Assembly: GCA_050953885.1 (NCBI GenBank)
Contig: JBMNNJ010000001.1
Span: forward strand, 9,137 to 73,136
Length of the DNA stretch: 64,000 nucleotides
Source of the DNA: Patescibacteria group bacterium
GTDB lineage: Bacteria; Patescibacteriota; Microgenomatia; 0-14-0-10-38-17
Direction: 5' to 3'
Positions within the stretch are counted from its first letter, which is position 1. Each line of letters begins with the position of its first letter. The notes beneath the pieces are model-generated. The model was not told the DNA's origin. It saw only the letters and a list, made by a program, of their open reading frames with translations, and ran no database searches. Made by a program: the position numbers and the translations under genes. Shown one piece after another: positions 1-64,000 of this stretch.

Positions 1-151
1 CCTTATTTATCCGATAATTATCCTGTTTCATCCCGTGTGCTTCTTTATTAGTATAAAATTTAACTATTTAATAGTTTGATTTAACACGATGCTTAATACA
101 AATTTTCTTCATTGACAATTTCTTTTCCAAAAGGTTAAAATAGAAAGCAAG

Positions 152-613
152 ATGGGCGGGGAAAATTATTGGTTTTTGGGAATTTTGGCGGCGTGGCTGG
201 CGGCCCTAACGATTCTTTTTATTTTTCTTTACCGCCGCGTGGTGAAAATTTTTTCTACCGAGAAAAACCCCTCCTTTGACAAAATCTTAGATCAGTTAAT
301 CGCCTCGGTGAAAAAAAATGGCGGAGAAATTAAGAAAAATCAGGAGCAAGTTAAAATTTTAGCAAAAGAAGGCCAGTTTCATATCCAAAAAATAGGCCTA
401 GTGCGCTTTAATCCTTTTTCCCAAACCGGCGGGAATCAAAGCTTTTCTTTGGCCTTGCTTGATGGGAATAATGATGGTATTGTGATTAGCAGTCTTCATA
501 ATCGGGAAGAAACAAGGGTTTATGCTAAAATAGTGAAGAAGGGAGAGTCAGAAAAAGAAATGCCCTTTTCCGATGAAGAGAGGGAAGCCATTCGTCAAGC
601 TTTAAAAAAATGA
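152..613 (+). CDS. small membrane protein, DUF4446-like
   Basis: ORF with N-terminal TM helix (WFLGILAAWLAALTILFIFLY) and charged C-terminal domain; resemblance to DUF4446 is from memory. Confidence 0.4.
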   Translation: MGGENYWFLGILAAWLAALTILFIFLYRRVVKIFSTEKNPSFDKILDQLIASVKKNGGEIKKNQEQVKILAKEGQFHIQKIGLVRFNPFSQTGGNQSFSLALLDGNNDGIVISSLHNREETRVYAKIVKKGESEKEMPFSDEEREAIRQALKK

Positions 614-1824
614 AAAAGATATTTAAAAATCCTCGATTAACTTTAGTAAGTGGCGGTTTATTGCTTTATTTAGCGGCCACGGGTATTTCTTACGCGGTTT
701 TTAGCGCCGCCAAAACAAGCGTGGTGGTTTCTCCTCTTTCGGAGGAAAAGGAAACGACGGGAGTGACGACGATTGATACCAGCGGGCCGCGGGATCAAGA
801 GTGTCCTTTAAATGGGGCTTATTTTACTAAAGGCGAACGGGAGGTTTGGGAGAAGCGGCGGCCATTAGCGGTGATGATTGAAAATCATGCGGACAGCCGG
901 CCGCAATCGGGCCTTTCCCGGGCAGATGTGGTTTATGAAGCGGTGGCGGAAGGAGGGATTAGCCGCTTTTTAGCGGTTTTTTATTGCGGGGCGGCGGCGG
1001 GTTCGGCTAAGCCTTATGATGTGGGACCGGTGCGCTCGGCGCGTACTTATTTCTTGGATTGGGCCTCTGAATATGCCGATTATCCTTTATATCTTCATGT
1101 GGGCGGAGCGGGGAAATGCGATGATCCGACGGTGGCTAAAGAGGCAAAGGCGCTTTGTCAGATTGAGCAGTATGGTTGGAAAGATAAAGGCAGTTGGAGC
1201 GACTTGGACCAGTTTTCTCTTCCCTATCAGGCTTGCCATCGGGAAATGACCCGCACCGGTCGCGAAGTGGCCACCGAGCACACGATGTACTGCGATACGG
1301 CTAATGTTTGGAAAATTGCCGAAGAGCGGGGTTTAACGAACGAAACGGCCAAAACAGGAGAAAAATGGGATGAGAATTTTCGGCCTTGGCTTTTTAAAGA
1401 GGAAGCGGCTTTGGAGGAAAGAGGTGAAGCCGCCAGTCCGATTAAAATTTATTTTTGGTCCAACCAGCCTCAATATGAGGTGGCGTGGGAATATAATCGG
1501 GAAGAAAATGTTTATAAACGTTCTAACGGCGGGCAGGAGCATATTGATTTTCTCACCGGTCAGCCGTTGACGGCCAAAGTGGTGGTGGTCCAATTTGCTA
1601 AAGAAACAACCGGCGTTGATGAGCATAAACATCTTCTTTACAAAACCACCGGCGAGGGCGAGGCTTTAATCTTTCAGGATGGTAAGGTGGTTCAGGCGAC
1701 GTGGGAAAAACCAAGTCGGACATCAAGAACGATTTTTAGTGATAAGAGCGGCCGGGAAATTCGTTTTAACCGTGGTCAAATTTGGGTTGAGGTTGTGCCT
1801 GCCGGTAACAAAATTACCTATTAA
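610..1824 (+). CDS. DUF3048 (YerB-like) secreted/lipoprotein
   Basis: N-terminal signal/TM; motif PLAVMIENHADSRPQSGLSRADVVYEAVAEGGISRFLAVF typical of DUF3048; overlaps upstream ORF by 4 nt (operon). Confidence 0.6.
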   Translation: MKKIFKNPRLTLVSGGLLLYLAATGISYAVFSAAKTSVVVSPLSEEKETTGVTTIDTSGPRDQECPLNGAYFTKGEREVWEKRRPLAVMIENHADSRPQSGLSRADVVYEAVAEGGISRFLAVFYCGAAAGSAKPYDVGPVRSARTYFLDWASEYADYPLYLHVGGAGKCDDPTVAKEAKALCQIEQYGWKDKGSWSDLDQFSLPYQACHREMTRTGREVATEHTMYCDTANVWKIAEERGLTNETAKTGEKWDENFRPWLFKEEAALEERGEAASPIKIYFWSNQPQYEVAWEYNREENVYKRSNGGQEHIDFLTGQPLTAKVVVVQFAKETTGVDEHKHLLYKTTGEGEALIFQDGKVVQATWEKPSRTSRTIFSDKSGREIRFNRGQIWVEVVPAGNKITY

Positions 1825-1826
1825 CT

Positions 1827-2408
1827 GTGTCGGGTTTTCTTTTTACTTCCCGTGTTCGGGAGAAAATTTTAGCGGAATTTTTTGCCCATCCCAAAACGAT
1901 GCTTTACGGCCGGCAATTAGGGCGTAATTTAGGTGAGCAGAGTAACGCTGTTCGTCGGGAACTTCTCAATTTAGAAAAAGAAGGAGTTTTGCGGTCCGAG
2001 AAAAGGGGCAATCGCCTTTATTTTTCTCTTAATTCCGAGCATCTCTTTTTCCCCGACCTTGAGGCTATTTTTGCCAAAAAAAATGCCTTGGGGGCGGCAA
2101 TAATTAAAAATAAGGGCCGATTGGGGAAAGTTAAGGCTGTTTTTTTCACGCGGCGTTTCCTTCGCCAATTACCACGACAGGAAAAGGAAGAAGTGGATAT
2201 TTTAGTAGTGGGCGAGGTGATTTTGCCGGAATTAGCGGCCTTGGTGGCCAAAGAGGAAGAAAGACGGGGGGAGGAGATTAATTATACGGTTATGGACGAG
2301 AAAGAATTCCGCTTTCGTCTTTCGGGAAAAGATCCTTTTTTAACCGATTTTCTTATTAAGCCGCGGGTAACAATTTTGGGCGACGAACTTTCTCTTTTGG
2401 CGGCCTGA
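1827..2408 (+). CDS. winged-helix transcriptional regulator-like protein
   Basis: N-terminal wHTH-like segment (GRQLGRNLGEQSNAVRRELLNLEKEGVL); C-terminal domain unknown. Confidence 0.35.
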   Translation: MSGFLFTSRVREKILAEFFAHPKTMLYGRQLGRNLGEQSNAVRRELLNLEKEGVLRSEKRGNRLYFSLNSEHLFFPDLEAIFAKKNALGAAIIKNKGRLGKVKAVFFTRRFLRQLPRQEKEEVDILVVGEVILPELAALVAKEEERRGEEINYTVMDEKEFRFRLSGKDPFLTDFLIKPRVTILGDELSLLAA

Positions 2409-2426
2409 ATCAATTTCCCAAAAATT

Positions 2427-3800
2427 ATGAAAAGAACAAAACGCCTTTTTTGGTTAATTTTACTTTTAAGTTTAATTTGCCTTTATTTAAATCTTCCCGA
2501 AAAGCTGCCTTTGCGTTTTTCTTTTTTAGGACTTTCGGTAGATAAGGAGCTTAGTATCCCCCACCCGACAATTTCTTTTTTGGGAATAAGCATTCCTACC
2601 GCTTATCCCTTGCGTTTGGGAATGGATTTGGCGGGTGGCTCCCACTTGGTTTTTGAAACCGAAGTGGCGGGTCGGCCGGTAGAGGAGGTATCCTCGATTG
2701 AGGAAAGCCTGCGGGAAAATATCAGGCGGCGGGTGGATCTTTATGGGGTGAGCGAGGCAAGGGTAGAAACGGCGCGGGAACAGGATAACTTGCGATTAAT
2801 TGTGGAATTACCGGGAGTGGAGGAAACCGAGGAAGCGGTGGCCTTAATTGGCCAAACTGCCCAACTTGATTTTCGCCGTCAGATTGACGAGGCCAGCCCT
2901 TCGGCAGGTTTTGTTTCCACCGACTTAACCGGGGCAGATCTTAAAAAAGCGGGTATTGACTTTGACCCAACAACGGGCGAGCCTTTAATTACTTTAGAAT
3001 TTAGTCCGGAGGGAAGGGAAAAATTTGCCCGTTTAACCGAGGAAACAGTGGGGCAGATTTTGGCGATTTTTTTAGACGAAATGCCCCTTTCCTTGCCGGT
3101 GGTAGAGGAGCCGATTAAAGAAGGCAATGCGGTGATTAAGGGGGAATTTTCTTTGGAGGAGGCAAGAAAATTAGTGGCCCAGATGAATGCCGGAGCCTTG
3201 CCGGTTTCCTTAAAGCTGGTGGAACAGCGAACGGTAGAGGCGTCTTTAGGACAGGAAGCGGTTCGCCAAAGCCTTTGGGCCGGGGCGGTGGGAATTTTGG
3301 CGGTGATGATTTTTATGTTTGCTTATTATGGTAAATTAGGTTTAATTGCCGATCTTGCCTTACTTATTTACGGTCTTTTAACCTTAACGCTTTATCGGCT
3401 TATTCCGGTAACCCTTACTCTGCCCGGCATTGCCGGTTTAATTTTGTCAATTGGGATGGCGGTGGACGCGAATATTTTAATTTTTGAGCGTTTAAGAGAA
3501 GAACAACGTCAGGGGAAAGAAGGGATGACAGCCTTGGAGCTGGCCTTTGGCCGAGCTTGGGATTCAATTCGCGATGCCAACGCTTGCACCATTATTACCG
3601 CTTTTATTCTGCTTAATCCCTTTGACTGGAGTTTTTTCCCCACCGCGGGGATGATCCGCGGCTTTGCCCTTACCTTAGGACTAGGAGTGGTGCTTTCTTT
3701 GTTTACCGGGGTGGTGGTGAGCCGAACGCTAATAAGAGTTTTAGGGAGAGGCAAAGCACACGGGGTTAAACAGGATAATTACCGGATAAATAAGGCATAA
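2427..3800 (+). CDS. secD: protein translocase subunit SecD
   Basis: N-terminal TM, periplasmic domain, C-terminal 6-TM block with SecD/SecF signature; followed by secF. Confidence 0.85.
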   Translation: MKRTKRLFWLILLLSLICLYLNLPEKLPLRFSFLGLSVDKELSIPHPTISFLGISIPTAYPLRLGMDLAGGSHLVFETEVAGRPVEEVSSIEESLRENIRRRVDLYGVSEARVETAREQDNLRLIVELPGVEETEEAVALIGQTAQLDFRRQIDEASPSAGFVSTDLTGADLKKAGIDFDPTTGEPLITLEFSPEGREKFARLTEETVGQILAIFLDEMPLSLPVVEEPIKEGNAVIKGEFSLEEARKLVAQMNAGALPVSLKLVEQRTVEASLGQEAVRQSLWAGAVGILAVMIFMFAYYGKLGLIADLALLIYGLLTLTLYRLIPVTLTLPGIAGLILSIGMAVDANILIFERLREEQRQGKEGMTALELAFGRAWDSIRDANACTIITAFILLNPFDWSFFPTAGMIRGFALTLGLGVVLSLFTGVVVSRTLIRVLGRGKAHGVKQDNYRINKA

Positions 3801-3950
3801 TGGGTAATAAGAAAGCGCAAAGCGTAAAACGCAAAGATTAGAACCTAATTCAAAATTTAAAAGTCAAAAGTACAAGTTAAAATTAAAAAGTAGAGCAAAA
3901 AAAACTTTTAACTTTGATCCGCCGGCTGGCGGATTGACTTTTACCTTTTG
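3801..3950. repeat. AAAAG-heptamer palindromic element between secD and secF
   Basis: gcgcaaagcgtaaaacgcaaag...caaaatttaaaagtcaaaagtacaagttaaaatt...ccgccggctggcgg...ttttgcgc. Confidence 0.55.
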
Positions 3951-3967
3951 AATTATTTTTGCGCCAG

Positions 3968-4017
3968 TCATTCGCTCATTCGTGTCCATTCGTTTATCAT
4001 TCGTGTTAATTCGTGTC
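3968..4017. repeat. phased ACGAAT tandem repeat block (copy 1, inverted orientation: CATTCG units)
   Basis: tcattcgctcattcgtgtccattcgtttatcattcgtgttaattcgtgtc is the reverse complement of gacacgaatt aacacgaatg ataaacgaatg gacacgaatg agcgaatga. Confidence 0.6.
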
Positions 4018-4915
4018 TTTTAACAATTTAATAATAAAATTTTTTATGAATTTTCTTAAATACCGTTATATCAGTTTTATTATTTCCGGACTTTTGCTGG
4101 GTTTGGCGGTTTTTTCGCTGGCCCGCTTTGGTTTGGTTTTGTCGCTTGATTTTACCGGCGGTTCGCTTTTGGAGGTAAAGCTTGGTCAGGAGGCTTCCAG
4201 CGGCGATCTTTGGACAGCCTTTGAGGAAAATAAAGTGGCTGTTTCTCAAATTCAAGAAACGCAGGAAGGCAGTTTCTTGATTCGCTTTGAGAACGATAAG
4301 AGTCAGGAGGAAATTTTGGCAGTTTTGACAGAAAACTTTGGGTCGGTGGAGAAATTACGCTTTGAAACAGTGAGCCCGACGATGGGGGGAGAATTATTTA
4401 CTAAGGCTTTAACCGCCTTGGTGGTGGCGGTGGCGCTGATTTTGCTTTACCTAAGTTGGCGATTCAAAAGCTATCAATTTGGTGTTTTTGCGATTTTGGC
4501 AATGCTTCATGACGCCCTTATTTTAACTGGTGTTTTTTCTCTTTTGGGAAAAGCCAGGGAAGTGGGAGTGGACGCGCTTTTCATCACCGCTCTTTTAACC
4601 ACCCTTTCCTCGTCGGTTCATGATACGGTGGTTACCTTTGATTACATTCGCAAGCAAACCGGACGCTTTTTTAGCGCGGATAATCTTGAAGAAATTGCCA
4701 ATAAGGCCTTAAACCAAACAATAGTACGCAATATTAACAATTCTCTAACGATTATTTTTATGTTAACGGCGGCGCTTCTTTTAGGCGGGGAGACGATTCG
4801 TTGGTTTGTGGTGGCTTTATTGGTGGGAACAATTTTAGGAACTTATTCTTCTACCTTTTTGGCGGTGCCGCTTTTGGTTACCTTTGAAGAGTGGCGGCGG
4901 AGGAGAAAAAAATAG
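4013..4915 (+). CDS. secF: protein translocase subunit SecF (true start may be M at 4046)
   Basis: SecF-like TM topology and the conserved LDFTGGS motif; located downstream of secD. Confidence 0.85.
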   Translation: MSFNNLIIKFFMNFLKYRYISFIISGLLLGLAVFSLARFGLVLSLDFTGGSLLEVKLGQEASSGDLWTAFEENKVAVSQIQETQEGSFLIRFENDKSQEEILAVLTENFGSVEKLRFETVSPTMGGELFTKALTALVVAVALILLYLSWRFKSYQFGVFAILAMLHDALILTGVFSLLGKAREVGVDALFITALLTTLSSSVHDTVVTFDYIRKQTGRFFSADNLEEIANKALNQTIVRNINNSLTIIFMLTAALLLGGETIRWFVVALLVGTILGTYSSTFLAVPLLVTFEEWRRRRKK

Positions 4916-4938
4916 CCTTTGATTAACAGTAGTTCGTT

Positions 4939-4975
4939 ATCCTGATGAAAATCAGGATCTACTTTTCTGGGTTTT
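4939..4975 (+). terminator. rho-independent terminator after secF (hairpin ATCCTGATgaaaATCAGGAT + U-rich tract)
   Basis: Perfect 8-bp stem 4939-4958 followed by cuacuuuucuggguuuu; lies between convergent secF and cca genes. Confidence 0.6.
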
Positions 4976-5007
4976 AACGATGTTTTTCCCGCCAGTTGAG
5001 TAAGGTC

Positions 5008-6414
5008 TTATTTAGTTTTAATTTTTTCTATTTCCCGCAAGAGAGCGTCGCGATCGTTTTCCAGTTTGCCTTCTTCTACTTGGGCAAAAATTTCCTTAAG
5101 TACTTGGCCTACTTTTGGCCCGGGGGGAATATTTAGGCTTTCCATCACATCGTGTCCGTCTATTTTTAAATCGGTAACGCTAAATGGTTGTTTTTGAACT
5201 TCAATGAGGCGTTTTTTAAATTCTTCGGTGCGCCAGGAAGTTTTTTTCGCCCCGCTGCCCAGCCGGTCGCCGGTGCGCAGGGCCAGCATATCCTCCACAT
5301 TTTCCGGACCTACGCGACGCAGGAAACGCTTTAGGGCCTTATCGGTTTGATTTTCCGAAACCGAGAATTGATGCCAACGAACGAGACGATAAAGACGGTC
5401 TAAATCTTTATTGGAAAGGCGCAAGCGTTGGCCAATTTGGCGGGCCATTTTGGCGCCCACCACCTCGTGGTTATAAAAAGTGCGTTCGCCATTAATTTCG
5501 GCCACTACTTGGGGCTTACCGATATCATGAAGAAGGGTGGCCAGGCGGACAATCGGATCACTTGAGGGGCAGAACTGAACGGCAAGAAGAGAGTGGCGCC
5601 AAACATCCCAAAGATGGTGGCCCTTTTGTGTTAAATTATAGGCAGGAAGAAGTTCCGGAAAAATGTGTTCTAAAAGGCCGGTTTCGCGTAGAAGATTAAA
5701 GCCTTTTTCTACCTGATTGCTGGTTAAAATTTTAAAAATTTCTTCGCGAATTCGTTCCCCGGAGACTTTTTTAATTAGGACGGCGTTTTTTTTAATCGCC
5801 TGAAGGGTTTTCTTCTCGATTTCAAAGTCTAAAACGGTGGCTAAGCGAATTGCCCGTAAAAGCCGTAAAGCGTCTTCGGCAAAGCGTTCGTCGGGATTGC
5901 CGACGGCGCGAATCAGTTTTTTTTCTAAATCTTCTTGACCGCCAAAAGGGTCAATTAATTCCCACCCGGCGCTAAGATCCTGCTTTTTGGTTTGGGGGTT
6001 AATCTTGGGGCCTAAAGCCATGGCGTTAATGGTAAAGTCGCGGCGTGATAAATCTTCTTTAATGGTTTTTCCCCAAAAAATCTGGTCCGGATGGCGAAAA
6101 TCACCATAGCCTTTTTCTGAGCGGTAGGTGGTAATTTCAATGGGAGTAAATTTCGGGTGGGGGATTTTGACCGTGCCGTATTGATTGTCATAAAAACTTT
6201 CTTCAAAAAAACTTTGAACTTTTTCCGGTGGGGCGTTGGTGGCAAAATCCCAGTTGGTAATTTCTTTTTTTCCCAAGAGGATGTCGCGCACCGCGCCGCC
6301 AACCAAATAAATTTCCCCACCCGCGGCAATGAATTTTTCAAAAATAGCGTTGATTTCTTGGGGTAAGGGATAAGAAGACGGTTTATTTTCCCCAATGGTG
6401 TTATTATTTACCAT
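5008..6414 (-). CDS. cca: CCA-adding enzyme / tRNA nucleotidyltransferase with HD domain
   Basis: PolyA-polymerase family head (GGAVRD), HD domain (HDIGK), tRNA-binding C-terminus. Confidence 0.8.
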   Translation of the reverse strand: MVNNNTIGENKPSSYPLPQEINAIFEKFIAAGGEIYLVGGAVRDILLGKKEITNWDFATNAPPEKVQSFFEESFYDNQYGTVKIPHPKFTPIEITTYRSEKGYGDFRHPDQIFWGKTIKEDLSRRDFTINAMALGPKINPQTKKQDLSAGWELIDPFGGQEDLEKKLIRAVGNPDERFAEDALRLLRAIRLATVLDFEIEKKTLQAIKKNAVLIKKVSGERIREEIFKILTSNQVEKGFNLLRETGLLEHIFPELLPAYNLTQKGHHLWDVWRHSLLAVQFCPSSDPIVRLATLLHDIGKPQVVAEINGERTFYNHEVVGAKMARQIGQRLRLSNKDLDRLYRLVRWHQFSVSENQTDKALKRFLRRVGPENVEDMLALRTGDRLGSGAKKTSWRTEEFKKRLIEVQKQPFSVTDLKIDGHDVMESLNIPPGPKVGQVLKEIFAQVEEGKLENDRDALLREIEKIKTK

Positions 6415-6574
6415 GACTTTATTATAGCAAACAGGAAGCGTTGGTTCTTCTTGCCGCTTTTTGATTAGTAAATAACCCTATAGCTTGATAATTTCTCTTC
6501 ATTATCATTTATAACGGGAAAGCGACGCTTTTAAACTTTCGGCTTGGAAAAAATAAAGCACGGGGTAATTATTT

Positions 6575-7423
6575 TTAAGAGAGAAGCGTTTGGGCTTCTT
6601 CAAAAATAGCGGCGGCTTTTTTAGGGGGGATTTTGGCCTTGCGGGTAAAGTTAGGCCATTTTTTAAGCAGGTCTTTAACCAAGATAATTTTTTCCTCAAA
6701 GCACTGGCGGGCAAGATCGTCATCAAGAGAAGGGAGAATGGTTATCGGATAAAGATTTTGGCTTTCAATTAAATACTCCAAGCCGCGTTCTTGGGGATAG
6801 CGCCAGCCTAAAAGTTCAAGATGATAGCATTGGGCAAATTTTTGACTTCGGTGGGTAAATTTAGCATCAGTTACTAAGATAAAACTAATTTCTTTTTGGA
6901 AAAAAGCGGGGGTTTTAAAAAGTTCTCCTTTTTTAAGATCAAGAAATTTAGCGTAATTTTCCAAGATAATTTCGCTGGGGATTTTTTGTTTTGCCAAGGC
7001 GTGACGGAATTTGCACTCGCCGATGAATAATTCTTTTTCTTTCTGAGCCAAAAAATCAATTTCGTAGGTAAGGCAGTAACCTTTAAGATGCTGGTTGAGA
7101 AAAACCTCCCAGCCTTGATTTTCAAAAAGAGCGCCCACGTATTTTTCAAAAGGAAAACCGGTGGGGCCAAGACGCTGGATAGCTTTTTTAAGAGAAAACC
7201 GGATCCCCGCCTTGGGTTCATTTTCGTGAAGACGTTTTAGGACTTCTTCGTGAATGAGGGCGGTGGAGATGCCCGGGTAAACCAAGAGGCTAATCTCGTC
7301 GGCAATTTTTGTGGCTAATTTTTTAGAGGCGCCAGCCCGCCGCGCGCTTGAAAAAACCTTTTTCCAAGAAAAAGGTTCTTTTTGTCCCGCAAGATTAATA
7401 ACATAAAGAGGCTCTTCGACCAT
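6575..7423 (-). CDS. ATP-cone domain protein fused to Mrr-like restriction-endonuclease catalytic domain
   Basis: N-terminal ATP-cone (YVINLAGQKEPFSWKKV...); C-terminal D...E.K motif (EIDFLAQKEKELFIGECKFR) typical of Mrr_cat. Confidence 0.55.
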   Translation of the reverse strand: MVEEPLYVINLAGQKEPFSWKKVFSSARRAGASKKLATKIADEISLLVYPGISTALIHEEVLKRLHENEPKAGIRFSLKKAIQRLGPTGFPFEKYVGALFENQGWEVFLNQHLKGYCLTYEIDFLAQKEKELFIGECKFRHALAKQKIPSEIILENYAKFLDLKKGELFKTPAFFQKEISFILVTDAKFTHRSQKFAQCYHLELLGWRYPQERGLEYLIESQNLYPITILPSLDDDLARQCFEEKIILVKDLLKKWPNFTRKAKIPPKKAAAIFEEAQTLLS

Positions 7424-7488
7424 CTTTTTAAGTATAGCAGGTTTTAAATAATAGTGATTTTTGAAAAAATAGTATAATATCAGTTATT

Positions 7489-8016
7489 ATGGGAAAAGAA
7501 AGAGAGAACTATAGCAGTGAGGATATTGATCGGAAAGGCACTAATTGCTCTTCTTTTTGTGCCTCTTTTTTGAGGTTGGGGGAAAATTATGGTCGGAAGA
7601 TAGAAGTGGAAGAGTGGCTTTCAAGATTAGTGGAGTCGTCAACAGCAATTTATGAAAATCTTGATGAATCTTTGGCGGCGCCAATTAGTGATATTATTTA
7701 TCACTTTGTAGATGAAGGAAAAGAAAAAGAGGCTTTTGCCCAATTCCCCTGCCTCTTATCACCCGAAGAAAGCCAATATTTTGCCGTGGAGTCATTATTT
7801 TTTATAGGCTTTGAAGTCGGTAGCCAAAAATTTAAGAATTTATCGGAGGAGGAGTCTTTTAGAAGAACCTTTACAATTCTTAAAAAGATACGTTTTTTAA
7901 ATGACCAAGGCGAGGAATTTTCGTCAAAAGTATTTAGCGAAGGAGTGTTTTTGGGTAAATTATTTAAGGGCAGGAACACAATATTCTTAAAAACATATCC
8001 CTTTTGTCTCAATTAA
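7489..8016 (+). CDS. hypothetical protein
   Basis: ORF only; no recognisable motif. Confidence 0.3.
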   Translation: MGKERENYSSEDIDRKGTNCSSFCASFLRLGENYGRKIEVEEWLSRLVESSTAIYENLDESLAAPISDIIYHFVDEGKEKEAFAQFPCLLSPEESQYFAVESLFFIGFEVGSQKFKNLSEEESFRRTFTILKKIRFLNDQGEEFSSKVFSEGVFLGKLFKGRNTIFLKTYPFCLN

Positions 8017-8044
8017 ATTAAGTTTTTTCCGAGGTTCGAACCTT
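8014..8044. repeat. short CCGAGGTTCGAACC palindromic hairpin (related to the CCGAGG hairpin family) between convergent genes
   Basis: ccgaggttcgaaccttgg palindrome; shares CCGAGGTTCGAA core with elements at 9261, 27843 and 34973. Confidence 0.5.
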
Positions 8045-8105
8045 GGGAAAAGGAAAGAAGTAAGCTTGGTAAAAAACCAAAAGCTTTGCTAAAATTTTTG
8101 GCTGA

Positions 8106-9236
8106 TTAATTTCCGAGCGCTTTTTCTGCCCGCCAAGAGGCTTGCGATTTTTCCCTGATGGTTAACCCGCTGGTTTGTCTGATGGCTTTTTCAATAATAG
8201 CCAAGCTTTCGTCATAGACTTTTCGGTTTACTGGATAAGGAGTGCCGTCTTTACCGCCGTGAGCAAAAGTGTAGCGAGCCGGGTCTTCATAAGACGGTTT
8301 GGCTGCGTAAATAACTTCGGCCACCAAGCTAATGGCTCTGATTGTTTTGGGGCCAACTCCTTTAGTCATTAAAAGTTTTTCAAAATTGTCCGGTCGGTTA
8401 ATTACCGCCTGATTCAAGGCTTTTTTAAACTGGGGGCTTTCAAAATTAAGAAATTCCCTTTCCACCGGATGATGAGAAAACTCCCCGCCGGGTAGCTTAA
8501 GGATTTTGAATTGCCAATCATCTTGAGTACTTTTTAAGAGCGCTAAATCGCGCCATAAGGTTTTGCTTGATTGCACCAATTCTACTCCCACTTCCCTGTT
8601 TTTTTGGCTTTTAGGCGCGGTTAGATCCAAAACATTTTTAAGAAAAACTTGGGAAGCAATACCGCAATGGGGAGCATCAATAAAGTCTTTTTTTTCATCT
8701 CCCCACCAGTGGTATCGCCTCGCTTTCCCTTTTTCAATATTCATTCCTTGTTGGATAACCGTCCACTGGCCATTTTTAACAAAAATAAAATTATGGTGGT
8801 AAATTTGAAAACTATCTTGCACCAGACTGCTGTCTACTTTGGCCGCCGCTCGCGAGGAATAAATTAATCTTTTTACCTTTTCCTCGTCTAATGATAGCCG
8901 CCAGCCCCAGTTTTTAATTTCGTCAGGAGTTTTTCTTGAAGTTTTTCCCTTGCCGCCGCAGATAAAAATTCCCAGATCTTTTTCCAGGCCTCGAAAAGCA
9001 AATTTCAGTGCCCCCAAGGTGGTGGTCGTTAGGCCGGAGGCGTTCCAATCAAAAGCCAAAACACAGCCCAAAGATTGGAACCAAACCGGATCGGCCAGCC
9101 TTTTTAAAAATTCCTCCGGCCCAAATTCCCTTATTACGGCAATGCCGATCGCTCGGGCTAATCGGACCATGCGGTTAAAAAGCCAGCGAGGACAACGGCC
9201 CCAATCAAGAGTAAAATCAGCCACGCCGGTTCTCAT
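8106..9236 (-). CDS. DUF763 domain protein
   Basis: N-terminus MRTGVADFTLDWGRCPRWLFNRMVRLARAI matches the conserved DUF763 start; length about 376 aa. Confidence 0.6.
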   Translation of the reverse strand: MRTGVADFTLDWGRCPRWLFNRMVRLARAIGIAVIREFGPEEFLKRLADPVWFQSLGCVLAFDWNASGLTTTTLGALKFAFRGLEKDLGIFICGGKGKTSRKTPDEIKNWGWRLSLDEEKVKRLIYSSRAAAKVDSSLVQDSFQIYHHNFIFVKNGQWTVIQQGMNIEKGKARRYHWWGDEKKDFIDAPHCGIASQVFLKNVLDLTAPKSQKNREVGVELVQSSKTLWRDLALLKSTQDDWQFKILKLPGGEFSHHPVEREFLNFESPQFKKALNQAVINRPDNFEKLLMTKGVGPKTIRAISLVAEVIYAAKPSYEDPARYTFAHGGKDGTPYPVNRKVYDESLAIIEKAIRQTSGLTIREKSQASWRAEKALGN

Positions 9237-9260
9237 AAGTTCATTTTAGCAAAAATTGCT

Positions 9261-9320
9261 TTTCCCGAGGTTCGAAGCTAATCAACCCCCGGAGTTAACT
9301 AGCTTCAAACCTCGGGAAAA
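9261..9320. repeat. 60-bp hairpin repeat element (CCGAGG family, copy A1)
   Basis: 20-bp inverted arms tttcccgaggttcgaagcta / tagcttcaaacctcgggaaa around loop atcaacccccggagttaac; sits in the divergent region between DUF763 and recJ. Confidence 0.7.
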
Positions 9321-9369
9321 GAGGCGTTTTGGTTTCTGGTGGTGGCAAGAGAAAGGTTTTTCTTCTATA

Positions 9370-11070
9370 ATGATTCTTATGGAGGAAAAGTGGCAGATTA
9401 AGGGAGAGATTAAAAGTAAAGAAAAAAAAGAACGGCGCGAGGAAATTATTAATCTTTTGCTTTTGAACCGGGGCATTTCCCCCGTTGAAAAGGAGATTTT
9501 TTTTAATCCTCCTTCGCCAAAGTCGCTGACGGCTGAAGAAGTAGGTCTTTCGCCCGCCTCGCTTTCGCAGGCGAGGAGAAAAATTTTGGCGGCCAAGGAG
9601 AAAAGGCAAAAGATTTTAATTTTTGGCGATTATGATGTGGACGGCATTTGCGGGACGGCGGTTTTGTGGGAAGCTCTTTGGCAGAAGGGCTTTGATGTTT
9701 TGCCCTATCTTCCCAAGAGAAGTGAAGGCTATGGCGTTAGCGCTAAAACAATCGCCCGCCTTAAAAAAGAAAATCCCGGTCTAGGCTTGGTAATCACCGT
9801 TGATAATGGCATTGTTGCCCGGGAAGAAATTGAAGGAATTTTAAAGCAGGGTGTTGAGGTGGTGGTGAGCGACCACCATTTAAAGCAGGAAAAGAAAACA
9901 CCTAAGGCAACTTTAGTTTGGAGCCCGAAAATTTGCGGGGCGGCGGTGGCTTATTTTTTAGCGGCCGAATTTAGTGATGACTCCGATGGTCTTGATTTGG
10001 TGGGGCTGGCAACGGCGGCGGACTTGATGCCTCAGACAATGGTTAATCGGATTTTTTTAAAAGCCGGCCTGCGCTCTTTGCGGCAAACTTCTCGGCCGGG
10101 CCTTTTGGCGTTATTTAATGAGGCAGGGATTCAAAAAGATTTGCTTGACTCTTACCACTTGGGTTATATTATCTGCCCGCGTCTTAACGCTACCGGTCGG
10201 CTTGATGACGCGATGGACTCGTTGCGGCTTTTGTGCACCCGCGATACCCAGCGGGCTGCTGGCTTGGCTAAAAGATTAGGGCAAGAGAACCAAGCGCGGC
10301 AAAACCTTACCCAAAAAGCGCTGGCGCAAGCAGAAGCGGAAATTTTAAAAAATCCTGAGGAGCAAAAACTGCTTTTTGTTTATTCTCCCGATTTTCATCC
10401 GGGAATTATTGGTTTGGTGGCGGGAAAATTAGCGGATAAGTTTTGCCGGCCGGCGGTGGTGGCGACGGCGGTGGACGGGATAATTAAGGCCTCTTGCCGT
10501 TCTCCGGAGGGTTTTAATATCTTGTTGGCGCTTAAAAAAATTGAAGACTATTTTTTTGATTTGGGCGGTCATCCCCGCGCCGCCGGCTTAAGTTTTTCTA
10601 AAAAAAATCTTTCCAAGGTTCAAAAAGCTTTAACACAAATTGGGCGGGAAATTAATCCGCGGCTTTTGGTTCCCAAGCTTAACATTGATGCCCAAGTGCG
10701 TTTTTCCGATTTAAATTTTACTCTTTGGGAACTTTTGGAAAAATTTTCTCCCTTTGGTTTGGGTAATCCCCAACCGCTTTTTTCTACCCCGGATGTTATA
10801 ATTGGAGGAGTAAGGAGACTGGGTCAAAACGGGGCGCATTTGCGTTTGATTTTGGATGATTTGTCCACCCGGCGGGAGGAAAAAGCGGTGGCTCTCTGGC
10901 CGGCGCAGGAGTCGGAGGCGGTTTTTGACGGGGTGGGCTTTAATATGGGGAATTTGGACTTAAAAGCCGGCGACCGGGTGGCTGTTGCCTACCACCTCTC
11001 CCTTAATGAATGGCAAGGGCGAAGAAATTTAGAATTAAAATTAGTCTCCCTTAAGAAAAAGAATGATTAA
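9370..11070 (+). CDS. recJ: single-stranded-DNA-specific exonuclease RecJ (start adjusted to internal Met; the 9256 start overlaps the repeat)
   Basis: DHH motifs (ILIFGDYDVDGICG, VSDHH), DHHA1 and C-terminal OB domains. Confidence 0.85.
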   Translation: MILMEEKWQIKGEIKSKEKKERREEIINLLLLNRGISPVEKEIFFNPPSPKSLTAEEVGLSPASLSQARRKILAAKEKRQKILIFGDYDVDGICGTAVLWEALWQKGFDVLPYLPKRSEGYGVSAKTIARLKKENPGLGLVITVDNGIVAREEIEGILKQGVEVVVSDHHLKQEKKTPKATLVWSPKICGAAVAYFLAAEFSDDSDGLDLVGLATAADLMPQTMVNRIFLKAGLRSLRQTSRPGLLALFNEAGIQKDLLDSYHLGYIICPRLNATGRLDDAMDSLRLLCTRDTQRAAGLAKRLGQENQARQNLTQKALAQAEAEILKNPEEQKLLFVYSPDFHPGIIGLVAGKLADKFCRPAVVATAVDGIIKASCRSPEGFNILLALKKIEDYFFDLGGHPRAAGLSFSKKNLSKVQKALTQIGREINPRLLVPKLNIDAQVRFSDLNFTLWELLEKFSPFGLGNPQPLFSTPDVIIGGVRRLGQNGAHLRLILDDLSTRREEKAVALWPAQESEAVFDGVGFNMGNLDLKAGDRVAVAYHLSLNEWQGRRNLELKLVSLKKKND

Positions 11071-12565
11071 GCTTAAAAAAGAAGCGCTCGATTTTTCTAA
11101 TCTTTTAAAAAAGGTTTCTTCTTATCACCCTGCCCCCGATTTTTCCCTACTGGAAAGAAGTTATCAGTTGGCCCAAGAGGCTCATCAGGGGCAAAAGCGA
11201 CTTTCTGGCGAGCCGGTAATTAACCATTGCTTAACAGTGGCCCATTATTTGGCCGATTGGCGTCTGGATTGCGCTTCTCTTGCCGCCGGGTTGCTTCATG
11301 ATGCGGTCGAAGATACCAGCCTTGGCTTGGAAAAGATTAAAAAAGAATTAGGGGAGGATGTGGCTAAATTAGTCGACGGGGTAACTAAAGTAGGCCGCTT
11401 AAGGATGCGAGGTCCGGCCAGCGAGGATTTTATTGAAACCTTGCGGAAGATGTTTTTGGCCATGTCGCGCGATTTGCGGGTGGTGATTATTAAAATTGCC
11501 GACCGCTACCATAATATGAAAACGCTTGAATATCTTCCCCCCGATAAAGCAAGGGGGATTGCCGAGGAAACCTTGGAGGTTTATGCGCCCTTAGCCGAAC
11601 GGTTGGGGATTGGGGAAATTAAAGGCCAGCTTGAAGATCTGGCTTTCCCCTATGTTTATCCCGAAGATTATCAGTGGCTAAAAAAATACGCCGCTCCCTA
11701 TTACCAGAAGGCAGAGAAGCGAATTGAGCGGGTGAGGCGGGAGCTTTTGCATGCTTTGGCGCAGGAAGGCTTGCGGGTGGAAATAAACGGTCGGGCGAAG
11801 CATCTTTATAGTCTTTGGCGCAAGCTTTTACGACCGGAAATTAATAAAGACATTGAAAAGGTTTACGACTTAATGGCTTTGCGTATTCTAACCGAGCGGA
11901 TGGCGGATTGCTACACGGCCCTTGGGGTGGTCCATAAGCTTTATCGGCCGGTTCCTTATTTGGGAGTGCGTGATTGGATTGCCCAACCCAAACCTAATGG
12001 CTACCAGTCGATTCACACCAATGTTTTTTTAGGTGACGGCCGGATTATTGAGGTGCAAATTCGCACCCGCCGAATGCACGAACAGGCTGAGTATGGTATT
12101 GCCGCCCATTGGTATCTGGCCCAACTAAAGTTAAAAAATAAATTAACCTCAAAGATAATCGATGAGGGAAGGTTTTTCTCGCCGGCAGAAAAATTGACTT
12201 GGGTGCGTCAGCTGGCCGATTGGCAAAAAGAAATTATCGATTCCCATGAGTTTATTGACTCGGTTAAATTTGACGCTCTTTCTCACCGGATTTTTGTTTT
12301 TTCTCCCAAGGGGGACGCCTATGATCTTCCTGAAGGAGCCACGCCGGTAGATTTTGCTTATGCAGTTCATAGCCAGTTGGGAGACCAAGCCGTTGGGGCA
12401 AAGGTGAACGGAAAAATGGTTCCTCTTGATTATCATCTTAAAAGTGGGGAAGTAGTGGAAATTTTAGTTAATAAAAACAAGAAAAGCCCATCGGCTGATT
12501 GGCTTGATTTTGTGGTTACCCGTCAGGCAAGGAAGAAAATTAGCCAAAAATTAAGGTATAATTAG
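11063..12565 (+). CDS. relA/spoT: RelA/SpoT-family (p)ppGpp synthetase/hydrolase (short form: HD + synthetase + TGS)
   Basis: HD domain (HD at LLHDAVEDT), synthetase motif (RAKHLYSLWRK), TGS domain; the recJ-relA adjacency is conserved in many bacteria. Confidence 0.85.
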   Translation: MIKLKKEALDFSNLLKKVSSYHPAPDFSLLERSYQLAQEAHQGQKRLSGEPVINHCLTVAHYLADWRLDCASLAAGLLHDAVEDTSLGLEKIKKELGEDVAKLVDGVTKVGRLRMRGPASEDFIETLRKMFLAMSRDLRVVIIKIADRYHNMKTLEYLPPDKARGIAEETLEVYAPLAERLGIGEIKGQLEDLAFPYVYPEDYQWLKKYAAPYYQKAEKRIERVRRELLHALAQEGLRVEINGRAKHLYSLWRKLLRPEINKDIEKVYDLMALRILTERMADCYTALGVVHKLYRPVPYLGVRDWIAQPKPNGYQSIHTNVFLGDGRIIEVQIRTRRMHEQAEYGIAAHWYLAQLKLKNKLTSKIIDEGRFFSPAEKLTWVRQLADWQKEIIDSHEFIDSVKFDALSHRIFVFSPKGDAYDLPEGATPVDFAYAVHSQLGDQAVGAKVNGKMVPLDYHLKSGEVVEILVNKNKKSPSADWLDFVVTRQARKKISQKLRYN

Positions 12566-12576
12566 AAAGATTAAAA

Positions 12577-12626
12577 GACGCGAATGGACACGAATAGGAA
12601 ACGAATAGACGCGAATGAGCGAATAA
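12577..12626. repeat. phased ACGAAT tandem repeat block (copy 2)
   Basis: gacgcgaatg gacacgaatag gaaacgaatag acgcgaatga gcgaata: 10-11-bp units; followed by hairpin ggggcgtaTTGCatacgcccg at 12632-12652. Confidence 0.6.
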
Positions 12627-12674
12627 AATGTAGGGGCGTATTGCATACGCCCGCAACAATTTAGCAATTTAATA

Positions 12675-14045
12675 ATGAAGTCTCTATTTTCCGACCGCAC
12701 TCTTATTGCCGAGACGCCCCAAAAGGTTGGTCAAAAAGTGAGGCTTTTTGGCTGGGTTAACAGCGTTCGTGATCATGGAAAACTGGTTTTTGTGGATCTT
12801 CGCGATCAAAGTGGCGTTGTCCAAATCGTTGGCGTCAAAGAAGTTTTAGGCAGGGTTAAAAATGAATTTGTGGTTTGTCTTGAGGGGGAGGTAAAAAAGC
12901 GGCCGGAAAAGTTAGTTAATCCTAAAATTAGCACTGGCGGGGTGGAAGTGGCGGCCAAAAGTTTGGAAATTTTATCATCAGCCAAAGAATTACCTTTTGA
13001 TATTTACGGTACGGGACGAAAAATAAACGAGGATTTACGCTTAAAATATCGCTATCTTGACCTGCGCCGGCCACGATTACGAAATAATTTATTTCTCCGC
13101 CACCAACTTTTACAAACTTTTCGCCAAACATTGGTGAAGCATGGTTTTTGGGAAGTAGAGACGCCTAATTTAAGCAAATCTACCCCCGAGGGAGCGCGGG
13201 ATTTTTTAGTGCCCTCTCGACTTCAGCCGGGAAAATTTTATGCCCTGCCCCAAAGCCCCCAACAGTACAAGCAACTTTTAATGGTGGCCGGTTTGGAGCG
13301 TTATTTTCAAATTGCCGCCTGTTTTCGTGATGAAGATTTGCGGGCTGATCGCCAGCTTGAGTTTAAGCAAGTTGATTTGGAAATGTCGTTTGTTGATAGG
13401 GAAGCGGTTTTGGCGGAAGTGGAAGAAGTAATGATTGAGGTAATGAAGGCTCTTGGGAAGCCAATTTCAAAAATCCCCTTTCCCCGCTTAACTTATAAAG
13501 AAGCGCTGGAGAAGTATCATTCTGATAAGCCCGATTTACGGTCAAAAAAAGATGAGAAAAAATTTGCCTTTGCCTGGGTGATTGACTTTCCGCTTTTTGA
13601 AAAAACACCCCAGCGGACAATTGCCCCGGTACATCACCCTTTTACCAGCCCTAATCCTGAAGATTTGCCGCTTTTGGAAAAAAGCCCTTTAAAAGTGCGT
13701 TCCTGGCAATATGATTTAGTTTGTAACGGGCAGGAAGTGGGGGGAGGGAGCATCAGGATCACTGATCCCAAGATTCAGGAAAAAGTTTTTACGATTCTGG
13801 GCCACTCTAAAGAAGAAATTAGGCAAAAATTTGGCCATTTACTAACCGCTTTTGAATATGGCGTGCCGCCTGAAGGAGGGATTGCTTTGGGCTTTGATCG
13901 CTTGGCGGCAATTCTTTCCGGTGAGGAGAGCATTCGCGAGGTGATTGCTTTTCCGGTTAATACCGCTGGTAAAACGGCGGTAATGGACGCTCCCTCCACG
14001 GTTGCCGAAGAACAGCTGAAGGAGTTGGGGATAAAAATAAAATAA
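12675..14045 (+). CDS. aspS: aspartyl-tRNA synthetase (short type)
   Basis: N-terminal OB anticodon-binding domain; class II motifs (FRDEDLRADRQLEFKQVDLEMSF; GGGSIRI; GLGFDRL). Confidence 0.9.
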   Translation: MKSLFSDRTLIAETPQKVGQKVRLFGWVNSVRDHGKLVFVDLRDQSGVVQIVGVKEVLGRVKNEFVVCLEGEVKKRPEKLVNPKISTGGVEVAAKSLEILSSAKELPFDIYGTGRKINEDLRLKYRYLDLRRPRLRNNLFLRHQLLQTFRQTLVKHGFWEVETPNLSKSTPEGARDFLVPSRLQPGKFYALPQSPQQYKQLLMVAGLERYFQIAACFRDEDLRADRQLEFKQVDLEMSFVDREAVLAEVEEVMIEVMKALGKPISKIPFPRLTYKEALEKYHSDKPDLRSKKDEKKFAFAWVIDFPLFEKTPQRTIAPVHHPFTSPNPEDLPLLEKSPLKVRSWQYDLVCNGQEVGGGSIRITDPKIQEKVFTILGHSKEEIRQKFGHLLTAFEYGVPPEGGIALGFDRLAAILSGEESIREVIAFPVNTAGKTAVMDAPSTVAEEQLKELGIKIK

Positions 14046-14390
14046 AAGTCAAAATTCAAAATTAAAAATTCAAAAGTCAAAAGGCAAAAGGCAAAAAGTT
14101 AGCAACTCGTAATTATCTCCTGTCGGAAGACAGCGGACTGTCCGTTATTGTCATTCTGACGAAAGTCAGAATCTGCTTTTGGCAGGTATTAAGACAGATC
14201 CTGATTTCCATCAGGATGACGAATTGTACCCATTATACATTACGAGTTACACATTACATATTACGGATTGCTGATTTTTCATTTTGCTCCGCCAGCAGGC
14301 GGACAAGTCAAAAGTTAAAAGTTTCTGTTTTACTTTTAAATTTTAACTTGTACTTTTGACTTTTAAATTTTGAATTTTTACTTTATTTGG
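14046..14390. repeat. long composite palindromic intergenic element built from (A/C/G)AAAAG-type heptamers, with nested hairpin modules
   Basis: Left arm aaaagtcaaaattcaaaa...ggcaaaaag (14046-14098) complementary to right arm cttttgacttttaaattttgaattttt (14330-14385); internal hairpins tctgacgaaagtcaga, gatcctgatttccatcaggatg, ccgccagcaggcgg. Confidence 0.65.
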
Positions 14391-14393
14391 TTT

Positions 14394-15341
14394 ATGCCCT
14401 TTTTCAAGTTTCTTCCTCTTTTCCTACTTTCCCTTACTTTTCTTTTTTTGCCCGGCAATTCTTATTACGAAACTCTTAATTTAACACCGGCGGTTTCTAA
14501 AACAGCGTCTTTCGAGAGTTTTCCCTCGCTCCCACCTTTGCCGCAAAAGCGGCTAAACTTGCCGATTTCTTTAAGTGCTAAGGCCTCACTTTTACTTGAT
14601 TATTCCTCGGGGGTGGTTTTCTGGCGGCAAAATGAAGAAGAAAAACTCCCACCGGCCTCCTTGACCAAACTCATCACTGCTTTAATTGTTTTGGAGGAGA
14701 TGGATAAGGAACAAGTTGTTACCATTAATCGTGTCGAAAATTATGGGCAGGTGATGGGCTTGACAGCTGGCGAGCGAATGAAGGTAGACGATTTGCTTAA
14801 GGCGCTTTTAATTTTTTCCGCTAACGACGCCGCTTATGCTCTGGCGGATGCCTATCCCGGCGGCCGGGAAGCTTTTATTAACCGCGCCAATGCCCGGGTC
14901 CAAGAATTAGGCTTAAAAAATACCCATTTTGTTAACCCTAATGGTGAGGATAATCCTAACCATTATTCTACCGCTTGGGATTTGGCGCGTTTGGCCCAGA
15001 GGCTTTGGCGTTTTGAAGAATTTCGCCAGATTGTTTCTCAAAACCAGACACTTGTTTGCGATGTTAGCGGTTTGGTTTGTCATCCCCTTTATACTACCGA
15101 TGAGCTTTTGGGCGAATTCCCTGGCCTGGTGGGTGGCAAAACCGGCTTTACCGAGCAGGCAGGCGAATGTTTTCTTTCTTTTTGGGAGCTTGACGGGGTA
15201 CGACTTTTAAGCGTGGTTTTGGGAAGCGGTGATCGCTTTGGCGATACCCAAAAATTGCTTCAATGGGGTTTGACTAGTTTTGATTATTCGCCGGTGGAAG
15301 CGGTTTCTTTTATCCAAGAAGATTCGATAGCGGGAAGATAG
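14394..15341 (+). CDS. dacA: D-alanyl-D-alanine carboxypeptidase (peptidase S11, PBP5-like)
   Basis: Signal peptide; SxxK (ASLTK) and SxN (SAND) active-site motifs. Confidence 0.75.
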   Translation: MPFFKFLPLFLLSLTFLFLPGNSYYETLNLTPAVSKTASFESFPSLPPLPQKRLNLPISLSAKASLLLDYSSGVVFWRQNEEEKLPPASLTKLITALIVLEEMDKEQVVTINRVENYGQVMGLTAGERMKVDDLLKALLIFSANDAAYALADAYPGGREAFINRANARVQELGLKNTHFVNPNGEDNPNHYSTAWDLARLAQRLWRFEEFRQIVSQNQTLVCDVSGLVCHPLYTTDELLGEFPGLVGGKTGFTEQAGECFLSFWELDGVRLLSVVLGSGDRFGDTQKLLQWGLTSFDYSPVEAVSFIQEDSIAGR

Positions 15342-16357
15342 GCGATGAAGTCGTTATCCCCTTCAAAAACAAAAATAGGCTGGAGAAAATTTTGCGGCAA
15401 AGAAGGATCAAAATAGGCAAGATAAATACGGCGAATAATGACGGGTTTATCGGGAGTGTTGTTGCCTAAATTGCCCACGTAAGCCTTGCCAGCTTTAAGC
15501 TCTTCCCAGGCAAGGGTGGAATTTTTTAAAGGGTAGGTGGCCACTTGTTCTTGATGTATTGGGAAATGAATGTATTTGCCGGCAATAATTGTGGGTTTAC
15601 CTTCTTTTTGAGCAACAAAGAAAGAGATATTGCTGTCTTGAGGATTGGGAGGAAGAATGGGTAGGCCCTCTAAATCGGCGCGAAATAAATTAACCTTAAC
15701 CACCTCGGCTTCGGAAAGAGAAGGGACTAAAGTAAGCTCCCTTCTTTCCTGATGATATTTAAAAAAAAGATTTTTGGTTTTCTCCTCGTTTAAATCATTG
15801 GGCCAGCTGTTGCCGCGGCTAAGAAAATTTTTAATCTCATTTAAAGCTTGTTGGGGAGTGGGTGAGGCCAGGCCGGTAAAAAAGGGATCAGCCTCAAAGG
15901 GGTAACGAACTTCAAAATTTTCATTAAGCATATCAAGCTTTAGTATGGCATTGGTTTGCGGATTTTTAAAAGTATAGCGATAATAAGGATCACGGGTTAC
16001 TTCATTGGGAAATCCCAAAAGGCGGGCTTTTTCTCTCGTTTTTTCCTCGTCAAAGAATTTTGGCCCCACCGTAAAAACAAAGTAAACTTTGGCTTGGGTG
16101 GGCATGCTAGGTAAAACTCCTTCTATGGTTTGGAGTTGAAATTGGTATTCTCCTTGGGATTGGCTTTGGGGAAAGATAATCGCCGGGATTTGGCCAAAGG
16201 CCACGGTGGGGCCCGGCGGAGGCGCGGGATGGGTTTTTTCCCAATAGTTTTGAAAGGCGTTAAAGGCAGGGACAAGGATGCTAATGCCGATAATGCCGAT
16301 AATAGAGTATTTAATAACCTTGCGGGCAGTAACCGCTGTTTCGGTTAGGGTAGGCAT
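15284..16357 (-). CDS. hypothetical membrane-anchored protein
   Basis: N-terminal TM (YSIIGIIGISILVPAF) followed by extracytoplasmic domain; no known motif recognised. Confidence 0.4.
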   Translation of the reverse strand: MPTLTETAVTARKVIKYSIIGIIGISILVPAFNAFQNYWEKTHPAPPPGPTVAFGQIPAIIFPQSQSQGEYQFQLQTIEGVLPSMPTQAKVYFVFTVGPKFFDEEKTREKARLLGFPNEVTRDPYYRYTFKNPQTNAILKLDMLNENFEVRYPFEADPFFTGLASPTPQQALNEIKNFLSRGNSWPNDLNEEKTKNLFFKYHQERRELTLVPSLSEAEVVKVNLFRADLEGLPILPPNPQDSNISFFVAQKEGKPTIIAGKYIHFPIHQEQVATYPLKNSTLAWEELKAGKAYVGNLGNNTPDKPVIIRRIYLAYFDPSLPQNFLQPIFVFEGDNDFIAYLPAIESSWIKETASTGE

Positions 16358-16359
16358 GA

Positions 16360-16565
16360 AAAAAATTCAAAATTCAAAAGGCAAAAGTCATAAATTAAAA
16401 CTCAAAACGCAAATGGCAAATGGCAAAACTACATGGCAAATGTTAAAACTTTTTAAAACTTAAAGTTGTTTTTTAGTTTTGAGTTTTAACATGTAGTTTT
16501 ACGTTTTGCGTTTTGAGATTTGAGTTTATTTATTATCTTTAAGTTTTGATTTAGGCTTTGATTTT
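16360..16565. repeat. AAAAG-heptamer palindromic intergenic element
   Basis: ctcaaaacgcaaatggcaaa...aaactacatg mirrored by catgtagttttacgttttgcgttttgag; lies between divergent genes. Confidence 0.65.
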
Positions 16566-16622
16566 TGTACTTTGCATTGCCTTCTCTTGAGTATAGCACT
16601 GCCAAATGGTAAAATTCAAACT

Positions 16623-18032
16623 ATGAAAGAAAAGGTGCGTGTTCGTTTTGCTCCCTCGCCAACGGGTATTCCTCATATCGGCAACACCCGTACCGCTCTT
16701 TTTGATTGGCTTTTTGCCCGTCAAAATAGAGGCCAATTTGTTGTCCGGATCGAGGATACTGATAGAAAACGCTACCAACCTGAAGCGGAGGAAAAAATTT
16801 TGGAAATTTTGGAGTTTTTAGGTTTAAATTGGGATGAAGGACCAAAAATCGGCGGTCCTTATGGCCCTTATTTTCAATCCCAGCGCTTAGAACTTTATCG
16901 GCAGACAGCAGAGGAATTGGTGCAAAAAGGAGCGGCCTATTATTGTTTTTGCTCGCCCCAAAGACTTGAGAACTTAAGAAAAGAGCAAAAAGAAAGAGGG
17001 CAAATTCCCCGTTACGATCGCCACTGTCTTTTTTTGTCAAAAAAGGAAATTGAGGAAAAGAAACGCGCCGGCCGTTATGTGATTCGCTTAAAAATGCCCG
17101 ATAATAAAGTTTTTTCCTGGCAGGATTTAATCCAAGGAGAAGTGAGAATTAATGCCAAGGAAGTTGATGATCAGGTGCTTTTAAAATCCGACGGATTTCC
17201 TACTTATCATCTGGCGGTGGTGGTGGACGATCATTTGATGAAGATTTCCCATGTTTTTCGGGGGGTAGAGTGGATTTCCTCGGTTCCAAAACACTTGGCT
17301 TTGTACGAGGCCTTGGGTTGGGATGCGCCAAAAATGGCCCATTTGCCGTTAATTTTGGGGCCCGACCGAACGAAACTTTCCAAACGCCACGGAGCGAAAT
17401 CTGTTTTAGACTATCGTGATGAGGGTTATTTAAAAGAAGCCTTGATTAATTTTATGGCCTATTTGGGATGGTCATATAAAGACAATGCTCAACTTTTGTC
17501 GCTTGAAGAACTGAGGCGGGTTTTTAACCTTAAAAGCGTTCAAAAACAAAACGCGATTTTTGATATTAAAAAACTTGACTGGTTTAATGGCCAGTACATT
17601 AGAATGAAGAGCAATGAAGAACTGGTAAAACTTTTAAAGCCTTTTGCTCCAAAAGAAGCCTCGGAAGAAATTTTGGCAAAAATCATTCCCTTAATTAAAG
17701 AAAGAATTGTCAAGTTATCCGATTTTCAAAGTTTGGCCGGTTTTTTCTTTAAAAGACCAAAACCAACTCCTTCTTTATTTAAAGATAAAAATTATAAAAA
17801 CTATCTGGAAAAAGCCGTTGAGGCACTACAGTCTATTGAAGTATGGAATGAACCGGAAATTACCAACGCTTTAATGGCTTTAATTGAAAAAAACGGCTGG
17901 AAAACCGGCGATTTTTTTATGGCTTTGCGAATTGCCATTACCGGTTCTTCTTTTACCCCCCCGATCAACGATTCAATGGCCATTTTAGGCCGCGAGGAAA
18001 CGCTTTCGCGCCTCAAACTGGCGGCGAAATAA
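16623..18032 (+). CDS. gltX: glutamyl-tRNA synthetase (start adjusted to MKEKVRVRF)
   Basis: HIGH motif (PSPTGIPHIGN), KMSKS (KLSKR); class I catalytic core. Confidence 0.9.
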   Translation: MKEKVRVRFAPSPTGIPHIGNTRTALFDWLFARQNRGQFVVRIEDTDRKRYQPEAEEKILEILEFLGLNWDEGPKIGGPYGPYFQSQRLELYRQTAEELVQKGAAYYCFCSPQRLENLRKEQKERGQIPRYDRHCLFLSKKEIEEKKRAGRYVIRLKMPDNKVFSWQDLIQGEVRINAKEVDDQVLLKSDGFPTYHLAVVVDDHLMKISHVFRGVEWISSVPKHLALYEALGWDAPKMAHLPLILGPDRTKLSKRHGAKSVLDYRDEGYLKEALINFMAYLGWSYKDNAQLLSLEELRRVFNLKSVQKQNAIFDIKKLDWFNGQYIRMKSNEELVKLLKPFAPKEASEEILAKIIPLIKERIVKLSDFQSLAGFFFKRPKPTPSLFKDKNYKNYLEKAVEALQSIEVWNEPEITNALMALIEKNGWKTGDFFMALRIAITGSSFTPPINDSMAILGREETLSRLKLAAK

Positions 18033-18073
18033 CTTCATTTATTAATTCTTCTTTATGAGGCAACAGCGCCTTT

Positions 18074-19420
18074 TTATTTCCTTTTTAATTTTTCGACGAA
18101 GGGGTAGATTTCCGAAAGAAGATAAAGGGAGCCGGTAACCACCAATGGTTGGTAATTTTTTTTGCCGATTACTTTTTGCGGGTCGGGAGCAATTTCAAAA
18201 TTTTCAAATTTTAATTTTTTTAAAACTTTTTTAATTTTTTCCGGTCCTTCGGAAAGAGCCAGCCAATCTTGGTGACCTTGAAAAAAACGAGTCAAATAAA
18301 TTTTTTCGGCCAAGGGAATAATTTTTGGTAAGGCTTTGGCAAAATCTTTTTTCTTCTTGAAAGCAATTAAAAAATTAAATTTTTGGCCCGGGAAAAACTT
18401 TTTCAGATTTTTTGCGAGGGTGGCGATTTTTTGGGGGTTATGAGCGCCGTCTAAAATGATCATCTGTCCGTTTACTTTTAATATTTCTAAACGGCCGGCA
18501 AAGTGGGCTTTCTTAAGCGTTTGACGGATCTTTTTTTCGTCAAAAGGAAAAAAGTCTTTTTGGGAAAAAAAGGAAACAGCGGAAAGGGCGAGGCTGCAAT
18601 TTTCTGCCTGATGAGCGCCCAAAAGAGCCAGTTCTAAATTTTTGAACTCATAAGGCGGTTGGAAGAAATCAAAAATTGTTTTTTCAGGTGTGGCTTTAAT
18701 ATTTTTAAAATTAATCCCCTTTTTAATAAAAAAAAGCTTGGCTTTTTCTTCGCGGGCAATTTTTTCAAAAATTTTGTTGGCGGCGGGTTTTTGCTTTAGG
18801 GCAAAAACCGTGTTGCCCGGGTGGATAATTTTGGCTTTTTGAAGAGCGATTTCGCCGATGGTTTTGCCAAGCACCTGGGTGTGGTCGAGACCGATTCGGG
18901 TAAGAATGGCCACTTTTTGAGAGTTTTTAATCACGTTAGTGGCGTCATACCAACCACCTAAACCAGTTTCCACTACCGCATAGTCAACTTTCTCCTGATA
19001 AAAAGCTTGGAAGGCGAGAGCGATAAGAATTTCAAAGTAAGTAGGGGAGCCGTAAGGTGATTGGGCCATTTTTTTAATTGCTCCCAGAAGCTGATTAAGA
19101 TAAAAAACAAACTTTTTTTCGCTAATTAATTGGTTGTTAATTTGGACTCTTTCGCGAATATCCACTAAATGAGGCGAAAGGGTGAGGCCGGTTTTAAAAC
19201 CAAAATCGGTAAGGATTTGGCTGGTAAGATAGGCGGTGGAACCTTTGCCGGAAGTGCCGGCGATGTGGATAACTTTAATTTTTTCCTGGGGATTGCCGAT
19301 TAGCTTGAGAAGCAATTTCGTCCGATCCAAGCCCCGCTGGCCGGGGAAAGTATTTTTCTTGCCTTGGGGAATTTGCCGGTAAAGGAAATTTTGCGCTTCG
19401 GAAAAAGTTTTAATTTTCAT
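18074..19420 (-). CDS. folC: folylpolyglutamate synthase / dihydrofolate synthase (Mur ligase family)
   Basis: P-loop HIAGTSGKGST; Mur-ligase middle and C-terminal domains. Confidence 0.8.
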   Translation of the reverse strand: MKIKTFSEAQNFLYRQIPQGKKNTFPGQRGLDRTKLLLKLIGNPQEKIKVIHIAGTSGKGSTAYLTSQILTDFGFKTGLTLSPHLVDIRERVQINNQLISEKKFVFYLNQLLGAIKKMAQSPYGSPTYFEILIALAFQAFYQEKVDYAVVETGLGGWYDATNVIKNSQKVAILTRIGLDHTQVLGKTIGEIALQKAKIIHPGNTVFALKQKPAANKIFEKIAREEKAKLFFIKKGINFKNIKATPEKTIFDFFQPPYEFKNLELALLGAHQAENCSLALSAVSFFSQKDFFPFDEKKIRQTLKKAHFAGRLEILKVNGQMIILDGAHNPQKIATLAKNLKKFFPGQKFNFLIAFKKKKDFAKALPKIIPLAEKIYLTRFFQGHQDWLALSEGPEKIKKVLKKLKFENFEIAPDPQKVIGKKNYQPLVVTGSLYLLSEIYPFVEKLKRK

Positions 19421-19643
19421 TTCTTTTTGAGATTATAGCGTATTTAAAAATAAATGGCTAAATTGTCCAATTGTTAGGCTGTTAAGTTATTACCTTGCCT
19501 CCCTCGGCGGGACAATTCAACAAGAGAACAATTTACCAAGAGGTTTTTTGTCTTTTATCCTTGACTCTTAATACAAAATGCTTGATACATTTTTGGCTTT
19601 TGGGCCGTTTTTTTGCTAAAATAGGAACTGGTTTTTAACCTTT

Positions 19644-19717
19644 TGCCCGGTCGTCTAACGGTAGGACAGGCGGCTCTGAACCGTCTAATCCAGGTTCGAA
19701 TCCTGGCTGGGCAACCA
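19644..19717 (+). tRNA. tRNA-Gln (anticodon CTG)
   Basis: Cloverleaf: acceptor TGCCCGG/CTGGGCA, anticodon stem GGCGG/CCGTC with loop CTCTGAA, T-arm CCAGGTTCGAATCCTGG, 3' ACCA encoded; U1-A72 start is typical of tRNA-Gln. Confidence 0.8.
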
Positions 19718-20296
19718 TTCGACTCGCTACGCTTGCTCATGGCTATAGCCGGAAGGGAATCAGTTCTCAAAGAATTTGACATAACGATTATTTCCTATTA
19801 TTTCCCAGAATTTAAAGAAGAATTGATTGAGAAATTAAGAAAACAAAAGGAGCCAAAAGGGAGGCAGAATTTCTAAAATTAAAAAAGTGTGTTTATCTTG
19901 ATATCTTTCAACACATCAAGAACGTCATCATGTAAATAGTTAACTTTATTTTTCGTTTCTCTTGAATAATCTGCAATATCTGCTACCCAATTCCAAACAT
20001 CCTCAAAATTAGATCGCATATTTCTAATTTGAATAGAAATATAAATTAAAAAGATAAAGAAAATCAACCATCTATTATTTTCAATAAATCTATTAATTTT
20101 TTTATCATAATATTACTATAACATTTTGATATTTTTTAAGATTATACTAATTTAGCTTCCAGAAATGACTCCTCTAGAAGCTAAAACCATAAAGCTAATA
20201 GTCTGTTAGAATATTTATAGAAAAACATTCAAGTAGAATCTCTGACACTGATTGTGAATTTTACGGGCGTAGAAAATTAATTCAATCATTTGAAAA

Positions 20297-21691
20297 ATGA
20301 ATGACCAAATATTAAAAATAATCCGGGGAAAAAAGAATAGTTCTTGGTGGTTAAAATCAGAAAAAAAGGTTATTGACAGATACGGTTATATTTTCCAACC
20401 AGGCAATTTGGGCAATCTGACAAAAGAAGACTTCTTATCATTTTTGCTTGTTAAAAACAATCTTCATTGGGAAGGAATCCATCGCCACCAGGAGTCTATT
20501 ATTTTGGATATGGAGAAACTAAAACGAACATTAACTTTTTTATTGAATGAATCAAAGAGTCTTACTGATCGCCTAAATAGTCTTTCGCCTAAAAATGGAG
20601 AATATTATATTAAGGGTCTTGGAAAAGCTATTATCACCCCAATATTGCTTGTTGTTTATCCTGATAAATACGGGGTTTGGAATCAAAAAAGCGAAGATGC
20701 TTTAAAGAAATTAGAATTATTTCCTGAATTTCAAAGAGGAAATTCTTTTGGGGAAAAATATGCCAAGGTGAACAATGTTTTAAACAATTTAAAAGAAAAA
20801 TATGCGATTAGTCTTTGGCAGCTTGATGGTGTGTTAGGAGAAATTGCTGGCAATGGCCCGTTTGAAATAATTGTTGACGAAGAAAATAAAGAAAAGGAAA
20901 TAGAAAAGAAAGATAAACAACTAATAAGATTTTGTAAATATTGTGGTGAAAGAATTGATGCCGACTCGATATATTGTTGTTTTTGTGGCAGAAAGATAGT
21001 CTCAAAAATAAATGAAAGAAAAAGTTACAAAAGATTGAGCTTTTATTCTCGAGAAGAATTATTAGAATATGCCGAATTTGTTAATAAAAATTATCGTTTG
21101 GGTGATAAAGGACTTTTGTATTACAAAAAAGTAATCGGTTTTCATAAAAAATACGGTGATATCAAAGGGCTTTTGAGAGATGAAGATTTTTTAAAAACTA
21201 TTTATGAGACCCTTAAGGCTTGGAATATGAATCAAAGAGGTGCTAGGTTAAAAAGTCTACCTGAAATTAAAAAATCGATCTTAAATTTAGAGGATGACAT
21301 ATCTTGGCTATCTAATTATGAATTAGACTCTTTAAAAGAAGCCGAACTTGAAGAAGTTCTTAATAAACTTAAAAAGGTTTTTATCAATTTAAAACCAATG
21401 AAATCGAGGACTCAAATCGTAGGTACCTCAAAATTAATGCATTTTTTATTGCCAAATTTAGTGATGCCGATGGATAGAAAATACACCTTAAGTTTTCTTT
21501 CTCTAGGTCATAATTATTGGAAGGATATTAGAGCAGAATTTGATGAATTTAAAAGAGTTTTTATAATATTTTATAGATATGCTGAAAAATTTAGTTTGAC
21601 CGTTGACGATACAGATGATCAAGCCTGGAATCTATCAGTACCAAAAATTATTGACAATGCGATTATTGGTGTTCAGAAATCTAATAATTAA
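20297..21691 (+). CDS. hypothetical protein with central Zn-ribbon (CKYCGERIDADSIYCCFCGRKI), in AT-rich island
   Basis: Long ORF in a visibly AT-rich tRNA-adjacent segment; only the CxxC...CxxC ribbon is recognisable. Confidence 0.4.
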   Translation: MNDQILKIIRGKKNSSWWLKSEKKVIDRYGYIFQPGNLGNLTKEDFLSFLLVKNNLHWEGIHRHQESIILDMEKLKRTLTFLLNESKSLTDRLNSLSPKNGEYYIKGLGKAIITPILLVVYPDKYGVWNQKSEDALKKLELFPEFQRGNSFGEKYAKVNNVLNNLKEKYAISLWQLDGVLGEIAGNGPFEIIVDEENKEKEIEKKDKQLIRFCKYCGERIDADSIYCCFCGRKIVSKINERKSYKRLSFYSREELLEYAEFVNKNYRLGDKGLLYYKKVIGFHKKYGDIKGLLRDEDFLKTIYETLKAWNMNQRGARLKSLPEIKKSILNLEDDISWLSNYELDSLKEAELEEVLNKLKKVFINLKPMKSRTQIVGTSKLMHFLLPNLVMPMDRKYTLSFLSLGHNYWKDIRAEFDEFKRVFIIFYRYAEKFSLTVDDTDDQAWNLSVPKIIDNAIIGVQKSNN

Positions 21692-21712
21692 AAATGACAA
21701 GCATACTATACA

Positions 21713-21752
21713 CTACTACACACCCGATGTGATTTACCCTTTGCACATCGGG
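21713..21752. repeat. CACCCGATGTG hairpin repeat (copy 1, includes 19-bp half-site ctactacacacccgatgtg)
   Basis: cccgatgtg-atttaccctttg-cacatcggg; 21713-21731 is the exact reverse complement of 26421-26439. Confidence 0.65.
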
Positions 21753-21856
21753 ATAAATAGGAGAATCATTTTTTAACCAGAGATTTATTTTTAACTAAGC
21801 CAATTATCAGAAAGAGCTGGAGAAGATTAAACATTTAACCTGGGAAAACTGATTTT

Positions 21857-21890
21857 GCCGATGTGCCATATCTGTTGCATATCGGGTGCG
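21857..21890. repeat. CACCCGATGTG hairpin repeat (degenerate copy 2)
   Basis: gccgatgtgcc-atatctgtt-gcatatcgggtgcg. Confidence 0.5.
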
Positions 21891-21963
21891 CAAGTCCTAG
21901 TTGTTTATTATTACAATGGGTAACGCAAAAGAGGTACTAAGTCAAGCAAGGGAATGGGTAATT

Positions 21964-23037
21964 TTAGATTTTTGTTAGTTCTCTTAAAAATCCTTCGAAT
22001 TGATCAGTTTGAAGGTCTTTGAGTTGTATTCGTGCAATTTTTCCGAATTGCTCGCCTCTGAAGGATACTCTTTCAAATTTGAAGGGCACCTTACTTAATA
22101 CCTTTTCAACGCCTTCTTTGTTTTTACTTGTTACCCAAATTTGAAAACCTCCACCTTCTGCGTCAGGATTTAACGGCAAGTTAATTGAAACTTTGTCATT
22201 AAAGGAAGTAACTGCATAAAAGTTAAGATACTTGGGAGATTTTGCAGATGAAATATTTGGGTAATTAGTCTGGTTACTGTTAATCTTATTCATTAAATCT
22301 AATAATTCAATAACTCGTTTTTCTTCAGGTCTTCCTCTGTAATAACTTAAAAATTCGTCGTCGGTTGGAACTATTTTTGAAGGTGTTGACTTACCGATGT
22401 CTTTTTTAATTTCGGCTCCATATAGCTTAGGAATTAGGATTTCAAAATTCTGATGTTTGTAAAATTCCAATTCAACTGCATAAATTGTAAACTCGCTATT
22501 ATTATTTAAAAAAACAATTAAATCTTTTAATTGAAGAGGGAGATGATCCATTAGGACCACAAACTTAAAGTTACCGTCATTCAAATTTCTTCTGATATTT
22601 TCCAAAAGAATATCGATTTCTTCTTCTGGAATATTAAAAAATTCATTTAGCCTTTGATTTAAAGTTTTGTTAAAATCCTTATTGATGTGTATATTAATTT
22701 GTTCAATAAAATCGGCAAAATCTCGATAGTTTGACCATAACGAAGCACCATAATCCAAAACTTGAGCAACCACAGTTCTTTTATCCGGGTTTTTATAAAG
22801 TTTGGTTTCAACAAGATAAATTTCGCCTTCTTTATCGACCCCTAGGGCATCAATCGGCCCACTGGCTGTATTAAATTCTCGAGCCAGAATCAAAAGCCGA
22901 ATATCTTCTTTAATATCATAAAGAGGAATACTTTCCGGATTATTGTAGATATATTGTTGAAGATGATCTTCTAGCTCGAAGTTACTTTTGTCTATTTTGA
23001 CTGCGTTTTTGCCGTTTCTTGAGATGATAATTGCCAT
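21964..23037 (-). CDS. PD-(D/E)xK nuclease-family protein (NucS/DUF91-like N-terminal domain) with unknown C-terminal domain
   Basis: Motif GPIDALGVDKEGEIYLVETK (D-x(n)-E-x-K) near the N-terminus; AT-rich island; flanked by hairpin repeats on both sides. Confidence 0.45.
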   Translation of the reverse strand: MAIIISRNGKNAVKIDKSNFELEDHLQQYIYNNPESIPLYDIKEDIRLLILAREFNTASGPIDALGVDKEGEIYLVETKLYKNPDKRTVVAQVLDYGASLWSNYRDFADFIEQINIHINKDFNKTLNQRLNEFFNIPEEEIDILLENIRRNLNDGNFKFVVLMDHLPLQLKDLIVFLNNNSEFTIYAVELEFYKHQNFEILIPKLYGAEIKKDIGKSTPSKIVPTDDEFLSYYRGRPEEKRVIELLDLMNKINSNQTNYPNISSAKSPKYLNFYAVTSFNDKVSINLPLNPDAEGGGFQIWVTSKNKEGVEKVLSKVPFKFERVSFRGEQFGKIARIQLKDLQTDQFEGFLRELTKI

Positions 23038-23301
23038 TTTCCCTCCAATTTTTTAATTGCCGGAGGGGATTAACTACAAAAGCTCCCCGTCAGCTGATGG
23101 TTCTTACGGAATCCACCCGCCAATCTTTCGATTGGTAACCTGCAGAAGATAACACTGGCGAAAAGCTTTCGCCTCTTCTGCAGGATTTTCTTGCCATGCC
23201 CAAAGGCTTGCGCCTCTGAGTTTAGACAATATTATTGTTAAGGTGATTATATAAAATTAGGGGTAGCTTTTCAAGTCTTCGTAATGTTCAGTTAACAGTA
23301 A

Positions 23302-23345
23302 TTACGCACCCGATGTGATTTACCCCTTGCACATCGGGTGCGTAA
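23302..23345. repeat. CACCCGATGTG hairpin repeat (copy 3, perfect 16-bp stem)
   Basis: ttacgcacccgatgtg-atttaccccttg-cacatcgggtgcgtaa. Confidence 0.7.
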
Positions 23346-23544
23346 TAGGTGACTCGGAATTTGCTAAGAAAATCGCCTCCGACCTTCCCAGAACAGCCAA
23401 TTTTTTGCTTTTATTATTTTTCTTGACATAAGGCTTTGCTGTTTTGGCATCGGAGAATTGTTTTAATGAGGCTAAAATAAGGCTTTTTGAAAGAAAAAGT
23501 CCTGCTTTTGCGTATAACAATTAGATACCAGTCAGTAAAAGGAG

Positions 23545-23931
23545 GTGAGAAAGATGACAAACAAAAAACTTTTAATAATGGTTTTATTGGCCTTAGGTGT
23601 TGGGATGCTATTTAAAACAACATCCTCTGTTTTTGCCTACCGGGGAGATTCCAATGCTCAGGGTCCGAATTGCACCCAAGAAAGGCATGAGGCGATGACC
23701 AAGGCGTTTGAAAATAATGATTATAACGCCTGGAAAAACTTGAAGCGGGGCAATGGCAGGATAACCCAAGTTATTAACGAGGGGAATTTTGCCAGATTTG
23801 CCGAAATGCGCCGGCTAATGCTTGACGGGAAAACCGAGGAAGCCAATCAAATCAGGGCGGAATTGGGTTTAGGCTTGGGTAATGGTTCAGGCAATGCTCA
23901 GGGAAAGGGTTACGGGAGAAAGAGCCGATAA
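23545..23931 (+). CDS. small secreted protein (signal peptide, Gly-rich C-terminus)
   Basis: Strong SD (aaaggaggtgag) upstream; N-terminal signal-like hydrophobic segment LLIMVLLALGVGMLF. Confidence 0.4.
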   Translation: MRKMTNKKLLIMVLLALGVGMLFKTTSSVFAYRGDSNAQGPNCTQERHEAMTKAFENNDYNAWKNLKRGNGRITQVINEGNFARFAEMRRLMLDGKTEEANQIRAELGLGLGNGSGNAQGKGYGRKSR

Positions 23932-24041
23932 ACTTTTTTTCCAAAAAAAGCTAACGCTCCGCTTTAAAAAAGCGGGGCGTTAGCGGTTGGTAAAAGTCAA
24001 AGAAGATTGTTTTTAGGCAATTTTAGCTATAATAATAAAAG

Positions 24042-24590
24042 ATGGTTAAAATATTAAAATTATCGGACGAACAATTGGTTGATTATATACGGGAAAAAGA
24101 TAAAGAAGCTTATGTTGAAATTGTTAACCGTTACAAGGATAGGCTGGTAAGATATGCGACATATTTAACGGGGGACAGCAACAACGCTTCCGATGCGGTT
24201 CAGGAAGCTTTCATTAAAGCTTACATAAATTTAAACGGCTTTAACACGAAAAAAAAGTTTTCAAGCTGGATTTACCGGATTGTTCATAACGAGGCCATGA
24301 ACTTATTGCGAAGGGATAATAAGGAATTGCCAATATTTAAAGATGTTGATTTTAAAAGCGGTGTTAACTTGGAAGAAGAATTGATTAAAAAAGAGTTGCA
24401 GGCGCATGCCCATCATTGTTTGAGCCAGATGCCGCTTATTTATCGGGAAGTGCTTTCTTTATATTTTCTCGAAGAAAGGTCATATGAAGAAATTAGTGAT
24501 ATTTTAAGAATTCCCATCGGCACGGTTGGAACCAGAATTAACAGGGCTAAAGTTTTGATGAAAAAAATATGCCAAAAAACAAAAAAATAA
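24042..24590 (+). CDS. RNA polymerase sigma-70 family ECF sigma factor
   Basis: Region 2 (YLTGDSNNASDAVQEAFIKAY...FSSWIYRIVHNEAMNLLRR) and region 4 HTH (SYEEISDILRIPIGTVGTRINRAK). Confidence 0.8.
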   Translation: MVKILKLSDEQLVDYIREKDKEAYVEIVNRYKDRLVRYATYLTGDSNNASDAVQEAFIKAYINLNGFNTKKKFSSWIYRIVHNEAMNLLRRDNKELPIFKDVDFKSGVNLEEELIKKELQAHAHHCLSQMPLIYREVLSLYFLEERSYEEISDILRIPIGTVGTRINRAKVLMKKICQKTKK

Positions 24591-25102
24591 CGAGATCATC
24601 GGCTGATAAAGCAGACTTGGGAGAAAAAGTTATGGCTAAAATTAGGTCGGGGCAGGTGAAGATGAAGCCGAAGTGGCTTTTTATCACCGGTTCGGTCCTG
24701 AGTTTGGCGGGCTTGATTGGTTTAAGCGTCAGCGCCGTATTTTTAATAAATATTGTTTTTTTCTTATTAAGAAAACATGGCTCGATGGGTCATTGGCGTT
24801 TGGAATTAATGCTTAATTCTCTCCCTTTTTGGGTACCGCTGGCGGCGATTATTTGCCTTGTGGGTGGTATTTGGCTTTTGAAAAAGTACGATTTTTCTTA
24901 TAAGAAAAATTTCACCCTAATCATTCTTGGTTTTATTTTTTCAGTTATTATCGCCGCCTGGCTGGTGGATGCCATTGGTTTAAATGAAAGATTACTGAAA
25001 GGGGGCCGAATGAGAAGGTTTTATCAACAGCTGGAAAAACAGGAGGAGACATTACCACGCGGGAAGGGAAACGGATTATATAGAAAAAATATCCAAAAAT
25101 AA
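24569..25102 (+). CDS. membrane protein, putative anti-sigma factor
   Basis: Overlaps the sigma gene stop by 22 nt; three predicted TM helices. Confidence 0.45.
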   Translation: MPKNKKITRSSADKADLGEKVMAKIRSGQVKMKPKWLFITGSVLSLAGLIGLSVSAVFLINIVFFLLRKHGSMGHWRLELMLNSLPFWVPLAAIICLVGGIWLLKKYDFSYKKNFTLIILGFIFSVIIAAWLVDAIGLNERLLKGGRMRRFYQQLEKQEETLPRGKGNGLYRKNIQK

Positions 25103-25189
25103 TTTTTTATTTCGGAATTTAAAATTATTACCCCCAGCGGTGAATCATTAAGGCAATGAAGCGTGAGAAGTAATTAAAAAGGAGAAAGA

Positions 25190-26176
25190 TTAGTGCTTTT
25201 TTATTTCAATTACGCTGGAATTTTTTTTCGCTTTTATCCTTATCGTTCCGCCAACAGGGAAAGTGATTTTGGGGTCAGTATGGCCAAAATCAACTCCTGC
25301 CAAAACCGGTAAAGAAGACAGTTCTTTTTTGGTTTTGATAATTTGCCGAAGCATTTTATTGTTTATCCTGCTTTTCTTTTGAAAACGGCCAATCACCAAG
25401 CCTTTAACTTTTGAGAATTCCGGCAAGTGAATGATTGATTGTAAGTCTCGGTCAAAGTGGTAAGGATTTGATTCCTCATCGTCTTCAAGAAAGAGGATTG
25501 CTTTTGAGAGAGAGGGGAAAAACGGTGTTCCCTGAAGGAGATTAAAAGAGCAAAGATTGCCTCCTAAAATTGTTCCCTCTGCCCTGCCTTCGTTTAAAAC
25601 TAACCAGCCTTGGTTGGGAATAAGTTTTCTTTTTTCTTGGTTTTTATACCAAGGGTCATCGCTCCAAAATTGGCTGGGTTCAATCCTAAAAGGCTTTTTG
25701 GAAAAAAGACATTTTTTAAAGTAATTAAGGGTATAATCAAAATAAAGCTTTTGGCCGAAGGTAGAGTAATGAGGGCCGGAGTAGGTTATCAGACCGGTTT
25801 TGGCTAAAATAGCATTACTCAAAACGCTAATATCAGAAAATCCGCAAAGAATTTTAGGATTATTTTTGATTAACTGCCAGTCAATGTAGTCGAGTAATTG
25901 ATTGGAATTAAAACCGCCGATAACGGTTAATATTGCCTTAACGTTCTTGTCACGAAAGGCTTCGTGCAAATCCTCAATTCTTGAGCTAATTGAAGAGGAA
26001 GAAAAATCATCGCTTTCTTCAACGTGTTTGCCAAAAGAAAGTTTAAAGCCTAATTCTTTAAGCCTTTGGTTGGCAATTTGGCGAGATTCTGCCGAGATTA
26101 TTGACAATGAGCGCGCCGGGGCAATCACTCTTATTTCGTCACCCGCCCTTAGTTTTTCAGGAAAAATTTTCTTCAT
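25190..26176 (-). CDS. ldcA: LD-carboxypeptidase (peptidase S66, LdcA/MccF-like)
   Basis: Motifs GDEIRVIAPA, nucleophile Ser in GFSDISVLS, catalytic His in VDFGHTDP. Confidence 0.75.
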   Translation of the reverse strand: MKKIFPEKLRAGDEIRVIAPARSLSIISAESRQIANQRLKELGFKLSFGKHVEESDDFSSSSISSRIEDLHEAFRDKNVKAILTVIGGFNSNQLLDYIDWQLIKNNPKILCGFSDISVLSNAILAKTGLITYSGPHYSTFGQKLYFDYTLNYFKKCLFSKKPFRIEPSQFWSDDPWYKNQEKRKLIPNQGWLVLNEGRAEGTILGGNLCSFNLLQGTPFFPSLSKAILFLEDDEESNPYHFDRDLQSIIHLPEFSKVKGLVIGRFQKKSRINNKMLRQIIKTKKELSSLPVLAGVDFGHTDPKITFPVGGTIRIKAKKNSSVIEIKKH

Positions 26177-26420
26177 TGAAAAGATTATAGCAAAAATCGC
26201 CGGCAGTGGTTACGGAAATACTATGTAGTATTTCCGTAACCAGGCGTAAATTAGGGGATAGTTCCTCTGATGTGTCTATTTAACCCACACCAGTGTGTTT
26301 ATCTCTGCTGCCGCCAAATTTCGTTTTTTGCTTCGCAAAAAGCGCCGCAAGAAAAGGTGTTGCCCTTGTCCCAGCTCTCCCTTGCGCGGGTAACGATAAA
26401 GAACTCTCTAATTTAGTAAA

Positions 26421-26439
26421 CCACATCGGGTGTGTAGTA
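26421..26439. repeat. half-site cacatcgggtgtgtagtag (inverted partner of 21713-21731)
   Basis: Exact 19-bp reverse complement of 21713-21731; immediately adjacent to IS copy 1. Confidence 0.6.
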
Positions 26440-26479
26440 GCAGGGGGTACTACTTAGTCCACACTATGCGGAGATTAGA

Positions 26480-27592
26480 TTAATTTTGGTGATGTGCCAA
26501 GACATTGTATCCACTCCAAGGGCCTAGTTTTACCGAGACATCATCAAGGATAATCGGTTGTACATAACGTATGTTATCATCAATCTCTGGTAATTGCATT
26601 TTCAGATATTGGTAGGGTATTTGATAGTCTAAGGATGAGTGTTCCCGGACATTGTTGTAGTAATAAATGTAACCCAGGGCCTCATTCAAGAGATCTTTTT
26701 TGCTCTTAATCTGTAGGACCCTGGGAATGTAGAACTCTTCGTCATCGGTTCTATGGCTTCTTTCCAAATGAGCATTCTCCTCAGGATGACCTTTGTGGTT
26801 CTGGATTAATCTACAGCCAAAACCCCTGATCAGTTTTCTTAACTCTTTGACCTTCAACCAGGATCTACCCCCAAATTCCTCACCATTATCAACAGTAAAG
26901 GCAATCTCTGATTTAACCCCATGAGACCTTAACCAGGAAATAGTCCAAAGGTAAAAACACAAACCATTAGTCCAAGATTTTTCCTTGGAATAAGCAATTA
27001 GTTTAAACCTAGAGTTAACATCCAGGGCTCCCCATTGATAGTTGGGAATATCATATTGGTTAAGATGAATAATTTGCTTTTTAGTCAGGGCTTTCTGATC
27101 CCTAATGAATTTGATATCCATTTGGACAATCTCAAAAGGTTTGGCTGAATACCAGTCAACAAACTCCCTTGGTTGTTTTCTTCTCTTGTTTGATTTTAGT
27201 TTGTAAGTAAGCCTGTCTTTATTCCTCCTTAGAATGTGCCTGATTGTTCCTGGAGGAACAAGAATCCCTTCATGTTTCTCAAGGTAGCGTGATAATCTTT
27301 TTGGCCCCAGGTGGGTTTTGTTCTTGGCCTTAATGACTTTACCTTCTGTCTTGGCTGGTGTCTTGTTGGGCTGGTGTTTTGGTATCTTGGGTCTGTCTTT
27401 AAGATTGCCCTCTTTGCTTTTTGCCAAGATGTCATAAACCACTGTCCTGTTGACCCTAAAAACCCTGGCGGTATCAGCAATGTTGTGGCCATTAGTCTTT
27501 AGATACTCAATCACTGTTTGTCTGGCTGCTTCTGGATTAATCTTTCTTAATTCCTTGTAGTCTATCCGGATTCCATGGATTCCAGGACTCAT
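26480..27592 (-). CDS. DDE transposase (N-terminal HTH + rve integrase core), IS481-like
   Basis: HTH (NIADTARVFRVNRTVVYDIL); DDE residues in QMDIKFI, FTVDNGEEFGG, HPEENAHLERSHRTDDEEFY; 100% identical to the first about 367 aa of the ORF at 42099. Confidence 0.8.
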   Translation of the reverse strand: MSPGIHGIRIDYKELRKINPEAARQTVIEYLKTNGHNIADTARVFRVNRTVVYDILAKSKEGNLKDRPKIPKHQPNKTPAKTEGKVIKAKNKTHLGPKRLSRYLEKHEGILVPPGTIRHILRRNKDRLTYKLKSNKRRKQPREFVDWYSAKPFEIVQMDIKFIRDQKALTKKQIIHLNQYDIPNYQWGALDVNSRFKLIAYSKEKSWTNGLCFYLWTISWLRSHGVKSEIAFTVDNGEEFGGRSWLKVKELRKLIRGFGCRLIQNHKGHPEENAHLERSHRTDDEEFYIPRVLQIKSKKDLLNEALGYIYYYNNVREHSSLDYQIPYQYLKMQLPEIDDNIRYVQPIILDDVSVKLGPWSGYNVLAHHQN

Positions 27593-27716
27593 GCTTTTTC
27601 ACCCCCTTTACTACACTCTCAAAATTAACACCCACCAATTTTAACACTCTTCTTACATATTCCTCATACCCAAACCTCATGAAGTGTATAGCATGTCCTG
27701 GACACCGCACATTTTT
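26483..27716 (-). mobile_element. IS element copy 1 (about 1.23 kb, IS481-like, single transposase ORF); boundaries approximate
   Basis: Sequence essentially identical to 41975-43203 in inverted orientation; identity decays at about 26489 and about 27714. Confidence 0.8.
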
Positions 27717-27756
27717 CCCTTGAGGGGAAAGAGGACTTGGAGTAAGATAAAAGCTA

Positions 27757-27867
27757 ATGCCTATTTATAAGCTTAAGGATATTCCCAAGTTGGAAAGGCC
27801 AAGAGAAAAACTAGTCAAGTATGGTCCCCAGTTTTTGGTAAACTCCGAGCTTTTAGAGAGCTTCTAA
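27757..27867 (+). pseudogene. RadC/UPF0758 N-terminal fragment (36 codons then stop)
   Basis: MPIYKLKDIPKLERPREKLVKYGPQFLVNSELLESF* matches the conserved RadC N-terminus (ERPREKL..G...LSD.ELLAI); truncated where the CCGAGG hairpin repeat begins. Confidence 0.45.
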
Positions 27868-27944
27868 CCCCCGGCGTTAAATAGCTTCAAGCCTCGGAAG
27901 AAAATATTATCTTGGCCATATATGGTGTTAAAATTAGTTTATGG
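27843..27944. repeat. CCGAGG hairpin repeat copy A2 (degenerate left arm) plus conserved 40-bp tail with promoter-like TGTTAAAAT
   Basis: cttctaacccccggcgttaaatagcttcaagcctcggaag followed by aaaatattatcttggccatatatggtgttaaaattagtt; the tail is about 85% identical to 35031-35073. Confidence 0.6.
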
Positions 27945-28471
27945 AAGAAAATGGGCAAAAGTTGAGAATTGCTCTTGGGAGCGCCTCTTCGCAAAAAGTT
28001 GGCTATCTTCGGGAAGTTTTGGCCGAAATTGGCATTAAGGCAGAGATTATTCCCAAAGAGGTGAAAAGCGGCGTTTCCGAACAGCCTCTTTGCGAAGCGG
28101 AAACCAAGAAAGGAGCGATTAACAGAGCCAAAGAGGCCCTGCGGCAAATTCCGGAAGCGGATTTTGGTTTGGGGATAGAAGTAGGATATCATCTTAATAA
28201 AGAAGGAAAGTACGAAATGTTTTGTTGCGCTTCAATTGTTGATAAAAATAGCTTTGTCCGATCTTGTTTCTCAAGCCGATTTTTGCTGCCCCCTTTTCAT
28301 CAGAGAATTCTTCGGCAAGGAAAATATTTGGGTGAATTCGTGAGGGAGTATAAGAGAGAAATAAATGAGCCGGTAACCAACTGTGTTCGGGAATTAATAA
28401 GGGGAAGAAAGCCGTTAATAAGTGAAGCCACCAGAAACGTTCTTTTGGTTTATTTGGAAGAAAGAAACTGA
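27941..28471 (+). CDS. YjjX/DUF84-like non-canonical purine NTP phosphatase (inosine/xanthosine triphosphatase)
   Basis: N-terminal LRIALGSASSQKVGYL and SGVSEQPL...ETKKGAINRAKEA resemble the Maf/Ham1-like YjjX family; size about 176 aa. Confidence 0.5.
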   Translation: MEENGQKLRIALGSASSQKVGYLREVLAEIGIKAEIIPKEVKSGVSEQPLCEAETKKGAINRAKEALRQIPEADFGLGIEVGYHLNKEGKYEMFCCASIVDKNSFVRSCFSSRFLLPPFHQRILRQGKYLGEFVREYKREINEPVTNCVRELIRGRKPLISEATRNVLLVYLEERN

Positions 28472-28613
28472 ACAAAAACCCACCCCGGTGTGTCAAGCTA
28501 ATGTTGCTTTTAAATACTATTTCAGATTCTGAACCAGGACTTTTGTTATTAGAAAGCATGCTTAAATAGTCTTAAGAACGAAAAGGAAAATAAAAATGAA
28601 TAATTTGTGAATA

Positions 28614-29150
28614 TTGAGTATGAATGAATATAGCCCTGAAGATAATGTTCAAATTGAGAAAGCCATTAAGTTTCTTGTTGAGAGGATAAGTCATCACGGG
28701 AAAAATCCTAAACCAGTTATTTTGCATAGTATAAGAGTTGCCTTTAGCCTAGATGTGCTTGGATACGGTAGGGACGTGGTTATTGCCGCTCTTCTTCATG
28801 ACATTATCGAAGATTCAGAGACGACTGCTGAAGAAATAAAAGAGCTTTTCGGTAAAAAGATAAGTAAGCTTGTTGTCAGTTGTACCTTTGATAAAACAAT
28901 AGATGATGAAACAGAAATGTATAAAAAAAATTTTGAGAAAGCGGCAAAAACCAGCAAAGAAGCACTTGCTATAAGAGCAGCTGATTTACTAGATAATAGT
29001 AATTATTATCATTTAGTAAAAGATAAGCAACTATATCGAAGGCTTTTAAATAAGTTAGACTTTTTTTTGGTAGTTGCCAAGAAGATGATCTTTGGTGAAA
29101 AAATATACAAAGCCCTACTTAAGAAGAGAGGTGAGCTAGCCAATTTCTAA
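28614..29150 (+). CDS. standalone HD-domain protein, small alarmone hydrolase (SAH)/RelA-SpoT N-terminal HD-like
   Basis: H...HD motif (HSIRVAF...AALLHDIIEDS...KLVVSCT) aligns with the HD region of the relA/spoT product at 11063 (LLHDAVEDT...KLVDGVTK). Confidence 0.55.
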   Translation: MSMNEYSPEDNVQIEKAIKFLVERISHHGKNPKPVILHSIRVAFSLDVLGYGRDVVIAALLHDIIEDSETTAEEIKELFGKKISKLVVSCTFDKTIDDETEMYKKNFEKAAKTSKEALAIRAADLLDNSNYYHLVKDKQLYRRLLNKLDFFLVVAKKMIFGEKIYKALLKKRGELANF

Positions 29151-29212
29151 TTGTTTGATACATCTGGTGTGTACTGAGTTGACGTATCGGGAAAATTGTC
29201 GCTTGCCTGCTC

Positions 29213-29734
29213 TCATGTCGGGGTGGTAATTTTTCTTGCCAAAGTTATTTGGTGCTTTTCGCCCCCTGAAGTATCGATTTTATCAAAAATAATTTCAAAA
29301 CCCGCTTCCTCTATAATTTTTCTGTTTTTTTCAGGTCCATAGTGGCTCCAATACATTTGGGTTTTATAAAAATCTCCTGTTCCTTCCCAGTCGCTTGTGC
29401 CCATAGTGATCAAGAGCAAGCCACCTGCCCGCAGGAAAGAGTTAATTATCTTAAAGAGTTTTTGGTGTTTTTTTCTGGGAAGATGAAAGATGGTGTAGAA
29501 AGAAACCACCGCTTCCACCTCAAATTCTTTCTCTTTTAAGCTGGCAATATCCTTTATCTTAAATGAACCGGCGGGGATATTTTTCTTTGCCAGCTTAACT
29601 TGTTCTGAAGAAATATCAATCCCGACAATTTTATGACCGTGGTTGATGAAAAATTCGTCTATTGGTTTACCGGCGCCACACCCTAGGTCTAAAATTCTGG
29701 AATTTGGTTTAAGCAAAGAGTTTAATTTTTCCAA
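29213..29734 (-). CDS. class I SAM-dependent methyltransferase
   Basis: Motif I ILDLGCGAGK, motif post-I VGIDIS. Confidence 0.7.
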   Translation of the reverse strand: MEKLNSLLKPNSRILDLGCGAGKPIDEFFINHGHKIVGIDISSEQVKLAKKNIPAGSFKIKDIASLKEKEFEVEAVVSFYTIFHLPRKKHQKLFKIINSFLRAGGLLLITMGTSDWEGTGDFYKTQMYWSHYGPEKNRKIIEEAGFEIIFDKIDTSGGEKHQITLARKITTPT

Positions 29735-29852
29735 ATATTTCAGATTTTCGAATTGGTTTCTATTTAAAGAATAGCGTCTTGCTATTTTGTTGTATCCCTT
29801 GCTGACTAAGCGCTTGCTTATTTTACCCCAGGGTTTCTTTTTATGCTAACAT

Positions 29853-30161
29853 ATGCTTATGAGAGTAGTGGTTGGCTCTGAAAACGCCGCTAAAATAGTG
29901 GCGATAAAGAACGCCTTTGCCGAATATCTAAAAATTTACGGAAATCTTGGCTATAGAAGAAAGTCGTCGGCCCTTATTTTTGGTAAAGACGGTGATTTCC
30001 TGATTGTTCAGCTTATTGGCTACGGCGCAAACGATTGGAATTTTCCCGGAGGAGGGGTGGAAAATGGAGAGACGGAAGAAGAGGTGATCTTGAAGGATTA
30101 TTTTTGCTTTCCTGGCCAATTAGCAATGGCAAAAAGAATCATTAAAGAATTTACTATTTAA
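29853..30161 (+). CDS. Nudix-like protein, probably truncated/degenerate
   Basis: NDWNFPGGGVENGETEEE resembles the start of the Nudix box but the REx2EExGU portion is missing and the ORF is only 102 aa. Confidence 0.3.
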   Translation: MLMRVVVGSENAAKIVAIKNAFAEYLKIYGNLGYRRKSSALIFGKDGDFLIVQLIGYGANDWNFPGGGVENGETEEEVILKDYFCFPGQLAMAKRIIKEFTI

Positions 30162-30189
30162 AAAACTAAGAATAATTTTTAAATTTAAA

Positions 30190-30465
30190 ATGAAAGCTAG
30201 GGAAAGTAAGACCAAAAAGGTAATCATCCAAGACAGCGCTGATATTAAAAATGTGCTTTTACAGCTTGATTTTAAATCGGGCAGAGTAATGGTTTACAGT
30301 AATTTCCCCGCCTGGGATAATTTAGCCTATTTACTTGAAGGAGTGGGGATGATGGCCCAGGAGTGTTATCGGGAAGGGAGAAGCAAGGAAGAGGTTTTGG
30401 AGGAAATTGATGATTATTTGGGAAAAGTTCTTCAAGATTACGAACAGAAAGAGAGGGCTAACTAG
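30190..30465 (+). CDS. hypothetical protein
   Basis: ORF only. Confidence 0.25.
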   Translation: MKARESKTKKVIIQDSADIKNVLLQLDFKSGRVMVYSNFPAWDNLAYLLEGVGMMAQECYREGRSKEEVLEEIDDYLGKVLQDYEQKERAN

Positions 30466-30555
30466 GCTGTTATAGAAAGAGGAGAAAAAAGGTTTAAAAT
30501 TAAGGGAGAGGAATTTAAAAGTTTATTTTCTAACGAAATGCTTTAGAGCGTTTCA

Positions 30556-30861
30556 GTGAGCCTAAAAAAGACGGAATTATTTACCACCGCAATAATGAAA
30601 ATTGAGGAAAAAGTTTGGCCGGAATATTTTGAAGCGATTCTTAAGGGTGAGAAAACCTTTGAACTAAGGCTGGCGGATTTTAAATGCCAAAAGGGAGACA
30701 TTCTTGTTCTTCGTGAGTGGGATCCCAAGAAGAAAGACTATACCGGTCGTGTTATTAAGAAAAAAATTACCTATGTTTTGAGGACCAAAGATTTACCTTT
30801 TTGGGGTAAAAACGAAGTTGATAAGTTTGGGTATCAGATAATCGGCTTTAGGGAAGATTAA
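30556..30861 (+). CDS. ASCH/DUF3850-like small protein
   Basis: KIWPEYFEAILKGEKTFELRLADFKCQKGDILVLREW pattern resembles the ASCH-like DUF3850 family (recalled from memory). Confidence 0.4.
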   Translation: MSLKKTELFTTAIMKIEEKVWPEYFEAILKGEKTFELRLADFKCQKGDILVLREWDPKKKDYTGRVIKKKITYVLRTKDLPFWGKNEVDKFGYQIIGFRED

Positions 30862-31227
30862 GCCCTGGTTCTATTGAGTTTTGGGCAATTAATTTTATAA
30901 TCTAAAGCTAAAAGCAGGAAGAAGATCGGGAAGATCAAAACGACATTTGGCTTGACTCTGAAGTTTCTGCGTTTTTGATTGTTAATGGCCTTTGGCGGAT
31001 TGGCAAAGCTTTAATTAATCTTGCCCGGTACAAGCCCTTAAGACCTTTGAATAAACAAAATTTCTCGGCAGATGGCGGAAACGGCAAAGGCGGAGTTCAG
31101 CCTTAAGGGAGTATGGCAGACCGGCGGACAAGCCGAAGCGCAACTAAGGTAATCAGGTGCCAATGTGTCAGGATGAACCATTTTGTTTGGAAATAAGAGG
31201 GTTTTTCAGGTACAATGAATATATTTT

Positions 31228-32526
31228 ATGACCCAGCTAACCGAATCATTATGGGGCGATGAATGTTTTTCCGCCTTGGCAGTGCAAAGGCCCTTTGGGG
31301 AAATGATTAAAGTGGTAATGAATGATACCGCCCCGCCTCTTTTTTATGTGTTAGGAGCAATTTGGGGAAGAATTTTTGGCTTTTCGGAAATTTCTTTGCG
31401 TTTTCTTTCTTTCCTTTTAATGTTTGGCGCCGCTATTTTTTCCGGTTTGATCATTTATCATCTTCAAAAAAATAAAAAGCTGGCGATTTTAGCGGGTTTG
31501 CTTTCTTTAACGGTTCCTTTTCTTGAGCCCTTTGCTTTTGAGTGGCGCATGTATGCGCTTCTAACTTTCACCATCATGGGCTCTGTTTATTTTTTTATCA
31601 AAAGAAGCTGGACCCCTTACATTATTTTTACGACCGCTGCTTTATACACTCATCACTTTGCTCTTTTTACGCTTTTTAGCCAGGGGGTGTGGTTTTTAAT
31701 TGCCGATTTTAATTGGAAAAACCCCAAAACCTATCTTTCTCAACTTAAACCTTTTTTAATGATCGGTCTTCTTTATCTGCCTTGGCTTTACCCAATGTAT
31801 CGGCAGACCAGGATGGTTCAAGGGGGAGGTTTTTGGTTAAAAGCTCCCACATTTGAAGAATTGGGCCGCTTGTTATATAAATTTTTTACCGGTGGAGTAG
31901 AAAAAAAGTTTAGCCTACCGGTTGCGGTGATTGTTGTTTTTCTGCTAATTTTTAAAGATTGGAAAAAAGTTGGCAAGAGCTTTTGCGAATTATTATTTAT
32001 CTTTTTAGGTCCGGTTTTTCTCTCTTTTGTCGTTTCCTACCTCGTTACCCCAATTTTTTACGATCGTTATTTGTTAGCAACTACTATGGGAATTGCCGTC
32101 CTTATTGGCTTGGGGGTTAAGAAGCATTTTCAAGTTTTACTTTTACCTTTAGTAATTCTTTACGGGGTTATTAGTTTTAACCAATTTACCCATCCTCAAA
32201 AGCCGCCTTTCAGGGATTTGGCTAAAGTGGTTAAGGCGCAAATGTCGTCAGAAGACGCTCTTATTAACTACAACGGCAAAGCTCATCATCTTTGGGAAAG
32301 TAAATATTATGGGATTCCTGCCCCAATTTATAACCCAGACGGTCCATTGCCTTTTTACGTTGGCACGGCCCAAATGACTGATGAGGATACGATTAAGGTT
32401 TTACCGGAGGGTAAAAGAATTGGGGTGATTAGCGATTTTGGCGAGGAGATAAATTTGCCAAATTACCGCAAAGCAACTTCGGAAAAATTTGGCAGTTTAG
32501 AGTTTTCTTGGTGGGAGAAAAACTAG
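31228..32526 (+). CDS. membrane glycosyltransferase, GT39/GT83 (ArnT/PMT-like)
   Basis: About 10 TM helices; N-terminal loop with D-E pattern (WGDECFSALAV) typical of GT-C mannosyltransferase-like enzymes. Confidence 0.55.
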   Translation: MTQLTESLWGDECFSALAVQRPFGEMIKVVMNDTAPPLFYVLGAIWGRIFGFSEISLRFLSFLLMFGAAIFSGLIIYHLQKNKKLAILAGLLSLTVPFLEPFAFEWRMYALLTFTIMGSVYFFIKRSWTPYIIFTTAALYTHHFALFTLFSQGVWFLIADFNWKNPKTYLSQLKPFLMIGLLYLPWLYPMYRQTRMVQGGGFWLKAPTFEELGRLLYKFFTGGVEKKFSLPVAVIVVFLLIFKDWKKVGKSFCELLFIFLGPVFLSFVVSYLVTPIFYDRYLLATTMGIAVLIGLGVKKHFQVLLLPLVILYGVISFNQFTHPQKPPFRDLAKVVKAQMSSEDALINYNGKAHHLWESKYYGIPAPIYNPDGPLPFYVGTAQMTDEDTIKVLPEGKRIGVISDFGEEINLPNYRKATSEKFGSLEFSWWEKN

Positions 32527-32547
32527 AAAATGGTGAGGGCCTTTCAG

Positions 32548-33204
32548 CTATTGGGAATTTTTATTTTTAAAAATTATTTTTTCTCCCTTACCGACGATTT
32601 CCCACTTTTCTCCAATTATTTTAACTGCCTGGAAATCGTTAATGGCCACGATCGGATAGTTAACTGTTTTTGATTTTTTCTCCAAGAGCAGTTTATCGGC
32701 GTTGGTATAGTGAGGAGAAACGGCAAACGGGACAAGTTTTAGCCCTTCCAAATTTCTTAAGCGGGAGACATTTTTATCCCAATCGTTTTTCCAGCCGGCA
32801 ATGGCAATGCTGGGGCCGGCAAGAATGCTGCCGGCGCTTATTCCTAAATAAATTTTCCCTTGATCAAGGAGCTCTCCCAAATATTTATCTAAACCACATT
32901 TTCTTACCCAATATAAGAGAAAAAAGGTATTGCCGCCACCAATATTAATAATGTCAGTCTTTTTTAGTTTGTTTTTAATTGTTCTCGGATTTTCCCGCTT
33001 TAAATCAACGATTTCTATTTGAAAGCCAAAATTTTCCAGGCTTTCTTTTGCTTCTTTAAGATGAATGGGGTTAATTTTTGGGTAGCCGGCGGTGGGGATG
33101 ATGGCTGCTTTTAAACCGGAAGGATTTTTATCCAAAAGTTTGCCGAAATATGATGATATTTCTGGCTTTAGACCGGTAGAGGTTAAAAAAAGTTTCCTGT
33201 CCAT
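32548..33204 (-). CDS. peptidase S51 (dipeptidase E/cyanophycinase-like)
   Basis: IINIGGGNTFFLL and nucleophile Ser in GISAGSILAG. Confidence 0.65.
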   Translation of the reverse strand: MDRKLFLTSTGLKPEISSYFGKLLDKNPSGLKAAIIPTAGYPKINPIHLKEAKESLENFGFQIEIVDLKRENPRTIKNKLKKTDIINIGGGNTFFLLYWVRKCGLDKYLGELLDQGKIYLGISAGSILAGPSIAIAGWKNDWDKNVSRLRNLEGLKLVPFAVSPHYTNADKLLLEKKSKTVNYPIVAINDFQAVKIIGEKWEIVGKGEKIIFKNKNSQ

Positions 33205-33330
33205 TTTTTGCTTTTGTTATCTTTTTGGGTAACTTAGCTTAATTATTATACAATGATTCCTATGGTGCCAATCCTTTTATGATGTTATAATTTTTGCTAT
33301 GGATGAGCATATTTTAAATGTCCAGTTGCG

Positions 33331-33392
33331 GCGATTCCTTTTCTCTAAACCTCTTTTCCTCGTCGCCTCCGCCTTTTGTTTTTAGCAGATCC
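33331..33392. repeat. left copy of an inverted-repeat pair of about 60 bp flanking gene 33441-34565
   Basis: tttctctaaacctcttttcctcgtcgcctccgcc...tttgtttttagcaga is the near reverse complement of 34625-34690. Confidence 0.6.
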
Positions 33393-33440
33393 GCCGCTGA
33401 AAAGCGGCGGGTTAAAAAATAAAAAAATATATAAAAATTT

Positions 33441-34565
33441 TTATTCAAAACAAATATCTGGTTTATTTTCCATACGAATATATTGTTTGCTACCTCGTCT
33501 AACTTTATCAATATATAAATTACAATTTTCGTAAGTGCGATCTTCTTCTATACACTCACAAATTAATTTATCGTTGGTTTTATATGCAATTCGTTCAAAA
33601 CAAATATCTTTACTTGCTAATTTTGGGCGATATTTAGTTTCTGAAATATTTTGACAAATCGAGGGTTGACCCTTGTTATATGCAACGTGTGTGAAACAAA
33701 AATCTTTTGAATCTTTATCACTTATTTCATTACAATAAGATTGGTTTTGAGATGTAATTGCAATTTTTTTAATACACCAATCCGTCATATCCCGATCTTC
33801 TAAAGCCTTACACTGATTTATATCAGATTTGCCCATGGCAAAACATGCTGCCTTTAATAATGAATCTGAAATCTCTTGGCAAAATTTTTCATCTTGGCTA
33901 GACAAAGCTTTATTCGCAAGATCTATTTGTTTTGAATAAGAGCCGACCTGACTTGCTTTATTATTTTCCTCCCAAACTGGTCTTAACAGTAAAACCCCTG
34001 AAAGCAAGATATTAACAAGAAATGGCGAAATGACAGCGGCAATTATAACAAATAAAACCTTCTTCTTGTCGTATTTTTTTAGTTTCTTTAAAACCAGAAG
34101 TCCAATTAAGAAAATTATCACTAAAAAAATGAAAAGAGGTATTAAAGAAGTCCTATATTCTTCGTGGACGGTTCTTCCTTTAACTATGATATTTTTATCT
34201 CCCAATTTTCCGTTTAAAGTCCAGTTAATTTGTTCAACTTCTTCACCATTAACTGGTTCTCCGTGCCAAGGCCAAGAAACTTTTTTGTAAAAATAGGTTG
34301 TGTTGTGGTCTAATTCATAGCCGTCATCATTAAGTATTTTTTCTCCTTCTAAATAAAAAATTTGGGGGCATTCATTAGTAATTTCTAACGAACCACCACA
34401 AGCACCATATGTCTTGATTTTTAAACAATCAATATTATTTGGTTCTATAGAATCTATATAAGAAAAATATGGTGGGCAATATGCAAAAACTAAATTGGAA
34501 TTTCCCAGAAGAAATGTTACAAAAACTAGACTAAAAATTGGCAAAATTTTTTTGAGTGTCATCAT
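33441..34565 (-). CDS. secreted/membrane Cys-rich repeat protein
   Basis: Signal peptide, mid-protein TM; repeated C-x2-ISD/E-x-n-C-F modules (KFCQEISDSLLKAACF, YCNEISDKDSKDFCF, ICQNISETKY...ICF, ICECIEEDRTYENC). Confidence 0.4.
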   Translation of the reverse strand: MMTLKKILPIFSLVFVTFLLGNSNLVFAYCPPYFSYIDSIEPNNIDCLKIKTYGACGGSLEITNECPQIFYLEGEKILNDDGYELDHNTTYFYKKVSWPWHGEPVNGEEVEQINWTLNGKLGDKNIIVKGRTVHEEYRTSLIPLFIFLVIIFLIGLLVLKKLKKYDKKKVLFVIIAAVISPFLVNILLSGVLLLRPVWEENNKASQVGSYSKQIDLANKALSSQDEKFCQEISDSLLKAACFAMGKSDINQCKALEDRDMTDWCIKKIAITSQNQSYCNEISDKDSKDFCFTHVAYNKGQPSICQNISETKYRPKLASKDICFERIAYKTNDKLICECIEEDRTYENCNLYIDKVRRGSKQYIRMENKPDICFE

Positions 34566-34624
34566 ATTAATATAAAATTAAAAGTTTATTAATTATGTTA
34601 TATCAAATTAAAAAGCTTTTTCAA

Positions 34625-34690
34625 CTCTGCTAAAAACAGAAAGCGGAGGTGGAGGCGGTGAGGAAAAGGGGTTTAGAAAAAAAGAATCGT
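34625..34690. repeat. right copy of the inverted-repeat pair flanking gene 33441-34565
   Basis: Reverse complement reads tttttctaaaccccttttcctcaccgcctccacctccgctttctgtttttagcaga. Confidence 0.6.
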
Positions 34691-34972
34691 CGTAGCCGCC
34701 GACGCCGTTATATTCTCCTTAAATATGAGACAGTCTTCTCTTTTCAAGCTCATCATATTAAGTGATAAAGAGGCTCTCTTAGCATGATAATAATTAATCT
34801 CTTACTTCTTTTTTCTACCATTGGCAAGTCTTTAGTCCTGTATTTAACCCATCCGGACACACTCTTTTCCTAAAACCGATTAAGGCTTTCAATATAACTT
34901 TCCTCATTTTTCCGGTATGGCCTGGCCACTCGGTGTCTTTTGGTAAATTCTAAAACAAAGCTATAGTGGTGC

Positions 34973-35073
34973 TTTCCCGAGGTTTGAAGCTATTTAACTC
35001 CGGGGGTTGATTAGCTTCAAACCTCGGGAAAAACATATCTTGGTCTTATATGGTGTTAAAATTAAGTTAAGTG
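34973..35073. repeat. CCGAGG hairpin repeat copy A3 (inverted orientation relative to A1) plus conserved promoter-like tail
   Basis: tttcccgaggtttgaagcta-tttaactccgggggttgat-tagcttcaaacctcgggaaa; the loop is the reverse complement of the A1 loop; the tail atatcttggtcttatatggtgttaaaattaagtt sits immediately upstream of xseA. Confidence 0.7.
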
Positions 35074-35101
35074 ATGGGATACAAATATAATATGGGACAA
35101 A

Positions 35102-36664
35102 ATGAGCCACGATAAAATTCTTTACGAGCGGCTGCGGGAAAAAAGAAATGAAATCGCCCAAAAAGAGGGAGTGAAGCCCTATATGGTTTTTCAAAATGAG
35201 GTTTTGGCGCAAATTTCCGAAAAAAAACCGGCGACGCGGGAGGAGTTGGCGCAGGTTAAGGGCATGGGGCCGAAAAAAATGGCCCGTTATGGTCAGCTGG
35301 TTTTGGAAATGGTCAACCGCCAGGGTGACGAGGAGGAGGAGAAAGAGGCGGCGGGGGAAAAAATCTATACCGTAGCTGAGTTTTTGGATCAAGTTAACCA
35401 GCTCTTGTCTCCCCAAAGGGCGCTAATACAGGGCGAGATTGGTCAAGTAAAGATAATGGATAGCTATGCCTTTTTTACGCTGGCGGACAAGAATGAAGAG
35501 GCGGTGCTAAATTGTTTTGTTTGGAAAAATAAACTTGAGAGCTTTGGGGTGGAGCTTAAGGAGGGGCTGGAGTTAAGAGTGGAGGGGTTTGCTCAAGTCT
35601 TTAAAAGAAACGGTCGTTTTAACTTTGAGGTAGAGAGAATAGGATTGGTAGGCGAAGGGGCGCTAAAGCAGGCTTTTGAAAATTTAAAGAAAAAACTGGC
35701 CGAGGCGGGTTTTTTCCTGCCTCAACGGAAAAAGCCGCTGCCGGCTTATGTTGAAAAAATTGGGTTAATCACCTCTTCTTATGGGGACGCCAAAAACGAT
35801 TTTCTCACTCATTTGGGGAAATTTGGCTTTAAGGTTTATTTTTATAATGTCCGCGTTGAAGGGCTTTATGCCGTTGAGGAGATAACGGAGGCTATTCGCT
35901 ACTTTAACGAGAACGAAACCGGCGTTGATGTTTTGGTGTTAACGCGGGGAGGGGGAAGCCTGGAAAGCCTTCAGCCTTTTAACTCCGAAGAGTTGGCTAA
36001 GGCGATTTTTGCTTCCAAAATTCCCATTATTACCGCTATTGGCCATGAGAACAACCGGACCATTGCTGATTTGGTGGCCGATCTTTATGCTTCCACCCCC
36101 ACCGCCGCGGCAAGAATTCTTTCCGACCCCTGGCGGCAGGCAGGGCCTCTTTTAACTTCTTTTGAAGACAATATGACCGCGATTATTCGGCAAAAATGCT
36201 CTGCCATTGGCGAAAAACTCTCTTTTGAGGAGGAAAGTTTTTCTTTGCTATTTAAAAAAGCCATTGATTCTCAAAAAAGTCAGTTGGAAAATCGGCAAAA
36301 AGAGTTATTTTTTTCCTTTGAGCGAATTATTAATAAATTTAAGACATTGGAGAGAAGTTTTAGCGCTTCTTGGGGGAAATTGGAAAGCCAAGTTTTTTTC
36401 TTAAGGCAGAAAATAGCCCTTCAGGAAGCCGGGATTTTTCAAGAATCAGGCCGCTGGCTTGGCAATCTTAGAGAGCGTTTGGAAAATGTTAATAGCAGAC
36501 TATCGCTTAGCGATCCTAAGGCGCGGTTAAAGCAGGGTTATAGTATAATATTGGATAAGGAAAGAAAAATAGTTAAAAGCAGCCGACAAGTAGAAATAGG
36601 CGATGAGCTTTGGCTTAAGTTTTATGAGGGTGAAGCCACCGGCCGGATAGAAAAGAAAAAATGA
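35102..36664 (+). CDS. xseA: exodeoxyribonuclease VII large subunit with N-terminal HRDC domain
   Basis: Residues 1-75 match the HRDC consensus (LYERLREKRNEIAQKEGVKPYMVFQNEVLAQISEKKPATREELAQVKGMGPKKMARYGQLVLEMV); the remainder is OB-fold + ExoVII_L core. Confidence 0.8.
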   Translation: MSHDKILYERLREKRNEIAQKEGVKPYMVFQNEVLAQISEKKPATREELAQVKGMGPKKMARYGQLVLEMVNRQGDEEEEKEAAGEKIYTVAEFLDQVNQLLSPQRALIQGEIGQVKIMDSYAFFTLADKNEEAVLNCFVWKNKLESFGVELKEGLELRVEGFAQVFKRNGRFNFEVERIGLVGEGALKQAFENLKKKLAEAGFFLPQRKKPLPAYVEKIGLITSSYGDAKNDFLTHLGKFGFKVYFYNVRVEGLYAVEEITEAIRYFNENETGVDVLVLTRGGGSLESLQPFNSEELAKAIFASKIPIITAIGHENNRTIADLVADLYASTPTAAARILSDPWRQAGPLLTSFEDNMTAIIRQKCSAIGEKLSFEEESFSLLFKKAIDSQKSQLENRQKELFFSFERIINKFKTLERSFSASWGKLESQVFFLRQKIALQEAGIFQESGRWLGNLRERLENVNSRLSLSDPKARLKQGYSIILDKERKIVKSSRQVEIGDELWLKFYEGEATGRIEKKK

Positions 36665-36906
36665 TGAATAATAACGATAACCACCAAAAAGAAGAAGCCT
36701 TTGACTTTGCCAAGGCAATGGCAGAGCTTGAAGAAATTAATCGCTGGTTTCAAAGCCAGGAAATTGATTTAGATGAGGGCTTAGCCAAGTTTCGCCGGGG
36801 TTTGGCGCTTATTAAAAAAAGCCGCCAAAAACTGGCGGAGGTGGAAAACGAATTTGAGGAGATTAAGAAAGAATTTGGCGGAGAATCAAGCTTAGATGAT
36901 AAATAA
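36661..36906 (+). CDS. xseB: exodeoxyribonuclease VII small subunit
   Basis: FDFAKAMAELEEINRWFQSQEIDLDEGLAKFRRGLALIKKSRQKLAEVENEF matches the XseB helical hairpin; overlaps the xseA stop. Confidence 0.7.
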   Translation: MMNNNDNHQKEEAFDFAKAMAELEEINRWFQSQEIDLDEGLAKFRRGLALIKKSRQKLAEVENEFEEIKKEFGGESSLDDK

Positions 36907-37172
36907 TGGGAGAAAGAATTTTTTCCGACGAGAACAGAATTTTTTTCTGCCAATGGTTTTTCCCGGCTCCTCTTAAAAATGAGAAAGGGAAAATGTTACC
37001 AGCTCCCAAAGAGGCAGTTTTAAAAAAAGAGGAACTGAAAAAAAATTGGCTGGGAGAAAAGGTTTTCTCGCAGGGAGTTCCCTGTGTTTCTCTTTCGCCG
37101 GCAATTATTAACGGCCAAACGGGTTATCAAGTCCGGGCGGAAATATTTATTAGCGGGGAAGAGAAAAATTGA
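36906..37172 (+). CDS. hypothetical small protein
   Basis: ORF only; start codon overlaps the xseB stop. Confidence 0.25.
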   Translation: MGERIFSDENRIFFCQWFFPAPLKNEKGKMLPAPKEAVLKKEELKKNWLGEKVFSQGVPCVSLSPAIINGQTGYQVRAEIFISGEEKN

Positions 37173-37197
37173 CCGATAATCAAATTATTAAGTATTT

Positions 37198-37437
37198 ATG
37201 TTTAAGGAATCAAGACCAGAGAGTCCCGAACTTGACAAGTTGCAAATGGCCGATTTACGGGATTTTTTTTCGAAGCGATCTTGGGAAGAGATAGAAAAAG
37301 ATTTTCAGCAATTAACTAACGATTGTGGAACTGACAAGGGGCCTTACAGTGCGGGGGGAATACCGGCTAATGCGGCTAAAGCCTATATTTTAATTCAGGA
37401 TATTCTTGCCGAAAGGGAAAATAAGGGCATGGTTTAG
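37198..37437 (+). CDS. hypothetical small protein
   Basis: ORF only. Confidence 0.25.
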   Translation: MFKESRPESPELDKLQMADLRDFFSKRSWEEIEKDFQQLTNDCGTDKGPYSAGGIPANAAKAYILIQDILAERENKGMV

Positions 37438-37476
37438 AAAAAGTTTAATCACATAATAACCGGTAATTTGTAAAAA

Positions 37477-37689
37477 ATGAATAACAGCGAAGAGGAAAGA
37501 AATATTAATCTTGCTCAAAAATTAACTCAAGCATGGCAAGAAATGATCGAATCCGGTCAGCTTTCTATTTATATGGCCATGAGCCACGAGGAGGTAAAGA
37601 AATTACAGGAAACCGATGAAGAAGAAATAGGCAAAAACGAGCACATTGTTGCTTATCTTCGCGCTGTTAGGAAAATGTGCCAAAAGTGA
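37477..37689 (+). CDS. hypothetical small protein
   Basis: ORF only. Confidence 0.25.
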   Translation: MNNSEEERNINLAQKLTQAWQEMIESGQLSIYMAMSHEEVKKLQETDEEEIGKNEHIVAYLRAVRKMCQK

Positions 37690-37690
37690 T

Positions 37691-38569
37691 TTAACCCTCG
37701 CAATTGGCTTCACATTGATAAGTGCGCGTCCAATCTCCATTAAGATCCACTTGCCACCGGCAGCCACAGGGCGCTTCAAGCTCATAGCCAAAACCCAACT
37801 TTGTTTGGCCAAGAGTATTGAGAGGAAAAGTTGTTTTTCGAAGCGCGTTTTTAATCATCTCGTCATTGGTAACCCAATAGCCATCTTTTTCATATTGACT
37901 TCTATTCCTTTTCAATAAGTCCTGAATCTGGCCTCTTCGCCAATAAGGGCCTTCTTCGAGAAGATTAACCGGTTTTCTTGGTTGCCACTCCTTAGGCATC
38001 CGTGCTCGCCAAACTAAAAAATTATTGATCTTATCGGTTTTCTTAGAAGAAGGCCGAGTTAAAATTTTTGCTTCCGCTAAACCTAAATCTTGTAAGATCC
38101 TCTTTCTTTTTTGGCTTTCCTTGGCTAATTCTTCGCGATTAAGACTTTCTTTGCGGGGAAAATTTTCAAAAATAAAAACCGGTGTATTTTCGGTTAGAAA
38201 GAGGTTCGCTGTTTCTAAGGTTTCTTTTTCTTGTTTTCCCCAAGAAGAACAAATCAACAGCGCCCCGCTTGTGCTTTCTGGTAGGGGGTCGTGTAAGGAA
38301 AATTGCGTTTCTTTCTGCCAGTTTTGGGGGTTAAAGGCAAAAGCGGTATTTTTTTGAAAATCCAAAAGAAGAGCGGGGATAGCGTTTTTTTGGCTTTTTT
38401 GAAGGCAGTTTTTCCACAAACGCTGGCTCTTCAAATAACAAGCTAAATCGGGATAATCTTCTTCTAAATTGCGGGGAATTTCAAATTGACCTTTTTGATC
38501 AATAAAATGAAACTGCTCTGGGGAAGAAAATTCGGAACGATTTTGCGGTAAACCTTTTTCTTTATTCAT
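37691..38569 (-). CDS. hypothetical protein (Cys-rich C-terminus CGCRWQVDLNGDWTRTYQCEANCEG)
   Basis: ORF only. Confidence 0.35.
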   Translation of the reverse strand: MNKEKGLPQNRSEFSSPEQFHFIDQKGQFEIPRNLEEDYPDLACYLKSQRLWKNCLQKSQKNAIPALLLDFQKNTAFAFNPQNWQKETQFSLHDPLPESTSGALLICSSWGKQEKETLETANLFLTENTPVFIFENFPRKESLNREELAKESQKRKRILQDLGLAEAKILTRPSSKKTDKINNFLVWRARMPKEWQPRKPVNLLEEGPYWRRGQIQDLLKRNRSQYEKDGYWVTNDEMIKNALRKTTFPLNTLGQTKLGFGYELEAPCGCRWQVDLNGDWTRTYQCEANCEG

Positions 38570-38573
38570 TTTT

Positions 38574-39071
38574 TTAACTGAAAACTTTTTCCGGCGGGAA
38601 AAGATTGGTTTTATCCGTTAATGATTGCCAACGGCCCCATAATTGCAAATGGAGGGCGGTTAATTCTTCATCGGGAAAATCGTACTTTCCCTCTTTAAGG
38701 ATGCCAATTGTTTCTCCCAAGTCAGGATTTTCGGCGGTTAGAAGCAAAGGCGCTTTTTGGGTTTTTAAAAACAAATCGGCCCGGCCATCGCGCAAGCCTT
38801 GAATGAGGCCATAAAGAAAAGAATAAGCCTCCCTTTGTTGAGAGATATTACCAAAAAGTTTAATCGTTGCCATCTCGTTTTCTACGGCAACGCCCAAAAC
38901 CTGCCCCCTTTCTTCCAAGCCTGCCAAAACCCTTTTGGGGATTCTTAAAGTTAAGGCCGCTTCGCTTAAGGGAAAAGTTACTTGTTTTTCCGGCCTTCCT
39001 TCTTCAACAATTTTTCTTATTTTTCCTAAATTTTCGCCTGCACGGCGCATCCTCTCCAGCCTGTTGGCCAT
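38574..39071 (-). CDS. hypothetical protein
   Basis: ORF only; 5 bp downstream-adjacent to 37691-38569 (operon). Confidence 0.35.
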   Translation of the reverse strand: MANRLERMRRAGENLGKIRKIVEEGRPEKQVTFPLSEAALTLRIPKRVLAGLEERGQVLGVAVENEMATIKLFGNISQQREAYSFLYGLIQGLRDGRADLFLKTQKAPLLLTAENPDLGETIGILKEGKYDFPDEELTALHLQLWGRWQSLTDKTNLFPPEKVFS

Positions 39072-39142
39072 ATAACTTATATTTTACCACAGGTATTAAG
39101 GTCTTGACAAAAAAATTGTAATTTGTTACAGTTTTTTTAGTT

Positions 39143-39964
39143 ATGAAAAATAGATTAATTTTTGTCTTGTTAGCGACGGGGTTGCTTTTAAGCGCGGGTA
39201 AAGTGGTGGCGCAGAACAAAATAGAAGCGGGGGATAATAAAGCGGCGGTCGAAACAATAAGGCAGGAAGAAAGAGAGGAGATAAGACAAGAAGTAGGAAC
39301 AGCGGTAGAAACGGGGGAAAAGACAAGAGAGGAAGCAAGGGAAGAAATAAGAATGGAGGAAAGGGAGAATTTAAAAGAGGCAAGAGTGGAGTCAGTAAGG
39401 CAGGTGAGACAGACCCGTCAGGAAACGCGGGAAAATATCGAGAGAATTCGTGAGGAAAATAGAGGTTTAATTGAGCAAAGGAAATTAACACTAAAAGAAC
39501 AGTTAGGGGTTTTGCAAGACCAAAGAAAAGCTCCGATAGTAGAAAGAATTTATGATAATTTAAACCGGCTTAATGACCAAATCGTTACTCAGCTTTTGGC
39601 AAAAATTGACCAAATAGAAGAGGTTTTGGAAAGGGTGAAAAGCCGCACTGATAAGGCGCAAGAGGCGGGTTTGGACGTAAGCGGGGTAAGAGAAGCAATT
39701 GTTGTTGCCGAGGAGGCGATTGAGAACGCGCGCGCTGCTGCCGAAACGCAGGCAGGAAATGTTTATGAAATAACTATCGGTGATGAGGCAAGCTTAAGAA
39801 CGGATATCAAACCGGTGCGAGACCAGTTGCAAAGTGATTTAGAGGCCTTGCGGCAGAAAGTGGTTTTGGCAAGGGAAGCGGTGCGGGAGGCGGTTACCGC
39901 TTTGGCTCAAGTCCGCGGGATAGAAGGCTTAGAAATTTCTCCTTCAGCAGAAGAAACCGAATAA
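39143..39964 (+). CDS. secreted coiled-coil repeat protein (E/R-rich)
   Basis: Signal peptide; repeated EEREEIRQE / REEAREEIRME / RQETRENIERIREE heptad-like repeats. Confidence 0.45.
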   Translation: MKNRLIFVLLATGLLLSAGKVVAQNKIEAGDNKAAVETIRQEEREEIRQEVGTAVETGEKTREEAREEIRMEERENLKEARVESVRQVRQTRQETRENIERIREENRGLIEQRKLTLKEQLGVLQDQRKAPIVERIYDNLNRLNDQIVTQLLAKIDQIEEVLERVKSRTDKAQEAGLDVSGVREAIVVAEEAIENARAAAETQAGNVYEITIGDEASLRTDIKPVRDQLQSDLEALRQKVVLAREAVREAVTALAQVRGIEGLEISPSAEETE

Positions 39965-39967
39965 AAA

Positions 39968-40219
39968 ATGAAAAATAAAAAAACACTCATTATTATTTTG
40001 GTAGCGCTGATTCTTTTTTTGGCCGGCGGTTTTGTCCGTTTAAAGAACCAGAAACAATTATTAGTTGAAGAGGAAGAAAGGAAGAGTTTAGAACAAGAAG
40101 CCCAACAAATAGAAGCGACTGACAGCGTGGCAGAAGCAGAAGCTCTTTTAGACCAAATTGAAATTGAAGGCTTGGATGATGATTTTGAAGTGATTGACAA
40201 AGATTTAGACCAACTTTAA
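39968..40219 (+). CDS. small membrane-anchored acidic protein
   Basis: N-terminal TM LIIILVALILFLAGGF; acidic tail. Confidence 0.3.
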   Translation: MKNKKTLIIILVALILFLAGGFVRLKNQKQLLVEEEERKSLEQEAQQIEATDSVAEAEALLDQIEIEGLDDDFEVIDKDLDQL

Positions 40220-40650
40220 GCTTCTTCGTTTTTCTTCGAAGTGTGTTTTTGGGATAAAAGTTTTTCGCCCGCTAATTTTTTAAGCCTTTTGTCAAAAGAA
40301 TATAATTTTCTCTTTTGGTTAAAAGACAATGATAAAAGATAAGCGTCGACAAAAGAAATATTTTCGTTTCGCCAAAGATCAATTGCTTGCCGCAACACTT
40401 TGCGATGCAAAGAAAATTTGTCAAAAGCCAACATTGCTTCTAGTTTTTCAATCACCGTTTTTTTATCTAATTGGTAAAAGGAAAGGAGCACCCAAACAAT
40501 TTCGGTTAAGACAAAATCGGGAATAACCAACTCATTTTCTTGAGCTTCAAGAAAGATTCTTTTTGCCTTTTGAGCAAGAAGGGGATTATCTTCAGCAAGA
40601 AAGCGGACTACCACATTAGTGTCTAGAAGCTTTTTTTTCTTTTTCTCCAT
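40216..40650 (-). CDS. vapC: PIN-domain toxin (VapC-like)
   Basis: LLDTNVVVRFL N-terminal acidic PIN motif, internal DFVLTEIVWVL, later D in DAYLLS. Confidence 0.7.
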   Translation of the reverse strand: MEKKKKKLLDTNVVVRFLAEDNPLLAQKAKRIFLEAQENELVIPDFVLTEIVWVLLSFYQLDKKTVIEKLEAMLAFDKFSLHRKVLRQAIDLWRNENISFVDAYLLSLSFNQKRKLYSFDKRLKKLAGEKLLSQKHTSKKNEEA

Positions 40651-40897
40651 ATTCTTTAGCCAAATATTGTCCTACTGCTTTATCCACTTTTTTATCGGTA
40701 TATTTCTGGCCTTTAATAGAGCCTTGCATGGCCATAAAGCTAGGCGCTGGTTTTAAAACAATTTCTTGTTTTTTTCTTAGGATAATAACCTTATCCTTTG
40801 GCAAAAGACCTAAAAATTCTCTCACCGGTTGGGGAAGAGTTATTTGTCCTTTTTGGGTAATCGTGGTGATATAAGACATGGTAATTATAATATACAC
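40616..40897 (-). CDS. vapB: AbrB/SpoVT/MazE-type antitoxin (VapB-like)
   Basis: ITTITQKGQITLPQPVREFLGL swapped-hairpin motif; overlaps the vapC start. Confidence 0.6.
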   Translation of the reverse strand: MYIIITMSYITTITQKGQITLPQPVREFLGLLPKDKVIILRKKQEIVLKPAPSFMAMQGSIKGQKYTDKKVDKAVGQYLAKEYGEKEKKASRH

Positions 40898-41321
40898 GAT
40901 TTCCTACTTTATTTCAATAAGTAAGGAATAAATTTTATATGATTAATGGAACATCCTAAAGCATTTTTAAGTTGAAGACAAAGATAATTTTCAATTTCCG
41001 CAAGTTAAAATATGATGTAACGCTTGTTGCGCAATAGCCTCTGTTAAGACAAAGAGGCTCTGGAAATGTCTTTTGTTTGTCATGATTTTCCCCCTTTGCT
41101 TTTATTTTTACTCTTGTATCCCTGATATAGTCCACTGATAAAGAAAATTAATTATAAATATAAATAAAATTAGTCCCTGCTAAGAAAAAGAACTAAAACT
41201 GCTTTTAACCAACTCAAGCTAAAATTCAATTAAGTTTTAATTATAAACGCTTACGACTTGTGGAAAGCCTGGGCTATCCCCGGCGTGTCTATTCGGTTCA
41301 CACCCACGTCGCTTTGCCAAA

Positions 41322-41370
41322 ATAAAGGCGGGCAAAAAATTCTTCTTTTGAAAGAATTTTACCCGCCTTT
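41322..41370 (-). terminator. rho-independent terminator downstream of the RRM-protein gene
   Basis: Stem ggcgggcaaaaaattctt / aagaattttacccgcc; on the minus strand it is followed by uuuauuuugg. Confidence 0.6.
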
Positions 41371-41455
41371 CTCGGATATCCTTGTTACTCTAAATTAAAA
41401 CAAACTTGGTTTCTTAATAGAGACAGGAATTTATCCTTAAAGATTGCCGAAGATT

Positions 41456-41746
41456 TTATCTTCGGTTGTTTTGGTAACCTCGGTCTTGACCTCTGGTTTC
41501 CTCTTGAGGACGAGCATCGTTAACCGAAATCGCCCGGCCATCAAGTTCCTTACCATTAAGCTCTTTTTTGGCTCTTTCCGCATCAGCGTCTTCCATCTCG
41601 ACAAAACCGAAACCGCGAGAGCGACCGGACATGCGATCGGTAATAACACTTGCGGAAATTACATTGCCAACCTGAGAGAAAAAATCTCTTAAGGAGTCAT
41701 TAGTGGTGTTCCAGGAAAGGTTACCAACAAAAAGTTTCTTTGCCAT
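41456..41746 (-). CDS. RRM-type RNA-binding protein
   Basis: RNP2 LFVGNL and RNP1 RGFGFVEM motifs. Confidence 0.8.
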   Translation of the reverse strand: MAKKLFVGNLSWNTTNDSLRDFFSQVGNVISASVITDRMSGRSRGFGFVEMEDADAERAKKELNGKELDGRAISVNDARPQEETRGQDRGYQNNRR

Positions 41747-41974
41747 TATTTTTCACCTCCTTTTGGGATAAACAGAAAGTTTGAAGATTGCACTAATTTG
41801 GTAAACCTTTATTTGGGCCAAAGCCTAAGAGAATTCCTAAAATGAAGAGTTAAAACCGGCGATTGAATTTTTGGGCATGGTTAGCAAGCGGTTGGGTTGT
41901 AGGGAGAAACGAAGTTTTCCTACTTGTGCGCTTCTTTAAATAAATTATAACTTAATTATTTTGAAAATCAAGAG

Positions 41975-43203
41975 GGAAATGTGCGGTGTCCAGGACATGC
42001 TATACACTTCATGAGGTTTGGGTATGAGGAATATGTAAGAAGAGTGTTAAAATTGGTGGGTGTTAATTTTGAGAGTGTAGTAAAGGGGGTGAAAAAGCAT
42101 GAGTCCTGGAATCCATGGAATCCGGATAGACTACAAGGAATTAAGAAAGATTAATCCAGAAGCAGCCAGACAAACAGTGATTGAGTATCTAAAGACTAAT
42201 GGCCACAACATTGCTGATACCGCCAGGGTTTTTAGGGTCAACAGGACAGTGGTTTATGACATCTTGGCAAAAAGCAAAGAGGGCAATCTTAAAGACAGAC
42301 CCAAGATACCAAAACACCAGCCCAACAAGACACCAGCCAAGACAGAAGGTAAAGTCATTAAGGCCAAGAACAAAACCCACCTGGGGCCAAAAAGATTATC
42401 ACGCTACCTTGAGAAACATGAAGGGATTCTTGTTCCTCCAGGAACAATCAGGCACATTCTAAGGAGGAATAAAGACAGGCTTACTTACAAACTAAAATCA
42501 AACAAGAGAAGAAAACAACCAAGGGAGTTTGTTGACTGGTATTCAGCTAAACCTTTTGAGATTGTCCAAATGGATATCAAATTCATTAGGGATCAGAAAG
42601 CCCTGACTAAAAAGCAAATTATTCATCTTAACCAATATGATATTCCCAACTATCAATGGGGAGCCCTGGATGTTAACTCTAGGTTTAAACTAATTGCTTA
42701 TTCCAAGGAAAAATCTTGGACTAATGGTTTGTGTTTTTACCTTTGGACTATTTCCTGGTTAAGGTCTCATGGGGTTAAATCAGAGATTGCCTTTACTGTT
42801 GATAATGGTGAGGAATTTGGGGGTAGATCCTGGTTGAAGGTCAAAGAGTTAAGAAAACTGATCAGGGGTTTTGGCTGTAGATTAATCCAGAACCACAAAG
42901 GTCATCCTGAGGAGAATGCTCATTTGGAAAGAAGCCATAGAACCGATGACGAAGAGTTCTACATTCCCAGGGTCCTACAGATTAAGAGCAAAAAAGATCT
43001 CTTGAATGAGGCCCTGGGTTACATTTATTACTACAACAATGTCCGGGAACACTCATCCTTAGACTATCAAATACCCTACCAATATCTGAAAATGCAATTA
43101 CCAGAGATTGATGATAACATACGTTATGTACAACCGATTATCCTTGATGATGTCTCGGTAAAACTAGGCCCTTGGAGTGGATACAATGTCTTGGCACATC
43201 ACC
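41975..43203 (+). mobile_element. IS element copy 2 (identical to copy 1, opposite orientation)
   Basis: Identity with 26483-27716 reverse complement begins at about 41975 (gggaaatgtgcgg) and ends at about 43203 (cacatcacc). Confidence 0.8.
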
Positions 43204-43322
43204 GAAATTGTTTTCCCGTCCAATCATGGTATTTTTCCTCAACCATTTGGCGTTCTTTTTCAACTCGTTGGTGGCGTTTTTCTAATTCGGCAGGAATAAC
43301 TTTTTTATTTTTCTTTAAATAA
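42099..43322 (+). CDS. DDE transposase, copy 2 (the ORF reads through the IS end; the in-element protein ends near 43205)
   Basis: Identical to the 26480-27592 product for about 367 aa; the last about 40 codons lie outside the IS and overlap iscU. Confidence 0.75.
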   Translation: MSPGIHGIRIDYKELRKINPEAARQTVIEYLKTNGHNIADTARVFRVNRTVVYDILAKSKEGNLKDRPKIPKHQPNKTPAKTEGKVIKAKNKTHLGPKRLSRYLEKHEGILVPPGTIRHILRRNKDRLTYKLKSNKRRKQPREFVDWYSAKPFEIVQMDIKFIRDQKALTKKQIIHLNQYDIPNYQWGALDVNSRFKLIAYSKEKSWTNGLCFYLWTISWLRSHGVKSEIAFTVDNGEEFGGRSWLKVKELRKLIRGFGCRLIQNHKGHPEENAHLERSHRTDDEEFYIPRVLQIKSKKDLLNEALGYIYYYNNVREHSSLDYQIPYQYLKMQLPEIDDNIRYVQPIILDDVSVKLGPWSGYNVLAHHRNCFPVQSWYFSSTIWRSFSTRWWRFSNSAGITFLFFFK

Positions 43323-44755
43323 TTATAAATTGCTTCGCTTAAGGCATCGGCGGCCAAAACCGAGCAGTGAATTTTTACCGGCGGCAAGCCTCCCAAGGAA
43401 TCAACGATTTCTTTTTGGCTAATTTTAAGAGCTTCGTCAAGGGTTTTGCCTTTGGCCATTTCGGTAATTTTTACGCTGGTGGCAATGGCGGCCACACAAT
43501 TATGGACAACATAGCCTCTTACTAAATAAGATTCAGAATGATTACTCATTTCAAGATTTGCTACTAAGCCCTGGTATTTTTTTAGTTTTATTTCTTTTAT
43601 CGGGACAAGAAAATGGTTATCAATATAATGGAAAAAGTGTTTTTTCCGTTTTAATCGGAAAGATATCTCATAAATAGGTTTAGCATTTATTTTCCTTCCT
43701 TCAATGTAATTTCTATTAGAGTAATTGCCTTCCTTGATAGACGAGAAAATTCCCCCCCTTGACAATATTTCTTGGATTTGGATGGCTAACTTCCTGGAGG
43801 CAGTTGCTACCCTATAGGTTTTAAAATCTTGAGGACGACGATGATATTCGTTGCCATCACCATTAAGGTATCCCGTAATCATTTGCCATTGTTTAGAAAA
43901 AGGGAGGAGAAGAATTTCTTCAGAAAGCCTCTTTTTATAGGCATACTTGCCGACGACAGAATTAAAGAACTTAGCCCATTTTCTAGAACAAAAATATATT
44001 TCACAAACATTTTTTCTTATCCTGAAGCTAGCATTCTTACCAGTAATATTTTTAATTAACTGTCTAACTTCATTGATAAGTTTTTTTTCTTTTTTGTTGA
44101 AGGCGAACGCAACAGCTCCATCATTGGCGATAAGATAGCCCTCGGCAAGATAATAACCCAAAAGCAGAAGCAACTCTTTAGAGTAAAATTTTGAATCCTT
44201 TATGGTTGTATTTGGCTGGTAAATGATATAGTCTCCCGGTTTCAGCTTGAATGCAGGGATAAATTCTGGCGATTGTTGTTTAAGTTTTTCGTGGTCTATT
44301 CTTAGCCAAGCGCTACCGCTTTTTCTGCTCAAGGGAATTTTATCTCTTTTAATAGCTAGCACAGGATGATCGGGTGTTATTGAAAATTTATTTAAGCGTG
44401 AGACAAAAGGAATAATCTCTAATATTTGGCCGTCATATTTACGGATAGATTTTCTTTTAACCTTGGTCTTAATTCCTCTTCCGTCTAAAACAAAGTCAAA
44501 ATTTTTGAAATTACCAATTTTTTCCCAATCTCCTTCATTAGCTAAAATTTCTTCTTCAAGTGGCAGACAGCCAAAAGTCTCAAATTTGATATCTTTAATA
44601 ATTTCCTCACCTTTGGCGTTTTTGCCTATTTTAAGATAAAGTTGCATCACATCGCCACAGACAATATTGCCCACTTTGCCCACGCCGTCCGGGTTTTTAA
44701 TTCGGCCGTAGTTTTTAACATTACGGAAGGCTTTTAAAACTTGTTGATTGTACAT
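43199..44755 (-). CDS. iscU: Fe-S cluster assembly scaffold IscU/NifU containing a large intein
   Basis: Exteins: MYNQQVLKAFRNVKNYGRIKNPDGVGKVGNIVCGDVMQLYLKI...IKFETFG + CVAAIATSVKITEMAKGKTLDEALK...VKIHCSVLAADAL reconstruct a canonical IscU (conserved Cys x3); downstream of iscS. Confidence 0.8.
   Translation of the reverse strand: MYNQQVLKAFRNVKNYGRIKNPDGVGKVGNIVCGDVMQLYLKIGKNAKGEEIIKDIKFETFGCLPLEEEILANEGDWEKIGNFKNFDFVLDGRGIKTKVKRKSIRKYDGQILEIIPFVSRLNKFSITPDHPVLAIKRDKIPLSRKSGSAWLRIDHEKLKQQSPEFIPAFKLKPGDYIIYQPNTTIKDSKFYSKELLLLLGYYLAEGYLIANDGAVAFAFNKKEKKLINEVRQLIKNITGKNASFRIRKNVCEIYFCSRKWAKFFNSVVGKYAYKKRLSEEILLLPFSKQWQMITGYLNGDGNEYHRRPQDFKTYRVATASRKLAIQIQEILSRGGIFSSIKEGNYSNRNYIEGRKINAKPIYEISFRLKRKKHFFHYIDNHFLVPIKEIKLKKYQGLVANLEMSNHSESYLVRGYVVHNCVAAIATSVKITEMAKGKTLDEALKISQKEIVDSLGGLPPVKIHCSVLAADALSEAIYNYLKKNKKVIPAELEKRHQRVEKERQMVEEKYHDWTGKQFR
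43499..44569 (-). other. intein of 357 aa with LAGLIDADG homing-endonuclease domain, inserted before the conserved IscU active-site Cys
   Basis: Starts CLPLEE (Cys1), block B TPDHPV, two LAGLIDADG-like motifs (LLLGYYLAEGYL; GYLNGDGNE), ends VVHN followed by +1 Cys. Confidence 0.75.
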
Positions 44756-44756
44756 G

Positions 44757-44885
44757 AAAAAAATTCAAAATTCAAAAGTCAAAATTCAAAAGTGCAAGTA
44801 AAAATTTAAAATTAAAACAAAAAACTTTTGACTTTTAACTTTTACATTTTGAATTTGTTTGCGATTTATCCGATAGTTAGCCTCG
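44757..44885. repeat. AAAAG-heptamer palindromic intergenic element (between iscS and iscU)
   Basis: aaaattcaaaagtcaaaattcaaaagtgcaagtaaaaatt mirrored by aacttttgacttttaacttttacattttgaattt. Confidence 0.65.
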
Positions 44886-44917
44886 CCCTATACGATGCGG
44901 GATTTTAATCTTTGTTT

Positions 44918-46084
44918 TTATTTCCCTTTTCCAAAAGGCGAAAGGCGCCTTAGTTTGGCGATCACTTTAGGTAAAACTTCTAACACTTTATCAATTTCTC
45001 CCTCCGTTGTCCAGCGGCCTAAGGAAAGCCTTAAAGAGCCGTGGGCTTCCTGCGGCGCTAAACCGCAAGCTAAAAGAACATGGCTTGGTTCCAGTTTTGG
45101 CGAGGAGCAGGCCGAAGCGGTGGAGGCGGCAATACCGTAACGGTCTAGTTCAAAAATAATCGCCTCGCCCTCCACAAATTCAAACCAGAAATTAACATTA
45201 TTGGCTAGCCTTTTTTGAGGATGGCCGTTAAGATGAGCGCCGGGGATGGTTTCCAAGACGCCTTCAATTAGCTTATCGCGCAAATGGGTAATTTTTTTGT
45301 TTTCCTCATTCATATTCTCCAAGGCAATGCTCACCGCCTTGGCAAAACCCACAATGGCGGGAATATTGACGGTAGAAGAGCGTTTACCAAATTCCTGGCC
45401 GCCGCCATGAAGAAGCGGCTCGATAGCCACGCCCTGCCTTAAATAAAGGCAGGCGGCGCCTTTGGGGCCGTAAATTTTATGAGAAGAAGCGGTAAGAAGA
45501 TCAATATTGTCTTTTTTAACATCAAGGGGGATTTTCCCTAAGGTTTGGGCGGCGTCGGTATGAAAATAAGCGCCGTGTTTTTGGCAAATTTTGCCAATTT
45601 CGGCAATGGGTTCAATGGTGCCGATTTCGTTGTTAGCATGCATAATGGAAACAAGAATGGTGTCTTTTTTGATTTTTGCCCCTACCTCCTGAGGAGAAAC
45701 TAAACCATCGCGATCAACGTTAACTTTTTCCACGATAAAGCCTTGGCTTTCAAGCCAGCGGGCACTTTCCAAAACACAGGGATGTTCAATGGCGGAAACT
45801 AAAAGATGGCGGCCACGTTGGCGGTTGGCAAAAGCAATTCCTTTCAGGGCGAAATTATTGCTCTCGGTGGCGGAACCGGTGAAGATGATTTCCTCCGGGT
45901 TGGCGTTGATGGCCTGAGCAAGAGTTTGCCGGCTTTTTTCTAAAGCTTTCTGGGCTTCTTGGCCAAAAAAGTGGAGAGAGGTGGAATTGCCAAATTTTTG
46001 CCGCCAGAAAGGCCGCATCGCCGTTAAAACTCGTTTATCCACCGGCGTCGTTGCGGCGTAGTCAAGATAAATGCGGTGTTTCAT
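44918..46084 (-). CDS. iscS: cysteine desulfurase (IscS/NifS, class V aminotransferase)
   Basis: IYLDYAATTP start, PLP-lysine region SSHKIYGPKG, C-terminal active Cys loop (ASTASACSS). Confidence 0.85.
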   Translation of the reverse strand: MKHRIYLDYAATTPVDKRVLTAMRPFWRQKFGNSTSLHFFGQEAQKALEKSRQTLAQAINANPEEIIFTGSATESNNFALKGIAFANRQRGRHLLVSAIEHPCVLESARWLESQGFIVEKVNVDRDGLVSPQEVGAKIKKDTILVSIMHANNEIGTIEPIAEIGKICQKHGAYFHTDAAQTLGKIPLDVKKDNIDLLTASSHKIYGPKGAACLYLRQGVAIEPLLHGGGQEFGKRSSTVNIPAIVGFAKAVSIALENMNEENKKITHLRDKLIEGVLETIPGAHLNGHPQKRLANNVNFWFEFVEGEAIIFELDRYGIAASTASACSSPKLEPSHVLLACGLAPQEAHGSLRLSLGRWTTEGEIDKVLEVLPKVIAKLRRLSPFGKGK

Positions 46085-46140
46085 GATAATGAGCTTTTTT
46101 GGTCTTATTTTACTTATTATTATAAGCTTGAGTTATAGAG

Positions 46141-46275
46141 CTAATTAATGCAAAATGCAAAAATCAAAGATCAAAACCTAGATTAAAATTTAAAAATATT
46201 TTTAAATTCTTGTTATTAATTTTTGGTATTTGATCTAGGCTTTGCGTTTTGCGTTTTGAGTTTTGCACTTAAGCT
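46141..46275. repeat. AAAAG-heptamer palindromic intergenic element (divergent iscS/tatD region)
   Basis: tgcaaaatgcaaaaatcaaagatcaaaacctagat mirrored by atctaggctttgcgttttgcgttttgagttttgca. Confidence 0.65.
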
Positions 46276-46326
46276 ATTATACCATTTTCCTCTCTCTTAT
46301 GATAAGCTAACAAGACGGTTTACTTC

Positions 46327-47148
46327 TTGCCTATGATTGATGTTCACGCCCATCTTAACTTTCAGGATTTTGCCAAGGATTATTGGCAGGTAGCCAAAGA
46401 AAGCTTTTCTTTAGGAGTAAAGGCGATTATTAATGTGGGCGCAAATTTTGAAACTTCCGAAAAAGCGGTTTTAGTTGCCCAAGAAATTCCTTTTTGTTTT
46501 GCCAGCGTGGGCATTCACCCGATACACTATAGTGAAGAGGAATTTAGTGAGCAAAAGTTTACTAATATTATAAATAATAGCGGCAAGGAAGTGGTGGCGA
46601 TAGGAGAAACAGGCTTTGATTATTACCGTTTACCGGTCAACGTTACCTTGAGTAAAGCAAGAAAATCGCAAAAGGAATTGTTGATAAGCCATTTAGAATT
46701 GGCTAAAAAATTTGCCCTGCCTCTTATTTTTCATTGTCGAGGGGCGCAAAATGGTCCTTTTGGGGCCTATTATGACTTGCTGGCGGTTTTAGAAGAAAGA
46801 AAATGGCGTGGTAAAATACAGGGCGAGGTTCATTGCTTTGTTGGCAATTGGTTTTTGGCCCAGAAGTTTTTAAGTTTAGGCTTTTATTTAGGTTTTACCG
46901 GTAATATTACTTTTAAAAATGCCGGCAAGAATTTGCTTGAAGTCGTGTTTCGCTGCCCGCGGGAGAGGATTTTGGCCGAAACGGATTGTCCGTATCTTGC
47001 CCCAGAGCCCTTTCGAGGAAAACGTAATTTGCCCCATTATCTAATTTATACGCTTGAAAAAATTGCCCAAGTAAAGAAAGAGCCGGTGGAAGAGGTGGAA
47101 GCGTTGCTTGAGGAAAATAGCCGAGAGCTGTTTAGGTTAAACTGCTAA
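46327..47148 (+). CDS. tatD: TatD-family metal-dependent hydrolase/DNase
   Basis: MIDVHAHLNF N-terminal HxH; typical TatD length. Confidence 0.8.
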   Translation: MPMIDVHAHLNFQDFAKDYWQVAKESFSLGVKAIINVGANFETSEKAVLVAQEIPFCFASVGIHPIHYSEEEFSEQKFTNIINNSGKEVVAIGETGFDYYRLPVNVTLSKARKSQKELLISHLELAKKFALPLIFHCRGAQNGPFGAYYDLLAVLEERKWRGKIQGEVHCFVGNWFLAQKFLSLGFYLGFTGNITFKNAGKNLLEVVFRCPRERILAETDCPYLAPEPFRGKRNLPHYLIYTLEKIAQVKKEPVEEVEALLEENSRELFRLNC

Positions 47149-47157
47149 AAAACGCGA

Positions 47158-47210
47158 ATCAACACGAATAAAAAACGAATAAACACGAATGAGCGAATGA
47201 TTAGCGCGAA
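47158..47210. repeat. phased ACGAAT tandem repeat block (copy 3)
   Basis: aacgcgaatcaacacgaataaaaaacgaataaacacgaatgagcgaatga. Confidence 0.6.
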
Positions 47211-47237
47211 CTACCTGCATAGTAATTAAGTAAAGTA

Positions 47238-48968
47238 ATGAAGGATTTTAAAAAAGTTATCTCTTTTGCCAGACCCTACCGTGGCCAAATTGTTTTGGCG
47301 ATGGTGATGCTGGCGCTGGTGGTGGCGGCTGATTTAGCCCTGCCGCGCCTTATCCAGAAGCTAATCGATGAAGGGGTGGCGGTGGGTAATTTAGCGATGG
47401 TTTGGCGGCAGGCGGCGATTATTGTTGGCCTTTCTTTTTTGGCGGCCTTCTTTTCTTTTTTAAATACTATTTTTTCTGTCCGTTCTTCCTATTTTTTTGG
47501 CCGTGATCTTCGCTTGGCTCTTTTTAAGAAAGTGCAAAAGCTTTCTTTTGCCAATTTTGATAATTGGGATTTATCAAAGATTTTAGTGCGTTTAACGGCC
47601 GATGTGGAAACCCTGCAGCAGGCATTGCGAATGACGATGAGAATTATTCTCCGTTCTCCTTTAATGGTTTTGGGAAGCAGTATGATGCTTTTGGGAACAA
47701 GCCTGGAACTTTCTTTGATTGCTCTTTTCCTCTTGCCTATTTTGGGAGTTTTGATAGGGATTTTTCTTTTTAAAGTTCGGCCCCTTTTTCGGCAAATTCA
47801 AAAGAAGTTGGAAGCCTTAAACCAAGTTTTAGCGGAAAATTTAAATGGGGTGCGGGTGGTTAAAGCTTTCGGAGGCGAAAAACGGGAAATTAACCGGTTT
47901 TTTCTGGCCAATCAAGATTTTGCCGGGCAAAATATTCGGGTAATGCAAATTCTGGCCATTTTAGCCCCGACGCTTTTACTGGTAATTAATTTTGGGGGCG
48001 CGGTGGTGGTTTGGTTTGGGGGTCAAAAAGTGGTTGCCGGCGTTTTCAGCGCCGGGCAGTTAGTGGCTTTTCTTAACTATCTTTTTTTAACGATTTTTCC
48101 CTTGGTGATGTTGGGAATGGTGATTGCCCGTTTGGCGGCGGCGCGTGTTTCTGCCCAACGGGTAGGGGAAATTTTCTCTCTTTCTCCTCAAGTAAAGGAA
48201 AAAAAGAATGCCTTAAATTTTAAAAAAATTAGGGGAGAAATTATTTTTGACAAGGTTGAATTTCGTTACCAAAAAGAAGCACCACCGGTTTTACGGCAAA
48301 TTAATTTAAAAATTAATCCTGGGGAGAGAGTGGCAATTTTAGGCGCCACCGGGGCGGGAAAATCAACCTTAATTTATCTTGTGCCTCGTTTTTATGACCC
48401 TACGGCAGGGAGAGTTTTAATTGATGGCGTTGATCTTCGCCGGGTTTCCCTTTCTTCCCTTCGCTCTCAAATTGGTGTTTGTTTCCAACAGCCTTTGCTT
48501 TTTTCCGGAACAGTGGAGGAAAATATCAAATATGGGCCAAAAGATATCAGCGATGAGGCGATGATTAAGGCGGCCAAAATTGCCCAAATTCACCGCTTTA
48601 TTATGGACCTGCCCCAGGGCTACCAAACGCCGGTTTTACAGGGAGGAGCTAATTTTTCCGGCGGCCAAAAGCAGCGTTTTGCTTTGGCTCGCGCTTTGGC
48701 TTTGCGGCCCAAAATTTTGCTTTTGGATGATGCCACCAGCGCTTTGGACGCCCAGACAGAAGTGAAAGTGCAGGAAAATTTAAAAAAATTAGCGCAAAAA
48801 AAAGAAAGCACTATTTTAATGGTGGCTCAAAGAGTGAGTTCGGTTTTAAGCTTCGACCGGATCGTGATTTTAGACAATGGCACGATTAGCGCGGTAGGAA
48901 ACCATCGAGAGCTTTTAAAAAAGAGCTCTTTGTATCGGGAAATTTATCAATCGCAATTAGGAGAGTAA
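47238..48968 (+). CDS. ABC transporter permease/ATPase (type I exporter, MsbA-like) subunit A
   Basis: 6-TM domain + NBD with Walker A GATGAGKST, signature FSGGQKQR, Walker B LLLDDATSALD. Confidence 0.85.
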   Translation: MKDFKKVISFARPYRGQIVLAMVMLALVVAADLALPRLIQKLIDEGVAVGNLAMVWRQAAIIVGLSFLAAFFSFLNTIFSVRSSYFFGRDLRLALFKKVQKLSFANFDNWDLSKILVRLTADVETLQQALRMTMRIILRSPLMVLGSSMMLLGTSLELSLIALFLLPILGVLIGIFLFKVRPLFRQIQKKLEALNQVLAENLNGVRVVKAFGGEKREINRFFLANQDFAGQNIRVMQILAILAPTLLLVINFGGAVVVWFGGQKVVAGVFSAGQLVAFLNYLFLTIFPLVMLGMVIARLAAARVSAQRVGEIFSLSPQVKEKKNALNFKKIRGEIIFDKVEFRYQKEAPPVLRQINLKINPGERVAILGATGAGKSTLIYLVPRFYDPTAGRVLIDGVDLRRVSLSSLRSQIGVCFQQPLLFSGTVEENIKYGPKDISDEAMIKAAKIAQIHRFIMDLPQGYQTPVLQGGANFSGGQKQRFALARALALRPKILLLDDATSALDAQTEVKVQENLKKLAQKKESTILMVAQRVSSVLSFDRIVILDNGTISAVGNHRELLKKSSLYREIYQSQLGE

Positions 48969-48971
48969 AAA

Positions 48972-50732
48972 ATGGCCACTAAAAATAATTCTCGCAAACT
49001 TCATTTAGGCAAAAGGCTTTTGGCTTATTTTAAGCCTTTTTGGCCAAGATTAATTTTGGTCGGTTTACTTCTTCTTTTAGGGATTGGTTTTAATCTTCTG
49101 GAGCCTTATTTTTTAGGTAAGATTATTGACGAAAAACTATTGGTTGGCGATTGGGAAGGGGCCCGGAAAATGATTTTTCTCCTGCTGGGGATTTATGGGG
49201 GCGCTTGGCTGACGCGGCTTCTTCAGGCAAGACTAATGGCCAAGATTTCCCAGGAAGCTTTATTTTCTCTGCGGCAGGATCTTTTTGTTCACCTGCAGGG
49301 GCTTTCGATCCGCTTTTTTGACCAAAGAGCTCATGGAGATTTAATGAGCCGGCTTACTAACGATATTGAGGCGATTAATCGCGCCCTAGGCCAAAACCTG
49401 CTTCAACTGGCAAGCAACTTTTTATCGTTAGTAGGCGTTTTGGTTTTCATCTTTTTTCTTAATCTTCCCTTAGCTTTAACGGTGGCTGTCAGTTTCCCTT
49501 TTGTGGTGGGGGTGACGATTTTAGTGACCAAAAGAACCAGGAAGGGTTTTCAGGCTTTGCAAAAAGAAATCGGCTCTCTTAATGGGGTTTTGGAAGAGCA
49601 AATTGGGGGGGTGCGAACCGTTCAAGCTTTTTCCCAACAAGAGAAAAGCTTGGTTTTATTTTCCCAAAAAAACGAAGCGGTTTGCCAGCGGGGTATTTAT
49701 GCTTCTACCTTTGCCTTTCTCCTTCCCCCTTTAATTAATATTTTTGCCAATGCCGATATTGGTTTGGTAGCGGGCGTGGGGGGATTTTTGGCCTTGCAGG
49801 GAAAGGTGGGCATTGGTTTGGTGGTGGCATTTATTAACTATTCCCGCCAGGTTTCCCAGCCGGTGCGTGAGCTGGCGGATATTTATAATTCTTTTCAGGA
49901 GGCCATATCTGGGGCGGGGCGGGTTTTTGAAATTATTGACTACCAACCGGAAATCAAAGATGCTCCTAATGCCCAAGATGTCAAGCTTCGGGGGAGAGTT
50001 ATTTTTGATAAGGTAAGTTTCTCTTACGATGAGGAAAAACCAGTTTTAAAAGAGATCAGTTTTACGGTTGAGCTGGGGCAGACATTGGCCTTGGTTGGTC
50101 CAACCGGGGCGGGAAAAACCACCATTGCCAATCTTCTTTTCCGTTTTTACGAGCCCGGGCGGGGAAAAATTTTTCTCGACGAGTGGGAAATAAGGGAGAT
50201 TAAAATTACTTCTCTTAGGCGACAATTGGGCTTGGTGCTCCAGGATCCCTTTCTTTTTTCGACGACTATTTTGGAAAATATTCGTTATGGCCGGCCAGAG
50301 GCAAGCCAAGAAGAAGTGATCGCGGCGGCCAAAATTGCCGGCGCTCATCAATTTATTAAGCGCCTGCCAAAGGGGTATCAAACAGAACTTTCTTGGGGGG
50401 GAACGGATTTAAGCCAAGGTCAGCGTCAGCTTTTAACCATTGCCCGGGCGGTTTTAGTAAATCCGGTGATTTTGCTTTTGGATGAGGCCACCAGCAGCGT
50501 CGACACTCGTACCGAAATAGAAATTCAGAAAGCTTTAGATCGGTTGCGCCAAAACCGAACCAGCATCGTTATTGCTCACCGGCTTTCAACAATTAGAAAC
50601 GCTGACCAGATTTTGTTTATTAAAAATGGCCGGATAAAGGAGCGGGGCACTCATCGGGAGCTTTTGGCCAAAAAAGGCTTTTACGCTCGTTTTTACCAAG
50701 CGCAGTTTGGAGGGCTAAAGTCTAGAGAATAA
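48972..50732 (+). CDS. ABC transporter permease/ATPase (type I exporter) subunit B
   Basis: TMD + NBD with GPTGAGKTT, LSQGQRQL, LLLDEATSSVD; adjacent to its paralogue, so likely a heterodimeric exporter. Confidence 0.85.
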   Translation: MATKNNSRKLHLGKRLLAYFKPFWPRLILVGLLLLLGIGFNLLEPYFLGKIIDEKLLVGDWEGARKMIFLLLGIYGGAWLTRLLQARLMAKISQEALFSLRQDLFVHLQGLSIRFFDQRAHGDLMSRLTNDIEAINRALGQNLLQLASNFLSLVGVLVFIFFLNLPLALTVAVSFPFVVGVTILVTKRTRKGFQALQKEIGSLNGVLEEQIGGVRTVQAFSQQEKSLVLFSQKNEAVCQRGIYASTFAFLLPPLINIFANADIGLVAGVGGFLALQGKVGIGLVVAFINYSRQVSQPVRELADIYNSFQEAISGAGRVFEIIDYQPEIKDAPNAQDVKLRGRVIFDKVSFSYDEEKPVLKEISFTVELGQTLALVGPTGAGKTTIANLLFRFYEPGRGKIFLDEWEIREIKITSLRRQLGLVLQDPFLFSTTILENIRYGRPEASQEEVIAAAKIAGAHQFIKRLPKGYQTELSWGGTDLSQGQRQLLTIARAVLVNPVILLLDEATSSVDTRTEIEIQKALDRLRQNRTSIVIAHRLSTIRNADQILFIKNGRIKERGTHRELLAKKGFYARFYQAQFGGLKSRE

Positions 50733-50753
50733 AAAATTTTCAAAAGCAGAACG

Positions 50754-50876
50754 GAGTAGCGCAGTTTACTGCGCGCTGATCTTGGCGCGAACTAAAGTTC
50801 GCTACTCCATTTTGTTGTGAATTAGCGCAATTTATTGCGCGCCAATTCCCGCGCGAACTAAAGTTCGCTACTCCAA
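50754..50876. repeat. tandem 66-68-bp structured repeats (x2) downstream of the ABC operon
   Basis: Unit 1 ggagtagcgcagtttactgcgcgctgatcttggcgcgaactaaagttcgctactcc (large hairpin + U tract); unit 2 shares gcgc..ttta..gcgcg..cgcgcgaactaaagttcgctactcc. Confidence 0.6.
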
Positions 50877-50891
50877 AAAAAAGAATGGAAT

Positions 50892-50918
50892 AGCGCGCTT
50901 CAGCGCGCGCTTATTTTT
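50892..50918 (+). terminator. rho-independent terminator (agcgcgcTTCAgcgcgcgct + uuauuuuu)
   Basis: GC-rich 8-bp stem followed by a T-run. Confidence 0.6.
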
Positions 50919-50986
50919 GGCGCATCCCATCTGTTTGCCCTTTGGCGAAAAGTTTGCTATCCGGTTTATGTCCCAGCGATATAATA

Positions 50987-51062
50987 TTTTTGCATCAGTA
51001 GACTATATTACGAATACAAGGGTAAAAAGTAAAGGAGAAAATTATCAAAATTAAAACCAATC
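50987..51062. repeat. left direct repeat (about 75 bp) flanking the AT-rich island
   Basis: ttttgcatcagtagactatattacgaatacaagggtaaaaagtaaaggagaaaattatcaaaattaaaaccaat is about 85% identical to 55749-55822. Confidence 0.7.
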
Positions 51063-51248
51063 AAGGATAAAAAAGCGTTTTTAGAGCCTCTGCGAAACAA
51101 ATCTTAAAACTGGCGGCTTCATTCGCCTTAATAACAGCCCTGTCGTTTTTTTAGTTTTAAAATTTTTTAAAAAAGTGAAACTATTGTACTATACAACAAG
51201 TGTATAATTGTATTTTAATTAAAATACCTACCATTAAGCACTATCGCT

Positions 51249-51758
51249 ATGAATACTCCCGAAAAAATTGGTATAACTAGAAAAAACTTGATGACACGTG
51301 AGACTGAGAAAAGACTAAAAATAGCCTTAGCCGAAGTTGAAGAAAAAGCAAAAATGGCATTAAAAGCTGTTGGTGAAAGTGCGGGACCAAGTAGTGATTG
51401 GCACGATAATTTCCCTTTCGAACAGGCTAATCGTGATTTCGAACTTTATTCTTCAGAAGTAACAATGATTAAAAAGCAATTAGAAAATCGAGAAATTATA
51501 AAACCAAGGGGAGAAATAGCGGAGGTAGGTGTAGGTAATGAGGTTGTTATTATCCTTAATAATGAAGAAAAGCCTGAAGTTTTTACGTTGCTAGGTAGTG
51601 CAGACTCATTTACGAAAACTGGCTGGCTTTCATGTGAATCGCCACTAGGGTCAAGCCTTATAGGCAAAAAAGTTGGGGAAATGATAATATTTTCCGTAGG
51701 GGAAAAGGTCATAAAAGGAAAGATTCTTGAAATTCGTCCCGGGAAATTTGATTTTTAG
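51249..51758 (+). CDS. GreA/GreB-family protein (Rnk-like, regulator-of-NDK type)
   Basis: C-terminal FKBP-like Gre domain: EVFTLLGSADSFTKTGWLSCESPLGSSLIGKKVGEMIIFSVGEKVIKGKILEIRP; N-terminal coiled coil lacks the acidic GreA tip. Confidence 0.65.
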   Translation: MNTPEKIGITRKNLMTRETEKRLKIALAEVEEKAKMALKAVGESAGPSSDWHDNFPFEQANRDFELYSSEVTMIKKQLENREIIKPRGEIAEVGVGNEVVIILNNEEKPEVFTLLGSADSFTKTGWLSCESPLGSSLIGKKVGEMIIFSVGEKVIKGKILEIRPGKFDF

Positions 51759-51795
51759 AAAAAATATGATAATATTGTAGAAAATAACAAAAGTA

Positions 51796-52329
51796 ATGAT
51801 TTCTATGTCTAACGCCCCTGTTTTCGAGTTTGAAAGAAAATTTATCGTTAAGAAAATAAGCTCGCTTCCTTTTGATCTAGCTAAGGCGCAAAAGGCCGAT
51901 ATTAAACAAGGTTTTTATTCAGGTTTGCCTTCTCCTTTGCGAATTAGAGCGATAAATGACGAATATACCCTGACGAAAAAATTTGTGTTAGGAGAAAATA
52001 AGGGCCAATTAGAAGAAGTAACTCTTCCTCTTAAAAAATCAGAATTTAAGGTTCTTTTCCCTCGCGCTTATAAGAAAATTTTCAAAACCCGTTATTCTTT
52101 TTGTTGGCATGGTTATAAGGTCGATCTTGATGTGTTTAGGGGGAAGCTTAAGGGCTTAATTATTGCCGAATTTGAATTTGCCAGCAAAGAGGAGATGGAA
52201 CAATTTCTTCCTCCCTCATTTTTAGGGGCGGAAATAACCCAACAAGAATGGGCCACTAATTCTCGTCTTGCCCTTTTAACTTTTAGCCGGCTCCAAAAAA
52301 TTCTTGTCCGTTATGAAAAAACTATCTGA
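51796..52329 (+). CDS. CYTH-domain protein (triphosphate tunnel metalloenzyme / CyaB-like)
   Basis: N-terminal ExExK signature FEFERKFIV; size about 177 aa fits CYTH. Confidence 0.6.
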   Translation: MISMSNAPVFEFERKFIVKKISSLPFDLAKAQKADIKQGFYSGLPSPLRIRAINDEYTLTKKFVLGENKGQLEEVTLPLKKSEFKVLFPRAYKKIFKTRYSFCWHGYKVDLDVFRGKLKGLIIAEFEFASKEEMEQFLPPSFLGAEITQQEWATNSRLALLTFSRLQKILVRYEKTI

Positions 52330-53569
52330 AGATAAGATAATTGATTTAAAGTTGGATTTACTAATGCAAGGGGTTGATTGTGATTTTAATAATTTGAAAA
52401 CAAAAAGGGATATTGATTCTTATCGTGTAAATAAAATTAGAGTGTCTGATAGACACTTTATTAACCCTAAAAGTAAAAAAAGAAAATATATTCCGGATGA
52501 AATTCTTATTGGGAACCATAATTTTTACCAAACAATTGCTAAAGTTTACTATAATCGAAACTCTAATTTTATTCTCACTTATCAAAAAACGGTCGATAAG
52601 TTTTTAATAAAAGATAAGAAAAAGAATTGCTATTTAGAGACAGAGGTAAACTTTATTCCTTTAAAAAGCTTTTCGAAGAGAATTTTTACCACCAAAGAAG
52701 GTAAAAAAATACCGGAGAATGAAATTGTCACGCCAATTTCGATTGATAGATTGACAATAAATCCCTTTGATGGGTGTTCTATGTGGTTAAATGGAAATGA
52801 GTGTAGTTTTTGTGGGGCTAGTCCGAAGAGAGTGATTGGGCCGCAGCAAATAAAGCCATCAATAACAACTATTTCCCAATACCAAAGCATTGGGGCATGG
52901 TGGAATAGCCAAAAGGAAACAGTCTTGGAGGTTATTTGTGATTCATTCCAACATATTAAAATATCGGACTTTAAACCGCATTTACACTTTGTAATCACAA
53001 CGGGTTTTCTATATGGTTTTGAATGGGACATAGTTATAGAAATTTTGAGCGTGATTAAAGAGTATTTTAAGGTAGGCGAAACTGATTCACATTTGTCTTT
53101 AATGCCGCCAAAGAATATTGACAAGCTTGAAACAGTAAAAAAACTTGGCATAAAAAACGTTGCTTTTAATCTTGAATGTTTTGATCAAAAAGTTTTTGAG
53201 GCTATTTGTAAAGGGAAAAACTTTTTTATTGGTTATAATAATTTTAGGGAAAAGCTAAGGGAGGCTGTAAAAATATTTGGACGTGGTCACGTAAGGACAA
53301 ATTTTGTTTTAGGATTAGAAGACTTAAAAAACCTTATAAAAGGTTGTGAAATTTTAGCTGAAGAAGGTATAGTTTCTGATTATACTATCTTCTTTCCCAG
53401 ACCAGCCTCTGGTATACAAAAAAAGACTAAGGATATATTGACTAAAGCGGAAGTTATCGATTTTACCAAAAATTTGGTAAAAATTTATCAACTCTATGAC
53501 TATAGACCTTTTACGTGTAATTTAAGTTCAAGGACTAGTATTGCCAACGATATTTATAATTTGCTTTGA
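52304..53569 (+). CDS. hypothetical 421-aa protein with CX8CX2C cluster (possible variant radical-SAM or metal-binding enzyme)
   Basis: DGCSMWLNGNECSFCGAS motif plus NVAFNLECFD; not a canonical CxxxCxxC, so the family is not asserted. Confidence 0.35.
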   Translation: MSVMKKLSEDKIIDLKLDLLMQGVDCDFNNLKTKRDIDSYRVNKIRVSDRHFINPKSKKRKYIPDEILIGNHNFYQTIAKVYYNRNSNFILTYQKTVDKFLIKDKKKNCYLETEVNFIPLKSFSKRIFTTKEGKKIPENEIVTPISIDRLTINPFDGCSMWLNGNECSFCGASPKRVIGPQQIKPSITTISQYQSIGAWWNSQKETVLEVICDSFQHIKISDFKPHLHFVITTGFLYGFEWDIVIEILSVIKEYFKVGETDSHLSLMPPKNIDKLETVKKLGIKNVAFNLECFDQKVFEAICKGKNFFIGYNNFREKLREAVKIFGRGHVRTNFVLGLEDLKNLIKGCEILAEEGIVSDYTIFFPRPASGIQKKTKDILTKAEVIDFTKNLVKIYQLYDYRPFTCNLSSRTSIANDIYNLL

Positions 53570-53765
53570 GAAAAATATTTTGCCTATGGATCCCGATTAT
53601 TTAAGGTACGAATCGTTTGAAAACCTATATGTCGAGACGCCACTTAAATGGGGTTTATTGTGTTTCAATCAAGCTCACCAGAAGCGAGAAGTTTTAAAAC
53701 TAACGACAGATATTGATGAAATACTATCATTGTTAAAAAAAAGGCTGGGAAAAGCATGCTGGTAG
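53541..53765 (+). CDS. small ORF (possibly the 5' part of a frameshifted gene continuing at 53797)
   Basis: ORF only; overlaps the upstream gene end; separated by 31 bp and a frame change from the next ORF. Confidence 0.2.
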   Translation: MPTIFIICFEKNILPMDPDYLRYESFENLYVETPLKWGLLCFNQAHQKREVLKLTTDIDEILSLLKKRLGKACW

Positions 53766-53796
53766 GAATCAATATATTTTACGTTCTCCTGAGAAA

Positions 53797-54630
53797 GTGC
53801 TTTGTGACCTTTCAGAGAGAGAAATTAACCCTACAGATAATTTAGATCTGTTGGTAGATTACTATACTTTTTTAAAAAATATAAATCTGGCGTCTTTAAT
53901 AAGAGAAATAAAAAGAGAAAATAAACACATTAAAGACCTAGAAATTATTCCCCTAACAAATCATATTTTTACAAGCGAGGTTAGAGTAGCAGCATCAGAT
54001 CAAAGAATAGACGTTGTGCCGGGTTTGATTTTTGAGTATTATCTGAAAACAAAGGGAATCAAAAATGTTGTTACTAATAAAAAATTGCCTAATAAATTAA
54101 GTGCGATGGATATTTTTGTAAAAAATTTTTATCAAGAAATCAGAAGATATTATCGTAAAATAGGTTATGAGTTGGTCCAAAATCCTGAAATTCCAGAAAT
54201 GGATTTTTGGGATAAATTTAGAGGAGAATATGATATTTATGTTTTTATCCCCAAATCGGCGATTAGATATTGCCTTAGTTTCTTAAATCGGGTTGGAATA
54301 GAATACCTTAATAAGGTTTGCCTTTGGGAATATCATACGGGTAACGATACAAATAAAGAGCTAGTTATATTTAAAAAAAATATATGCGGCAAAAGAGTCT
54401 TGGTGGTTGATCGCTCCTTTTCTAGCTACACGTTAACACATTTATCTCAAAAAATTAAAGAGAATGGCGCAGAAATAGTGGATAGACTCGCTATATTTCC
54501 AAAATCGCAAGCAGCGATCTTAAATAGTGAATATTGCTTTTTTTGGCATTCATTACTTAAGAGCCAGAAAGTTGATTTGAGTGGAGAATGGGCTCTCAGG
54601 CTTTTTAAGAAGGTGAATCATTCAATTTAA
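53797..54630 (+). CDS. hypothetical protein with degenerate type-I PRTase-like PRPP loop
   Basis: GKRVLVVDRSFSSYTLTHL resembles the hydrophobic-strand-DD-x-TGxT PRPP-binding motif, but degenerate. Confidence 0.3.
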   Translation: MLCDLSEREINPTDNLDLLVDYYTFLKNINLASLIREIKRENKHIKDLEIIPLTNHIFTSEVRVAASDQRIDVVPGLIFEYYLKTKGIKNVVTNKKLPNKLSAMDIFVKNFYQEIRRYYRKIGYELVQNPEIPEMDFWDKFRGEYDIYVFIPKSAIRYCLSFLNRVGIEYLNKVCLWEYHTGNDTNKELVIFKKNICGKRVLVVDRSFSSYTLTHLSQKIKENGAEIVDRLAIFPKSQAAILNSEYCFFWHSLLKSQKVDLSGEWALRLFKKVNHSI

Positions 54631-54635
54631 CGCCG

Positions 54636-55304
54636 TTAGTTTTCAAACAGAAGTTTTAAATAATTATTCATAATATTTATTTCTCTTTTTACCGATTCTA
54701 TACTGTCACTTCCATGAACTATACCGTTGTAATTATTTAGAGCAAATTGACCGCGGATAGTATTAGGATTTCTTCTTTCTTCAACATTCCAGTCCCCCAT
54801 TTGTGTTCTCCAAAAAGAAACAGCGTCGCCTTTGTTAGACCAGAGCAATAAAACAGTAGTTGGGCCCGACATCATTAAATTAGCAAATTCTTCCCAACGA
54901 TTTTGAAATTTATTTTTATAAACGTATGGTAATAGTTCTTGCTGTTTTCTCTTAGGCTCTCCATCATAAAATTCGTTTATTGTTTTTTCATCAAAAATAA
55001 GAGATAATTCAAAAATTATTTCGAGCGGAGGTTGTATAGCTTTTTTAATAGCATGGGCCAATTCGACATCACTTAGACCGGGTAAGTTAAGTTCCGCAGG
55101 TTTTATCATCGCTAACGTAATAAAGCCTTGTTCTATAGCTTCTGCAAAGGAGGGACTTTCTATCACTTGGATGATATTTTTTAATTTTAGTTTTTCTGTC
55201 TCTTCTAGAGAAAGTTCTTTATATTTATTAACAATTAGGTTTTCTCTTTGTAAAACAGGAGGAGTTTCTGCCTGTTTTAATGTATAAATTAAATTTTCGT
55301 GCAT
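54636..55304 (-). CDS. atypical nucleoside diphosphate kinase-like protein (222 aa, N-terminal extension + insertion)
   Basis: TLAMIKPAEL (NDK IIKP motif), MSGPTTVLLLW..., catalytic-His motif NGIVHGSDSIESVKREI. Confidence 0.65.
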   Translation of the reverse strand: MHENLIYTLKQAETPPVLQRENLIVNKYKELSLEETEKLKLKNIIQVIESPSFAEAIEQGFITLAMIKPAELNLPGLSDVELAHAIKKAIQPPLEIIFELSLIFDEKTINEFYDGEPKRKQQELLPYVYKNKFQNRWEEFANLMMSGPTTVLLLWSNKGDAVSFWRTQMGDWNVEERRNPNTIRGQFALNNYNGIVHGSDSIESVKREINIMNNYLKLLFEN

Positions 55305-55345
55305 TTTTAATTCCTCCTTTTTCTAACTTTACAAGAGATAATTTT

Positions 55346-55570
55346 TTAGAGTTTAAGTTGTCTTGCTAAGTTTTTATTTTTTAAAGTATTAAGGGACCCT
55401 ACATAGACTACTCGAAACTTATAGCCCTTAGATTCACGGTCATTTCCGATAAACTTTCTAATCTTCTTTTTTATTTTACCACGACTATTAAAATGTTTGT
55501 GCTGACAAGGGTCATTGGTAATACCTGAAGGAATACCAACAACCATACCCGATAGGTGTTTGGTAGTCAA
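55346..55570 (-). CDS. small ORF, possible transposase C-terminal remnant
   Basis: Weak resemblance (N..G.IKKKIRKF..G....F) to ISL3-type transposase C-termini; very uncertain. Confidence 0.2.
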   Translation of the reverse strand: MTTKHLSGMVVGIPSGITNDPCQHKHFNSRGKIKKKIRKFIGNDRESKGYKFRVVYVGSLNTLKNKNLARQLKL

Positions 55571-55748
55571 AAGCTTGGTGGGATTTCTTAGTGCTTGTAG
55601 AGTGCCTGGTATCCATCCTGTTAGGTTAAGATAACTTAATATTCGAAAACATTTGAAAGCCTAATAAAGGAGGAAAAATAACCCGGGGGTTGTTTTAAGC
55701 AGCAGCAATTTTTTCTTAGTAGGCGCTGACTTTATTTATATTTTAAAC

Positions 55749-55822
55749 CTTTTGTATCAGTAGACTATATTACGAATGCAAGAACAAAAGTAAAAGAGAA
55801 ATTATCGTATTAAAATCAATTC
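55749..55822. repeat. right direct repeat (about 75 bp) flanking the AT-rich island
   Basis: cttttgtatcagtagactatattacgaatgcaagaacaaaagtaaaagagaaattatcgtattaaaatcaat. Confidence 0.7.
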
Positions 55823-55842
55823 CGGCTGTTTGGGAGCATAAA

Positions 55843-56862
55843 CTAGAGCCGACGGACTTTTTTTCTGATGGTTTCCAAAATATAGACAGGAAAATATTTT
55901 AAGGGATCGATAATAAGGTCGTGGGCGGGAACATATTTTACCTCTTCTCCCCCAAATCCTCTTTTAAAAACAGAAACGCCGTAGAAGCGGTGTTTGGTTT
56001 GATTTTTGTCAACAATCCCCCAAAAATTGAATCGGGGGATTTCTAACTTTTGGGCGTCATTAATTGCTTGCCAAAGGATAGCCGGGGCGGCTGGTAAGCG
56101 CCTCCCCGCCTCGGTACTGGCGCCAAAATGGTAGCTTGATTCGGTGGGGTAATGAATAATCAGGGCATAAGCGAGCGGCTTTCCTTCTAAGACTGCTTTG
56201 TAAAGAAGCGCCTGATGGTGCTTAGCAAAGGAGGAAAATTCGGCGCGAATTAAAGGAAGAGAAAAAGGGACAAATTTCTGCCTTTTGGCAGTTTGGACCT
56301 GAACGTGGTAGAACTCATCAACAGATTTAATATCGGTGGTAGAAACGATCTTAATCCCTAATTTTTTTGCCTTTTTAATTTCGTATCGGGTGGTTTTGCG
56401 CATTTGCGCCAGTATCGCTTCCGGGTTTTGTTTGAGATTAAGCTGGAGGGTATGCTCTGCGGTCAGGTGCATGGGCGAAGGTCTTAATTGGTTTTCTTTA
56501 AGTATTTGGCGGATTTCTTCGCTGTCTTTAATTTGGGGGCGAATCCTGACAAAAGCGCACTTCTCTTTCTTGACAATTTCAAAAATTTGCGCAAAGAAGA
56601 ATTTTATTAGGTTTTTCTCTTTCCAATTGACAAGCGGGCCGCCGGCAATGGTTAAATACCGGCCTCTTTTGGCGTTTTCCACCACCCCTAAGGAAACGCC
56701 GATGATTTTCTTTCTTTCAAAAATTCCCCAATAATAAACTTTTTTACCTAAACTTTCGTGCGTTTGGCCATAAGAAAAAGACTGCAAAAAATTGCTTTCG
56801 GGGCAAGAAGTAACAAACTCTTCCCATTTTTGGCGATCGTTAACTTCTTTTATGCTGGCCAT
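55843..56862 (-). CDS. FemAB-family peptidoglycan bridge-forming aminoacyltransferase
   Basis: FLQSFSYGQTHESLG N-terminal FemAB signature; length about 339 aa. Confidence 0.7.
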   Translation of the reverse strand: MASIKEVNDRQKWEEFVTSCPESNFLQSFSYGQTHESLGKKVYYWGIFERKKIIGVSLGVVENAKRGRYLTIAGGPLVNWKEKNLIKFFFAQIFEIVKKEKCAFVRIRPQIKDSEEIRQILKENQLRPSPMHLTAEHTLQLNLKQNPEAILAQMRKTTRYEIKKAKKLGIKIVSTTDIKSVDEFYHVQVQTAKRQKFVPFSLPLIRAEFSSFAKHHQALLYKAVLEGKPLAYALIIHYPTESSYHFGASTEAGRRLPAAPAILWQAINDAQKLEIPRFNFWGIVDKNQTKHRFYGVSVFKRGFGGEEVKYVPAHDLIIDPLKYFPVYILETIRKKVRRL

Positions 56863-58073
56863 TGGTTAATTAATTTGGTAATATATTTTACTTCTTTGGT
56901 GGCGATCGTCGGTTGGGTAGGTAGGTTGAGGCATTGCTGGCAAGTTTCTTCGGTAATGGGGCATTGGCCCTTTTGATAGTTTAAAAAAGAGAGATTATTG
57001 GCAGGAGTAATCGGCTGGGGATACCAGTGCTTGCCAATAATAACGCCGTGTTTTTTAAGATATAATTTTAACTTTTCGGGTTTTTCTAAAAGAATGGGGT
57101 AGCGAAGATATATTCCCTCCTGATTCCAAGGAGGTTTGGTAATTTTTGGCTGATGAAGATTTTCTTGGTAATAAAGAGCATTTTTTTGCCGTTGCCGATT
57201 AAAGCGGGTTAGTTTTTTAAGCTGATGATTGGCCAGAGAAGCCAATGGTTCCGGCAGGCGGCGGGGGAAGAAAGGGGGAGTTTGTTGGTCGCGTTCCTTA
57301 GGATAAATTGCTTTAGAAATTAGTTTTGTTTTTTGTGATAAAAAAAGGATAAGTTTGCCTAAATAAAGAGAATAGGTTTTTTTTGATAAAAAACTAATCG
57401 GAGGATGAAGAAGCTGTTGCGCGGTCCAAAAAAAAGAAGGATAGGGCAGGGATTGGTAAAGATTTTCTACCGGTTTAACTAAATTTTTGTTGTTTACCAG
57501 CAGGGCTCCGCCAAAAACGGAGGAGATAATCTTATCGCGGCCAAAACTTAACATGGTAATGTCGCCAAAACTGCCAATTTTTTTCTCCCGATAAGTTGCT
57601 CCTAGGCTGTGGGCGCCATCTTCGATCAAGTAAAGCTTCTTTTTTTGGCAATAGGTGGTGATTTTTTCCATGTTTGCCGGCTGCCCAAAAGTATGCTGAA
57701 CAATTAAGGCTTTGGCGACTGGATTTTGGGGAAGAATATCAGGGTTGAGGTTAAAATCTTCTTTTTGGATGTCAAGATATTCCGGTGTTAGGTTGTTCCA
57801 AAGAATGGCGTTAGGAACGGTGCTACAGGTAAAAGCTTGTAAAAGAATTTTTGAGCCCGGCGGCAGATTAAGCGCTTTTAAGCCCAACATTAAAGCGGAA
57901 CGGCCGGCATTAAAAAGAAAAATCGCCTGTGTTTGCGGAAATAACTGCTGCAGACTTTCTTTAAGTTTTTCTTGGTTTTTTTTGCCGGTCCACGAGAAGG
58001 GAGAGGAAAGCCATCTTAAAGCCAGAAAGACATCATCGGACTCAAGGTTGGGAGATAAAGAAATATGGATCAT
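56850..58073 (-). CDS. DegT/DnrJ/EryC1/StrS-family PLP-dependent sugar aminotransferase
   Basis: DGAHSLGATY...SFGRDKIIS (PLP Lys) motifs. Confidence 0.75.
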   Translation of the reverse strand: MIHISLSPNLESDDVFLALRWLSSPFSWTGKKNQEKLKESLQQLFPQTQAIFLFNAGRSALMLGLKALNLPPGSKILLQAFTCSTVPNAILWNNLTPEYLDIQKEDFNLNPDILPQNPVAKALIVQHTFGQPANMEKITTYCQKKKLYLIEDGAHSLGATYREKKIGSFGDITMLSFGRDKIISSVFGGALLVNNKNLVKPVENLYQSLPYPSFFWTAQQLLHPPISFLSKKTYSLYLGKLILFLSQKTKLISKAIYPKERDQQTPPFFPRRLPEPLASLANHQLKKLTRFNRQRQKNALYYQENLHQPKITKPPWNQEGIYLRYPILLEKPEKLKLYLKKHGVIIGKHWYPQPITPANNLSFLNYQKGQCPITEETCQQCLNLPTQPTIATKEVKYITKLINQWPA

Positions 58074-59635
58074 TAGTTTAATCTGCTAATTGTTTTAACC
58101 AGGCTTGAGGGTAAGCGGCCTTCCAAAAGAATTGTCGCCGGCGTTTTAATTAATTCTTTTAGCTCTTCAAACTTAATGTTTGGTTTGACAAGATGAATTT
58201 TCTCTTTGTCTTTTCCTAAACCGGCCTGAAATGATTTTAGCAAAGAGGGAGAAGTAGTTAAAATTAAATCAGTAAACCTTGATTTCTTGCCTAAATTTTT
58301 ATGAATGGCAAACCCGTTTTTTCCTAACTCCTTAATGCCATCGCTAACAAGAATTTTAAACCCCTTTGATTTGGCAAGAATACCCAGCGCCGCCTCAAAT
58401 CCAACAGGGTTGCTATTGTAGGAATCATCAAGCAGGGTGATGTGAGGGGAAATGATTTTGATTTTTATCCCCGAATCGATTTCCGGCAGGTTGGCAACTG
58501 CTTTTTTAAGGTGCTTTTGGGGGACTCCCAAAGTTAGGGCAACGGCTAAGGCGCCAGTTAGATTTTCTAAATCTTGGGGGAAAATTTTATTGGTAGTAAA
58601 TTTAATTTGGCCCTGACGGCTGTTTATCTTGAAAACAGTTTTATTTTCGCTTTTTTTGATAATTAATCCCAGAAAATCGGCTTTTTGCTGATTATTCTTT
58701 AAGGCATAGGTAATAATTTTTAAGTTATCTTTTTGGGCGCGTTGGATAATAGGTTTGGTGGAGGAATGGGTGGCGTTGACAAAAAGTACCCCTTTGAGTT
58801 TTAAACTTTGGGCGATTTCATATTTGGTTTTGAGAAGATTTTCTTTGTTTCCGAATAAGGCCAGGTGCTGGGGGGCGATACCGGTTATGAGGGCAAAATC
58901 GGGCTTAATAAGTTGGCAAAGAGCCTTGATTTCTCCTTTTTTGTAAGCGCCCATTTCGCAAAGAAAATATTTTGTTTGGCGATTAAGTGATTTAATCGCT
59001 TCCATTATTCCCAATTCGGTGTTATAGCTTGCCGGTGTTTTTACTGTTGGCGCATAGTCTTTCAAAAGTTCAAAAAGAAGATGTTTGGTTGATGATTTTC
59101 CGTAGCTGCCGGTAATGGCGATAACTTGAGGATGATATTGGCTCAAGGTTGAAACTATCCGGCGACGTTTAAATCTTAAGACGATTTTTAATAGTAGGCT
59201 GGTTAAAAAAGCGCTTGCCGGAAGGATAAAAAACCCCAGAAGATCAAACAAAATCAGAAGACTTAAATTTAGCTTTTTCCATTGAGAAATAAGAATAACG
59301 GTAAGCAAAAAAGAGTTGAAAAGAAAAATTAAACTTCTGAAGGTAATTTTAGGCCGTTTTAGCTGGCGGGAAAGTAATTCATAAGAAAGTTTTGCGGTCT
59401 CTGCCAATAAGATAGCCGGATAAAAAGAAGAGAGTGGTTTGAAAAAAATAACCGCCGCCAGCAGAAGCAATTTTGCCAACATCAAAAAAATTTCTGTTTT
59501 CCTTTGTCCTTCTTTTGTTTTCAAAAAAACCCAAAAGCGATCAAGACGGTATTCTTTTATTTGCCACCAAGAGGTTAGTAATAATTGGCGTCGGCAGAAG
59601 GCGATTGCCCAAATAAAGAGTAAAAATTTATTCAT
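58073..59635 (-). CDS. murF: MurF-type Mur ligase (UDP-MurNAc-tripeptide--D-Ala-D-Ala ligase) with N-terminal multi-TM extension of about 160 aa
   Basis: P-loop ITGSYGKSSTK; MurF signature LLDDSYNSNP; 4-5 TM helices precede the ligase core. Confidence 0.65.
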   Translation of the reverse strand: MNKFLLFIWAIAFCRRQLLLTSWWQIKEYRLDRFWVFLKTKEGQRKTEIFLMLAKLLLLAAVIFFKPLSSFYPAILLAETAKLSYELLSRQLKRPKITFRSLIFLFNSFLLTVILISQWKKLNLSLLILFDLLGFFILPASAFLTSLLLKIVLRFKRRRIVSTLSQYHPQVIAITGSYGKSSTKHLLFELLKDYAPTVKTPASYNTELGIMEAIKSLNRQTKYFLCEMGAYKKGEIKALCQLIKPDFALITGIAPQHLALFGNKENLLKTKYEIAQSLKLKGVLFVNATHSSTKPIIQRAQKDNLKIITYALKNNQQKADFLGLIIKKSENKTVFKINSRQGQIKFTTNKIFPQDLENLTGALAVALTLGVPQKHLKKAVANLPEIDSGIKIKIISPHITLLDDSYNSNPVGFEAALGILAKSKGFKILVSDGIKELGKNGFAIHKNLGKKSRFTDLILTTSPSLLKSFQAGLGKDKEKIHLVKPNIKFEELKELIKTPATILLEGRLPSSLVKTISRLN

Positions 59636-60357
59636 AAACTAAGAAACCAGCGATCAATTTCTTGAGCGAGGTTTTTGGGTTGGTTATAAGGGAGACAGTG
59701 GTCTTCGTTGGGAAAAACCTTAAGAGTTGAGCCAACAATGGTTTTTTTTAAAAAATAAGCGTCAGCAACAGGGGTGGTTTTGTCTTTTTTGCCCCAAAGA
59801 ATGAGGGTGGGAATTTTAATTTGTTTTGCTTTTGGTTTTAAGCTTTCCTCGACAATATTCTTAAAGGTTTCTCTTTTTGTTACGGAAACAATTTGTTTAT
59901 AGTCGCCGGCGCCGGCCAAACGGTAACCAACCTTTTCTAAAAGGCGATAGGCGTCGGGAGATAAATTCTTCAGCGGGCTAAGGCTTTTGGCCGTGGTTTT
60001 AAAAAAGAATCTTTTGAGGGGATTATTGCGGGAAATACCGGCGGCGGCGCAAAGAACAAGAGAATTTAGTTTTGCTTGATTTTTATTTTCCAAGGCCATT
60101 TTCAGGCCAATTCGTCCTCCAAAAGAATGGCCAAAAAGAGAATAAGGCTTGTTTTTAAAAAACTCTCTTGCCTTATCGTCAAGGTAACGGCAGAAATCCT
60201 CTAGCTGCCAAGGAGTTTTTGGTTCAGGAAGGTCAAAAAAAGGCAGTTTGGGTAAAAAGATTTCCCAGCCGAGTTTTTGTAGTTCTTCTTGTAAGGGTTC
60301 AAGTTTTTGGCTGCCCGCTCCCCAGCCGTGGACAAGACAAAGACGCTTAGCGTTCAC
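59632..60357 (-). CDS. alpha/beta-fold hydrolase
   Basis: HGWGAGS oxyanion region and nucleophile elbow GHSFGG. Confidence 0.65.
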   Translation of the reverse strand: MNAKRLCLVHGWGAGSQKLEPLQEELQKLGWEIFLPKLPFFDLPEPKTPWQLEDFCRYLDDKAREFFKNKPYSLFGHSFGGRIGLKMALENKNQAKLNSLVLCAAAGISRNNPLKRFFFKTTAKSLSPLKNLSPDAYRLLEKVGYRLAGAGDYKQIVSVTKRETFKNIVEESLKPKAKQIKIPTLILWGKKDKTTPVADAYFLKKTIVGSTLKVFPNEDHCLPYNQPKNLAQEIDRWFLSL

Positions 60358-60536
60358 AATAACTAATTATATCACCTATAAAGATGTTTTGTATAAAACA
60401 AGAATGCTTATAGGGCATATGGTATTCACTCTGCGTGGAAAATCGGGGCGGGCGATTCTTGAATATGGCGTAAATTTGGAGTATTGAAAAAGCAATTTGG
60501 GAAAAGCGTCGGTTTTTTGCTATACTTATAATCAGG

Positions 60537-60998
60537 ATGATTTTAGGAATTGATCCGGGCGTGGCTTCCACCGGCTGGGCGGTTTTGGATAAAAATAAAT
60601 TAATCGCCTCGGGATGTATTAAAACGAGCAAAAAAGATGATTTTTCTTGCCGCTTAAGCCAAATTTATCAGGAAGTGGCGGAAATTTGTTCCCGCTGGCC
60701 GGTGGCAGACTTGGCGATTGAGGAGATTTTTTTTGCCAAGAATGCCAAAACAGCCTTGAAAGTGGCCCAGGTGATGGGGGCGATTAAAACTGCGGCGCAA
60801 AACAGCGGCGTGCAGGTTTTTGGTTACACTCCTTTGCAAATTAAAATTGCCGTGGTGGGTTATGGCCGGGCGGAGAAAAAACAGGTGGAGTTAATGGTAG
60901 AACAAATGGTAGTTTTGAATGAAAAAATTAATTCTCACCATGCCGTTGACGCCTTGGCGGCGGCGCTTACTCATCAAGTAATTTTTAAAAATGATTAG
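60537..60998 (+). CDS. ruvC: Holliday junction resolvase RuvC
   Basis: MILGIDPGVASTGWAVLD RNase-H-fold start; ruvCAB gene order. Confidence 0.85.
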   Translation: MILGIDPGVASTGWAVLDKNKLIASGCIKTSKKDDFSCRLSQIYQEVAEICSRWPVADLAIEEIFFAKNAKTALKVAQVMGAIKTAAQNSGVQVFGYTPLQIKIAVVGYGRAEKKQVELMVEQMVVLNEKINSHHAVDALAAALTHQVIFKND

Positions 60999-61587
60999 CG
61001 GCATTATCGGCCAAATTACCAATTTAGACGGCCAACGGGCGGATATTCTTTCTGGCGCGCTTATTTTCTCGGTTTTTTTGCCCAAATTAGTGGCGCAAGA
61101 AGTAAAAGTGGGCGAGGAAAGAACTTTTTACACCTATCTTTCCCTCACCGACAAAGGGGTGGAGCTTTTTGGTTTTGCCTTTCCCGAGGATGTGGCTACT
61201 TTCAGACTGCTTTTAACCGTTTCTGGGGTAGGACCGAAGATGGCTTTACGGATTTTTGATAACCAAAAAGGAGAGGAAATTCAGGCGGCCATCGATCGGG
61301 CGGACGTGGATTTTTTTACCCAAATTAAGGGTTTAGGGAAAAAGACCGCCCAAAGAATTGTGGTGGATTTAAAAGCGGTTTTTGAAAGGAAAAGGGAAGA
61401 GGAGGAAAAAACTTTTTGGGAAAAAGAATCTCTTCTTGCCAATGCCTTAAAGCAACTGGGCTTTGACAGGAAGGAGATTAAGGAGGTTTTAGCCTCTTTG
61501 CCAGCCGGGTTTGAAACCGATGAGGAAAAAGTGGCCTGGGCGCTTAATTTTTTATTAAAAAGCAATCATGGAGAAAGAACAGAATAA
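60991..61587 (+). CDS. ruvA: Holliday junction branch-migration protein RuvA
   Basis: Characteristic MISGIIGQI start and HhH motifs ([13 protein letters not shown]; [13 protein letters not shown]). Confidence 0.85.
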
Positions 61588-62560
61588 TAGTTACCAAGGA
61601 TTACGGCCCCAAACGCTGGCGGATTTTATCGGCCAGCAAAAACTTAAAGAGCAGTTGAAAATTTTTATTGACGCGGCGAAGGGGCGGCAGGAGCCATTGG
61701 ATCACGTCCTTTTTTACGGCCCGCCGGGACTGGGAAAAACCACTCTGGCTTCTCTTTTGGCCAAAGAAATGGGAACGGCTTTTCACCCCACCTCGGGGCC
61801 GGTTTTAACCCGCTCCGGCGACTTGGCGTCAATTTTAACTTCTCTTGATGAAGGCGATATTCTTTTTATTGATGAGATTCACCGTTTAACCAAACCGGTA
61901 GAGGAAACGCTTTATCCGGCGATGGAGGATTATGTTTTAGATATTGTCGTTGGTAAGGGTCCTTCGGCGCGCACGCTGCGGTTAAAATTGAAAAAATTTA
62001 CCGTGGTGGGGGCGACGACGCGAATCGGTTTAATTTCCTCGCCCATGCGGGAACGATTTGGTTTTGTCCACCAGATTGATTATTATGATGAGGAGAGCCT
62101 CCAGCAAATTGTCCTAAATTCGGCTAAGGTTTTGGGGGTGAAAATCGAGGAAAAAGCGGCGCGGGAAATTGCCCAGCGCTCGCGTGGCACTCCTCGCACC
62201 GCCAACTGGCTTTTAAAAAGAGTGCGTGATTTTTCCCAAATAAAAAATAGGAGTAAAATTGATTTTAGCTCTGCCAAAGAAGCCTTGGCAAAATTGGAGG
62301 TGGATCAATTAGGGCTCACCCGTAGCGATCGCCGCCTTTTGGAGCTGATTATTACCCAATATGGCGGCGGCCCGGTAGGGTTGGAGAATTTAGCCGCTGG
62401 TTTAGCGGAGGATGTGCGAACGATTACCGATTTTTATGAACCCTATTTGATGAAGCTGGGTTTTTTGGAAAGAACACCACGCGGAAGGGTGGTGACCTCA
62501 GAAGCCAAAAAATATTTAAAAATTGGGGATGGTATTTTTCAGGAAAAACTGGTAGAGTAA
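61568..62560 (+). CDS. ruvB: Holliday junction ATP-dependent DNA helicase RuvB
   Basis: [12 protein letters not shown], Walker [10 protein letters not shown], Walker [10 protein letters not shown]. Confidence 0.9.
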
Positions 62561-62624
62561 AAAACTTAGGCAACGGATTGGCGTTTTTTTAGTTTCGGTT
62601 TATTATAAGTAGATAGTTTATAAT

Positions 62625-62762
62625 TACAAAGATAAGATTAGATATCAAATATCAATCCGCCAGCTGGCGGAGCAAAGTCAAAATCAAAGACCAAAATTAA
62701 AGATAGATAATGTTTTTAAACTTTAATCTTGGTTTTGCTCTTTGCTCTTTGCGTTTTACATT
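62625..62762. repeat. AAAAG-heptamer palindromic intergenic element (ruvB-efp)
   Basis: atccgccagctggcggagcaaagtcaaaatcaaagaccaaaattaaag mirrored by ctttaatcttggttttgctctttgctctttgcgtttt. Confidence 0.6.
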
Positions 62763-62779
62763 TATTTTTCTATTTTTAT

Positions 62780-63391
62780 ATGTCTGAAATTTCCGTCGGT
62801 AAACTAGTCAAGGGGGATACTTTTTACTTTAACAACCGGCCTTTTGTGGTTTTGGAGGTGCGGTCAAAGCATTTGGGCCGGGGAGGAGCCATTTATCGGG
62901 TAAAAATGCGCGATTTAAAGCAGGGAACAATTTTGACTAAGGCCTTTCGGCCCACCGAAAAATTTGAGGAGGTAGCAAGCGAAATTCTGGGAGTCAATTT
63001 TCTTTATGCCGATGGGGAAGAAGCCTATTTTATCAACCCCCGGACTTTTGAGCAATTAAGCCTTTCGTTGGATAAAATTGGCGAGGGAGCGCCTTTGCTT
63101 AAAGAGGGCGAAAATTATCGCCTAAGGTTGGTTGATGGCGAGCCGGTAGACTTGATGATGCCGCCAAAGATAAGAAGACGGGTGATTGAGGCGCCGGAAG
63201 CGGTGCGTGGCAATACGGCGACAGCGGCCACTAAATGGGTGACAGTTGAGGGGAATGTTAAGGTAGAAACGCCTCTTTTTATTAAAAAAAATGATGTGAT
63301 TATTATTGACACCCGAACACTTACTTATGAGGCCAAAGATACTGGCGAGAATAAAGGAGGTGAGGATAATGAACCAAAAGAATCAAGATAA
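62780..63391 (+). CDS. efp: elongation factor P (start adjusted to MSEISVG; acidic C-terminal extension)
   Basis: KOW-like N-domain VKGDTFYF...LGRGGAIYRVKMRDLKQG and OB domains. Confidence 0.8.
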   Translation: MSEISVGKLVKGDTFYFNNRPFVVLEVRSKHLGRGGAIYRVKMRDLKQGTILTKAFRPTEKFEEVASEILGVNFLYADGEEAYFINPRTFEQLSLSLDKIGEGAPLLKEGENYRLRLVDGEPVDLMMPPKIRRRVIEAPEAVRGNTATAATKWVTVEGNVKVETPLFIKKNDVIIIDTRTLTYEAKDTGENKGGEDNEPKESR

Positions 63392-63713
63392 AGGGGTAAA
63401 AAAGAATGTTTTGGCAGCGGCCTTAGGCGCTTTGGCGGGAGGCATTGCCGGTATTCTTTTTGCGCCTAAATCAGGCAAGGAAACTCGGGGGGACATCAAG
63501 AAAGCGGTGGAAAGAGCCGCGGCGGAGATTAAAGAGAAAGCAGAGGAAGCGCGCGATCTGACGGTGGAAAAATATCAGGCGATTGTTGACGAGGTAACCG
63601 AAGAGTATCAGGAGTTAAGAGAGTTGAGCGCCGAAAAATTAGGAGAAATAAGAGAAAACCTCTACAAGAATTACCAGAAAGTAAAGAAAGGAGGGAAGAA
63701 AACTTCTGCTTAA
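63369..63713 (+). CDS. YtxH-domain protein (start adjusted to ATG preceded by aaaggaggtgag SD)
   Basis: VLAAALGALAGGIAGILFAPKSGKETRGDIKK YtxH signature; coiled-coil tail. Confidence 0.55.
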   Translation: MNQKNQDKGVKKNVLAAALGALAGGIAGILFAPKSGKETRGDIKKAVERAAAEIKEKAEEARDLTVEKYQAIVDEVTEEYQELRELSAEKLGEIRENLYKNYQKVKKGGKKTSA

Positions 63714-63814
63714 GAACTACCCCCTTGCGATTTAGCAGATTTTGTGGTAGACTGCTAAAAGTAATAAAGATGCCTATTTTACTAAAACCGGAAACACGAG
63801 GAGAGGGGAAAGAA

Positions 63815-64000
63815 ATGGCGGTGGTGGCCCTAAGGGACACGGTGATTTTTCCCGATAATGAACTGCCAATTACTTTTGGCCGGCCAGAATCCGTTAAGGC
63901 AGTTTTGGAGGCTTACCAAGAAAACAAAGAGGTTTTTTTGGTGGCCCAGAGAAATCCCCGCCTTAACAAGCCGGGCTGGAAAGGAATTTATGAAGTGGGG
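63815..64000 (+). CDS. lon: Lon protease, N-terminal part (continues beyond window)
   Basis: LALRDTVIFPDNELPITFGRPESVKAVLEA matches the Lon N-domain (LPLLPLRDVVVFP...VGR.KS..AL). Confidence 0.55.
   Translation, partial: MAVVALRDTVIFPDNELPITFGRPESVKAVLEAYQENKEVFLVAQRNPRLNKPGWKGIYEVG

Follow-up and report, generated by a model that had tools for sequence, protein, structure and literature searches.

The window (the whole 64,000-nt stretch of DNA analysed here) is a segment of ordinary chromosome that carries secDF, cca, recJ, relA/spoT, aminoacyl-tRNA synthetase and mur ligase genes, together with nifU containing an intein, iscS, tatD, ABC transporters, greA, ndk, femAB and ruvB; precomputed Pfam calls in the same strain place ruvC and ruvA on contig L064. 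The nearest named RecJ homologues, at 85% identity, belong to Candidatus Shapirobacteria, contig L046 (GCA_018052565.1) shares synteny with the window, and contig L004, which is 92–93% identical to part of the window, carries a Saccharibacteria label that is probably loose. Four copies of a palindromic repeat, A0 to A3, are dispersed along this segment, all of them intergenic, and two of the four bracket a gene module that varies between strains:

8014-8044: A0, short palindrome consisting of the two outer ends only, TTCCGAGGTT-CG-AACCTTGGGAA, detected by arm search and HMM
8045-9260, - strand: strain-variable DUF763 module of 1.2 kb, with the DUF763 gene at 8106-9236 (- strand), bracketed by A0 and A1
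9261-9320: A1, intact full copy, a 23-7-23 palindrome with a centre that is C-rich on the + strand (HMM 73 bits)
27843-27902: A3, decayed copy on the upstream side of yjjX (HMM 30.5 bits)
34973-35033: A2, intact full copy upstream of xseA, with the centre reverse-complemented relative to A1 (HMM 74 bits)

The first-pass annotation of this DNA had proposed a repeat dispersed in both orientations and given four copies with coordinates, all of which we recover. An HMM built from full copies matches the window exactly four times, at A0, A1, A2 and A3, and has no match in a further 18 kb or so of flank from this strain, which makes four copies in about 82 kb. A search for the arm, suggested in the same annotation and run here on the window, returned six matches to CCGAGGTTTGAAGCTA (16 nt, at most three mismatches) against 0.54 expected, a count reached by none of 100 shuffled windows; the repeat is genuine. 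An independent repeat search of the window recovers the family as well (D4, I2, I17 and I23), including the inverted pair 9250-9319 and 34973-35042 (I2; 70 nt, 91% complementary) and a second inverted pair with 31-nt arms that are 87% complementary and separated by 1 nt (I23).

A1 sits between the divergent DUF763 (-) and recJ (+) genes, and A2 has an orthologue in L026 with 98.9% identity. A3 retains the centre, the inner palindrome and the right arm, and its left arm is about 70% degenerate. A0 is a centrally deleted copy at the 3′ end of DUF763, where it forms the left border of the DUF763 insertion or deletion, and it is decaying in strain L016. The inversion of A2 relative to A1 that had been claimed is borne out by the centres, which read AACCCCCGGAGTT at 9283-9297 in A1 and AACTCCGGGGGTT at 34995-35009 in A2 on the + strand; A3 reads AACCCCCGGAGTT as A1 does, and A2 is its reverse complement. 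The loop of about 20 nt assigned to the element earlier has to be revised, as most of it is self-complementary: the layout is 23-7-23, and folding leaves a true loop of 3–7 nt.

A palindromic repeat family restricted to one lineage

About 25 related metagenome contigs define a 23-7-23 family palindrome, TCCCGAGGTTYGAAGCTA-(ATC/TTT)AAC-CCCCGGA-GTT(AAA/GAT)-TAGCTTCRAACCTCGGGA, with the consensus TCCCGAGGTT[T/C]GAAGCTA-(ATC/TTT)AAC-CCCCGGA-GTT(AAA/GAT)-TAGCTTC[A/G]AACCTCGGGA. An inner palindrome, (A/T)T(C/T)AAC...GTT(A/G)A(A/T), encloses the asymmetric 7-nt centre CCCCGGA, and the 10-nt motif TCC[C/G]G[A/G]GGTT occurs three times in each full copy, at the left end, in the centre and, inverted, at the right end. 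The outer arms are of two types, A (TGAAGCTA) and B (CCTGCCTA). Members take full, half, core-only, centrally deleted and hybrid-arm forms, with A/B hybrid arms in L018/L037, in L046 (6176-6233) and in L059, and a 16-bp palindrome, TCCGCCAGCTGGCGGA, is nested in the centre in L015, L022 and L026. Half copies comprise the centre, the inner palindrome and one outer arm, and at about seven independent loci the end they retain is always the one that runs in the same direction as the centre. The core-only form, CCTATTTAAC-CCCCGGA-GTTAAATAGG (10-7-10), is represented by three copies:

L003, 514-541: core-only copy
L019, 254-271: core-only copy
L019, 1095-1113: core-only copy

A pattern scan recovered about 25 members from metagenome contigs, and all related contigs together amount to about 13 distinct loci. 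Viral contigs gave no match, and 185,579 reference genomes gave only two true members, so no GTDB representative is an assembly of the source species with the repeat retained. Contigs with members come mostly from a few metagenome projects, of biogas or digester type where record names say so, and the family is confined to a narrow Shapirobacteria-like CPR clade from anaerobic digesters. A comparison of L059 with the window shows visibly stronger conservation between species in the element than in the adjacent spacer, and the conserved blocks of the element (ends, inner arms and centre) persist in hybrid copies, a pattern that fits protein recognition or function, or concerted evolution.

Copies lie at the borders of strain-level rearrangements

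All four copies in the window mark the borders of structural differences between strains. The window, L016, L031 and L040-45 have the DUF763 module between A0 and A1; L009, L032 and L038 lack it, and in them positions 8043 and 9260 are joined by a single intact element. Presence and absence of the module are incongruent with local strain similarity: L009 and L031 share derived sites and differ in DUF763. The left breakpoint at yjjX falls at 27861, inside A3. To the left of this position the window carries an IS and an LD-carboxypeptidase gene, and L004, L022, L029, L033 and L057 carry an SNase gene and no left arm, with only the half from 27861 rightward; eight more contigs encode an identical YjjX, and the four that reach far enough (L049, L052, L053 and L055) have the arrangement of the window. 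In L015 and L022, xseA lies in an operon behind an acyltransferase gene and A2 is missing; the window and L026 have A2 with an adjoining tail there instead. The region upstream of xseA in the window and L026 was rebuilt, by a rearrangement that replaced the acyltransferase-xseA arrangement.

Outside these loci, L018 and L037 share the element and a right flank with a flippase gene and differ in their left flanks, and L013, L019, L024 and L030 join four different left contexts to the same right arm and restriction-modification flank. Many metagenome contigs end within about 200 bp of a copy, and flank combinations seen in a single contig, as in L030, could be assembly chimeras. The main weight accordingly rests on arrangements that recur across several assemblies made independently, and on copies of half, hybrid or nested form, since no chimera can create these.

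Many of these events meet at the centre of the element. L019 and L024 diverge exactly within it, L024 having a hybrid centre in which AACTCC is joined to CGGAGTT, and all four combinations of inner-arm alleles occur. The centre exists in both orientations (A1 versus A2, L027 versus L034, and L059 versus L057), with the inner 19 nt inverted between L027 and L034 at the same locus, and in L034/L003 the core is directly repeated on either side of a 110-aa ORF. Sister lineages, represented by L046 at recJ and L059 at yjjX, two contigs whose common genome is not established, carry B-type arms where the window lineage has A-type arms, which suggests from the arm sequences that copies have exchanged parts. 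Junction positions are not uniform, falling in the outer arm at DUF763, at the outer end between L018 and L037 and in the centre elsewhere, and the orientation of the centre is stable among ten strains at the recJ locus.

A proposed portable substrate for recombination

Searches for a mobilising system covered the 64-kb window, the extra flank of about 18 kb and related loci. Neither the surroundings of any copy nor the rest of the window and flank supplied a linked gene for a transposase, an HUH enzyme or a recombinase. A Pfam scan of nearly all window ORFs with 110 aa or more (a few, such as 60537-61587 and 62729-63391, excepted) and of 30 ORFs from related loci found no linked recombinase or transposase and, among all ORFs scanned, no tyrosine recombinase or Y1_Tnp domain; PADLOC and NCBIfam searches of unknown ORFs returned no linked recombinase or transposase, and precomputed Pfam calls for genes in the extra flank include no recombinase, transposase or Y1_Tnp. 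The only transposase in the window is IS481-like and present in two perfect inverted copies, at 26482-27714 and 41968-43209. We rejected it as the parent IS, given that its ends are unlike the element arms. No target-site duplication was detected, as the flanks of more than ten copies share no direct repeat; the T-run and A-run at the element ends are inverted, form part of the palindrome and vary in length. A search for a clean empty site found none, the cca/AF1548 spacer being too diverged between the window and L046 to show one.

We give about an even chance to the reading that the element is a low-copy, lineage-restricted and non-coding foldback repeat, REPIN- or MITE-like, that serves as a portable recombination substrate. 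The element would act at the DNA level, with its copies providing both portable homology and fragile sites prone to form hairpins or cruciforms. Breakage and rejoining, template switching or ectopic recombination would then concentrate at the centre, where such events could flip the centre, exchange left and right halves among copies, remove the middle or a single arm, and nest insertions, and genes between or beside copies could be gained or lost in the process. Spread to unrelated intergenic sites would need a trans-acting enzyme, for which an HUH/RAYT-like protein or a transposase is the obvious candidate; as the searches gave neither an enzyme nor a target duplication nor a clean empty site, mobility, the original spread and the mobilising mechanism are matters that we infer.

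Several observations sit less easily with a foldback repeat. Its copy number looks low, unlike classic REP families, and some flank combinations among the contigs that end at the repeat could be chimeric. The genes beside it lean to nucleic-acid metabolism (RecJ, XseA, ITPase, SNase, restriction-modification, PD-(D/E)XK and NUDIX). The strict polarity of half copies at about seven loci is not what random breakage would give. This polarity, the blocks that persist in hybrids and the conservation relative to the L059 spacer led us to keep two alternatives, a target of recombination or of an HUH enzyme and a protein-binding site.

The first alternative, which we consider unlikely, holds that a site-specific recombinase acting in trans, such as an Xer-like tyrosine recombinase, or an HUH enzyme targets the element, with the inner palindrome and the asymmetric 7-nt centre as core site and the outer arms as accessory binding sites. 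Copies would integrate, excise and invert single-gene modules as pdif modules or integron cassettes do, in dispersed form, and an excised circle would show the junction of TTTTCCCGAGGTTCGAA with CCTTGGGAAAAGG. The occurrence of the 10-7-10 core by itself in L003 and L019, the mapping of junctions and hybrids to the centre, and the small ORF flanked by direct core repeats in L034/L003 all agree with such an activity. So does the strict polarity of half copies, as asymmetric sites would show; the sfx sites of shufflons are asymmetric in this way. The bracketing of DUF763 by A0 and A1 is what a circle with a short palindrome would leave after recombining with a full site, and the module is distributed incongruently with local strain similarity. 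Against these points stand the lack of a recombinase gene in the window, the flanks or the related loci scanned, the scattered junction positions and the stable centre orientation at recJ. The 7-nt centre, moreover, shares only a short CCGG between its two orientations, and the instability of palindromes can account for breaks at the centre with no dedicated enzyme at work. In a more specific form, which we hold rather unlikely, the copies would be dispersed att-like sites of a putative trans-acting system, a tyrosine recombinase or an HUH enzyme working on the 10-7-10 core, whose modules are DUF763, SNase, restriction-modification and small ORFs, with no array and no linked integrase.

Copies sit beside promoters that predate them

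The genome is nearly devoid of Shine-Dalgarno motifs, and many first genes have a TATAAT- or TAAAAT-like box 6–10 nt before the ATG, a spacing that suggests leaderless mRNAs. Four promoter or promoter-like stretches adjoin copies in the window:

9243-9251, - strand: DUF763 extended -10-like sequence TGCTAAAAT, 6 nt before the ATG at 9236-9234
9342-9371, + strand: recJ promoter-like site GTGGCA-18-TATAAT, 22 nt downstream of A1
27903-27940, + strand: yjjX promoter, the 'tail' at A3, with TGTTAAAAT at 27926-27934, then 6 nt and the ATG at 27941
35034-35066, + strand: tail copy at A2, a duplicate of the yjjX promoter region, with TGTTAAAAT at 35054-35062

The DUF763 box lies 8–9 nt from the left end of A1, and recJ likely starts at the ATG at 9379, 7 nt after its -10 box. 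Most copies are found in 5′ or divergent-promoter regions, a placement that would suit a protein-binding regulatory or architectural site, such as an operator, an activator site or a supercoil-absorbing cruciform, serving genes for DNA degradation and for nucleotide salvage and hygiene. Neighbors in the window (RecJ, XseA with HRDC, the ITPase YjjX and DUF763) and elsewhere (SNase, restriction-modification, a PD-(D/E)XK nuclease and NUDIX) fit this idea, as do the three occurrences of the 10-nt motif per copy and the superior conservation of the element over the L059 spacer. Upstream of recJ in L046, a sister species, the outer motif copy AACCTCGGGAAAA is intact in an element that has otherwise decayed. 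The distance from element to -10 box nevertheless varies (8, 28 and 45 nt), other neighbors are unrelated (flippases, PMT_2, CofD and acyltransferase), the outer motif of A3 carries two substitutions in the window, and copies at otherwise conserved promoters persist in half, deleted or hybrid form. Orthologous promoters work without the element in relatives, and the functional category was chosen after the data had been seen. We regard binding of this kind as doubtful. An operator of a DNA-repair regulon was rejected as the main reading on the grounds of the flippase, PMT_2, CofD and acyltransferase neighbors and the variable promoter spacing.

The spacing of the yjjX promoter is of the leaderless type (TGnTAAAAT, 6 nt, ATG), and GTGnTAAAAT-N6-ATG is kept in yjjX orthologues of 93, 88, 78 and 69% identity, including the 69% orthologues in L060 and L061, which are without the element. 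Because these element-free contigs have the promoter too, the tail is the native promoter of yjjX, upstream of which the element was inserted. At xseA, whose ATG is at 35102, the distance from the end of TGTTAAAAT to the start codon is 39 nt; the likely -10 box, on sequence grounds, is another motif, the TATAAT at 35086-35091, which stands 10 nt from this ATG. A2 and A3 share about 70 bp, comprising the right half and the yjjX tail, at 83% identity, and the tail is common to A2, A3 and their orthologues and to no other family member. The xseA tail is a secondary duplication, in which the promoter region of yjjX was copied together with half of the repeat, and it arrived with the rearrangement. 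Since relatives have no copy upstream of yjjX (69% identity) or of recJ, where a relative with 54% RecJ identity has a cca-recJ gap of only 46 nt, the element itself was acquired and is not ancestral.

These comparisons show that the promoters were there before the element, which landed upstream of them and supplies none itself. The conserved tail described for A2 and A3 in the first-pass annotation does exist, yet the spacing of 30–40 bp to the start codon given there is wrong for yjjX, where it is 6 nt, and is 39 nt at xseA. The description of the element as promoter-bearing falls, given the native yjjX promoter in L060 and L061 and more than ten other family members with unrelated flanks. 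A mobile cassette with an outward promoter in TGTTAAAAT, comparable to Correia elements, would account for the roughly 70 bp shared by A2 and A3 and for -10-like boxes 8–30 nt from several other copies, but the tail is limited to yjjX and xseA, the yjjX promoter predates the element, TGTTAAAAT at xseA stands 39 nt from the ATG where 6–10 nt is usual and a TATAAT lies at 10 nt, and a consensus promoter scan did not call TGTTAAAAT, so that we consider such a cassette very improbable. For annotation, the lesson is that a 'conserved tail' can be an ordinary leaderless promoter duplicated with half of a repeat.

Stable hairpins not conserved as RNA

Folding in both orientations, as had been suggested earlier, yields very stable hairpins for full copies, with RNA energies of -34 to -48 kcal/mol (z -7 to -10) and DNA energies of -20 to -25 kcal/mol (z -6 to -9); A1 folds at -34/-48 kcal/mol as RNA and at -20/-25 kcal/mol as DNA (z -6 to -10). 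Half copies and A3 fold no better than shuffles. Among six strains compared, 6 of about 60 element sites vary, not fewer than in the flanks, and substitutions break pairs without compensation (G to C in L031 and G to A in L009). Copies are placed upstream of, or between, inferred divergent promoters. The hairpin is flanked on both strands as TTTT-stem...stem-AAAA, the reverse of a terminator, there is no 3′ U-tract on either strand, and a terminator scan made no call at any copy; with T 5′ and A 3′ on both strands, an intrinsic bidirectional terminator was rejected. Rfam 15 returned nothing at the gathering or E-value threshold and only miRNA-type hairpins of 13–30 bits (cut-offs 50–104 bits), and a known Rfam 15 family was rejected on the same sub-threshold matches.

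These data show that the element is not conserved as an RNA structure, and the earlier proposal of a regulatory RNA does not survive them. A structured RNA, whether a 5′-UTR hairpin, an sRNA, a processing site or a terminator, can draw on the stability of the RNA hairpins and on one strand that turns all three mismatches into G-U pairs and faces the downstream gene in A1 (DUF763) and A2 (xseA), but this strand is inconsistent across the family and the promoter positions, missing U-tracts, uncompensated substitutions, unfolded half copies and Rfam results leave this the least probable reading of all, one that we give next to no weight.

Comparison with known repeat and recombination systems

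The small genomes of CPR/Patescibacteria are considered to contain few repeats and little mobile DNA. A full-text literature search returned no paper describing a REP- or MITE-type family in CPR bacteria, and in the literature searched the family is apparently new for this group. It provides a sequence marker for sites of gene gain, loss and reshuffling among close Shapirobacteria-like strains and explains why metagenome assemblies break at these points. If a dedicated enzyme does act at the centre, the family would represent a new cassette-exchange system in an uncultured phylum.

Resemblances to a tRNA T-arm (GGTTCGAA), dif, attC, parS and the Noc site were rejected by eye. The element is like pdif modules of Acinetobacter plasmids and like attC in being a short imperfect palindrome with an asymmetric centre that brackets strain-variable single-gene modules, and in having core-only and hybrid sites. 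It differs in being dispersed in the chromosome and unarrayed, with no linked intI or xer and with junctions at no fixed position. RYYYAAC/GTTRRRY-like boxes stand 7 nt apart at the centre and copies are mostly 5′ of genes, unlike attC; integron attC was rejected on the dispersed copies, the 7-nt box spacing and the failure to find an integrase. An Xer dif or pdif site of 11-6-11 layout with a TTATGTTAAAT-like XerD arm was rejected as well, because only GTTAAAT matches and the arm spacing is 7 nt and not 14, in a comparison made by eye with the dif consensus.

Palindrome flip-flop, in chloroplast non-coding hairpins and in quasi-palindrome template switching in E. coli, shares with the element a segment between arms that exists in both orientations and a centre that is the site of deletion, as in A0, and of the nested 16-bp insertion. 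Those are single-locus events, whereas here the members of a dispersed family exchange halves.

The closest analogues are REP/REPIN elements and MITEs such as Correia elements. Like MITEs (Correia/CREE, ERIC and RUP), the element is about 60 bp long, intergenic near promoters in either orientation and associated with strain differences, and it has terminal inverted repeats, here 23-nt arms that are 87–100% complementary. Correia elements duplicate TA, whereas this element makes no target-site duplication; it also has no parent IS with matching ends in the window and no promoter inside, and it is one whole palindrome instead of inverted repeats around a unique core. Differences from REP/REPIN elements are that a single arm forms no small hairpin, half copies folding no better than shuffles, that there is no conserved GTAG-type 5′ tetranucleotide, and that copies number apparently in the tens where REP families have hundreds. 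Copies also lie mostly in 5′ or divergent-promoter regions and not after genes, and no RAYT gene was found in the sequence examined (the window, about 18 kb of flank and related loci). With REP/REPIN elements it shares a short, extragenic and non-coding nature, the absence of a terminal target duplication, and copies that act as recombination substrates; its full form is an extragenic inverted doublet that folds into a long hairpin, accompanied, as in REPINs, by singlet remnants of defined polarity. The element is most likely a further member of this class of small palindromic intergenic repeats.

Variation in gene content and possible mobile modules

Comparison with related strains revealed that an HD-domain gene downstream of yjjX is missing from strain L033 (window 28472-29152 versus L033 2287-2320). 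The main ~60-bp palindromic element is not involved in this insertion or deletion, and variation in the region is therefore not all tied to that element. The cca–recJ interval is a small variable island. Three different accessory-gene sets occupy this space in the window lineage (AF1548-like, a 175-aa ORF and DUF763) and in the sister species (72-, 288- and 344-aa ORFs; L046 6121-10000). A distant relative has a cca–recJ gap of 46 nt (L048 1487-1533).

6414-9370: cca–recJ interval with accessory genes
28614-29150: HD-domain gene

Several further features lie within the window:

21964-23037, −: 357-aa gene
23096-23228, −: LOOT RNA (Rfam RF03000, 65.5 bits)
21717-21752, 21851-21886, 23303-23338: 36-nt hairpin repeat TACACACCCGATGTG...CACATCGGG, three copies
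26482-27714, 41968-43209: IS481-like insertion sequence, two identical, mutually inverted copies
33329-33391, 34626-34692: ~65-bp inverted repeats
33441-34565, −: 374-aa ORF
43199-44755, −: NifU-like protein split by a LAGLIDADG domain

The IS481-like element encodes a 370-aa rve_3 transposase, and one copy is positioned ~130 bp left of A3, the main-element copy beside the yjjX promoter region, at a site where strains L029 and L033 have no IS481-like copy. Near xseA, the ~65-bp inverted repeats flank the 374-aa ORF, which falls into no Pfam family; its only match, PAP2/LpxF-like, is weak. In strain L026, this unit, 280 bp of sequence, the main-element copy A2 and the adjoining tail (a duplicate of the yjjX promoter region) are all enclosed by two copies of a ~42-nt xseA 5′ fragment. 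The 374-aa ORF unit with its flanking repeats appears to be a further module that is either mobile or duplicated.

The LOOT RNA is located immediately upstream of the 357-aa gene, which has matches to a NucS-like nuclease and to the PADLOC candidate-defence family PDC-S11, and the three 36-nt hairpin repeats flank this region. Interruption of the NifU-like protein by a LAGLIDADG domain suggests an intein.

Other dispersed repeats

A second dispersed repeat is a perfect 16-bp palindrome, and two further repeat types occur in the window:

3918-3933, 14288-14303, 62656-62671: 16-bp palindrome TCCGCCAGCTGGCGGA
3835-3900, 14027-14110, 14317-14390, 16359-16580, 44743-44860, 46147-46260, 62674-62760: intergenic A-rich arrays of 7-nt period (CAAAAGT, CAAAATT and complements)
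3958-4031, 12571-12624, 47137-47210: ACGAATA/GCGAAT units, ~54–74 nt, 84–87% identical, both orientations

The 16-bp palindrome also occurs in related contigs L003, L015, L022, L026, L027, L032, L034 and L036, and is often surrounded by A-rich heptamer repeats; three strains carry it nested within the main element's centre. The A-rich arrays are frequently inverted pairs at gene ends.

Public labels of two related contigs look wrong or loose. L003 (DMDI01000052.1) is filed under Desulfotomaculum sp. UBA9916, but it and metagenome contig L034 match one and the same array. L004 (CAZAFQ010000078.1) is filed as Saccharibacteria, while the nearest named homologues of the window proteins are from Shapirobacteria.

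Gene starts

Shine-Dalgarno motifs are nearly absent from gene starts in the window, and in many first genes a box resembling TATAAT or TAAAAT, commonly accompanied by TGn, lies just 6–10 nt upstream of the start codon.

6414 −, 9236 −, 9379 +, 24042 +, 26176 −, 27941 +, 39071 −, 60357 −: example starts

Together, these features suggest that leaderless mRNAs are widespread in this organism.

What the first reader, a model, noticed from the sequence alone, without database searches (positions are those of the whole stretch)
16360..16565. Genome-dispersed AAAAG-heptamer palindromic intergenic elements (at least six loci in 64 kb)
Intergenic regions at 3801-3950, 14046-14390, 16360-16565, 44757-44885, 46141-46275 and 62625-62762 are all built the same way. 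A run of degenerate (A/C/G/T)CAAAA(G/T) heptamers is followed by its reverse complement, predicting 40-60-bp imperfect hairpins or cruciforms. They occur between convergent, divergent and co-directional genes, even inside the iscS-iscU operon. This looks like a lineage-specific REP-like family.
Basis: seen in the sequence. Interest (0 to 1): 0.55.

Follow-up and report, generated by a model that had tools for sequence, protein, structure and literature searches.

The report
Dispersed heptad-built palindromic intergenic repeats
Six gene spacers in this Shapirobacteria-like genome hold copies of one repeat family, mirror-image arrays of a 7-base unit (KTCAAAA); they behave like small insertional repeats that come and go between relatives, and similar elements also occur in an unrelated soil phylum.

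Summary
Period-7 A-rich or T-rich arrays occur only at the six reported loci: 10 arrays against 0.3 expected. A covariance model built mostly from copies found elsewhere hits exactly these six loci (E 4e-10 to 2e-4) and nothing in 1.28 Mb of control DNA.

Each element is an A-rich array of the heptad KTCAAAA followed by its mirror array TTTTGAM. This polarity is near-absolute: 34 adjacent array pairs against 1.

The pairing comes from the shared heptad consensus, not from compensatory change. 76.6% of cells pair, against 80.1% when partners are swapped between copies.

The elements behave as insertions. Three sites are empty in relatives at 72-74% GltX identity, and the iscS leader holds four different variants in four close relatives. 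A 129-nt core recurs at 92% identity in an unrelated gene context, and heptad-sized indels separate orthologous copies.

Three elements also carry a nested 16-nt GC palindrome, TCCGCCAGCTGGCGGA.

Best reading: a non-autonomous foldback family like MITE, ERIC or Correia elements, co-transcribed in leaders and operon spacers. It is not a classical REP, terminator or structured RNA. It is also not lineage-specific: the same architecture occurs in contigs of 58-67% GC, one of them from Vicinamibacterales, also between iscS and iscU.

The parts
3806..3960 (.). Element E1, between secD (2427-3800) and secF (4013-4915). A-arm 3812-3900, short T sub-arm 3901-3917, nested GC core TCCGCCGGCTGGCGGA 3918-3933, distal T-arm 3934-3960.
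   Evidence: Sequence. Period-7 array. R1 42.5 bits, E 8e-6. MFE z -4.0. Flanking genes from Pfam. The left arm matches rc(E2 right arm) better (score 88) than rc of its own right arm (34).
14040..14390 (.). Composite element E2, between a class II aaRS gene (12675-14045) and dacA (14394-15341). Outer A-array 14040-14100. Nested small hairpins and CATTACA heptads 14101-14287. GC core TCCGCCAGCAGGCGGA 14288-14303. Inner palindrome and T-arm 14304-14390.
   Evidence: Sequence. TRF period 7, 7.6 copies. MFE -111.9 kcal/mol, z -10.3, with the outer arrays pairing around the insert. R1 35.3 bits at 14301-14362. The site has no spacer in L008, L009 and L012.
16358..16566 (.). Element E3 (the reported locus), between the start codon of a 357-aa membrane protein gene (15284-16357, minus) and the gltX promoter. 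A-arm 16358-16450, loop about 16451-16474, T-arm 16475-16566.
   Evidence: Sequence. Inverted repeat of 53 nt, 77% complementary. R1 63.8 bits, E 4e-10. MFE z -4.5. Identical in L001 and L003. Four assemblies break at its centre. The site is about 30 nt and empty in L008, L009, L010 and L012, and filled with a different variant in L007. Its core recurs at 92% over 129 nt in L160 between an rsmI-like and a dedA-like gene.
16587..16619 (.). Back-to-back promoter-like sites conserved in all relatives. gltX: TTGAGT-17-TAAAAT with TG (plus strand). Membrane-protein gene: TTGAAT-18-TATACT with TG (minus strand). They place E3 inside the inferred 5' leader of the minus-strand gene.
   Evidence: Consensus scan. 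The TTGAGTATAGCAC...TGnTAAAAT block is conserved in the window, L007, L008, L009, L010 and L012. Promoter activity is inferred, not shown.
44756..44862 (.). Element E4, the simplest full copy, between iscS (44918-46084, minus) and intein-containing iscU (43199-44755, minus). It abuts the iscU start codon. A-arm 44756-44820, T-arm 44821-44862.
   Evidence: Sequence. Inverted repeat of 37 nt, 86% complementary. R1 about 46 bits (training member). The orthologue in L211 differs by a 23-nt heptad-scale indel. L209 and L207 carry other modules at the same spacer. It shares the 26-mer CATGAAAAAAATTCAAAATTCAAAAG with E3.
46141..46275 (.). Element E5, between iscS (minus) and tatD (46334-47148, plus). 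It lies downstream of a conserved TGgTATAAT pointing toward iscS, so it sits in the inferred iscS leader.
   Evidence: Sequence. R1 57.3 bits, E 9e-9. MFE z -5.7. The same site holds four different variants in the window, L212, L209 and L207.
62625..62765 (.). Element E6, between ruvB (61568-62560) and efp (ATG at 62781). GC core TCCGCCAGCTGGCGGA 62656-62671, A-arm 62673-62712, T-arm 62713-62765. It is preceded by a canonical terminator-like hairpin plus T-run at about 62570-62592.
   Evidence: Sequence. R1 37.4 bits, E 8e-5. MFE z -5.4. L207 has an E4-type element at the orthologous spacer. The right arm resembles rc of E5's left arm (score 66).

Best explanation
The six loci are copies of a family of small, non-coding, non-autonomous palindromic repeats. 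They are foldback or MITE-like, comparable to ERIC, Correia or BOX elements.

**Anatomy.** Each copy has two arms. Each arm is a tandem array of four to eight copies of one degenerate heptad: KTCAAAA on the A-rich arm, and its mirror TTTTGAM on the other. There is a defined outer end (AATTCAAAA...), a landmark unit (GTRCAAGT) and a short loop.

**Inferred life cycle:**
- Copies are added to gene spacers by copy-and-paste or by recombination between elements. They often land in or next to an existing element or the small GC palindrome TCCGCCAGCTGGCGGA, giving nested mosaics.
- The arms then grow and shrink by slippage of whole heptads.
- Because they sit between a promoter and its gene, or between genes of one operon, they are carried in the mRNA as AU-rich, mismatch-interrupted hairpins. 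These are too weak to stop transcription.

**Shown here:** the family, its architecture, its polarity, insertion/absence and turnover between relatives, heptad indels, and the lack of copy-specific base-pair compensation.

**Inferred, not shown:** mobility as the cause of spread, the enzyme responsible (unknown), co-transcription, and near-neutrality.
For: - **Family and specificity.** R1 finds the six loci and nothing else in the window. It gives 0 hits in 1.28 Mb of control loci, 86 hits in 611 kb of pattern-selected metagenome loci and 35 more hits in later loci.
- **Arms resemble other elements more than their own partner.** E1-left against rc(E2-right) scores 88, while E1-left against its own partner scores 34. 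The alignments show a shared unit order and landmark.
- **Empty versus filled orthologous sites.** The E3 site and the E1 and E2 sites are empty in more distant relatives.
- **Turnover.** Four variants occupy the iscS-leader site in four genomes with 88-93% IscS identity. Copies within L207 resemble each other more than their positional counterparts in the window.
- **Same core in an unrelated context.** L160 carries the E3 core at 92% over 129 nt, flanked by rsmI-like and dedA-like genes.
- **Heptad-scale indels.** These separate the window from L211 and from L160.
- **No covariation.** Paired cells are 76.6%, against 80.1% with partners shuffled between copies. RNAalifold finds no consensus structure.
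- **Spacer types follow background.** 19 co-directional, 5 divergent and 4 convergent, against 473, 97 and 93 among all adjacent ORF pairs.
- **Assemblies break inside them**.
Against: - No target-site duplication could be shown. The one clean filled/empty pair (L209 against L212) offers at most a 2-nt AA.
- No autonomous partner was found. The only IS in the window (rve family, two copies) has unrelated ends. No Y1/RAYT gene was seen among the 30 ORFs scanned.
- The same heptad and the same A-then-T polarity recur in Acidobacteriota at 64% GC, again between iscS and iscU, with the A-arm nearly unchanged between L194 and L213. That is hard to explain by a selfish element alone and hints at a host function or a shared recognising protein.
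- The arms abut stop and start codons within about 10 nt.
- There is a weak trend for the sense-strand RNA fold to be the more stable one: 19 of 26, p = 0.008 raw, p = 0.06 after a composition control.
Confidence: 0.55

Rival explanations
1. Host-functional RNA element. The A-arm/T-arm hairpin in the transcript acts as an intercistronic or leader device. It could be a decay barrier or RNase III site, a weak attenuator or bidirectional terminator, or a translational coupler: the ribosome ending at the upstream stop melts the A-arm and frees the U-rich arm next to the downstream start.
For: - Strict 5'-A-arm, U-arm-3' polarity on whichever strand is read: 34 to 1, and 32 to 0.
- Arms start within about 10 nt of stop codons and end 0-40 nt before start codons.
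- Start regions in this organism mostly lack a Shine-Dalgarno sequence.
- In Vicinamibacterales the iscS-iscU spacer always holds some palindrome: heptad type in L194 and L213, GC-rich hairpins in L214 and L215.
- The sense strand is more stable in 19 of 26 co-directional copies.
- Elements lie exactly between convergent stops in L087 and L187.
Against: - There is no compensatory change, and RNAalifold gives no consensus structure.
- The sense/antisense difference is largely compositional (p = 0.06 after control).
- Sister lineages do without the elements at three sites.
- An efficient terminator would silence secF, iscU, iscS and the membrane-protein gene.
- E6 follows a separate canonical terminator-like hairpin.
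- Only E1's GC core passes a simple terminator scan.
Confidence: 0.2
2. Protein-binding heptad platform. Each heptad is a binding unit for a DNA- or RNA-binding protein, and the mirrored arrays are two oppositely oriented binding tracts. Candidates are a ribbon-helix-helix-type regulator that polymerises on 7-bp repeats, a nucleoid protein, the sigma -35 reader (TTGACT/TTGAAT), or a cold-shock or S1-type protein on U-rich RNA.
For: - Conservation lies in the heptad sequence on each arm, in exact mirrored register. Pairing falls from 76.6% to 57-60% when the register slides by 1.
- The degenerate positions vary independently on the two arms.
- The same heptad occurs in two unrelated phyla.
- CspB is reported to bind T-rich heptamers, one protein per heptamer, as reviewed in PMC4679880.
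- From my own knowledge, the omega repressor of pSM19035 binds arrays of 7-bp heptads in direct and inverted orientation.
Against: - No candidate protein was identified.
- Elements are absent from orthologous sites in relatives.
- Sites are scattered across unrelated housekeeping genes with no common theme.
- A consistent -10 partner is not found downstream of the T-arm heptads (manual inspection; scan).
Confidence: 0.12
3. Locally generated simple-sequence repeats. Replication slippage in AT-rich spacers creates heptanucleotide arrays de novo at each site, and hairpin-templated repair makes them palindromic. No copying between loci is needed.
For: - Heptanucleotide repeats are reported as the most abundant long SSR class in many bacteria (cited in PMC4679880).
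- Heptad-sized indels separate orthologous copies.
- Other contigs carry period-7 arrays with other units (L027, L119).
Against: - Non-periodic parts are shared at about 90% identity between unrelated loci and genomes. These are the loop, the GTRCAAGT landmark and the 129-nt E3 core.
- The outer terminus is defined.
- Polarity is strict: 34 to 1.
Confidence: 0.08

Closest known systems
ERIC/IRU, Neisseria Correia elements, pneumococcal BOX/RUP (small non-autonomous imperfect palindromes; from my own knowledge)
   Same: They are 100-200 bp non-coding imperfect palindromes placed in transcribed spacers next to genes. They are present or absent at orthologous sites in relatives and form subfamilies. 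BOX is modular, with a variable number of tandem internal units. No encoded transposase is present.
   Different: Here the arms are themselves tandem arrays of a 7-nt unit. No target-site duplication was shown. The same design occurs in two unrelated phyla. No promoter, IHF site or RNase III site was demonstrated.
REP/BIME and REPIN elements with RAYT transposases (PMC3333891, PMC3116915, PMC2817692 listed; details from my own knowledge)
   Same: They are intergenic, palindromic and dispersed, clustered into mosaics, and found inside operons. The nested 16-nt GC palindrome TCCGCCAGCTGGCGGA has REP-like size and composition.
   Different: REPs are 20-40 nt GC-rich hairpins with a conserved 5' tetranucleotide, tied to a RAYT gene. 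The heptad arms are long and AT-rich. No RAYT was seen in the 30 ORFs scanned.
Intergenic heptanucleotide direct repeats (TAACTGA in Beggiatoaceae, cyanobacteria and Bacteroidetes, PMC4679880; cyanobacterial STRR from my own knowledge)
   Same: The period is 7 nt. The repeats are intergenic, often directly upstream of start codons in genomes with few canonical ribosome-binding sites. Their phylogenetic distribution is patchy, relatives have shorter repeat-free spacers, and contigs break in them.
   Different: Those are direct repeats; only one indirect set among 170 is reported in that paper. The unit sequence is different, and no mirrored partner array or fixed polarity is described.
Bidirectional intrinsic terminators
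   Same: They share the layout of A-rich flank, hairpin, T-rich flank, which reads the same on both strands. Some copies sit between convergent genes (L087, L187).
   Different: Most copies have no GC-rich stem. They lie inside operons and leaders, where termination would be harmful. E6 sits after a separate canonical terminator-like hairpin.

Membership tests
REP / REPIN | Short (about 20-40 nt) GC-rich imperfect palindrome with a conserved 5' tetranucleotide | tested here: not met
   The arms are 40-90 nt and 13-31% GC. Only the nested 16-nt core TCCGCCAGCTGGCGGA is GC-rich, and it is present in 3 of 6 elements.
REP / REPIN | A RAYT (Y1 transposase) gene in the genome | tested here: inconclusive
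   None was found among 30 window ORFs scanned against Pfam. The rest of the window and the genome were not examined.
MITE / foldback element | Terminal inverted repeats with a defined outer end, small size and no coding capacity | tested here: met
   The arms are mirrored in exact register. The outer end AATTCAAAA.../...TTTTGAATT is shared across copies. Length is 100-210 nt.
MITE / foldback element | Target-site duplication flanking the insertion | tested here: inconclusive
   Filled and empty sites are too diverged to read. L209 against L212 gives at most AA.
MITE / foldback element | Insertion polymorphism at orthologous sites | tested here: met
   The E1, E2 and E3 sites are empty in L008-L012. 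Different variants occupy the E4, E5 and E6 sites in L207, L209, L211 and L212.
MITE / foldback element | A related autonomous element with the same ends | tested here: not met
   The only IS in the window (rve family, 26480-27592 and 42099-43322) has ends TGTCCAGGACATGC..., unrelated to the heptads. The whole genome was not available.
Intrinsic terminator | GC-rich stem directly followed by a U-run, placed at the end of a transcription unit | tested here: not met
   Only E1's GC core passes the scan. E1 and E4 lie inside secDF and iscSU, and E3 and E5 lie downstream of conserved promoter-like boxes.
Structured RNA family | Base pairs kept through compensatory changes, or a match to a curated family | tested here: not met
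   There is no Rfam match. RNAalifold predicts 0 pairs. All five measures are at or below the shuffle means.
Heptanucleotide simple-sequence repeat | Head-to-tail copies of a 7-nt unit, with copy number varying between relatives | tested here: met
   TRF finds period 7 with up to 8.4 copies. A one-unit indel separates the window from L160 and a 23-nt indel separates it from L211.
TIGR-Tas guide arrays | Array units of about 36 nt with box C/D-like motifs, next to a Nop-domain Tas gene | tested here: not met
   The period here is 7 nt. The paper describes 36-nt units. No Nop-domain protein was found among the ORFs scanned.

The most novel reading that the evidence does not exclude
The heptad arrays are not junk. 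They are a previously unrecognised, cross-phylum cis-element, present in Patescibacteria and Acidobacteriota. A conserved host protein reads the KTCAAAA/UUUUGAM units one per heptad. The fixed order (A-arm after the stop codon, U-arm before the start codon) lets it set the relative expression of neighbouring genes, such as iscS and iscU, in genomes that make little use of Shine-Dalgarno sequences.
Probability: 0.15. Interest if true: 0.75.

Novelty: new variant of a known kind. Interest (0 to 1): 0.5.

Why it matters
- Candidate-phyla-radiation genomes are tiny and thought to be streamlined. Yet this subclade has filled operon spacers and leaders with 100-350 nt of modular repeats. For example, asnS-dacA goes from overlapping genes to a 345-nt spacer.
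- The family gives a concrete marker for recent genome dynamics in uncultivated bacteria, and it explains why their assemblies break.
- It raises a testable puzzle: why do the same heptad and the same polarity appear in Acidobacteriota, at the same operon junction?
- If the elements prove functional, they would be a new class of intercistronic signal.
- If they prove selfish, they are a foldback repeat with an unknown mobilising enzyme.

Tried and rejected
- **Known RNA families.** Rfam at gathering score on the window and 20 loci, and at E <= 1 on 3700-16700, returned nothing at the elements.
- **TIGR guide arrays**, raised by a literature hit. Rejected on period: 36 nt against 7 nt.
- **Conserved RNA hairpin.** No consensus structure and no covariation.
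- **Strand-specific RNA selection.** The raw signal (p = 0.008) shrinks to p = 0.06 after a composition control, so it is inconclusive.
- **Outward promoter inside the T-arm.** TTGACT-17-TAnnnT fits E2 and L211 but not E3, E4, L160 or L209, so it is not general (manual reading; scan).
- **Preference for a spacer type.** None; the contexts follow background.
- **Link to the IS in the window.** Its ends are unrelated.
- **Viral carriage.** Ten pattern hits in IMG/VR, of which only one (L223) is a full element.
- **Strain-level polymorphism.** All contigs encoding the identical GltX or IscS are 100% identical in the elements.
- **Literature search by sequence strings and by CPR/heptanucleotide terms.** No description of this family was found.

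Full report
**Origin of the window**

GltX (16623-18032) is 78% identical to that of a Candidatus Shapirobacteria MAG (L007). It is 72-74% identical to four other Patescibacteria-type MAGs (L008, L009, L010, L012). IscS is 88% identical to a protein that NCBI names as Candidatus Shapirobacteria (P0005). The same sequence lies on JGI contig Ga0591961_000240, 114 kb. So this is a CPR genome of about 40% GC.

Yes.
- A detector for period-7 self-similarity in A-rich or T-rich DNA fires only at the six reported spacers. It finds 10 arrays. Dinucleotide shuffles of the window give 0.29, and shuffling each region in place gives 0.08.
- Tandem Repeats Finder independently reports period-7 arrays at all six.
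- The inverted-repeat finder reports 37-53 nt arms at E3 and E4.
- In each locus the A-rich array comes first and the T-rich array second.
- Predicted folding energies lie 2.9-10.3 standard deviations below shuffles that preserve the composition of each half.

**Family membership**

The arms of different elements align with one another and share an order of units:
- an outer end AATTCAAAA;
- three or four KTCAAAA units;
- an irregular landmark, GTRCAAGT;
- two more units;
- a short loop, then the mirror image.

E1's left arm matches the reverse complement of E2's right arm better (score 88) than that of its own right arm (34).

I built covariance model R1 from 16 full copies, only one of them (E4) from this window, with a 49-bp hairpin.
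- With filters off it finds E3, E5, E4, E1, E6 and the right half of E2 (63.8 to 35.3 bits, E 4e-10 to 2e-4). Nothing else in the window scores below E = 0.01.
- It finds nothing in 1.28 Mb of control loci around gltX from other bacteria.
- It gives 86 hits, roughly 45 elements counted on both strands, in 611 kb of metagenome loci that I had fetched with a 21-nt arm pattern. It gives 35 further hits in later loci.

The unit consensus over 545 units is K-T-C-A-A-A-A. TTCAAAA makes up 31% and GTCAAAA 25%.

**What is conserved: the heptad, not the pair**

RNAalifold predicts no consensus structure on the 16-copy alignment. When I impose the obvious hairpin, 76.6% of cells form standard pairs. Dealing the 3' partners out among copies gives 80.1%, and every covariation measure sits at or below the shuffle mean. 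Sliding the register by one column drops pairing to 57-60%.

So the two arms are exact mirror arrays of one degenerate motif, and the degenerate positions vary independently on each arm. This points to recognition of sequence on each arm, such as transposon ends or protein-binding units. It does not point to a base-paired RNA kept by compensation.

In co-directional contexts the sense-strand RNA folds more stably in 19 of 26 copies (p = 0.008). Much of this is compositional, with p = 0.06 after arm-preserving shuffles. I treat it as inconclusive.

**Polarity**

- Among adjacent A/T-rich arrays no more than 150 nt apart, the order A then T occurs 34 times and T then A once (binomial p = 2e-9).
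- Of 119 pattern hits with adequate flanks, 32 have a strong inverted partner downstream and none upstream.

This is inherent to a homologous element with fixed ends. It is also what an RNA-level function with a U-rich arm next to the downstream gene would require. It does not discriminate between the two.

**Context in the window**

| Element | Position |
|---|---|
| E1 | between secD and secF |
| E2 | between a class II aaRS gene and dacA |
| E3 | between a membrane-protein gene and gltX (divergent) |
| E4 | between iscS and an intein-bearing iscU |
| E5 | between iscS and tatD (divergent) |
| E6 | between ruvB and efp |

None is convergent here. Across all loci the contexts are 19 co-directional, 5 divergent and 4 convergent. 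This mirrors the background of adjacent ORF pairs, 473, 97 and 93. Arms usually begin within about 10 nt of a stop codon or end within 0-40 nt of a start codon. In genomes with very short spacers this is expected of any insertion.

**Comparative evidence: the strongest line**

(a) *E3 site.* In L008, L009, L010 and L012 the membrane-protein gene and gltX are separated by about 75 nt. That spacer contains only a conserved block, TTGAGTATAGCAC...TGnTAAAAT. The consensus scan reads this block as two back-to-back promoters. In the window and in L007 an element of about 200 nt lies between that block and the membrane-protein start codon, with very different sequence in the two genomes. If the promoters work as inferred, E3 is part of a 5' leader of about 225 nt.

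(b) *E1 and E2 sites.* secD-secF is 34 nt in L012. asnS-dacA overlaps or nearly abuts in L008, L009 and L012. The window has 212 and 345 nt at these sites.

(c) *E5 site.* A conserved TGgTATAAT pointing at iscS is followed by a different variant in each genome:

| Genome | IscS identity to window | Content after the TGgTATAAT box |
|---|---|---|
| L212 | 93% | only two heptads, the GC palindrome and two heptads |
| L209 | 92% | the same, plus a 115-nt E3-type insertion |
| Window | - | the E5 palindrome |
| L207 | 88% | an E1/E4-type element |

(d) *E4 site.* L211 has the orthologous element with a 23-nt heptad-scale indel. L209 has unrelated hairpin modules. L207 has an E1/E4-type copy placed at the other end of the spacer.

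(e) *Within-genome similarity.* The three L207 copies resemble each other more than they resemble the window's copies at the same sites.

(f) *Same core elsewhere.* The E3 core, including its non-periodic centre, recurs at 92% identity over 129 nt in L160. There it lies between an rsmI-like methylase gene and a dedA-like gene, unrelated to the window's flanks. One heptad is missing.

Together these show insertion, turnover, copying between loci and heptad slippage.

**Nested parts**

E1, E2 and E6 carry the 16-nt palindrome TCCGCC-NGCN-GGCGGA. It has 3 exact copies in the window against 0.87 pattern matches (up to 1 mismatch) expected, all inside elements. It also occurs in L007, L151, L160, L209 and L212, but in no other locus with AT-rich flanks. 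It is the REP-like piece and appears restricted to this subclade. E2 also contains small hairpins (GTCATTCTGAC-GAAA-GTCAGAATC and others) that recur, with changed stems, in L007, L151, L160, L207 and L209.

**Distribution beyond CPR**

Twelve of the pattern-selected contigs have 58-67% GC. They show the same design as an AT-rich island: A-arm, a variable and often GC-rich centre, then T-arm. Several score as full-length R1 matches (L135, L150, L163, L186, L092, L132, L194, L201).

L194's IscS is 91% identical to a protein that NCBI names as Vicinamibacterales. In L194 and in L213, which was fetched by IscS homology and not by the pattern, the element lies between iscS and iscU. Two other Vicinamibacterales contigs (L214, L215) have GC-rich hairpins at that spacer instead.

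I did not identify the hosts of the other contigs. Only one of ten IMG/VR pattern hits is a full element.

**Interpretation**

The weight of evidence favours a non-autonomous foldback repeat family that inserts into, and turns over within, gene spacers. It is carried passively in transcripts.

Against a terminator role:
- Most copies lack a GC stem.
- Four of the six sit where termination would silence secF, iscU, iscS or the membrane-protein gene.
- E6 follows its own terminator-like hairpin.

Against a structured-RNA role: there is no covariation and no Rfam match.

Against purely local slippage: non-periodic cores are shared between unrelated loci.

What keeps functional readings alive:
- the cross-phylum recurrence of the same heptad and polarity;
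- the repeat of the iscS-iscU position;
- the near-identity of the A-arm between L194 and L213;
- the tight fit between stop and start codons.

I could not show a target-site duplication or find a mobilising gene. The only IS in the window (rve family, two copies) has unrelated ends.

**Comparison with known systems**

- The closest in behaviour are ERIC, Correia and BOX-type small palindromic repeats.
- The closest in substructure are the intergenic heptanucleotide direct repeats described for Beggiatoaceae, cyanobacteria and Bacteroidetes (PMC4679880). Those are direct, not mirrored.
- The elements fail the defining features of REP (size, composition, RAYT not seen). They also fail those of intrinsic terminators and of TIGR arrays (36-nt units).
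- I found no description of this family in the searchable literature.

**Verdict**

The feature is real and is a new variant of a known kind. Interest is moderate. The open question worth pursuing is why one heptad grammar is shared by Patescibacteria and Acidobacteriota.

Noticed in passing
window 23096-23228 (-): A full-length match to the LOOT RNA family (RF03000): 65.5 bits against a gathering score of 46.4. It lies in a 282-nt spacer next to a low-GC region.
   Followed up: no
window 26480-27592 (-) and 42099-43322 (+), with flanks 27593-27712 and 41987-42098: Two inverted copies of an rve-integrase (IS481/IS3-like) insertion sequence share about 110 nt of identical flanking end sequence (TGTCCAGGACATGCTATACAC...). 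The second ORF overlaps the 3' end of iscU by about 120 nt.
   Followed up: partly
window 43199-44755 (-): IscU (NifU_N) is 518 aa and is interrupted by a LAGLIDADG domain, so it probably carries an intein. Relatives L207 and L211 have an uninterrupted IscU of 162-163 aa.
   Followed up: partly
window 3966-4016, 12580-12625, 47149-47200; also L151 and L160: A second repeat type: arrays of an ACGAAT-containing unit of about 10 nt (AAACACGAAT). They occur in three spacers in both orientations and sit beside the heptad elements in relatives.
   Followed up: no
window 9259-9321 and 34973-35031; half-copies near 8025-8050 and 27890-27925: A 29-31 nt near-perfect palindrome (TTTCCCGAGGTTTGAAGCTA...TAGCTTCAAACCTCGGGAAA). 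In two places it lies just upstream of a TTGGyC...TGGTGTTAAAAT promoter-like sequence. It may be an operator shared by several genes.
   Followed up: no
window 50747-50920: Two to three tandem GC-rich hairpin units (GGAGTAGCGCAGTTTACTGCGCGC...GCGCGAACTAAAGTTCGCTACTCC) follow the ABC transporter genes.
   Followed up: no
window 6403-6430, 7424-7450, 16607-16625, 26177-26200: Several genes have a TGnTATAAT-type box ending 6-9 nt before the ATG and no Shine-Dalgarno sequence. This suggests frequent leaderless or very short-leader mRNAs in this organism.
   Followed up: no
window 12640-12674; L008 900-925; L209 11350-11381; L007 5295-5335: Short arrays of an 8-nt unit (AACAATTT/AGCAATTT) lie directly before start codons of different genes in several related genomes.
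   Followed up: no
window 20000-22000 and 52000-56000: Two stretches of much lower GC (0.30-0.33, against about 0.41 elsewhere) hold ORFs with no confident Pfam match. Examples are 20297-21691, and 21964-23037 with a weak NucS_C hit. They may be acquired DNA.
   Followed up: no
L027 and L119 (whole loci): Other contigs carry dense period-7 arrays built from different units (ATCAAAT, AATACTT, ATTTTCA, CCGAAAT). One array pair in L119 runs in the opposite, T-then-A order. So heptad arrays as such are broader than this family.
   Followed up: partly

Follow-up and report, generated by a model that had tools for sequence, protein, structure and literature searches.

A LOOT-Led Nuclease Cargo and a Palindromic Repeat Element Mark a Probable Anti-Phage Island beside tRNA-Gln in a CPR Genome

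Introduction

Madara (PDC-S11) from Escherichia coli ECOR34 is a single-gene, modification-dependent defence nuclease, which restricts T4 with ghmC DNA but not T4(C) and whose activity in defence is abolished by the substitution D63A (bioRxiv 10.64898/2026.09.05.749240). It couples an N-terminal nuclease to a C-terminal sensing domain and restricts phages with modified DNA. In NucS/EndoMS (PDB 2vld, 5gke), by contrast, the nuclease is the C-terminal domain and lies behind a DNA-binding N-domain. Correia elements, REP/BIME, and other bacterial MITEs are repeats of ~100–300 bp that lie scattered between genes, frequently close to gene 3′ ends. Defence hotspots of P2-like prophages and P4-like satellites, reportedly described by Rousset and colleagues in 2022, are said to hold interchangeable defence cargo near the integrase. 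The LOOT motif was introduced by Weinberg et al. 2017 (PMC5737381) and is included in Rfam 14 (PMC7779021), where it is listed as an sRNA derived from metagenomes, without a stated function.

Features related to all of these systems occur together in a Patescibacteria group bacterium, within a stretch of 64,000 nucleotides (hereafter the window). The region described here is most likely a small accessory island with an anti-phage role in a CPR (Microgenomates-type) genome. We assign a probability of about 0.7 to the whole explanation, namely that an accessory island with LOOT-led cargo was built up at a palindromic repeat adjacent to tRNA-Gln. The island itself is ordinary, and the context of LOOT is the new part.

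Composition of the Locus and Empty Sites in Relatives

The gene for tRNA-Gln (anticodon CTG; positions 19644–19717, forward strand; ARAGORN; Rfam tRNA, 57.9 bits) is directly followed by an AT-rich tract of 3.6 kb. The GC content is 0.29–0.32 over 20001–23000, compared with about 0.39–0.47 in most of the 64-kb window (about 41% elsewhere). Two open reading frames of 464 aa (ORF1; 20297–21691, forward strand) and 357 aa (ORF2; 21964–23037, reverse strand) are present. An original prediction, made from the sequence of the region, had described both the low GC content after the tRNA and two proteins of these lengths on opposite strands, and both descriptions were borne out (29–32% GC over 3.6 kb).

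In two close relatives, L290 and L321 (90–98% nucleotide identity in the flanks), blastn and junction sequences revealed an empty site, in which tRNA-Gln is followed within 4 nt by an element consisting of GCTACA and hairpin A, with neither ORF1 nor ORF2; only TATG separates the tRNA 3′ end from GCTACA-hairpin A. A more distant relative (L108) keeps the order RecJ...GltX-FolC-tRNA-Gln, and its synteny breaks exactly after the tRNA. In the window, the AT-rich ORF1 cassette (insertion 1; 19719–21715; GC about 0.29–0.31), which is absent from L290 and L321, is placed between tRNA-Gln and the left end of a repeat element. The second insertion, a module of promoter, LOOT leader, and ORF2, abuts the right end of the same element, and its far junction is a chimeric hairpin (hairpin C). 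The repeat element was already at the site before both insertions.

The original prediction of an integrated, compositionally deviant island with defence-type genes is thus supported by the empty site, and orthologues at this position are not common to all relatives, as L290 and L321 lack both genes. The two genes were probably acquired horizontally and probably have an anti-phage role. No presence polymorphism of the island was seen among near-identical strains, all of which carry it. Neither an integrase nor an att-type duplication of the tRNA-Gln 3′ end, both of which the original prediction had proposed as signs of integration, was found in the window, and it is also without a terminase; the integration route is therefore a reconstruction.

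The Palindromic Repeat Element

The ~186-bp MITE/REP-like repeat element (21715–21900) is bounded by hairpin A on the left and hairpin B on the right, with a terminal inverted repeat of about CACACCCGATGTG. It is conserved end to end with 83–97% identity in 13 contigs with at least six different flanks, and in related genomes it occupies several other junctions. Its core, CACCCGATGTG (at most one mismatch), occurs five times in the window versus 0.28 expected, and five or more copies were obtained in none of 100 shuffles.

Hairpin A (21717–21752) is composed of a 9-bp stem (CCCGATGTG/CACATCGGG) and a 12-nt loop (−9.8 kcal/mol, z −5.4); in combination with the conserved downstream sequence ATAAATAGGAGAATCATTTTTT, type-A hairpins were found in 13 metagenome contigs. 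Hairpin C (23301–23346) has a perfect 17-bp stem (−20.4 kcal/mol, z −8.4), which is complete in this copy only, and is 94% identical to hairpin A over 36 nt, loop included. Hairpin B (21851–21895, also given as 21851–21890) is a degenerate copy with 64% identity, and its fold has no significant stability (z −1.55); the right end of the element reads ...GTCCTAG (21900). Of the three near-identical, stable hairpins that had been proposed, A and C hence fit the description and B does not. Hairpin C is a chimera that joins an A-type arm on the left to a right half equal to the third hairpin of the ancestral composite repeat, as seen in L290. A further degenerate copy of the composite repeat lies at 26207–26440, comprising a 70-nt unit with a 17-bp palindrome (26207–26288) and a truncated A-type arm (26415–26440), the fourth hairpin copy. 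The hairpins, which had been tied to the island itself, are instead parts of a dispersed repeat that predates the insertions.

The element resembles Correia elements, REP/BIME, and other MITEs in being short, non-coding, palindrome-rich, and bounded by terminal inverted repeats, as well as in its intergenic location and its presence at rearrangement junctions. However, it belongs to another sequence family (core CACCCGATGTG), neither a target-site duplication nor a cognate transposase was identified, and, unlike MITEs, all copies in the 64-kb window cluster within 5 kb.

It is conceivable, though rather unlikely, that the hairpins are mere rho-independent terminators or insulators between genes, unconnected with gene insertion. 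The convergent ORF1 and ORF2 have hairpins A and B between them, 34 of 42 metagenome loci have the hairpin in an intergenic position (in most cases no more than about 200 nt from a gene 3′ end), and a T-run occurs 13 nt after type-A copies; yet none of the hairpins passed a terminator scan, since their stems lack an adjoining T-tract, and hairpin C is located between divergent promoters. Furthermore, the 186-bp unit is conserved as a whole, including the loop and about 110 nt of internal sequence, despite differing flanks, which argues for copying rather than convergent function, and the two insertions, like one chimeric hairpin, fall at element ends. The repeat element could also act as a terminator in addition to its link with insertion.

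LOOT as a Leader of Variable Cargo

LOOT RNA (Rfam RF03000) was detected at 23096–23228 on the reverse strand as a full-length member (model positions 1–121) with a score of 65.5 bits, above the gathering score of 46.4. A nested hairpin previously noted at 23149–23184 is real but represents helix P3 of LOOT rather than a separate structure. The ORF2 leader as a whole folds with a z of −5.1. A strong sigma-70-type promoter, TTGAAA-17-TATAAT (23246–23274, reverse strand), is situated about 18 nt upstream of LOOT and is the best match in 19400–24100 (11/12); at other LOOT loci, a TATAAT box is found 20–25 nt upstream of GCCTAAAC.

Downstream, LOOT continues into a 3′ extension, AGCUGACGGGGAGCUUUUGUAG (23069–23095, reverse strand), which falls outside the Rfam model and ends in a U-rich tract. 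The apical and 3′ part of helix P3 is a possible pairing partner of this extension, and the pairing shows covariation: for 13 of the 19 LOOTs the native sequence beats shuffled ones, and at least six compensatory sequence classes occur. A further hairpin (23041–23068, reverse strand) is predicted in both the MFE and the centroid fold, in which CCCCUCC pairs with the ORF2 Shine-Dalgarno sequence GGAGGG; only some LOOT loci have such a hairpin, among them L001 and L004. ORF2 would be transcribed from its own sigma-70 promoter through a LOOT leader of ~160 nt, and this leader may gate its expression. One possible route is pairing of the 3′ segment with P3 just before the U-rich tract, acting as a termination or folding switch; another, in this genome, is sequestration of the ORF2 ribosome-binding site by the hairpin.

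LOOT is always immediately 5′ of the next gene and on the same strand. It is present in 12 of the 81 sources of ORF2 homologues, most of which lack it. In five of six pattern-first IMG/VR cases, the gene that follows LOOT has no relation to ORF2 and encodes restriction-modification, membrane, or uncharacterised proteins, which indicates a cargo leader rather than a nuclease partner. Within a widespread family of phage-like elements, LOOT is therefore the 5′ leader of variable cargo genes. Compared with its Rfam entry, the copy in the window is set behind a promoter and before the variable cargo of integrative elements, although parts of this cargo context may already have been noted in the original LOOT supplement.

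Instead of a cis leader, LOOT might be an RNA partner that the nuclease uses as guide or scaffold, like the RNA of the HEARO/omega-RNA-IscB pairing, or that acts as a type III antitoxin, like that of ToxIN; it might also be an independent trans-acting sRNA, the class used by Rfam. We regard these roles as improbable. LOOT is highly structured with strong covariation (PMC7657543), and its position directly 5′ of the next gene on the same strand would suit such a partner, as would the helix and U-rich tract at its 3′ end, which could terminate a discrete RNA of ~160 nt. In addition to the unrelated downstream genes, two features oppose these roles. ORF2 homologues with 61–74% identity (L002, L005, and L006) occur without LOOT, so that the protein does not need it, and LOOT is single copy, with no ToxI-like repeat array. 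A discrete LOOT sRNA with read-through is compatible with the data.

Relationship to a CPR-Wide Integrative Element

In about 44 of the 81 loci with an ORF2 homologue, the gene is flanked by a terminase and a large serine recombinase, within an integrative element that recurs across CPR and has the gene order ParB-methylase, methylase, TerS-like, TerL, cargo, and large serine recombinase. The two closest cases (L001 and L081) adjoin tRNA-Gln(CTG), which is also the tRNA at the empty sites in L290 and L321. DNA homology between the window and such donor-type elements is confined to 21901–23257, with 79% identity between L081 and 21901–23095 (blastn). Alignment shows that 21901–21963 (reverse strand) is what is left of the donor-type spacer between ORF2 and the serine-recombinase gene, in which the L081 homology ends at the position of the recombinase start codon. 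Homology and gene order mark the ORF2 module as the cargo part of this widespread element, of which the window keeps only the cargo, its promoter, and 63 nt upstream of the recombinase, the rest having been lost. A donor-type element may have integrated beside tRNA-Gln and later been trimmed by recombination within or between hairpin repeats, which would have left a fixed cargo gene.

Like the P2/P4 hotspots, the element has interchangeable cargo (including the ORF2 family, RM systems, and others) at a fixed backbone position, here between TerL and the serine recombinase. It differs in its CPR host, in its backbone (ParB-methylase, methylase, TerS, TerL, and serine recombinase), and in the presence of LOOT before the cargo in a subset of elements; the copy in the window is a stranded remnant.

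The serine recombinase raises the question of whether the hairpins are attL/attR hybrids of the enzyme that delivered the ORF2 module, with cassettes bounded by recombined att palindromes. Att sites of serine integrases resemble ~46-bp imperfect palindromes with a ~12-bp spacer in size and shape, and the sites at this locus have these dimensions; hairpin C is chimeric, with halves from two different hairpins, the module junction falls exactly at the end of the repeat element, and donor-type elements carry the recombinase beside tRNA-Gln. Nevertheless, L001 and L081 lack the hairpin motif around the recombinase and tRNA, no relative of either that recombinase or ORF2 is encoded at any of the 42 metagenome hairpin loci, and the 186-bp unit occurs at many junctions without such cargo, which makes this origin of the hairpins doubtful.

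The ORF2 Nuclease

ORF2 contains an N-terminal NucS-like PD-(D/E)xK nuclease, followed by a helical linker and an uncharacterised C-terminal alpha/beta domain; the C-terminal half gave no match. The NucS/DUF91-like D..E.K motif recognised earlier at the N-terminus proved sound, with a match to Pfam NucS_C (E 5e-4) and with D63, E77, and K79 invariant in 28 homologues. PADLOC PDC-S11 was matched over aa 7–202 (E 5.7e-15), the canonical PDC-S11 protein was aligned by hhalign over aa 18–136 (probability 95.9%), and the best Foldseek PDB matches were NucS (2vld) and EndoMS (5gke). The family has more than 2000 homologues and extends across CPR, other bacteria, and archaea with 60–70% identity in the N-domain.

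Both Madara and ORF2 are single proteins of ~360–390 aa with an N-terminal NucS-like PD-(D/E)xK nuclease, the catalytic aspartate at position 63, and an AT-rich, horizontally acquired setting. The profile match, however, covers the nuclease domain only (ORF2 aa ~7–202), and the C-terminal domain of Madara is EVE-like while that of ORF2 is not detectably related. Unlike Madara, ORF2 has a structured RNA leader, is associated with a CPR integrative-element hotspot, and has a defence role predicted from sequence. By analogy with Madara/PDC-S11, ORF2 would be a stand-alone NucS-like PD-(D/E)xK DNA endonuclease.

With NucS/EndoMS, ORF2 shares the PD-(D/E)xK core fold and motif, and the weak NucS_C similarity and strong family conservation (60–78% identity among Microgenomates) might suggest a housekeeping mismatch-repair nuclease in a core region that is merely locally AT-rich, but this is highly improbable given an N-terminal rather than C-terminal nuclease domain, scores of 17–24 bits with NucS equivalog models against cut-offs of 216–252 (NCBIfam: 24 vs 216) beside the match to PDC-S11, absence from the locus in close relatives including L290, non-conserved synteny, a patchy distribution across bacteria and archaea, and the usual location of homologues between terminase and serine recombinase, all of which point to an accessory rather than a core protein.

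ORF1

ORF1 is comprised of an N-terminal all-alpha domain of ~195 aa with an Ogg2/HhH-glycosylase-like fold, the CxxC..CxxC Zn ribbon that had been correctly recognised before, and a C-terminal alpha domain. Pfam returned weak Zn-ribbon matches only, and neither a nuclease domain nor a PADLOC match was found. The AF2 model (pLDDT 65; low confidence outside the N-domain) matched the 8-oxoG glycosylases 3knt and 3n0u in Foldseek (probability 1.0, E 0.02). Residues 1–200 are 55–69% identical to the N-domain of CPR proteins of ~345 aa, which carry a C-terminal NucS_C/YhcG_C nuclease and match PDC-S02. ORF1 may thus have been derived from a PDC-S02-like nuclease whose nuclease domain was exchanged. 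Its Ogg-like fold and Zn ribbon suggest a putative DNA-base-reading protein, which may serve as a sensor or accessory defence protein. In L082, the ORF1 homologue is located in a defence-island setting, amid a Shedu-type SduA_C gene, a DUF559 nuclease, and a protease.

Locus Layout and the Empty Site in Close Relatives

The tRNA-Gln(CTG) gene (19644-19717, plus strand; detected by both ARAGORN and Rfam) is followed by two uncharacterised genes on opposite strands, ORF1 (20297-21691, plus strand), which encodes a 464-aa Zn-ribbon protein, and ORF2 (21964-23037, minus strand), which encodes a 357-aa nuclease-like protein. This layout agrees with the original prediction, as does the AT-rich composition downstream of the tRNA, the GC content being 0.29-0.32 over 20001-23000 vs about 0.39-0.47 in most of the window and about 0.41 elsewhere. 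An island of this type, with accessory nuclease genes beside a tRNA and repeats at its borders, is in itself unremarkable; its two proteins, ORF2 and ORF1, represent new and distant variants within defence-candidate families that are already known. What lies beyond the ordinary is the genomic context of a structured RNA upstream of ORF2, LOOT (Rfam RF03000), together with a hotspot of integrative elements in candidate-phyla-radiation (CPR) bacteria.

The interpretation of this stretch as an island and defence locus is supported by direct evidence from the tRNA-Gln locus of two close relatives, L290 and L321, in which ORF1 and ORF2 are missing. L290 shares 90-95% nucleotide identity with the window over the GltX, sigma, and anti-sigma genes, and GltX of L321 is 98% identical at the amino acid level. 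In both relatives, the 3′ end of tRNA-Gln is followed by TATG and then by GCTACA-hairpin A, the first of the hairpin repeats of this locus, and both cassettes are absent; the segment thus adjoins a tRNA and is lacking at the same site in close relatives, as expected of a tRNA island. A composite repeat, made up of hairpins A and B, a 70-nt unit, and a long-looped third hairpin, spans the whole interval in L290 from the tRNA to a small secreted-protein gene (whose counterpart in the window is at 23545), with neither ORF1 nor the LOOT-ORF2 module present. The L290 arrangement represents the ancestral state of the tRNA-Gln site, and relative to it the window carries two insertions. One, at 19719-21715, contains ORF1 and separates the tRNA from the left end of the element bounded by hairpins A and B; the other, at about 21901-23300, contains LOOT-ORF2 and abuts the right end of that element (...GTCCTAG). 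In a more distant relative (L108), synteny with the window breaks exactly after the tRNA. Contigs with identical FolC, ORF2, or transposase proteins belong to the same population (98-100% identity), and all of them bear the island, with no empty site.

A search for an integrase or an att duplication of the tRNA 3′ end had also been suggested. No integrase was found within the window. The final 23 nt of the tRNA have a single occurrence there at up to three mismatches, with no direct repeat at the far boundary. Such a repeat of the tRNA 3′ end is not expected for integration by a serine recombinase.

With regard to the surroundings, a FolC-like Mur-ligase gene (18074-19420, between GltX and tRNA-Gln) is absent in L290 and L321, where the region from GltX to the tRNA is only about 210-245 nt, and is found in L108, L109, and L110, so that the surroundings of tRNA-Gln vary on either side. 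In addition, an LD-carboxypeptidase gene and an insertion sequence (IS) located at 25190-27722 are missing in L290, L318, and L323, in which the anti-sigma gene is directly followed by another copy of the hairpin-bounded element.

The ORF2 and ORF1 Proteins

Pfam yielded a weak NucS_C match to ORF2, and the NucS equivalog models of NCBIfam scored far below their cut-offs (23.9 bits for a cut-off of 216 and 17.3 bits for one of 252). The nuclease motif of ORF2 is N-terminal (residues 43-96), whereas the nuclease of NucS/EndoMS is C-terminal and follows an N-terminal DNA-binding domain. Three residues, D63, E77, and K79, are invariant in 28 homologues, and the best structural matches of the AF2 model (pLDDT 78) are NucS and EndoMS. 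A scan with defence HMMs, as the original prediction had suggested, assigned residues 7-202 of 357 to the PADLOC defence candidate PDC-S11 (PDLC04916; E 5.7e-15). The canonical enterobacterial PDC-S11 protein matches its own HMM end to end (E 6e-169), and hhalign of the ORF2 family against it covered residues 18-136 only (prob 95.9%). This canonical protein is annotated as DUF4268 and is encoded on a plasmid, adjoining SIR2 and restriction genes.

PDC-S11 was renamed Madara in a 2026 preprint (bioRxiv 10.64898/2026.09.05.749240), which describes a NucS-like nuclease at its N-terminus and an EVE-like domain at its C-terminus. According to this preprint, the E. coli protein acts against T4 whose DNA carries glucosyl-hydroxymethylcytosine and leaves T4(C) unrestricted, and its defence is abolished by the D63A mutation. 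Like Madara, ORF2 has an N-terminal NucS-like PD-(D/E)xK nuclease with the catalytic Asp; the similarity does not run the full length and does not take in the C-terminal, EVE-like sensing domain. The PDC-S11 match ends at about aa 202, and no family could be assigned to the C-terminal ~140 residues of ORF2. Since the similarity is confined to the nuclease part, ORF2 shares a module with Madara and is not filed as a full member. Protection against phages with modified DNA, lost in a nuclease mutant, is known only for the E. coli protein; by analogy with Madara, ORF2 is probably a sensor-coupled DNA endonuclease.

Over residues 1-200, ORF1 shares 55-69% identity with the N-domain of CPR proteins of ~345 aa that possess a C-terminal NucS_C/YhcG_C nuclease and match PADLOC PDC-S02. 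In place of that nuclease, ORF1 contains a Zn ribbon and an alpha-helical domain, the latter also occurring as a separate 257-aa protein. The AF2 model of ORF1 (pLDDT 65, with the N-domain well predicted) matched Ogg2-type 8-oxoguanine glycosylases (prob 1.0, E 0.02). No recognisable effector domain was found in ORF1. A homologue with 69% identity to it has a Shedu-type gene, a DUF559 nuclease, and a protease as neighbours. On these matches, ORF1 is apparently a domain-shuffled relative of a defence candidate.

Distribution of the ORF2 Family and Its Native Integrative Element

The ORF2 family has more than 2000 members. Among species-representative genomes, it occurs across the CPR and sporadically in Chloroflexota, Geobacter-like bacteria, Planctomycetota, and several archaea; its N-terminal domain is 60-70% identical across CPR, other bacteria, and archaea, which points to horizontal spread. 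A distant relative of Madara/PDC-S11 is thereby placed in the CPR and, less frequently, in other bacteria and archaea. The genomes of CPR bacteria are tiny, few defence systems have been recognised in them, and to our knowledge almost nothing has been described of their mobile elements.

Synteny with the neighbour genes of the window is not conserved among ORF2 homologues. About 44 of the 81 homologue loci share one conserved backbone across CPR genomes, in the order ParB-methylase, methylase, TerS-like, TerL, cargo, and large serine recombinase, the ORF2 homologue occupying the cargo slot with the TerL side just upstream and the recombinase just downstream. This brings to light a conserved integrative-element backbone with a cargo hotspot. 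No capsid genes were seen within 6 kb at the backbone loci, and the element may therefore be satellite-like.

The two most similar cases are L081 (83% aa identity) and L001 (76%); in each, the element adjoins tRNA-Gln(CTG), with order and orientation matching those of the window. The part of the window that is homologous to these two elements at the nucleotide level is limited to 21901-23257, ending at the position of the recombinase start codon on one side and just upstream of the LOOT promoter on the other. The recombinase has left only 63 nt of its upstream region, and no relative of the L001 recombinase or terminase, nor of the methylases, was found in the window, which thus holds a stranded cargo module. 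As suggested by L001 and L081, a terminase- and recombinase-bearing element would have integrated beside tRNA-Gln; the junctions suggest that recombination in or between hairpin repeats would then have left only the cargo, and ORF1 would have come separately as a single-gene cassette.

LOOT RNA as a Probable Leader of Mobile Cargo

LOOT is a metagenome-derived motif with unusually rich covariation (PMC7657543) and has been an orphan, strongly covarying motif since 2017. In the window, it is located at 23096-23228 on the minus strand, scoring 65.5 bits in Rfam against a gathering score of 46.4, and the match covers model positions 1-121 of 121 with no truncation. The nested hairpin predicted at 23149-23184 does exist, its identity being helix P3 of this RNA. 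The best sigma-70 match of the region, TTGAAA-17-TATAAT (23274-23246, minus strand; 11/12), lies 18 nt upstream of LOOT, and 59 nt separate the 3′ end of LOOT from the ATG of ORF2. The same order of promoter, LOOT, and start codon on one strand was observed in all 19 LOOTs examined.

The fold of the 213-nt leader (z -5.1) comprises the Rfam helices and a pairing of CCCCUCC with the Shine-Dalgarno sequence GGAGGG; such sequestration is predicted for the window, L001, and L004 only. Outside the Rfam model, a 3′ segment of LOOT (consensus GGCGGGGAGCUUUGUGU, window 23069-23095), which is followed by a U-rich tract, can pair with apical and 3′ P3. This pairing beats shuffled sequences in 13 of 19 LOOTs, with at least six compensatory sequence classes; as a modelled structure, it could represent either a pseudoknot or a switch of the attenuator type, and the Rfam model of LOOT may lack part of the 3′ end.

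With a model made from four LOOTs, 81 sources (900 kb) were searched. In 12 of them, LOOT was detected directly 5′ of an ORF2 homologue, both being on one strand, and it occurred nowhere else in the 900 kb. This sample is biased towards ORF2, and a pattern search of IMG/VR was added as a counterweight. Two scans returned 60 and at least 120 stretches, most of the matches being due to chance; at least six real LOOTs were present among the matches listed, each above the Rfam gathering score. Downstream of them lie genes for a Zn-ribbon/membrane protein that bears an Ig-like domain and belongs to an element with a related terminase, for a type IIG/I restriction-modification (RM) enzyme and its S subunit, for a nuclease of the ORF2 family (on the viral contig that also holds this RM system), for small membrane proteins, and for two unknown proteins. 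The viral contig with two LOOTs, one before the RM system and one before the nuclease, is IMGVR_UViG_3300025323_000435 (40.7 kb; L161, L199).

At two genome loci, one or two small ORFs separate LOOT from the nuclease gene, and ORF2 homologues at 61-74% identity occur without any LOOT; given such close homologues, LOOT is not a cofactor of the nuclease. Taken with the variety of downstream genes, LOOT is a promoter-proximal leader ahead of interchangeable cargo. An RNA-guided or antitoxin role was also considered and was down-weighted.

It is possible, at a probability of roughly 0.3, that LOOT acts as a portable sensor/regulator RNA of CPR-wide elements, which gates defence or exclusion cargo by a switch between P3 and the 3′ tail. 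A cassette of promoter and LOOT would then sit at the cargo hotspot of terminase-bearing serine-recombinase elements, the gated cargo would include the NucS-like nuclease, the RM system, and membrane proteins, and the switch would answer a ligand or an infection-related signal. The layout and the predicted structures suggest that ORF2 is probably expressed through the LOOT leader and modulated by it. These data give LOOT a genomic context; if the sensor reading is true, LOOT would be the first leader among structured RNAs to be devoted to the defence cargo of mobile elements, and an orphan RNA motif would gain a testable function.

Hairpin Repeats and Other Mobile Sequences

The motif CACCCGATGTG occurs five times in 64 kb at up to one mismatch, against 0.28 expected. 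Near-identical stable hairpins had been predicted at the flanks of ORF2; all three are present, but they are of unequal quality. Hairpin C (23301-23346), beyond the LOOT-ORF2 module, folds with a perfect stem of 17 bp (-20.4 kcal/mol, z -8.4). Over 36 nt that take in the loop, hairpin A (21717-21752) shares 94% identity with C, but its stem is only 9 bp long. Hairpin B (21851-21890) is a degenerate copy, and its fold does not reach significance. Hairpin C is chimeric, its right half and flank corresponding to the third hairpin of L290 and its left half to an A-type arm.

A hairpin scan of JGI/ENA metagenome contigs gave 42 loci, most copies being intergenic and close to gene 3′ ends. Thirteen of them have the type-A hairpin and share its loop and downstream sequence; their alignment revealed a discrete unit of ~186 bp (window 21715-21900) with hairpin A at one end and hairpin B at the other. 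This unit, present in 13 contigs with at least six different flank pairs, has terminal inverted repeats of about 13 nt and the ends CACACCCGATGTG and CACATCGGGTGTG; being repeated and non-coding, with conserved ends, inverted repeats, and differing flanks, it is a MITE/REP-like element. No consistent target-site duplication is visible at the aligned junctions of the metagenome contigs, and the ends of the IS in the window are unrelated to it. The same 11-bp core recurs in further contigs, where the loops differ and the outer stems show compensating changes. The hairpin pattern gave four matches in IMG/VR, all of them GC-rich chance matches with unrelated loops.

The hairpin element may be a substrate for recombination. 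It may also serve as a terminator or insulator, although none of hairpins A, B, and C was reported by a scan for intrinsic terminators (a G+C-rich stem with an immediate T-tract). An att site of the recombinase is a less likely function, as the motif is absent from L001 and L081 and that recombinase is encoded at none of the 42 hairpin loci. A type-P3 twister ribozyme match at 21730-21802 is weak (21 bits, below the gathering score of 39.9; E 0.32) and was dismissed as noise on the repeat element.

A degenerate remainder of the composite repeat lies at 26207-26440. Its first part is a perfect 17-bp palindrome, TGGTTACGGAAATACTA / TAGTATTTCCGTAACCA (26207-26242), within the 70-nt unit, which occurs twice in L290. 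The half-site at 26422-26440 was considered as an IS end and rejected; comparison of the IS copies places the true end about 45 nt away, and the half-site is therefore a truncated repeat copy. The IS (~1.24 kb, rve_3/HTH transposase) is present at 26481-27722 (minus strand) and 41968-43209 (plus strand) in copies that are 99.6% identical, with the ends TGTGCGG... and ...GGCACAT. Its transposase is 370 aa long and reads on to 407 aa in the second copy, and several metagenome contigs break or change flank at this IS.

A second palindromic repeat family, CCCGAGGTTTGAAGCTA...TAGCTTCAAACCTCGGG, is also located at intergenic junctions (window 9278-9320, 27859-27914, and 34973-35038) and occurs in L039, L290, L291, L301, and L318, with ~90% identity to related genomes. 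Further AT-rich patches (GC 0.32-0.34) at 33001-35000 and 51001-56000 may be other acquired segments, and one of them adjoins a copy of this second family.
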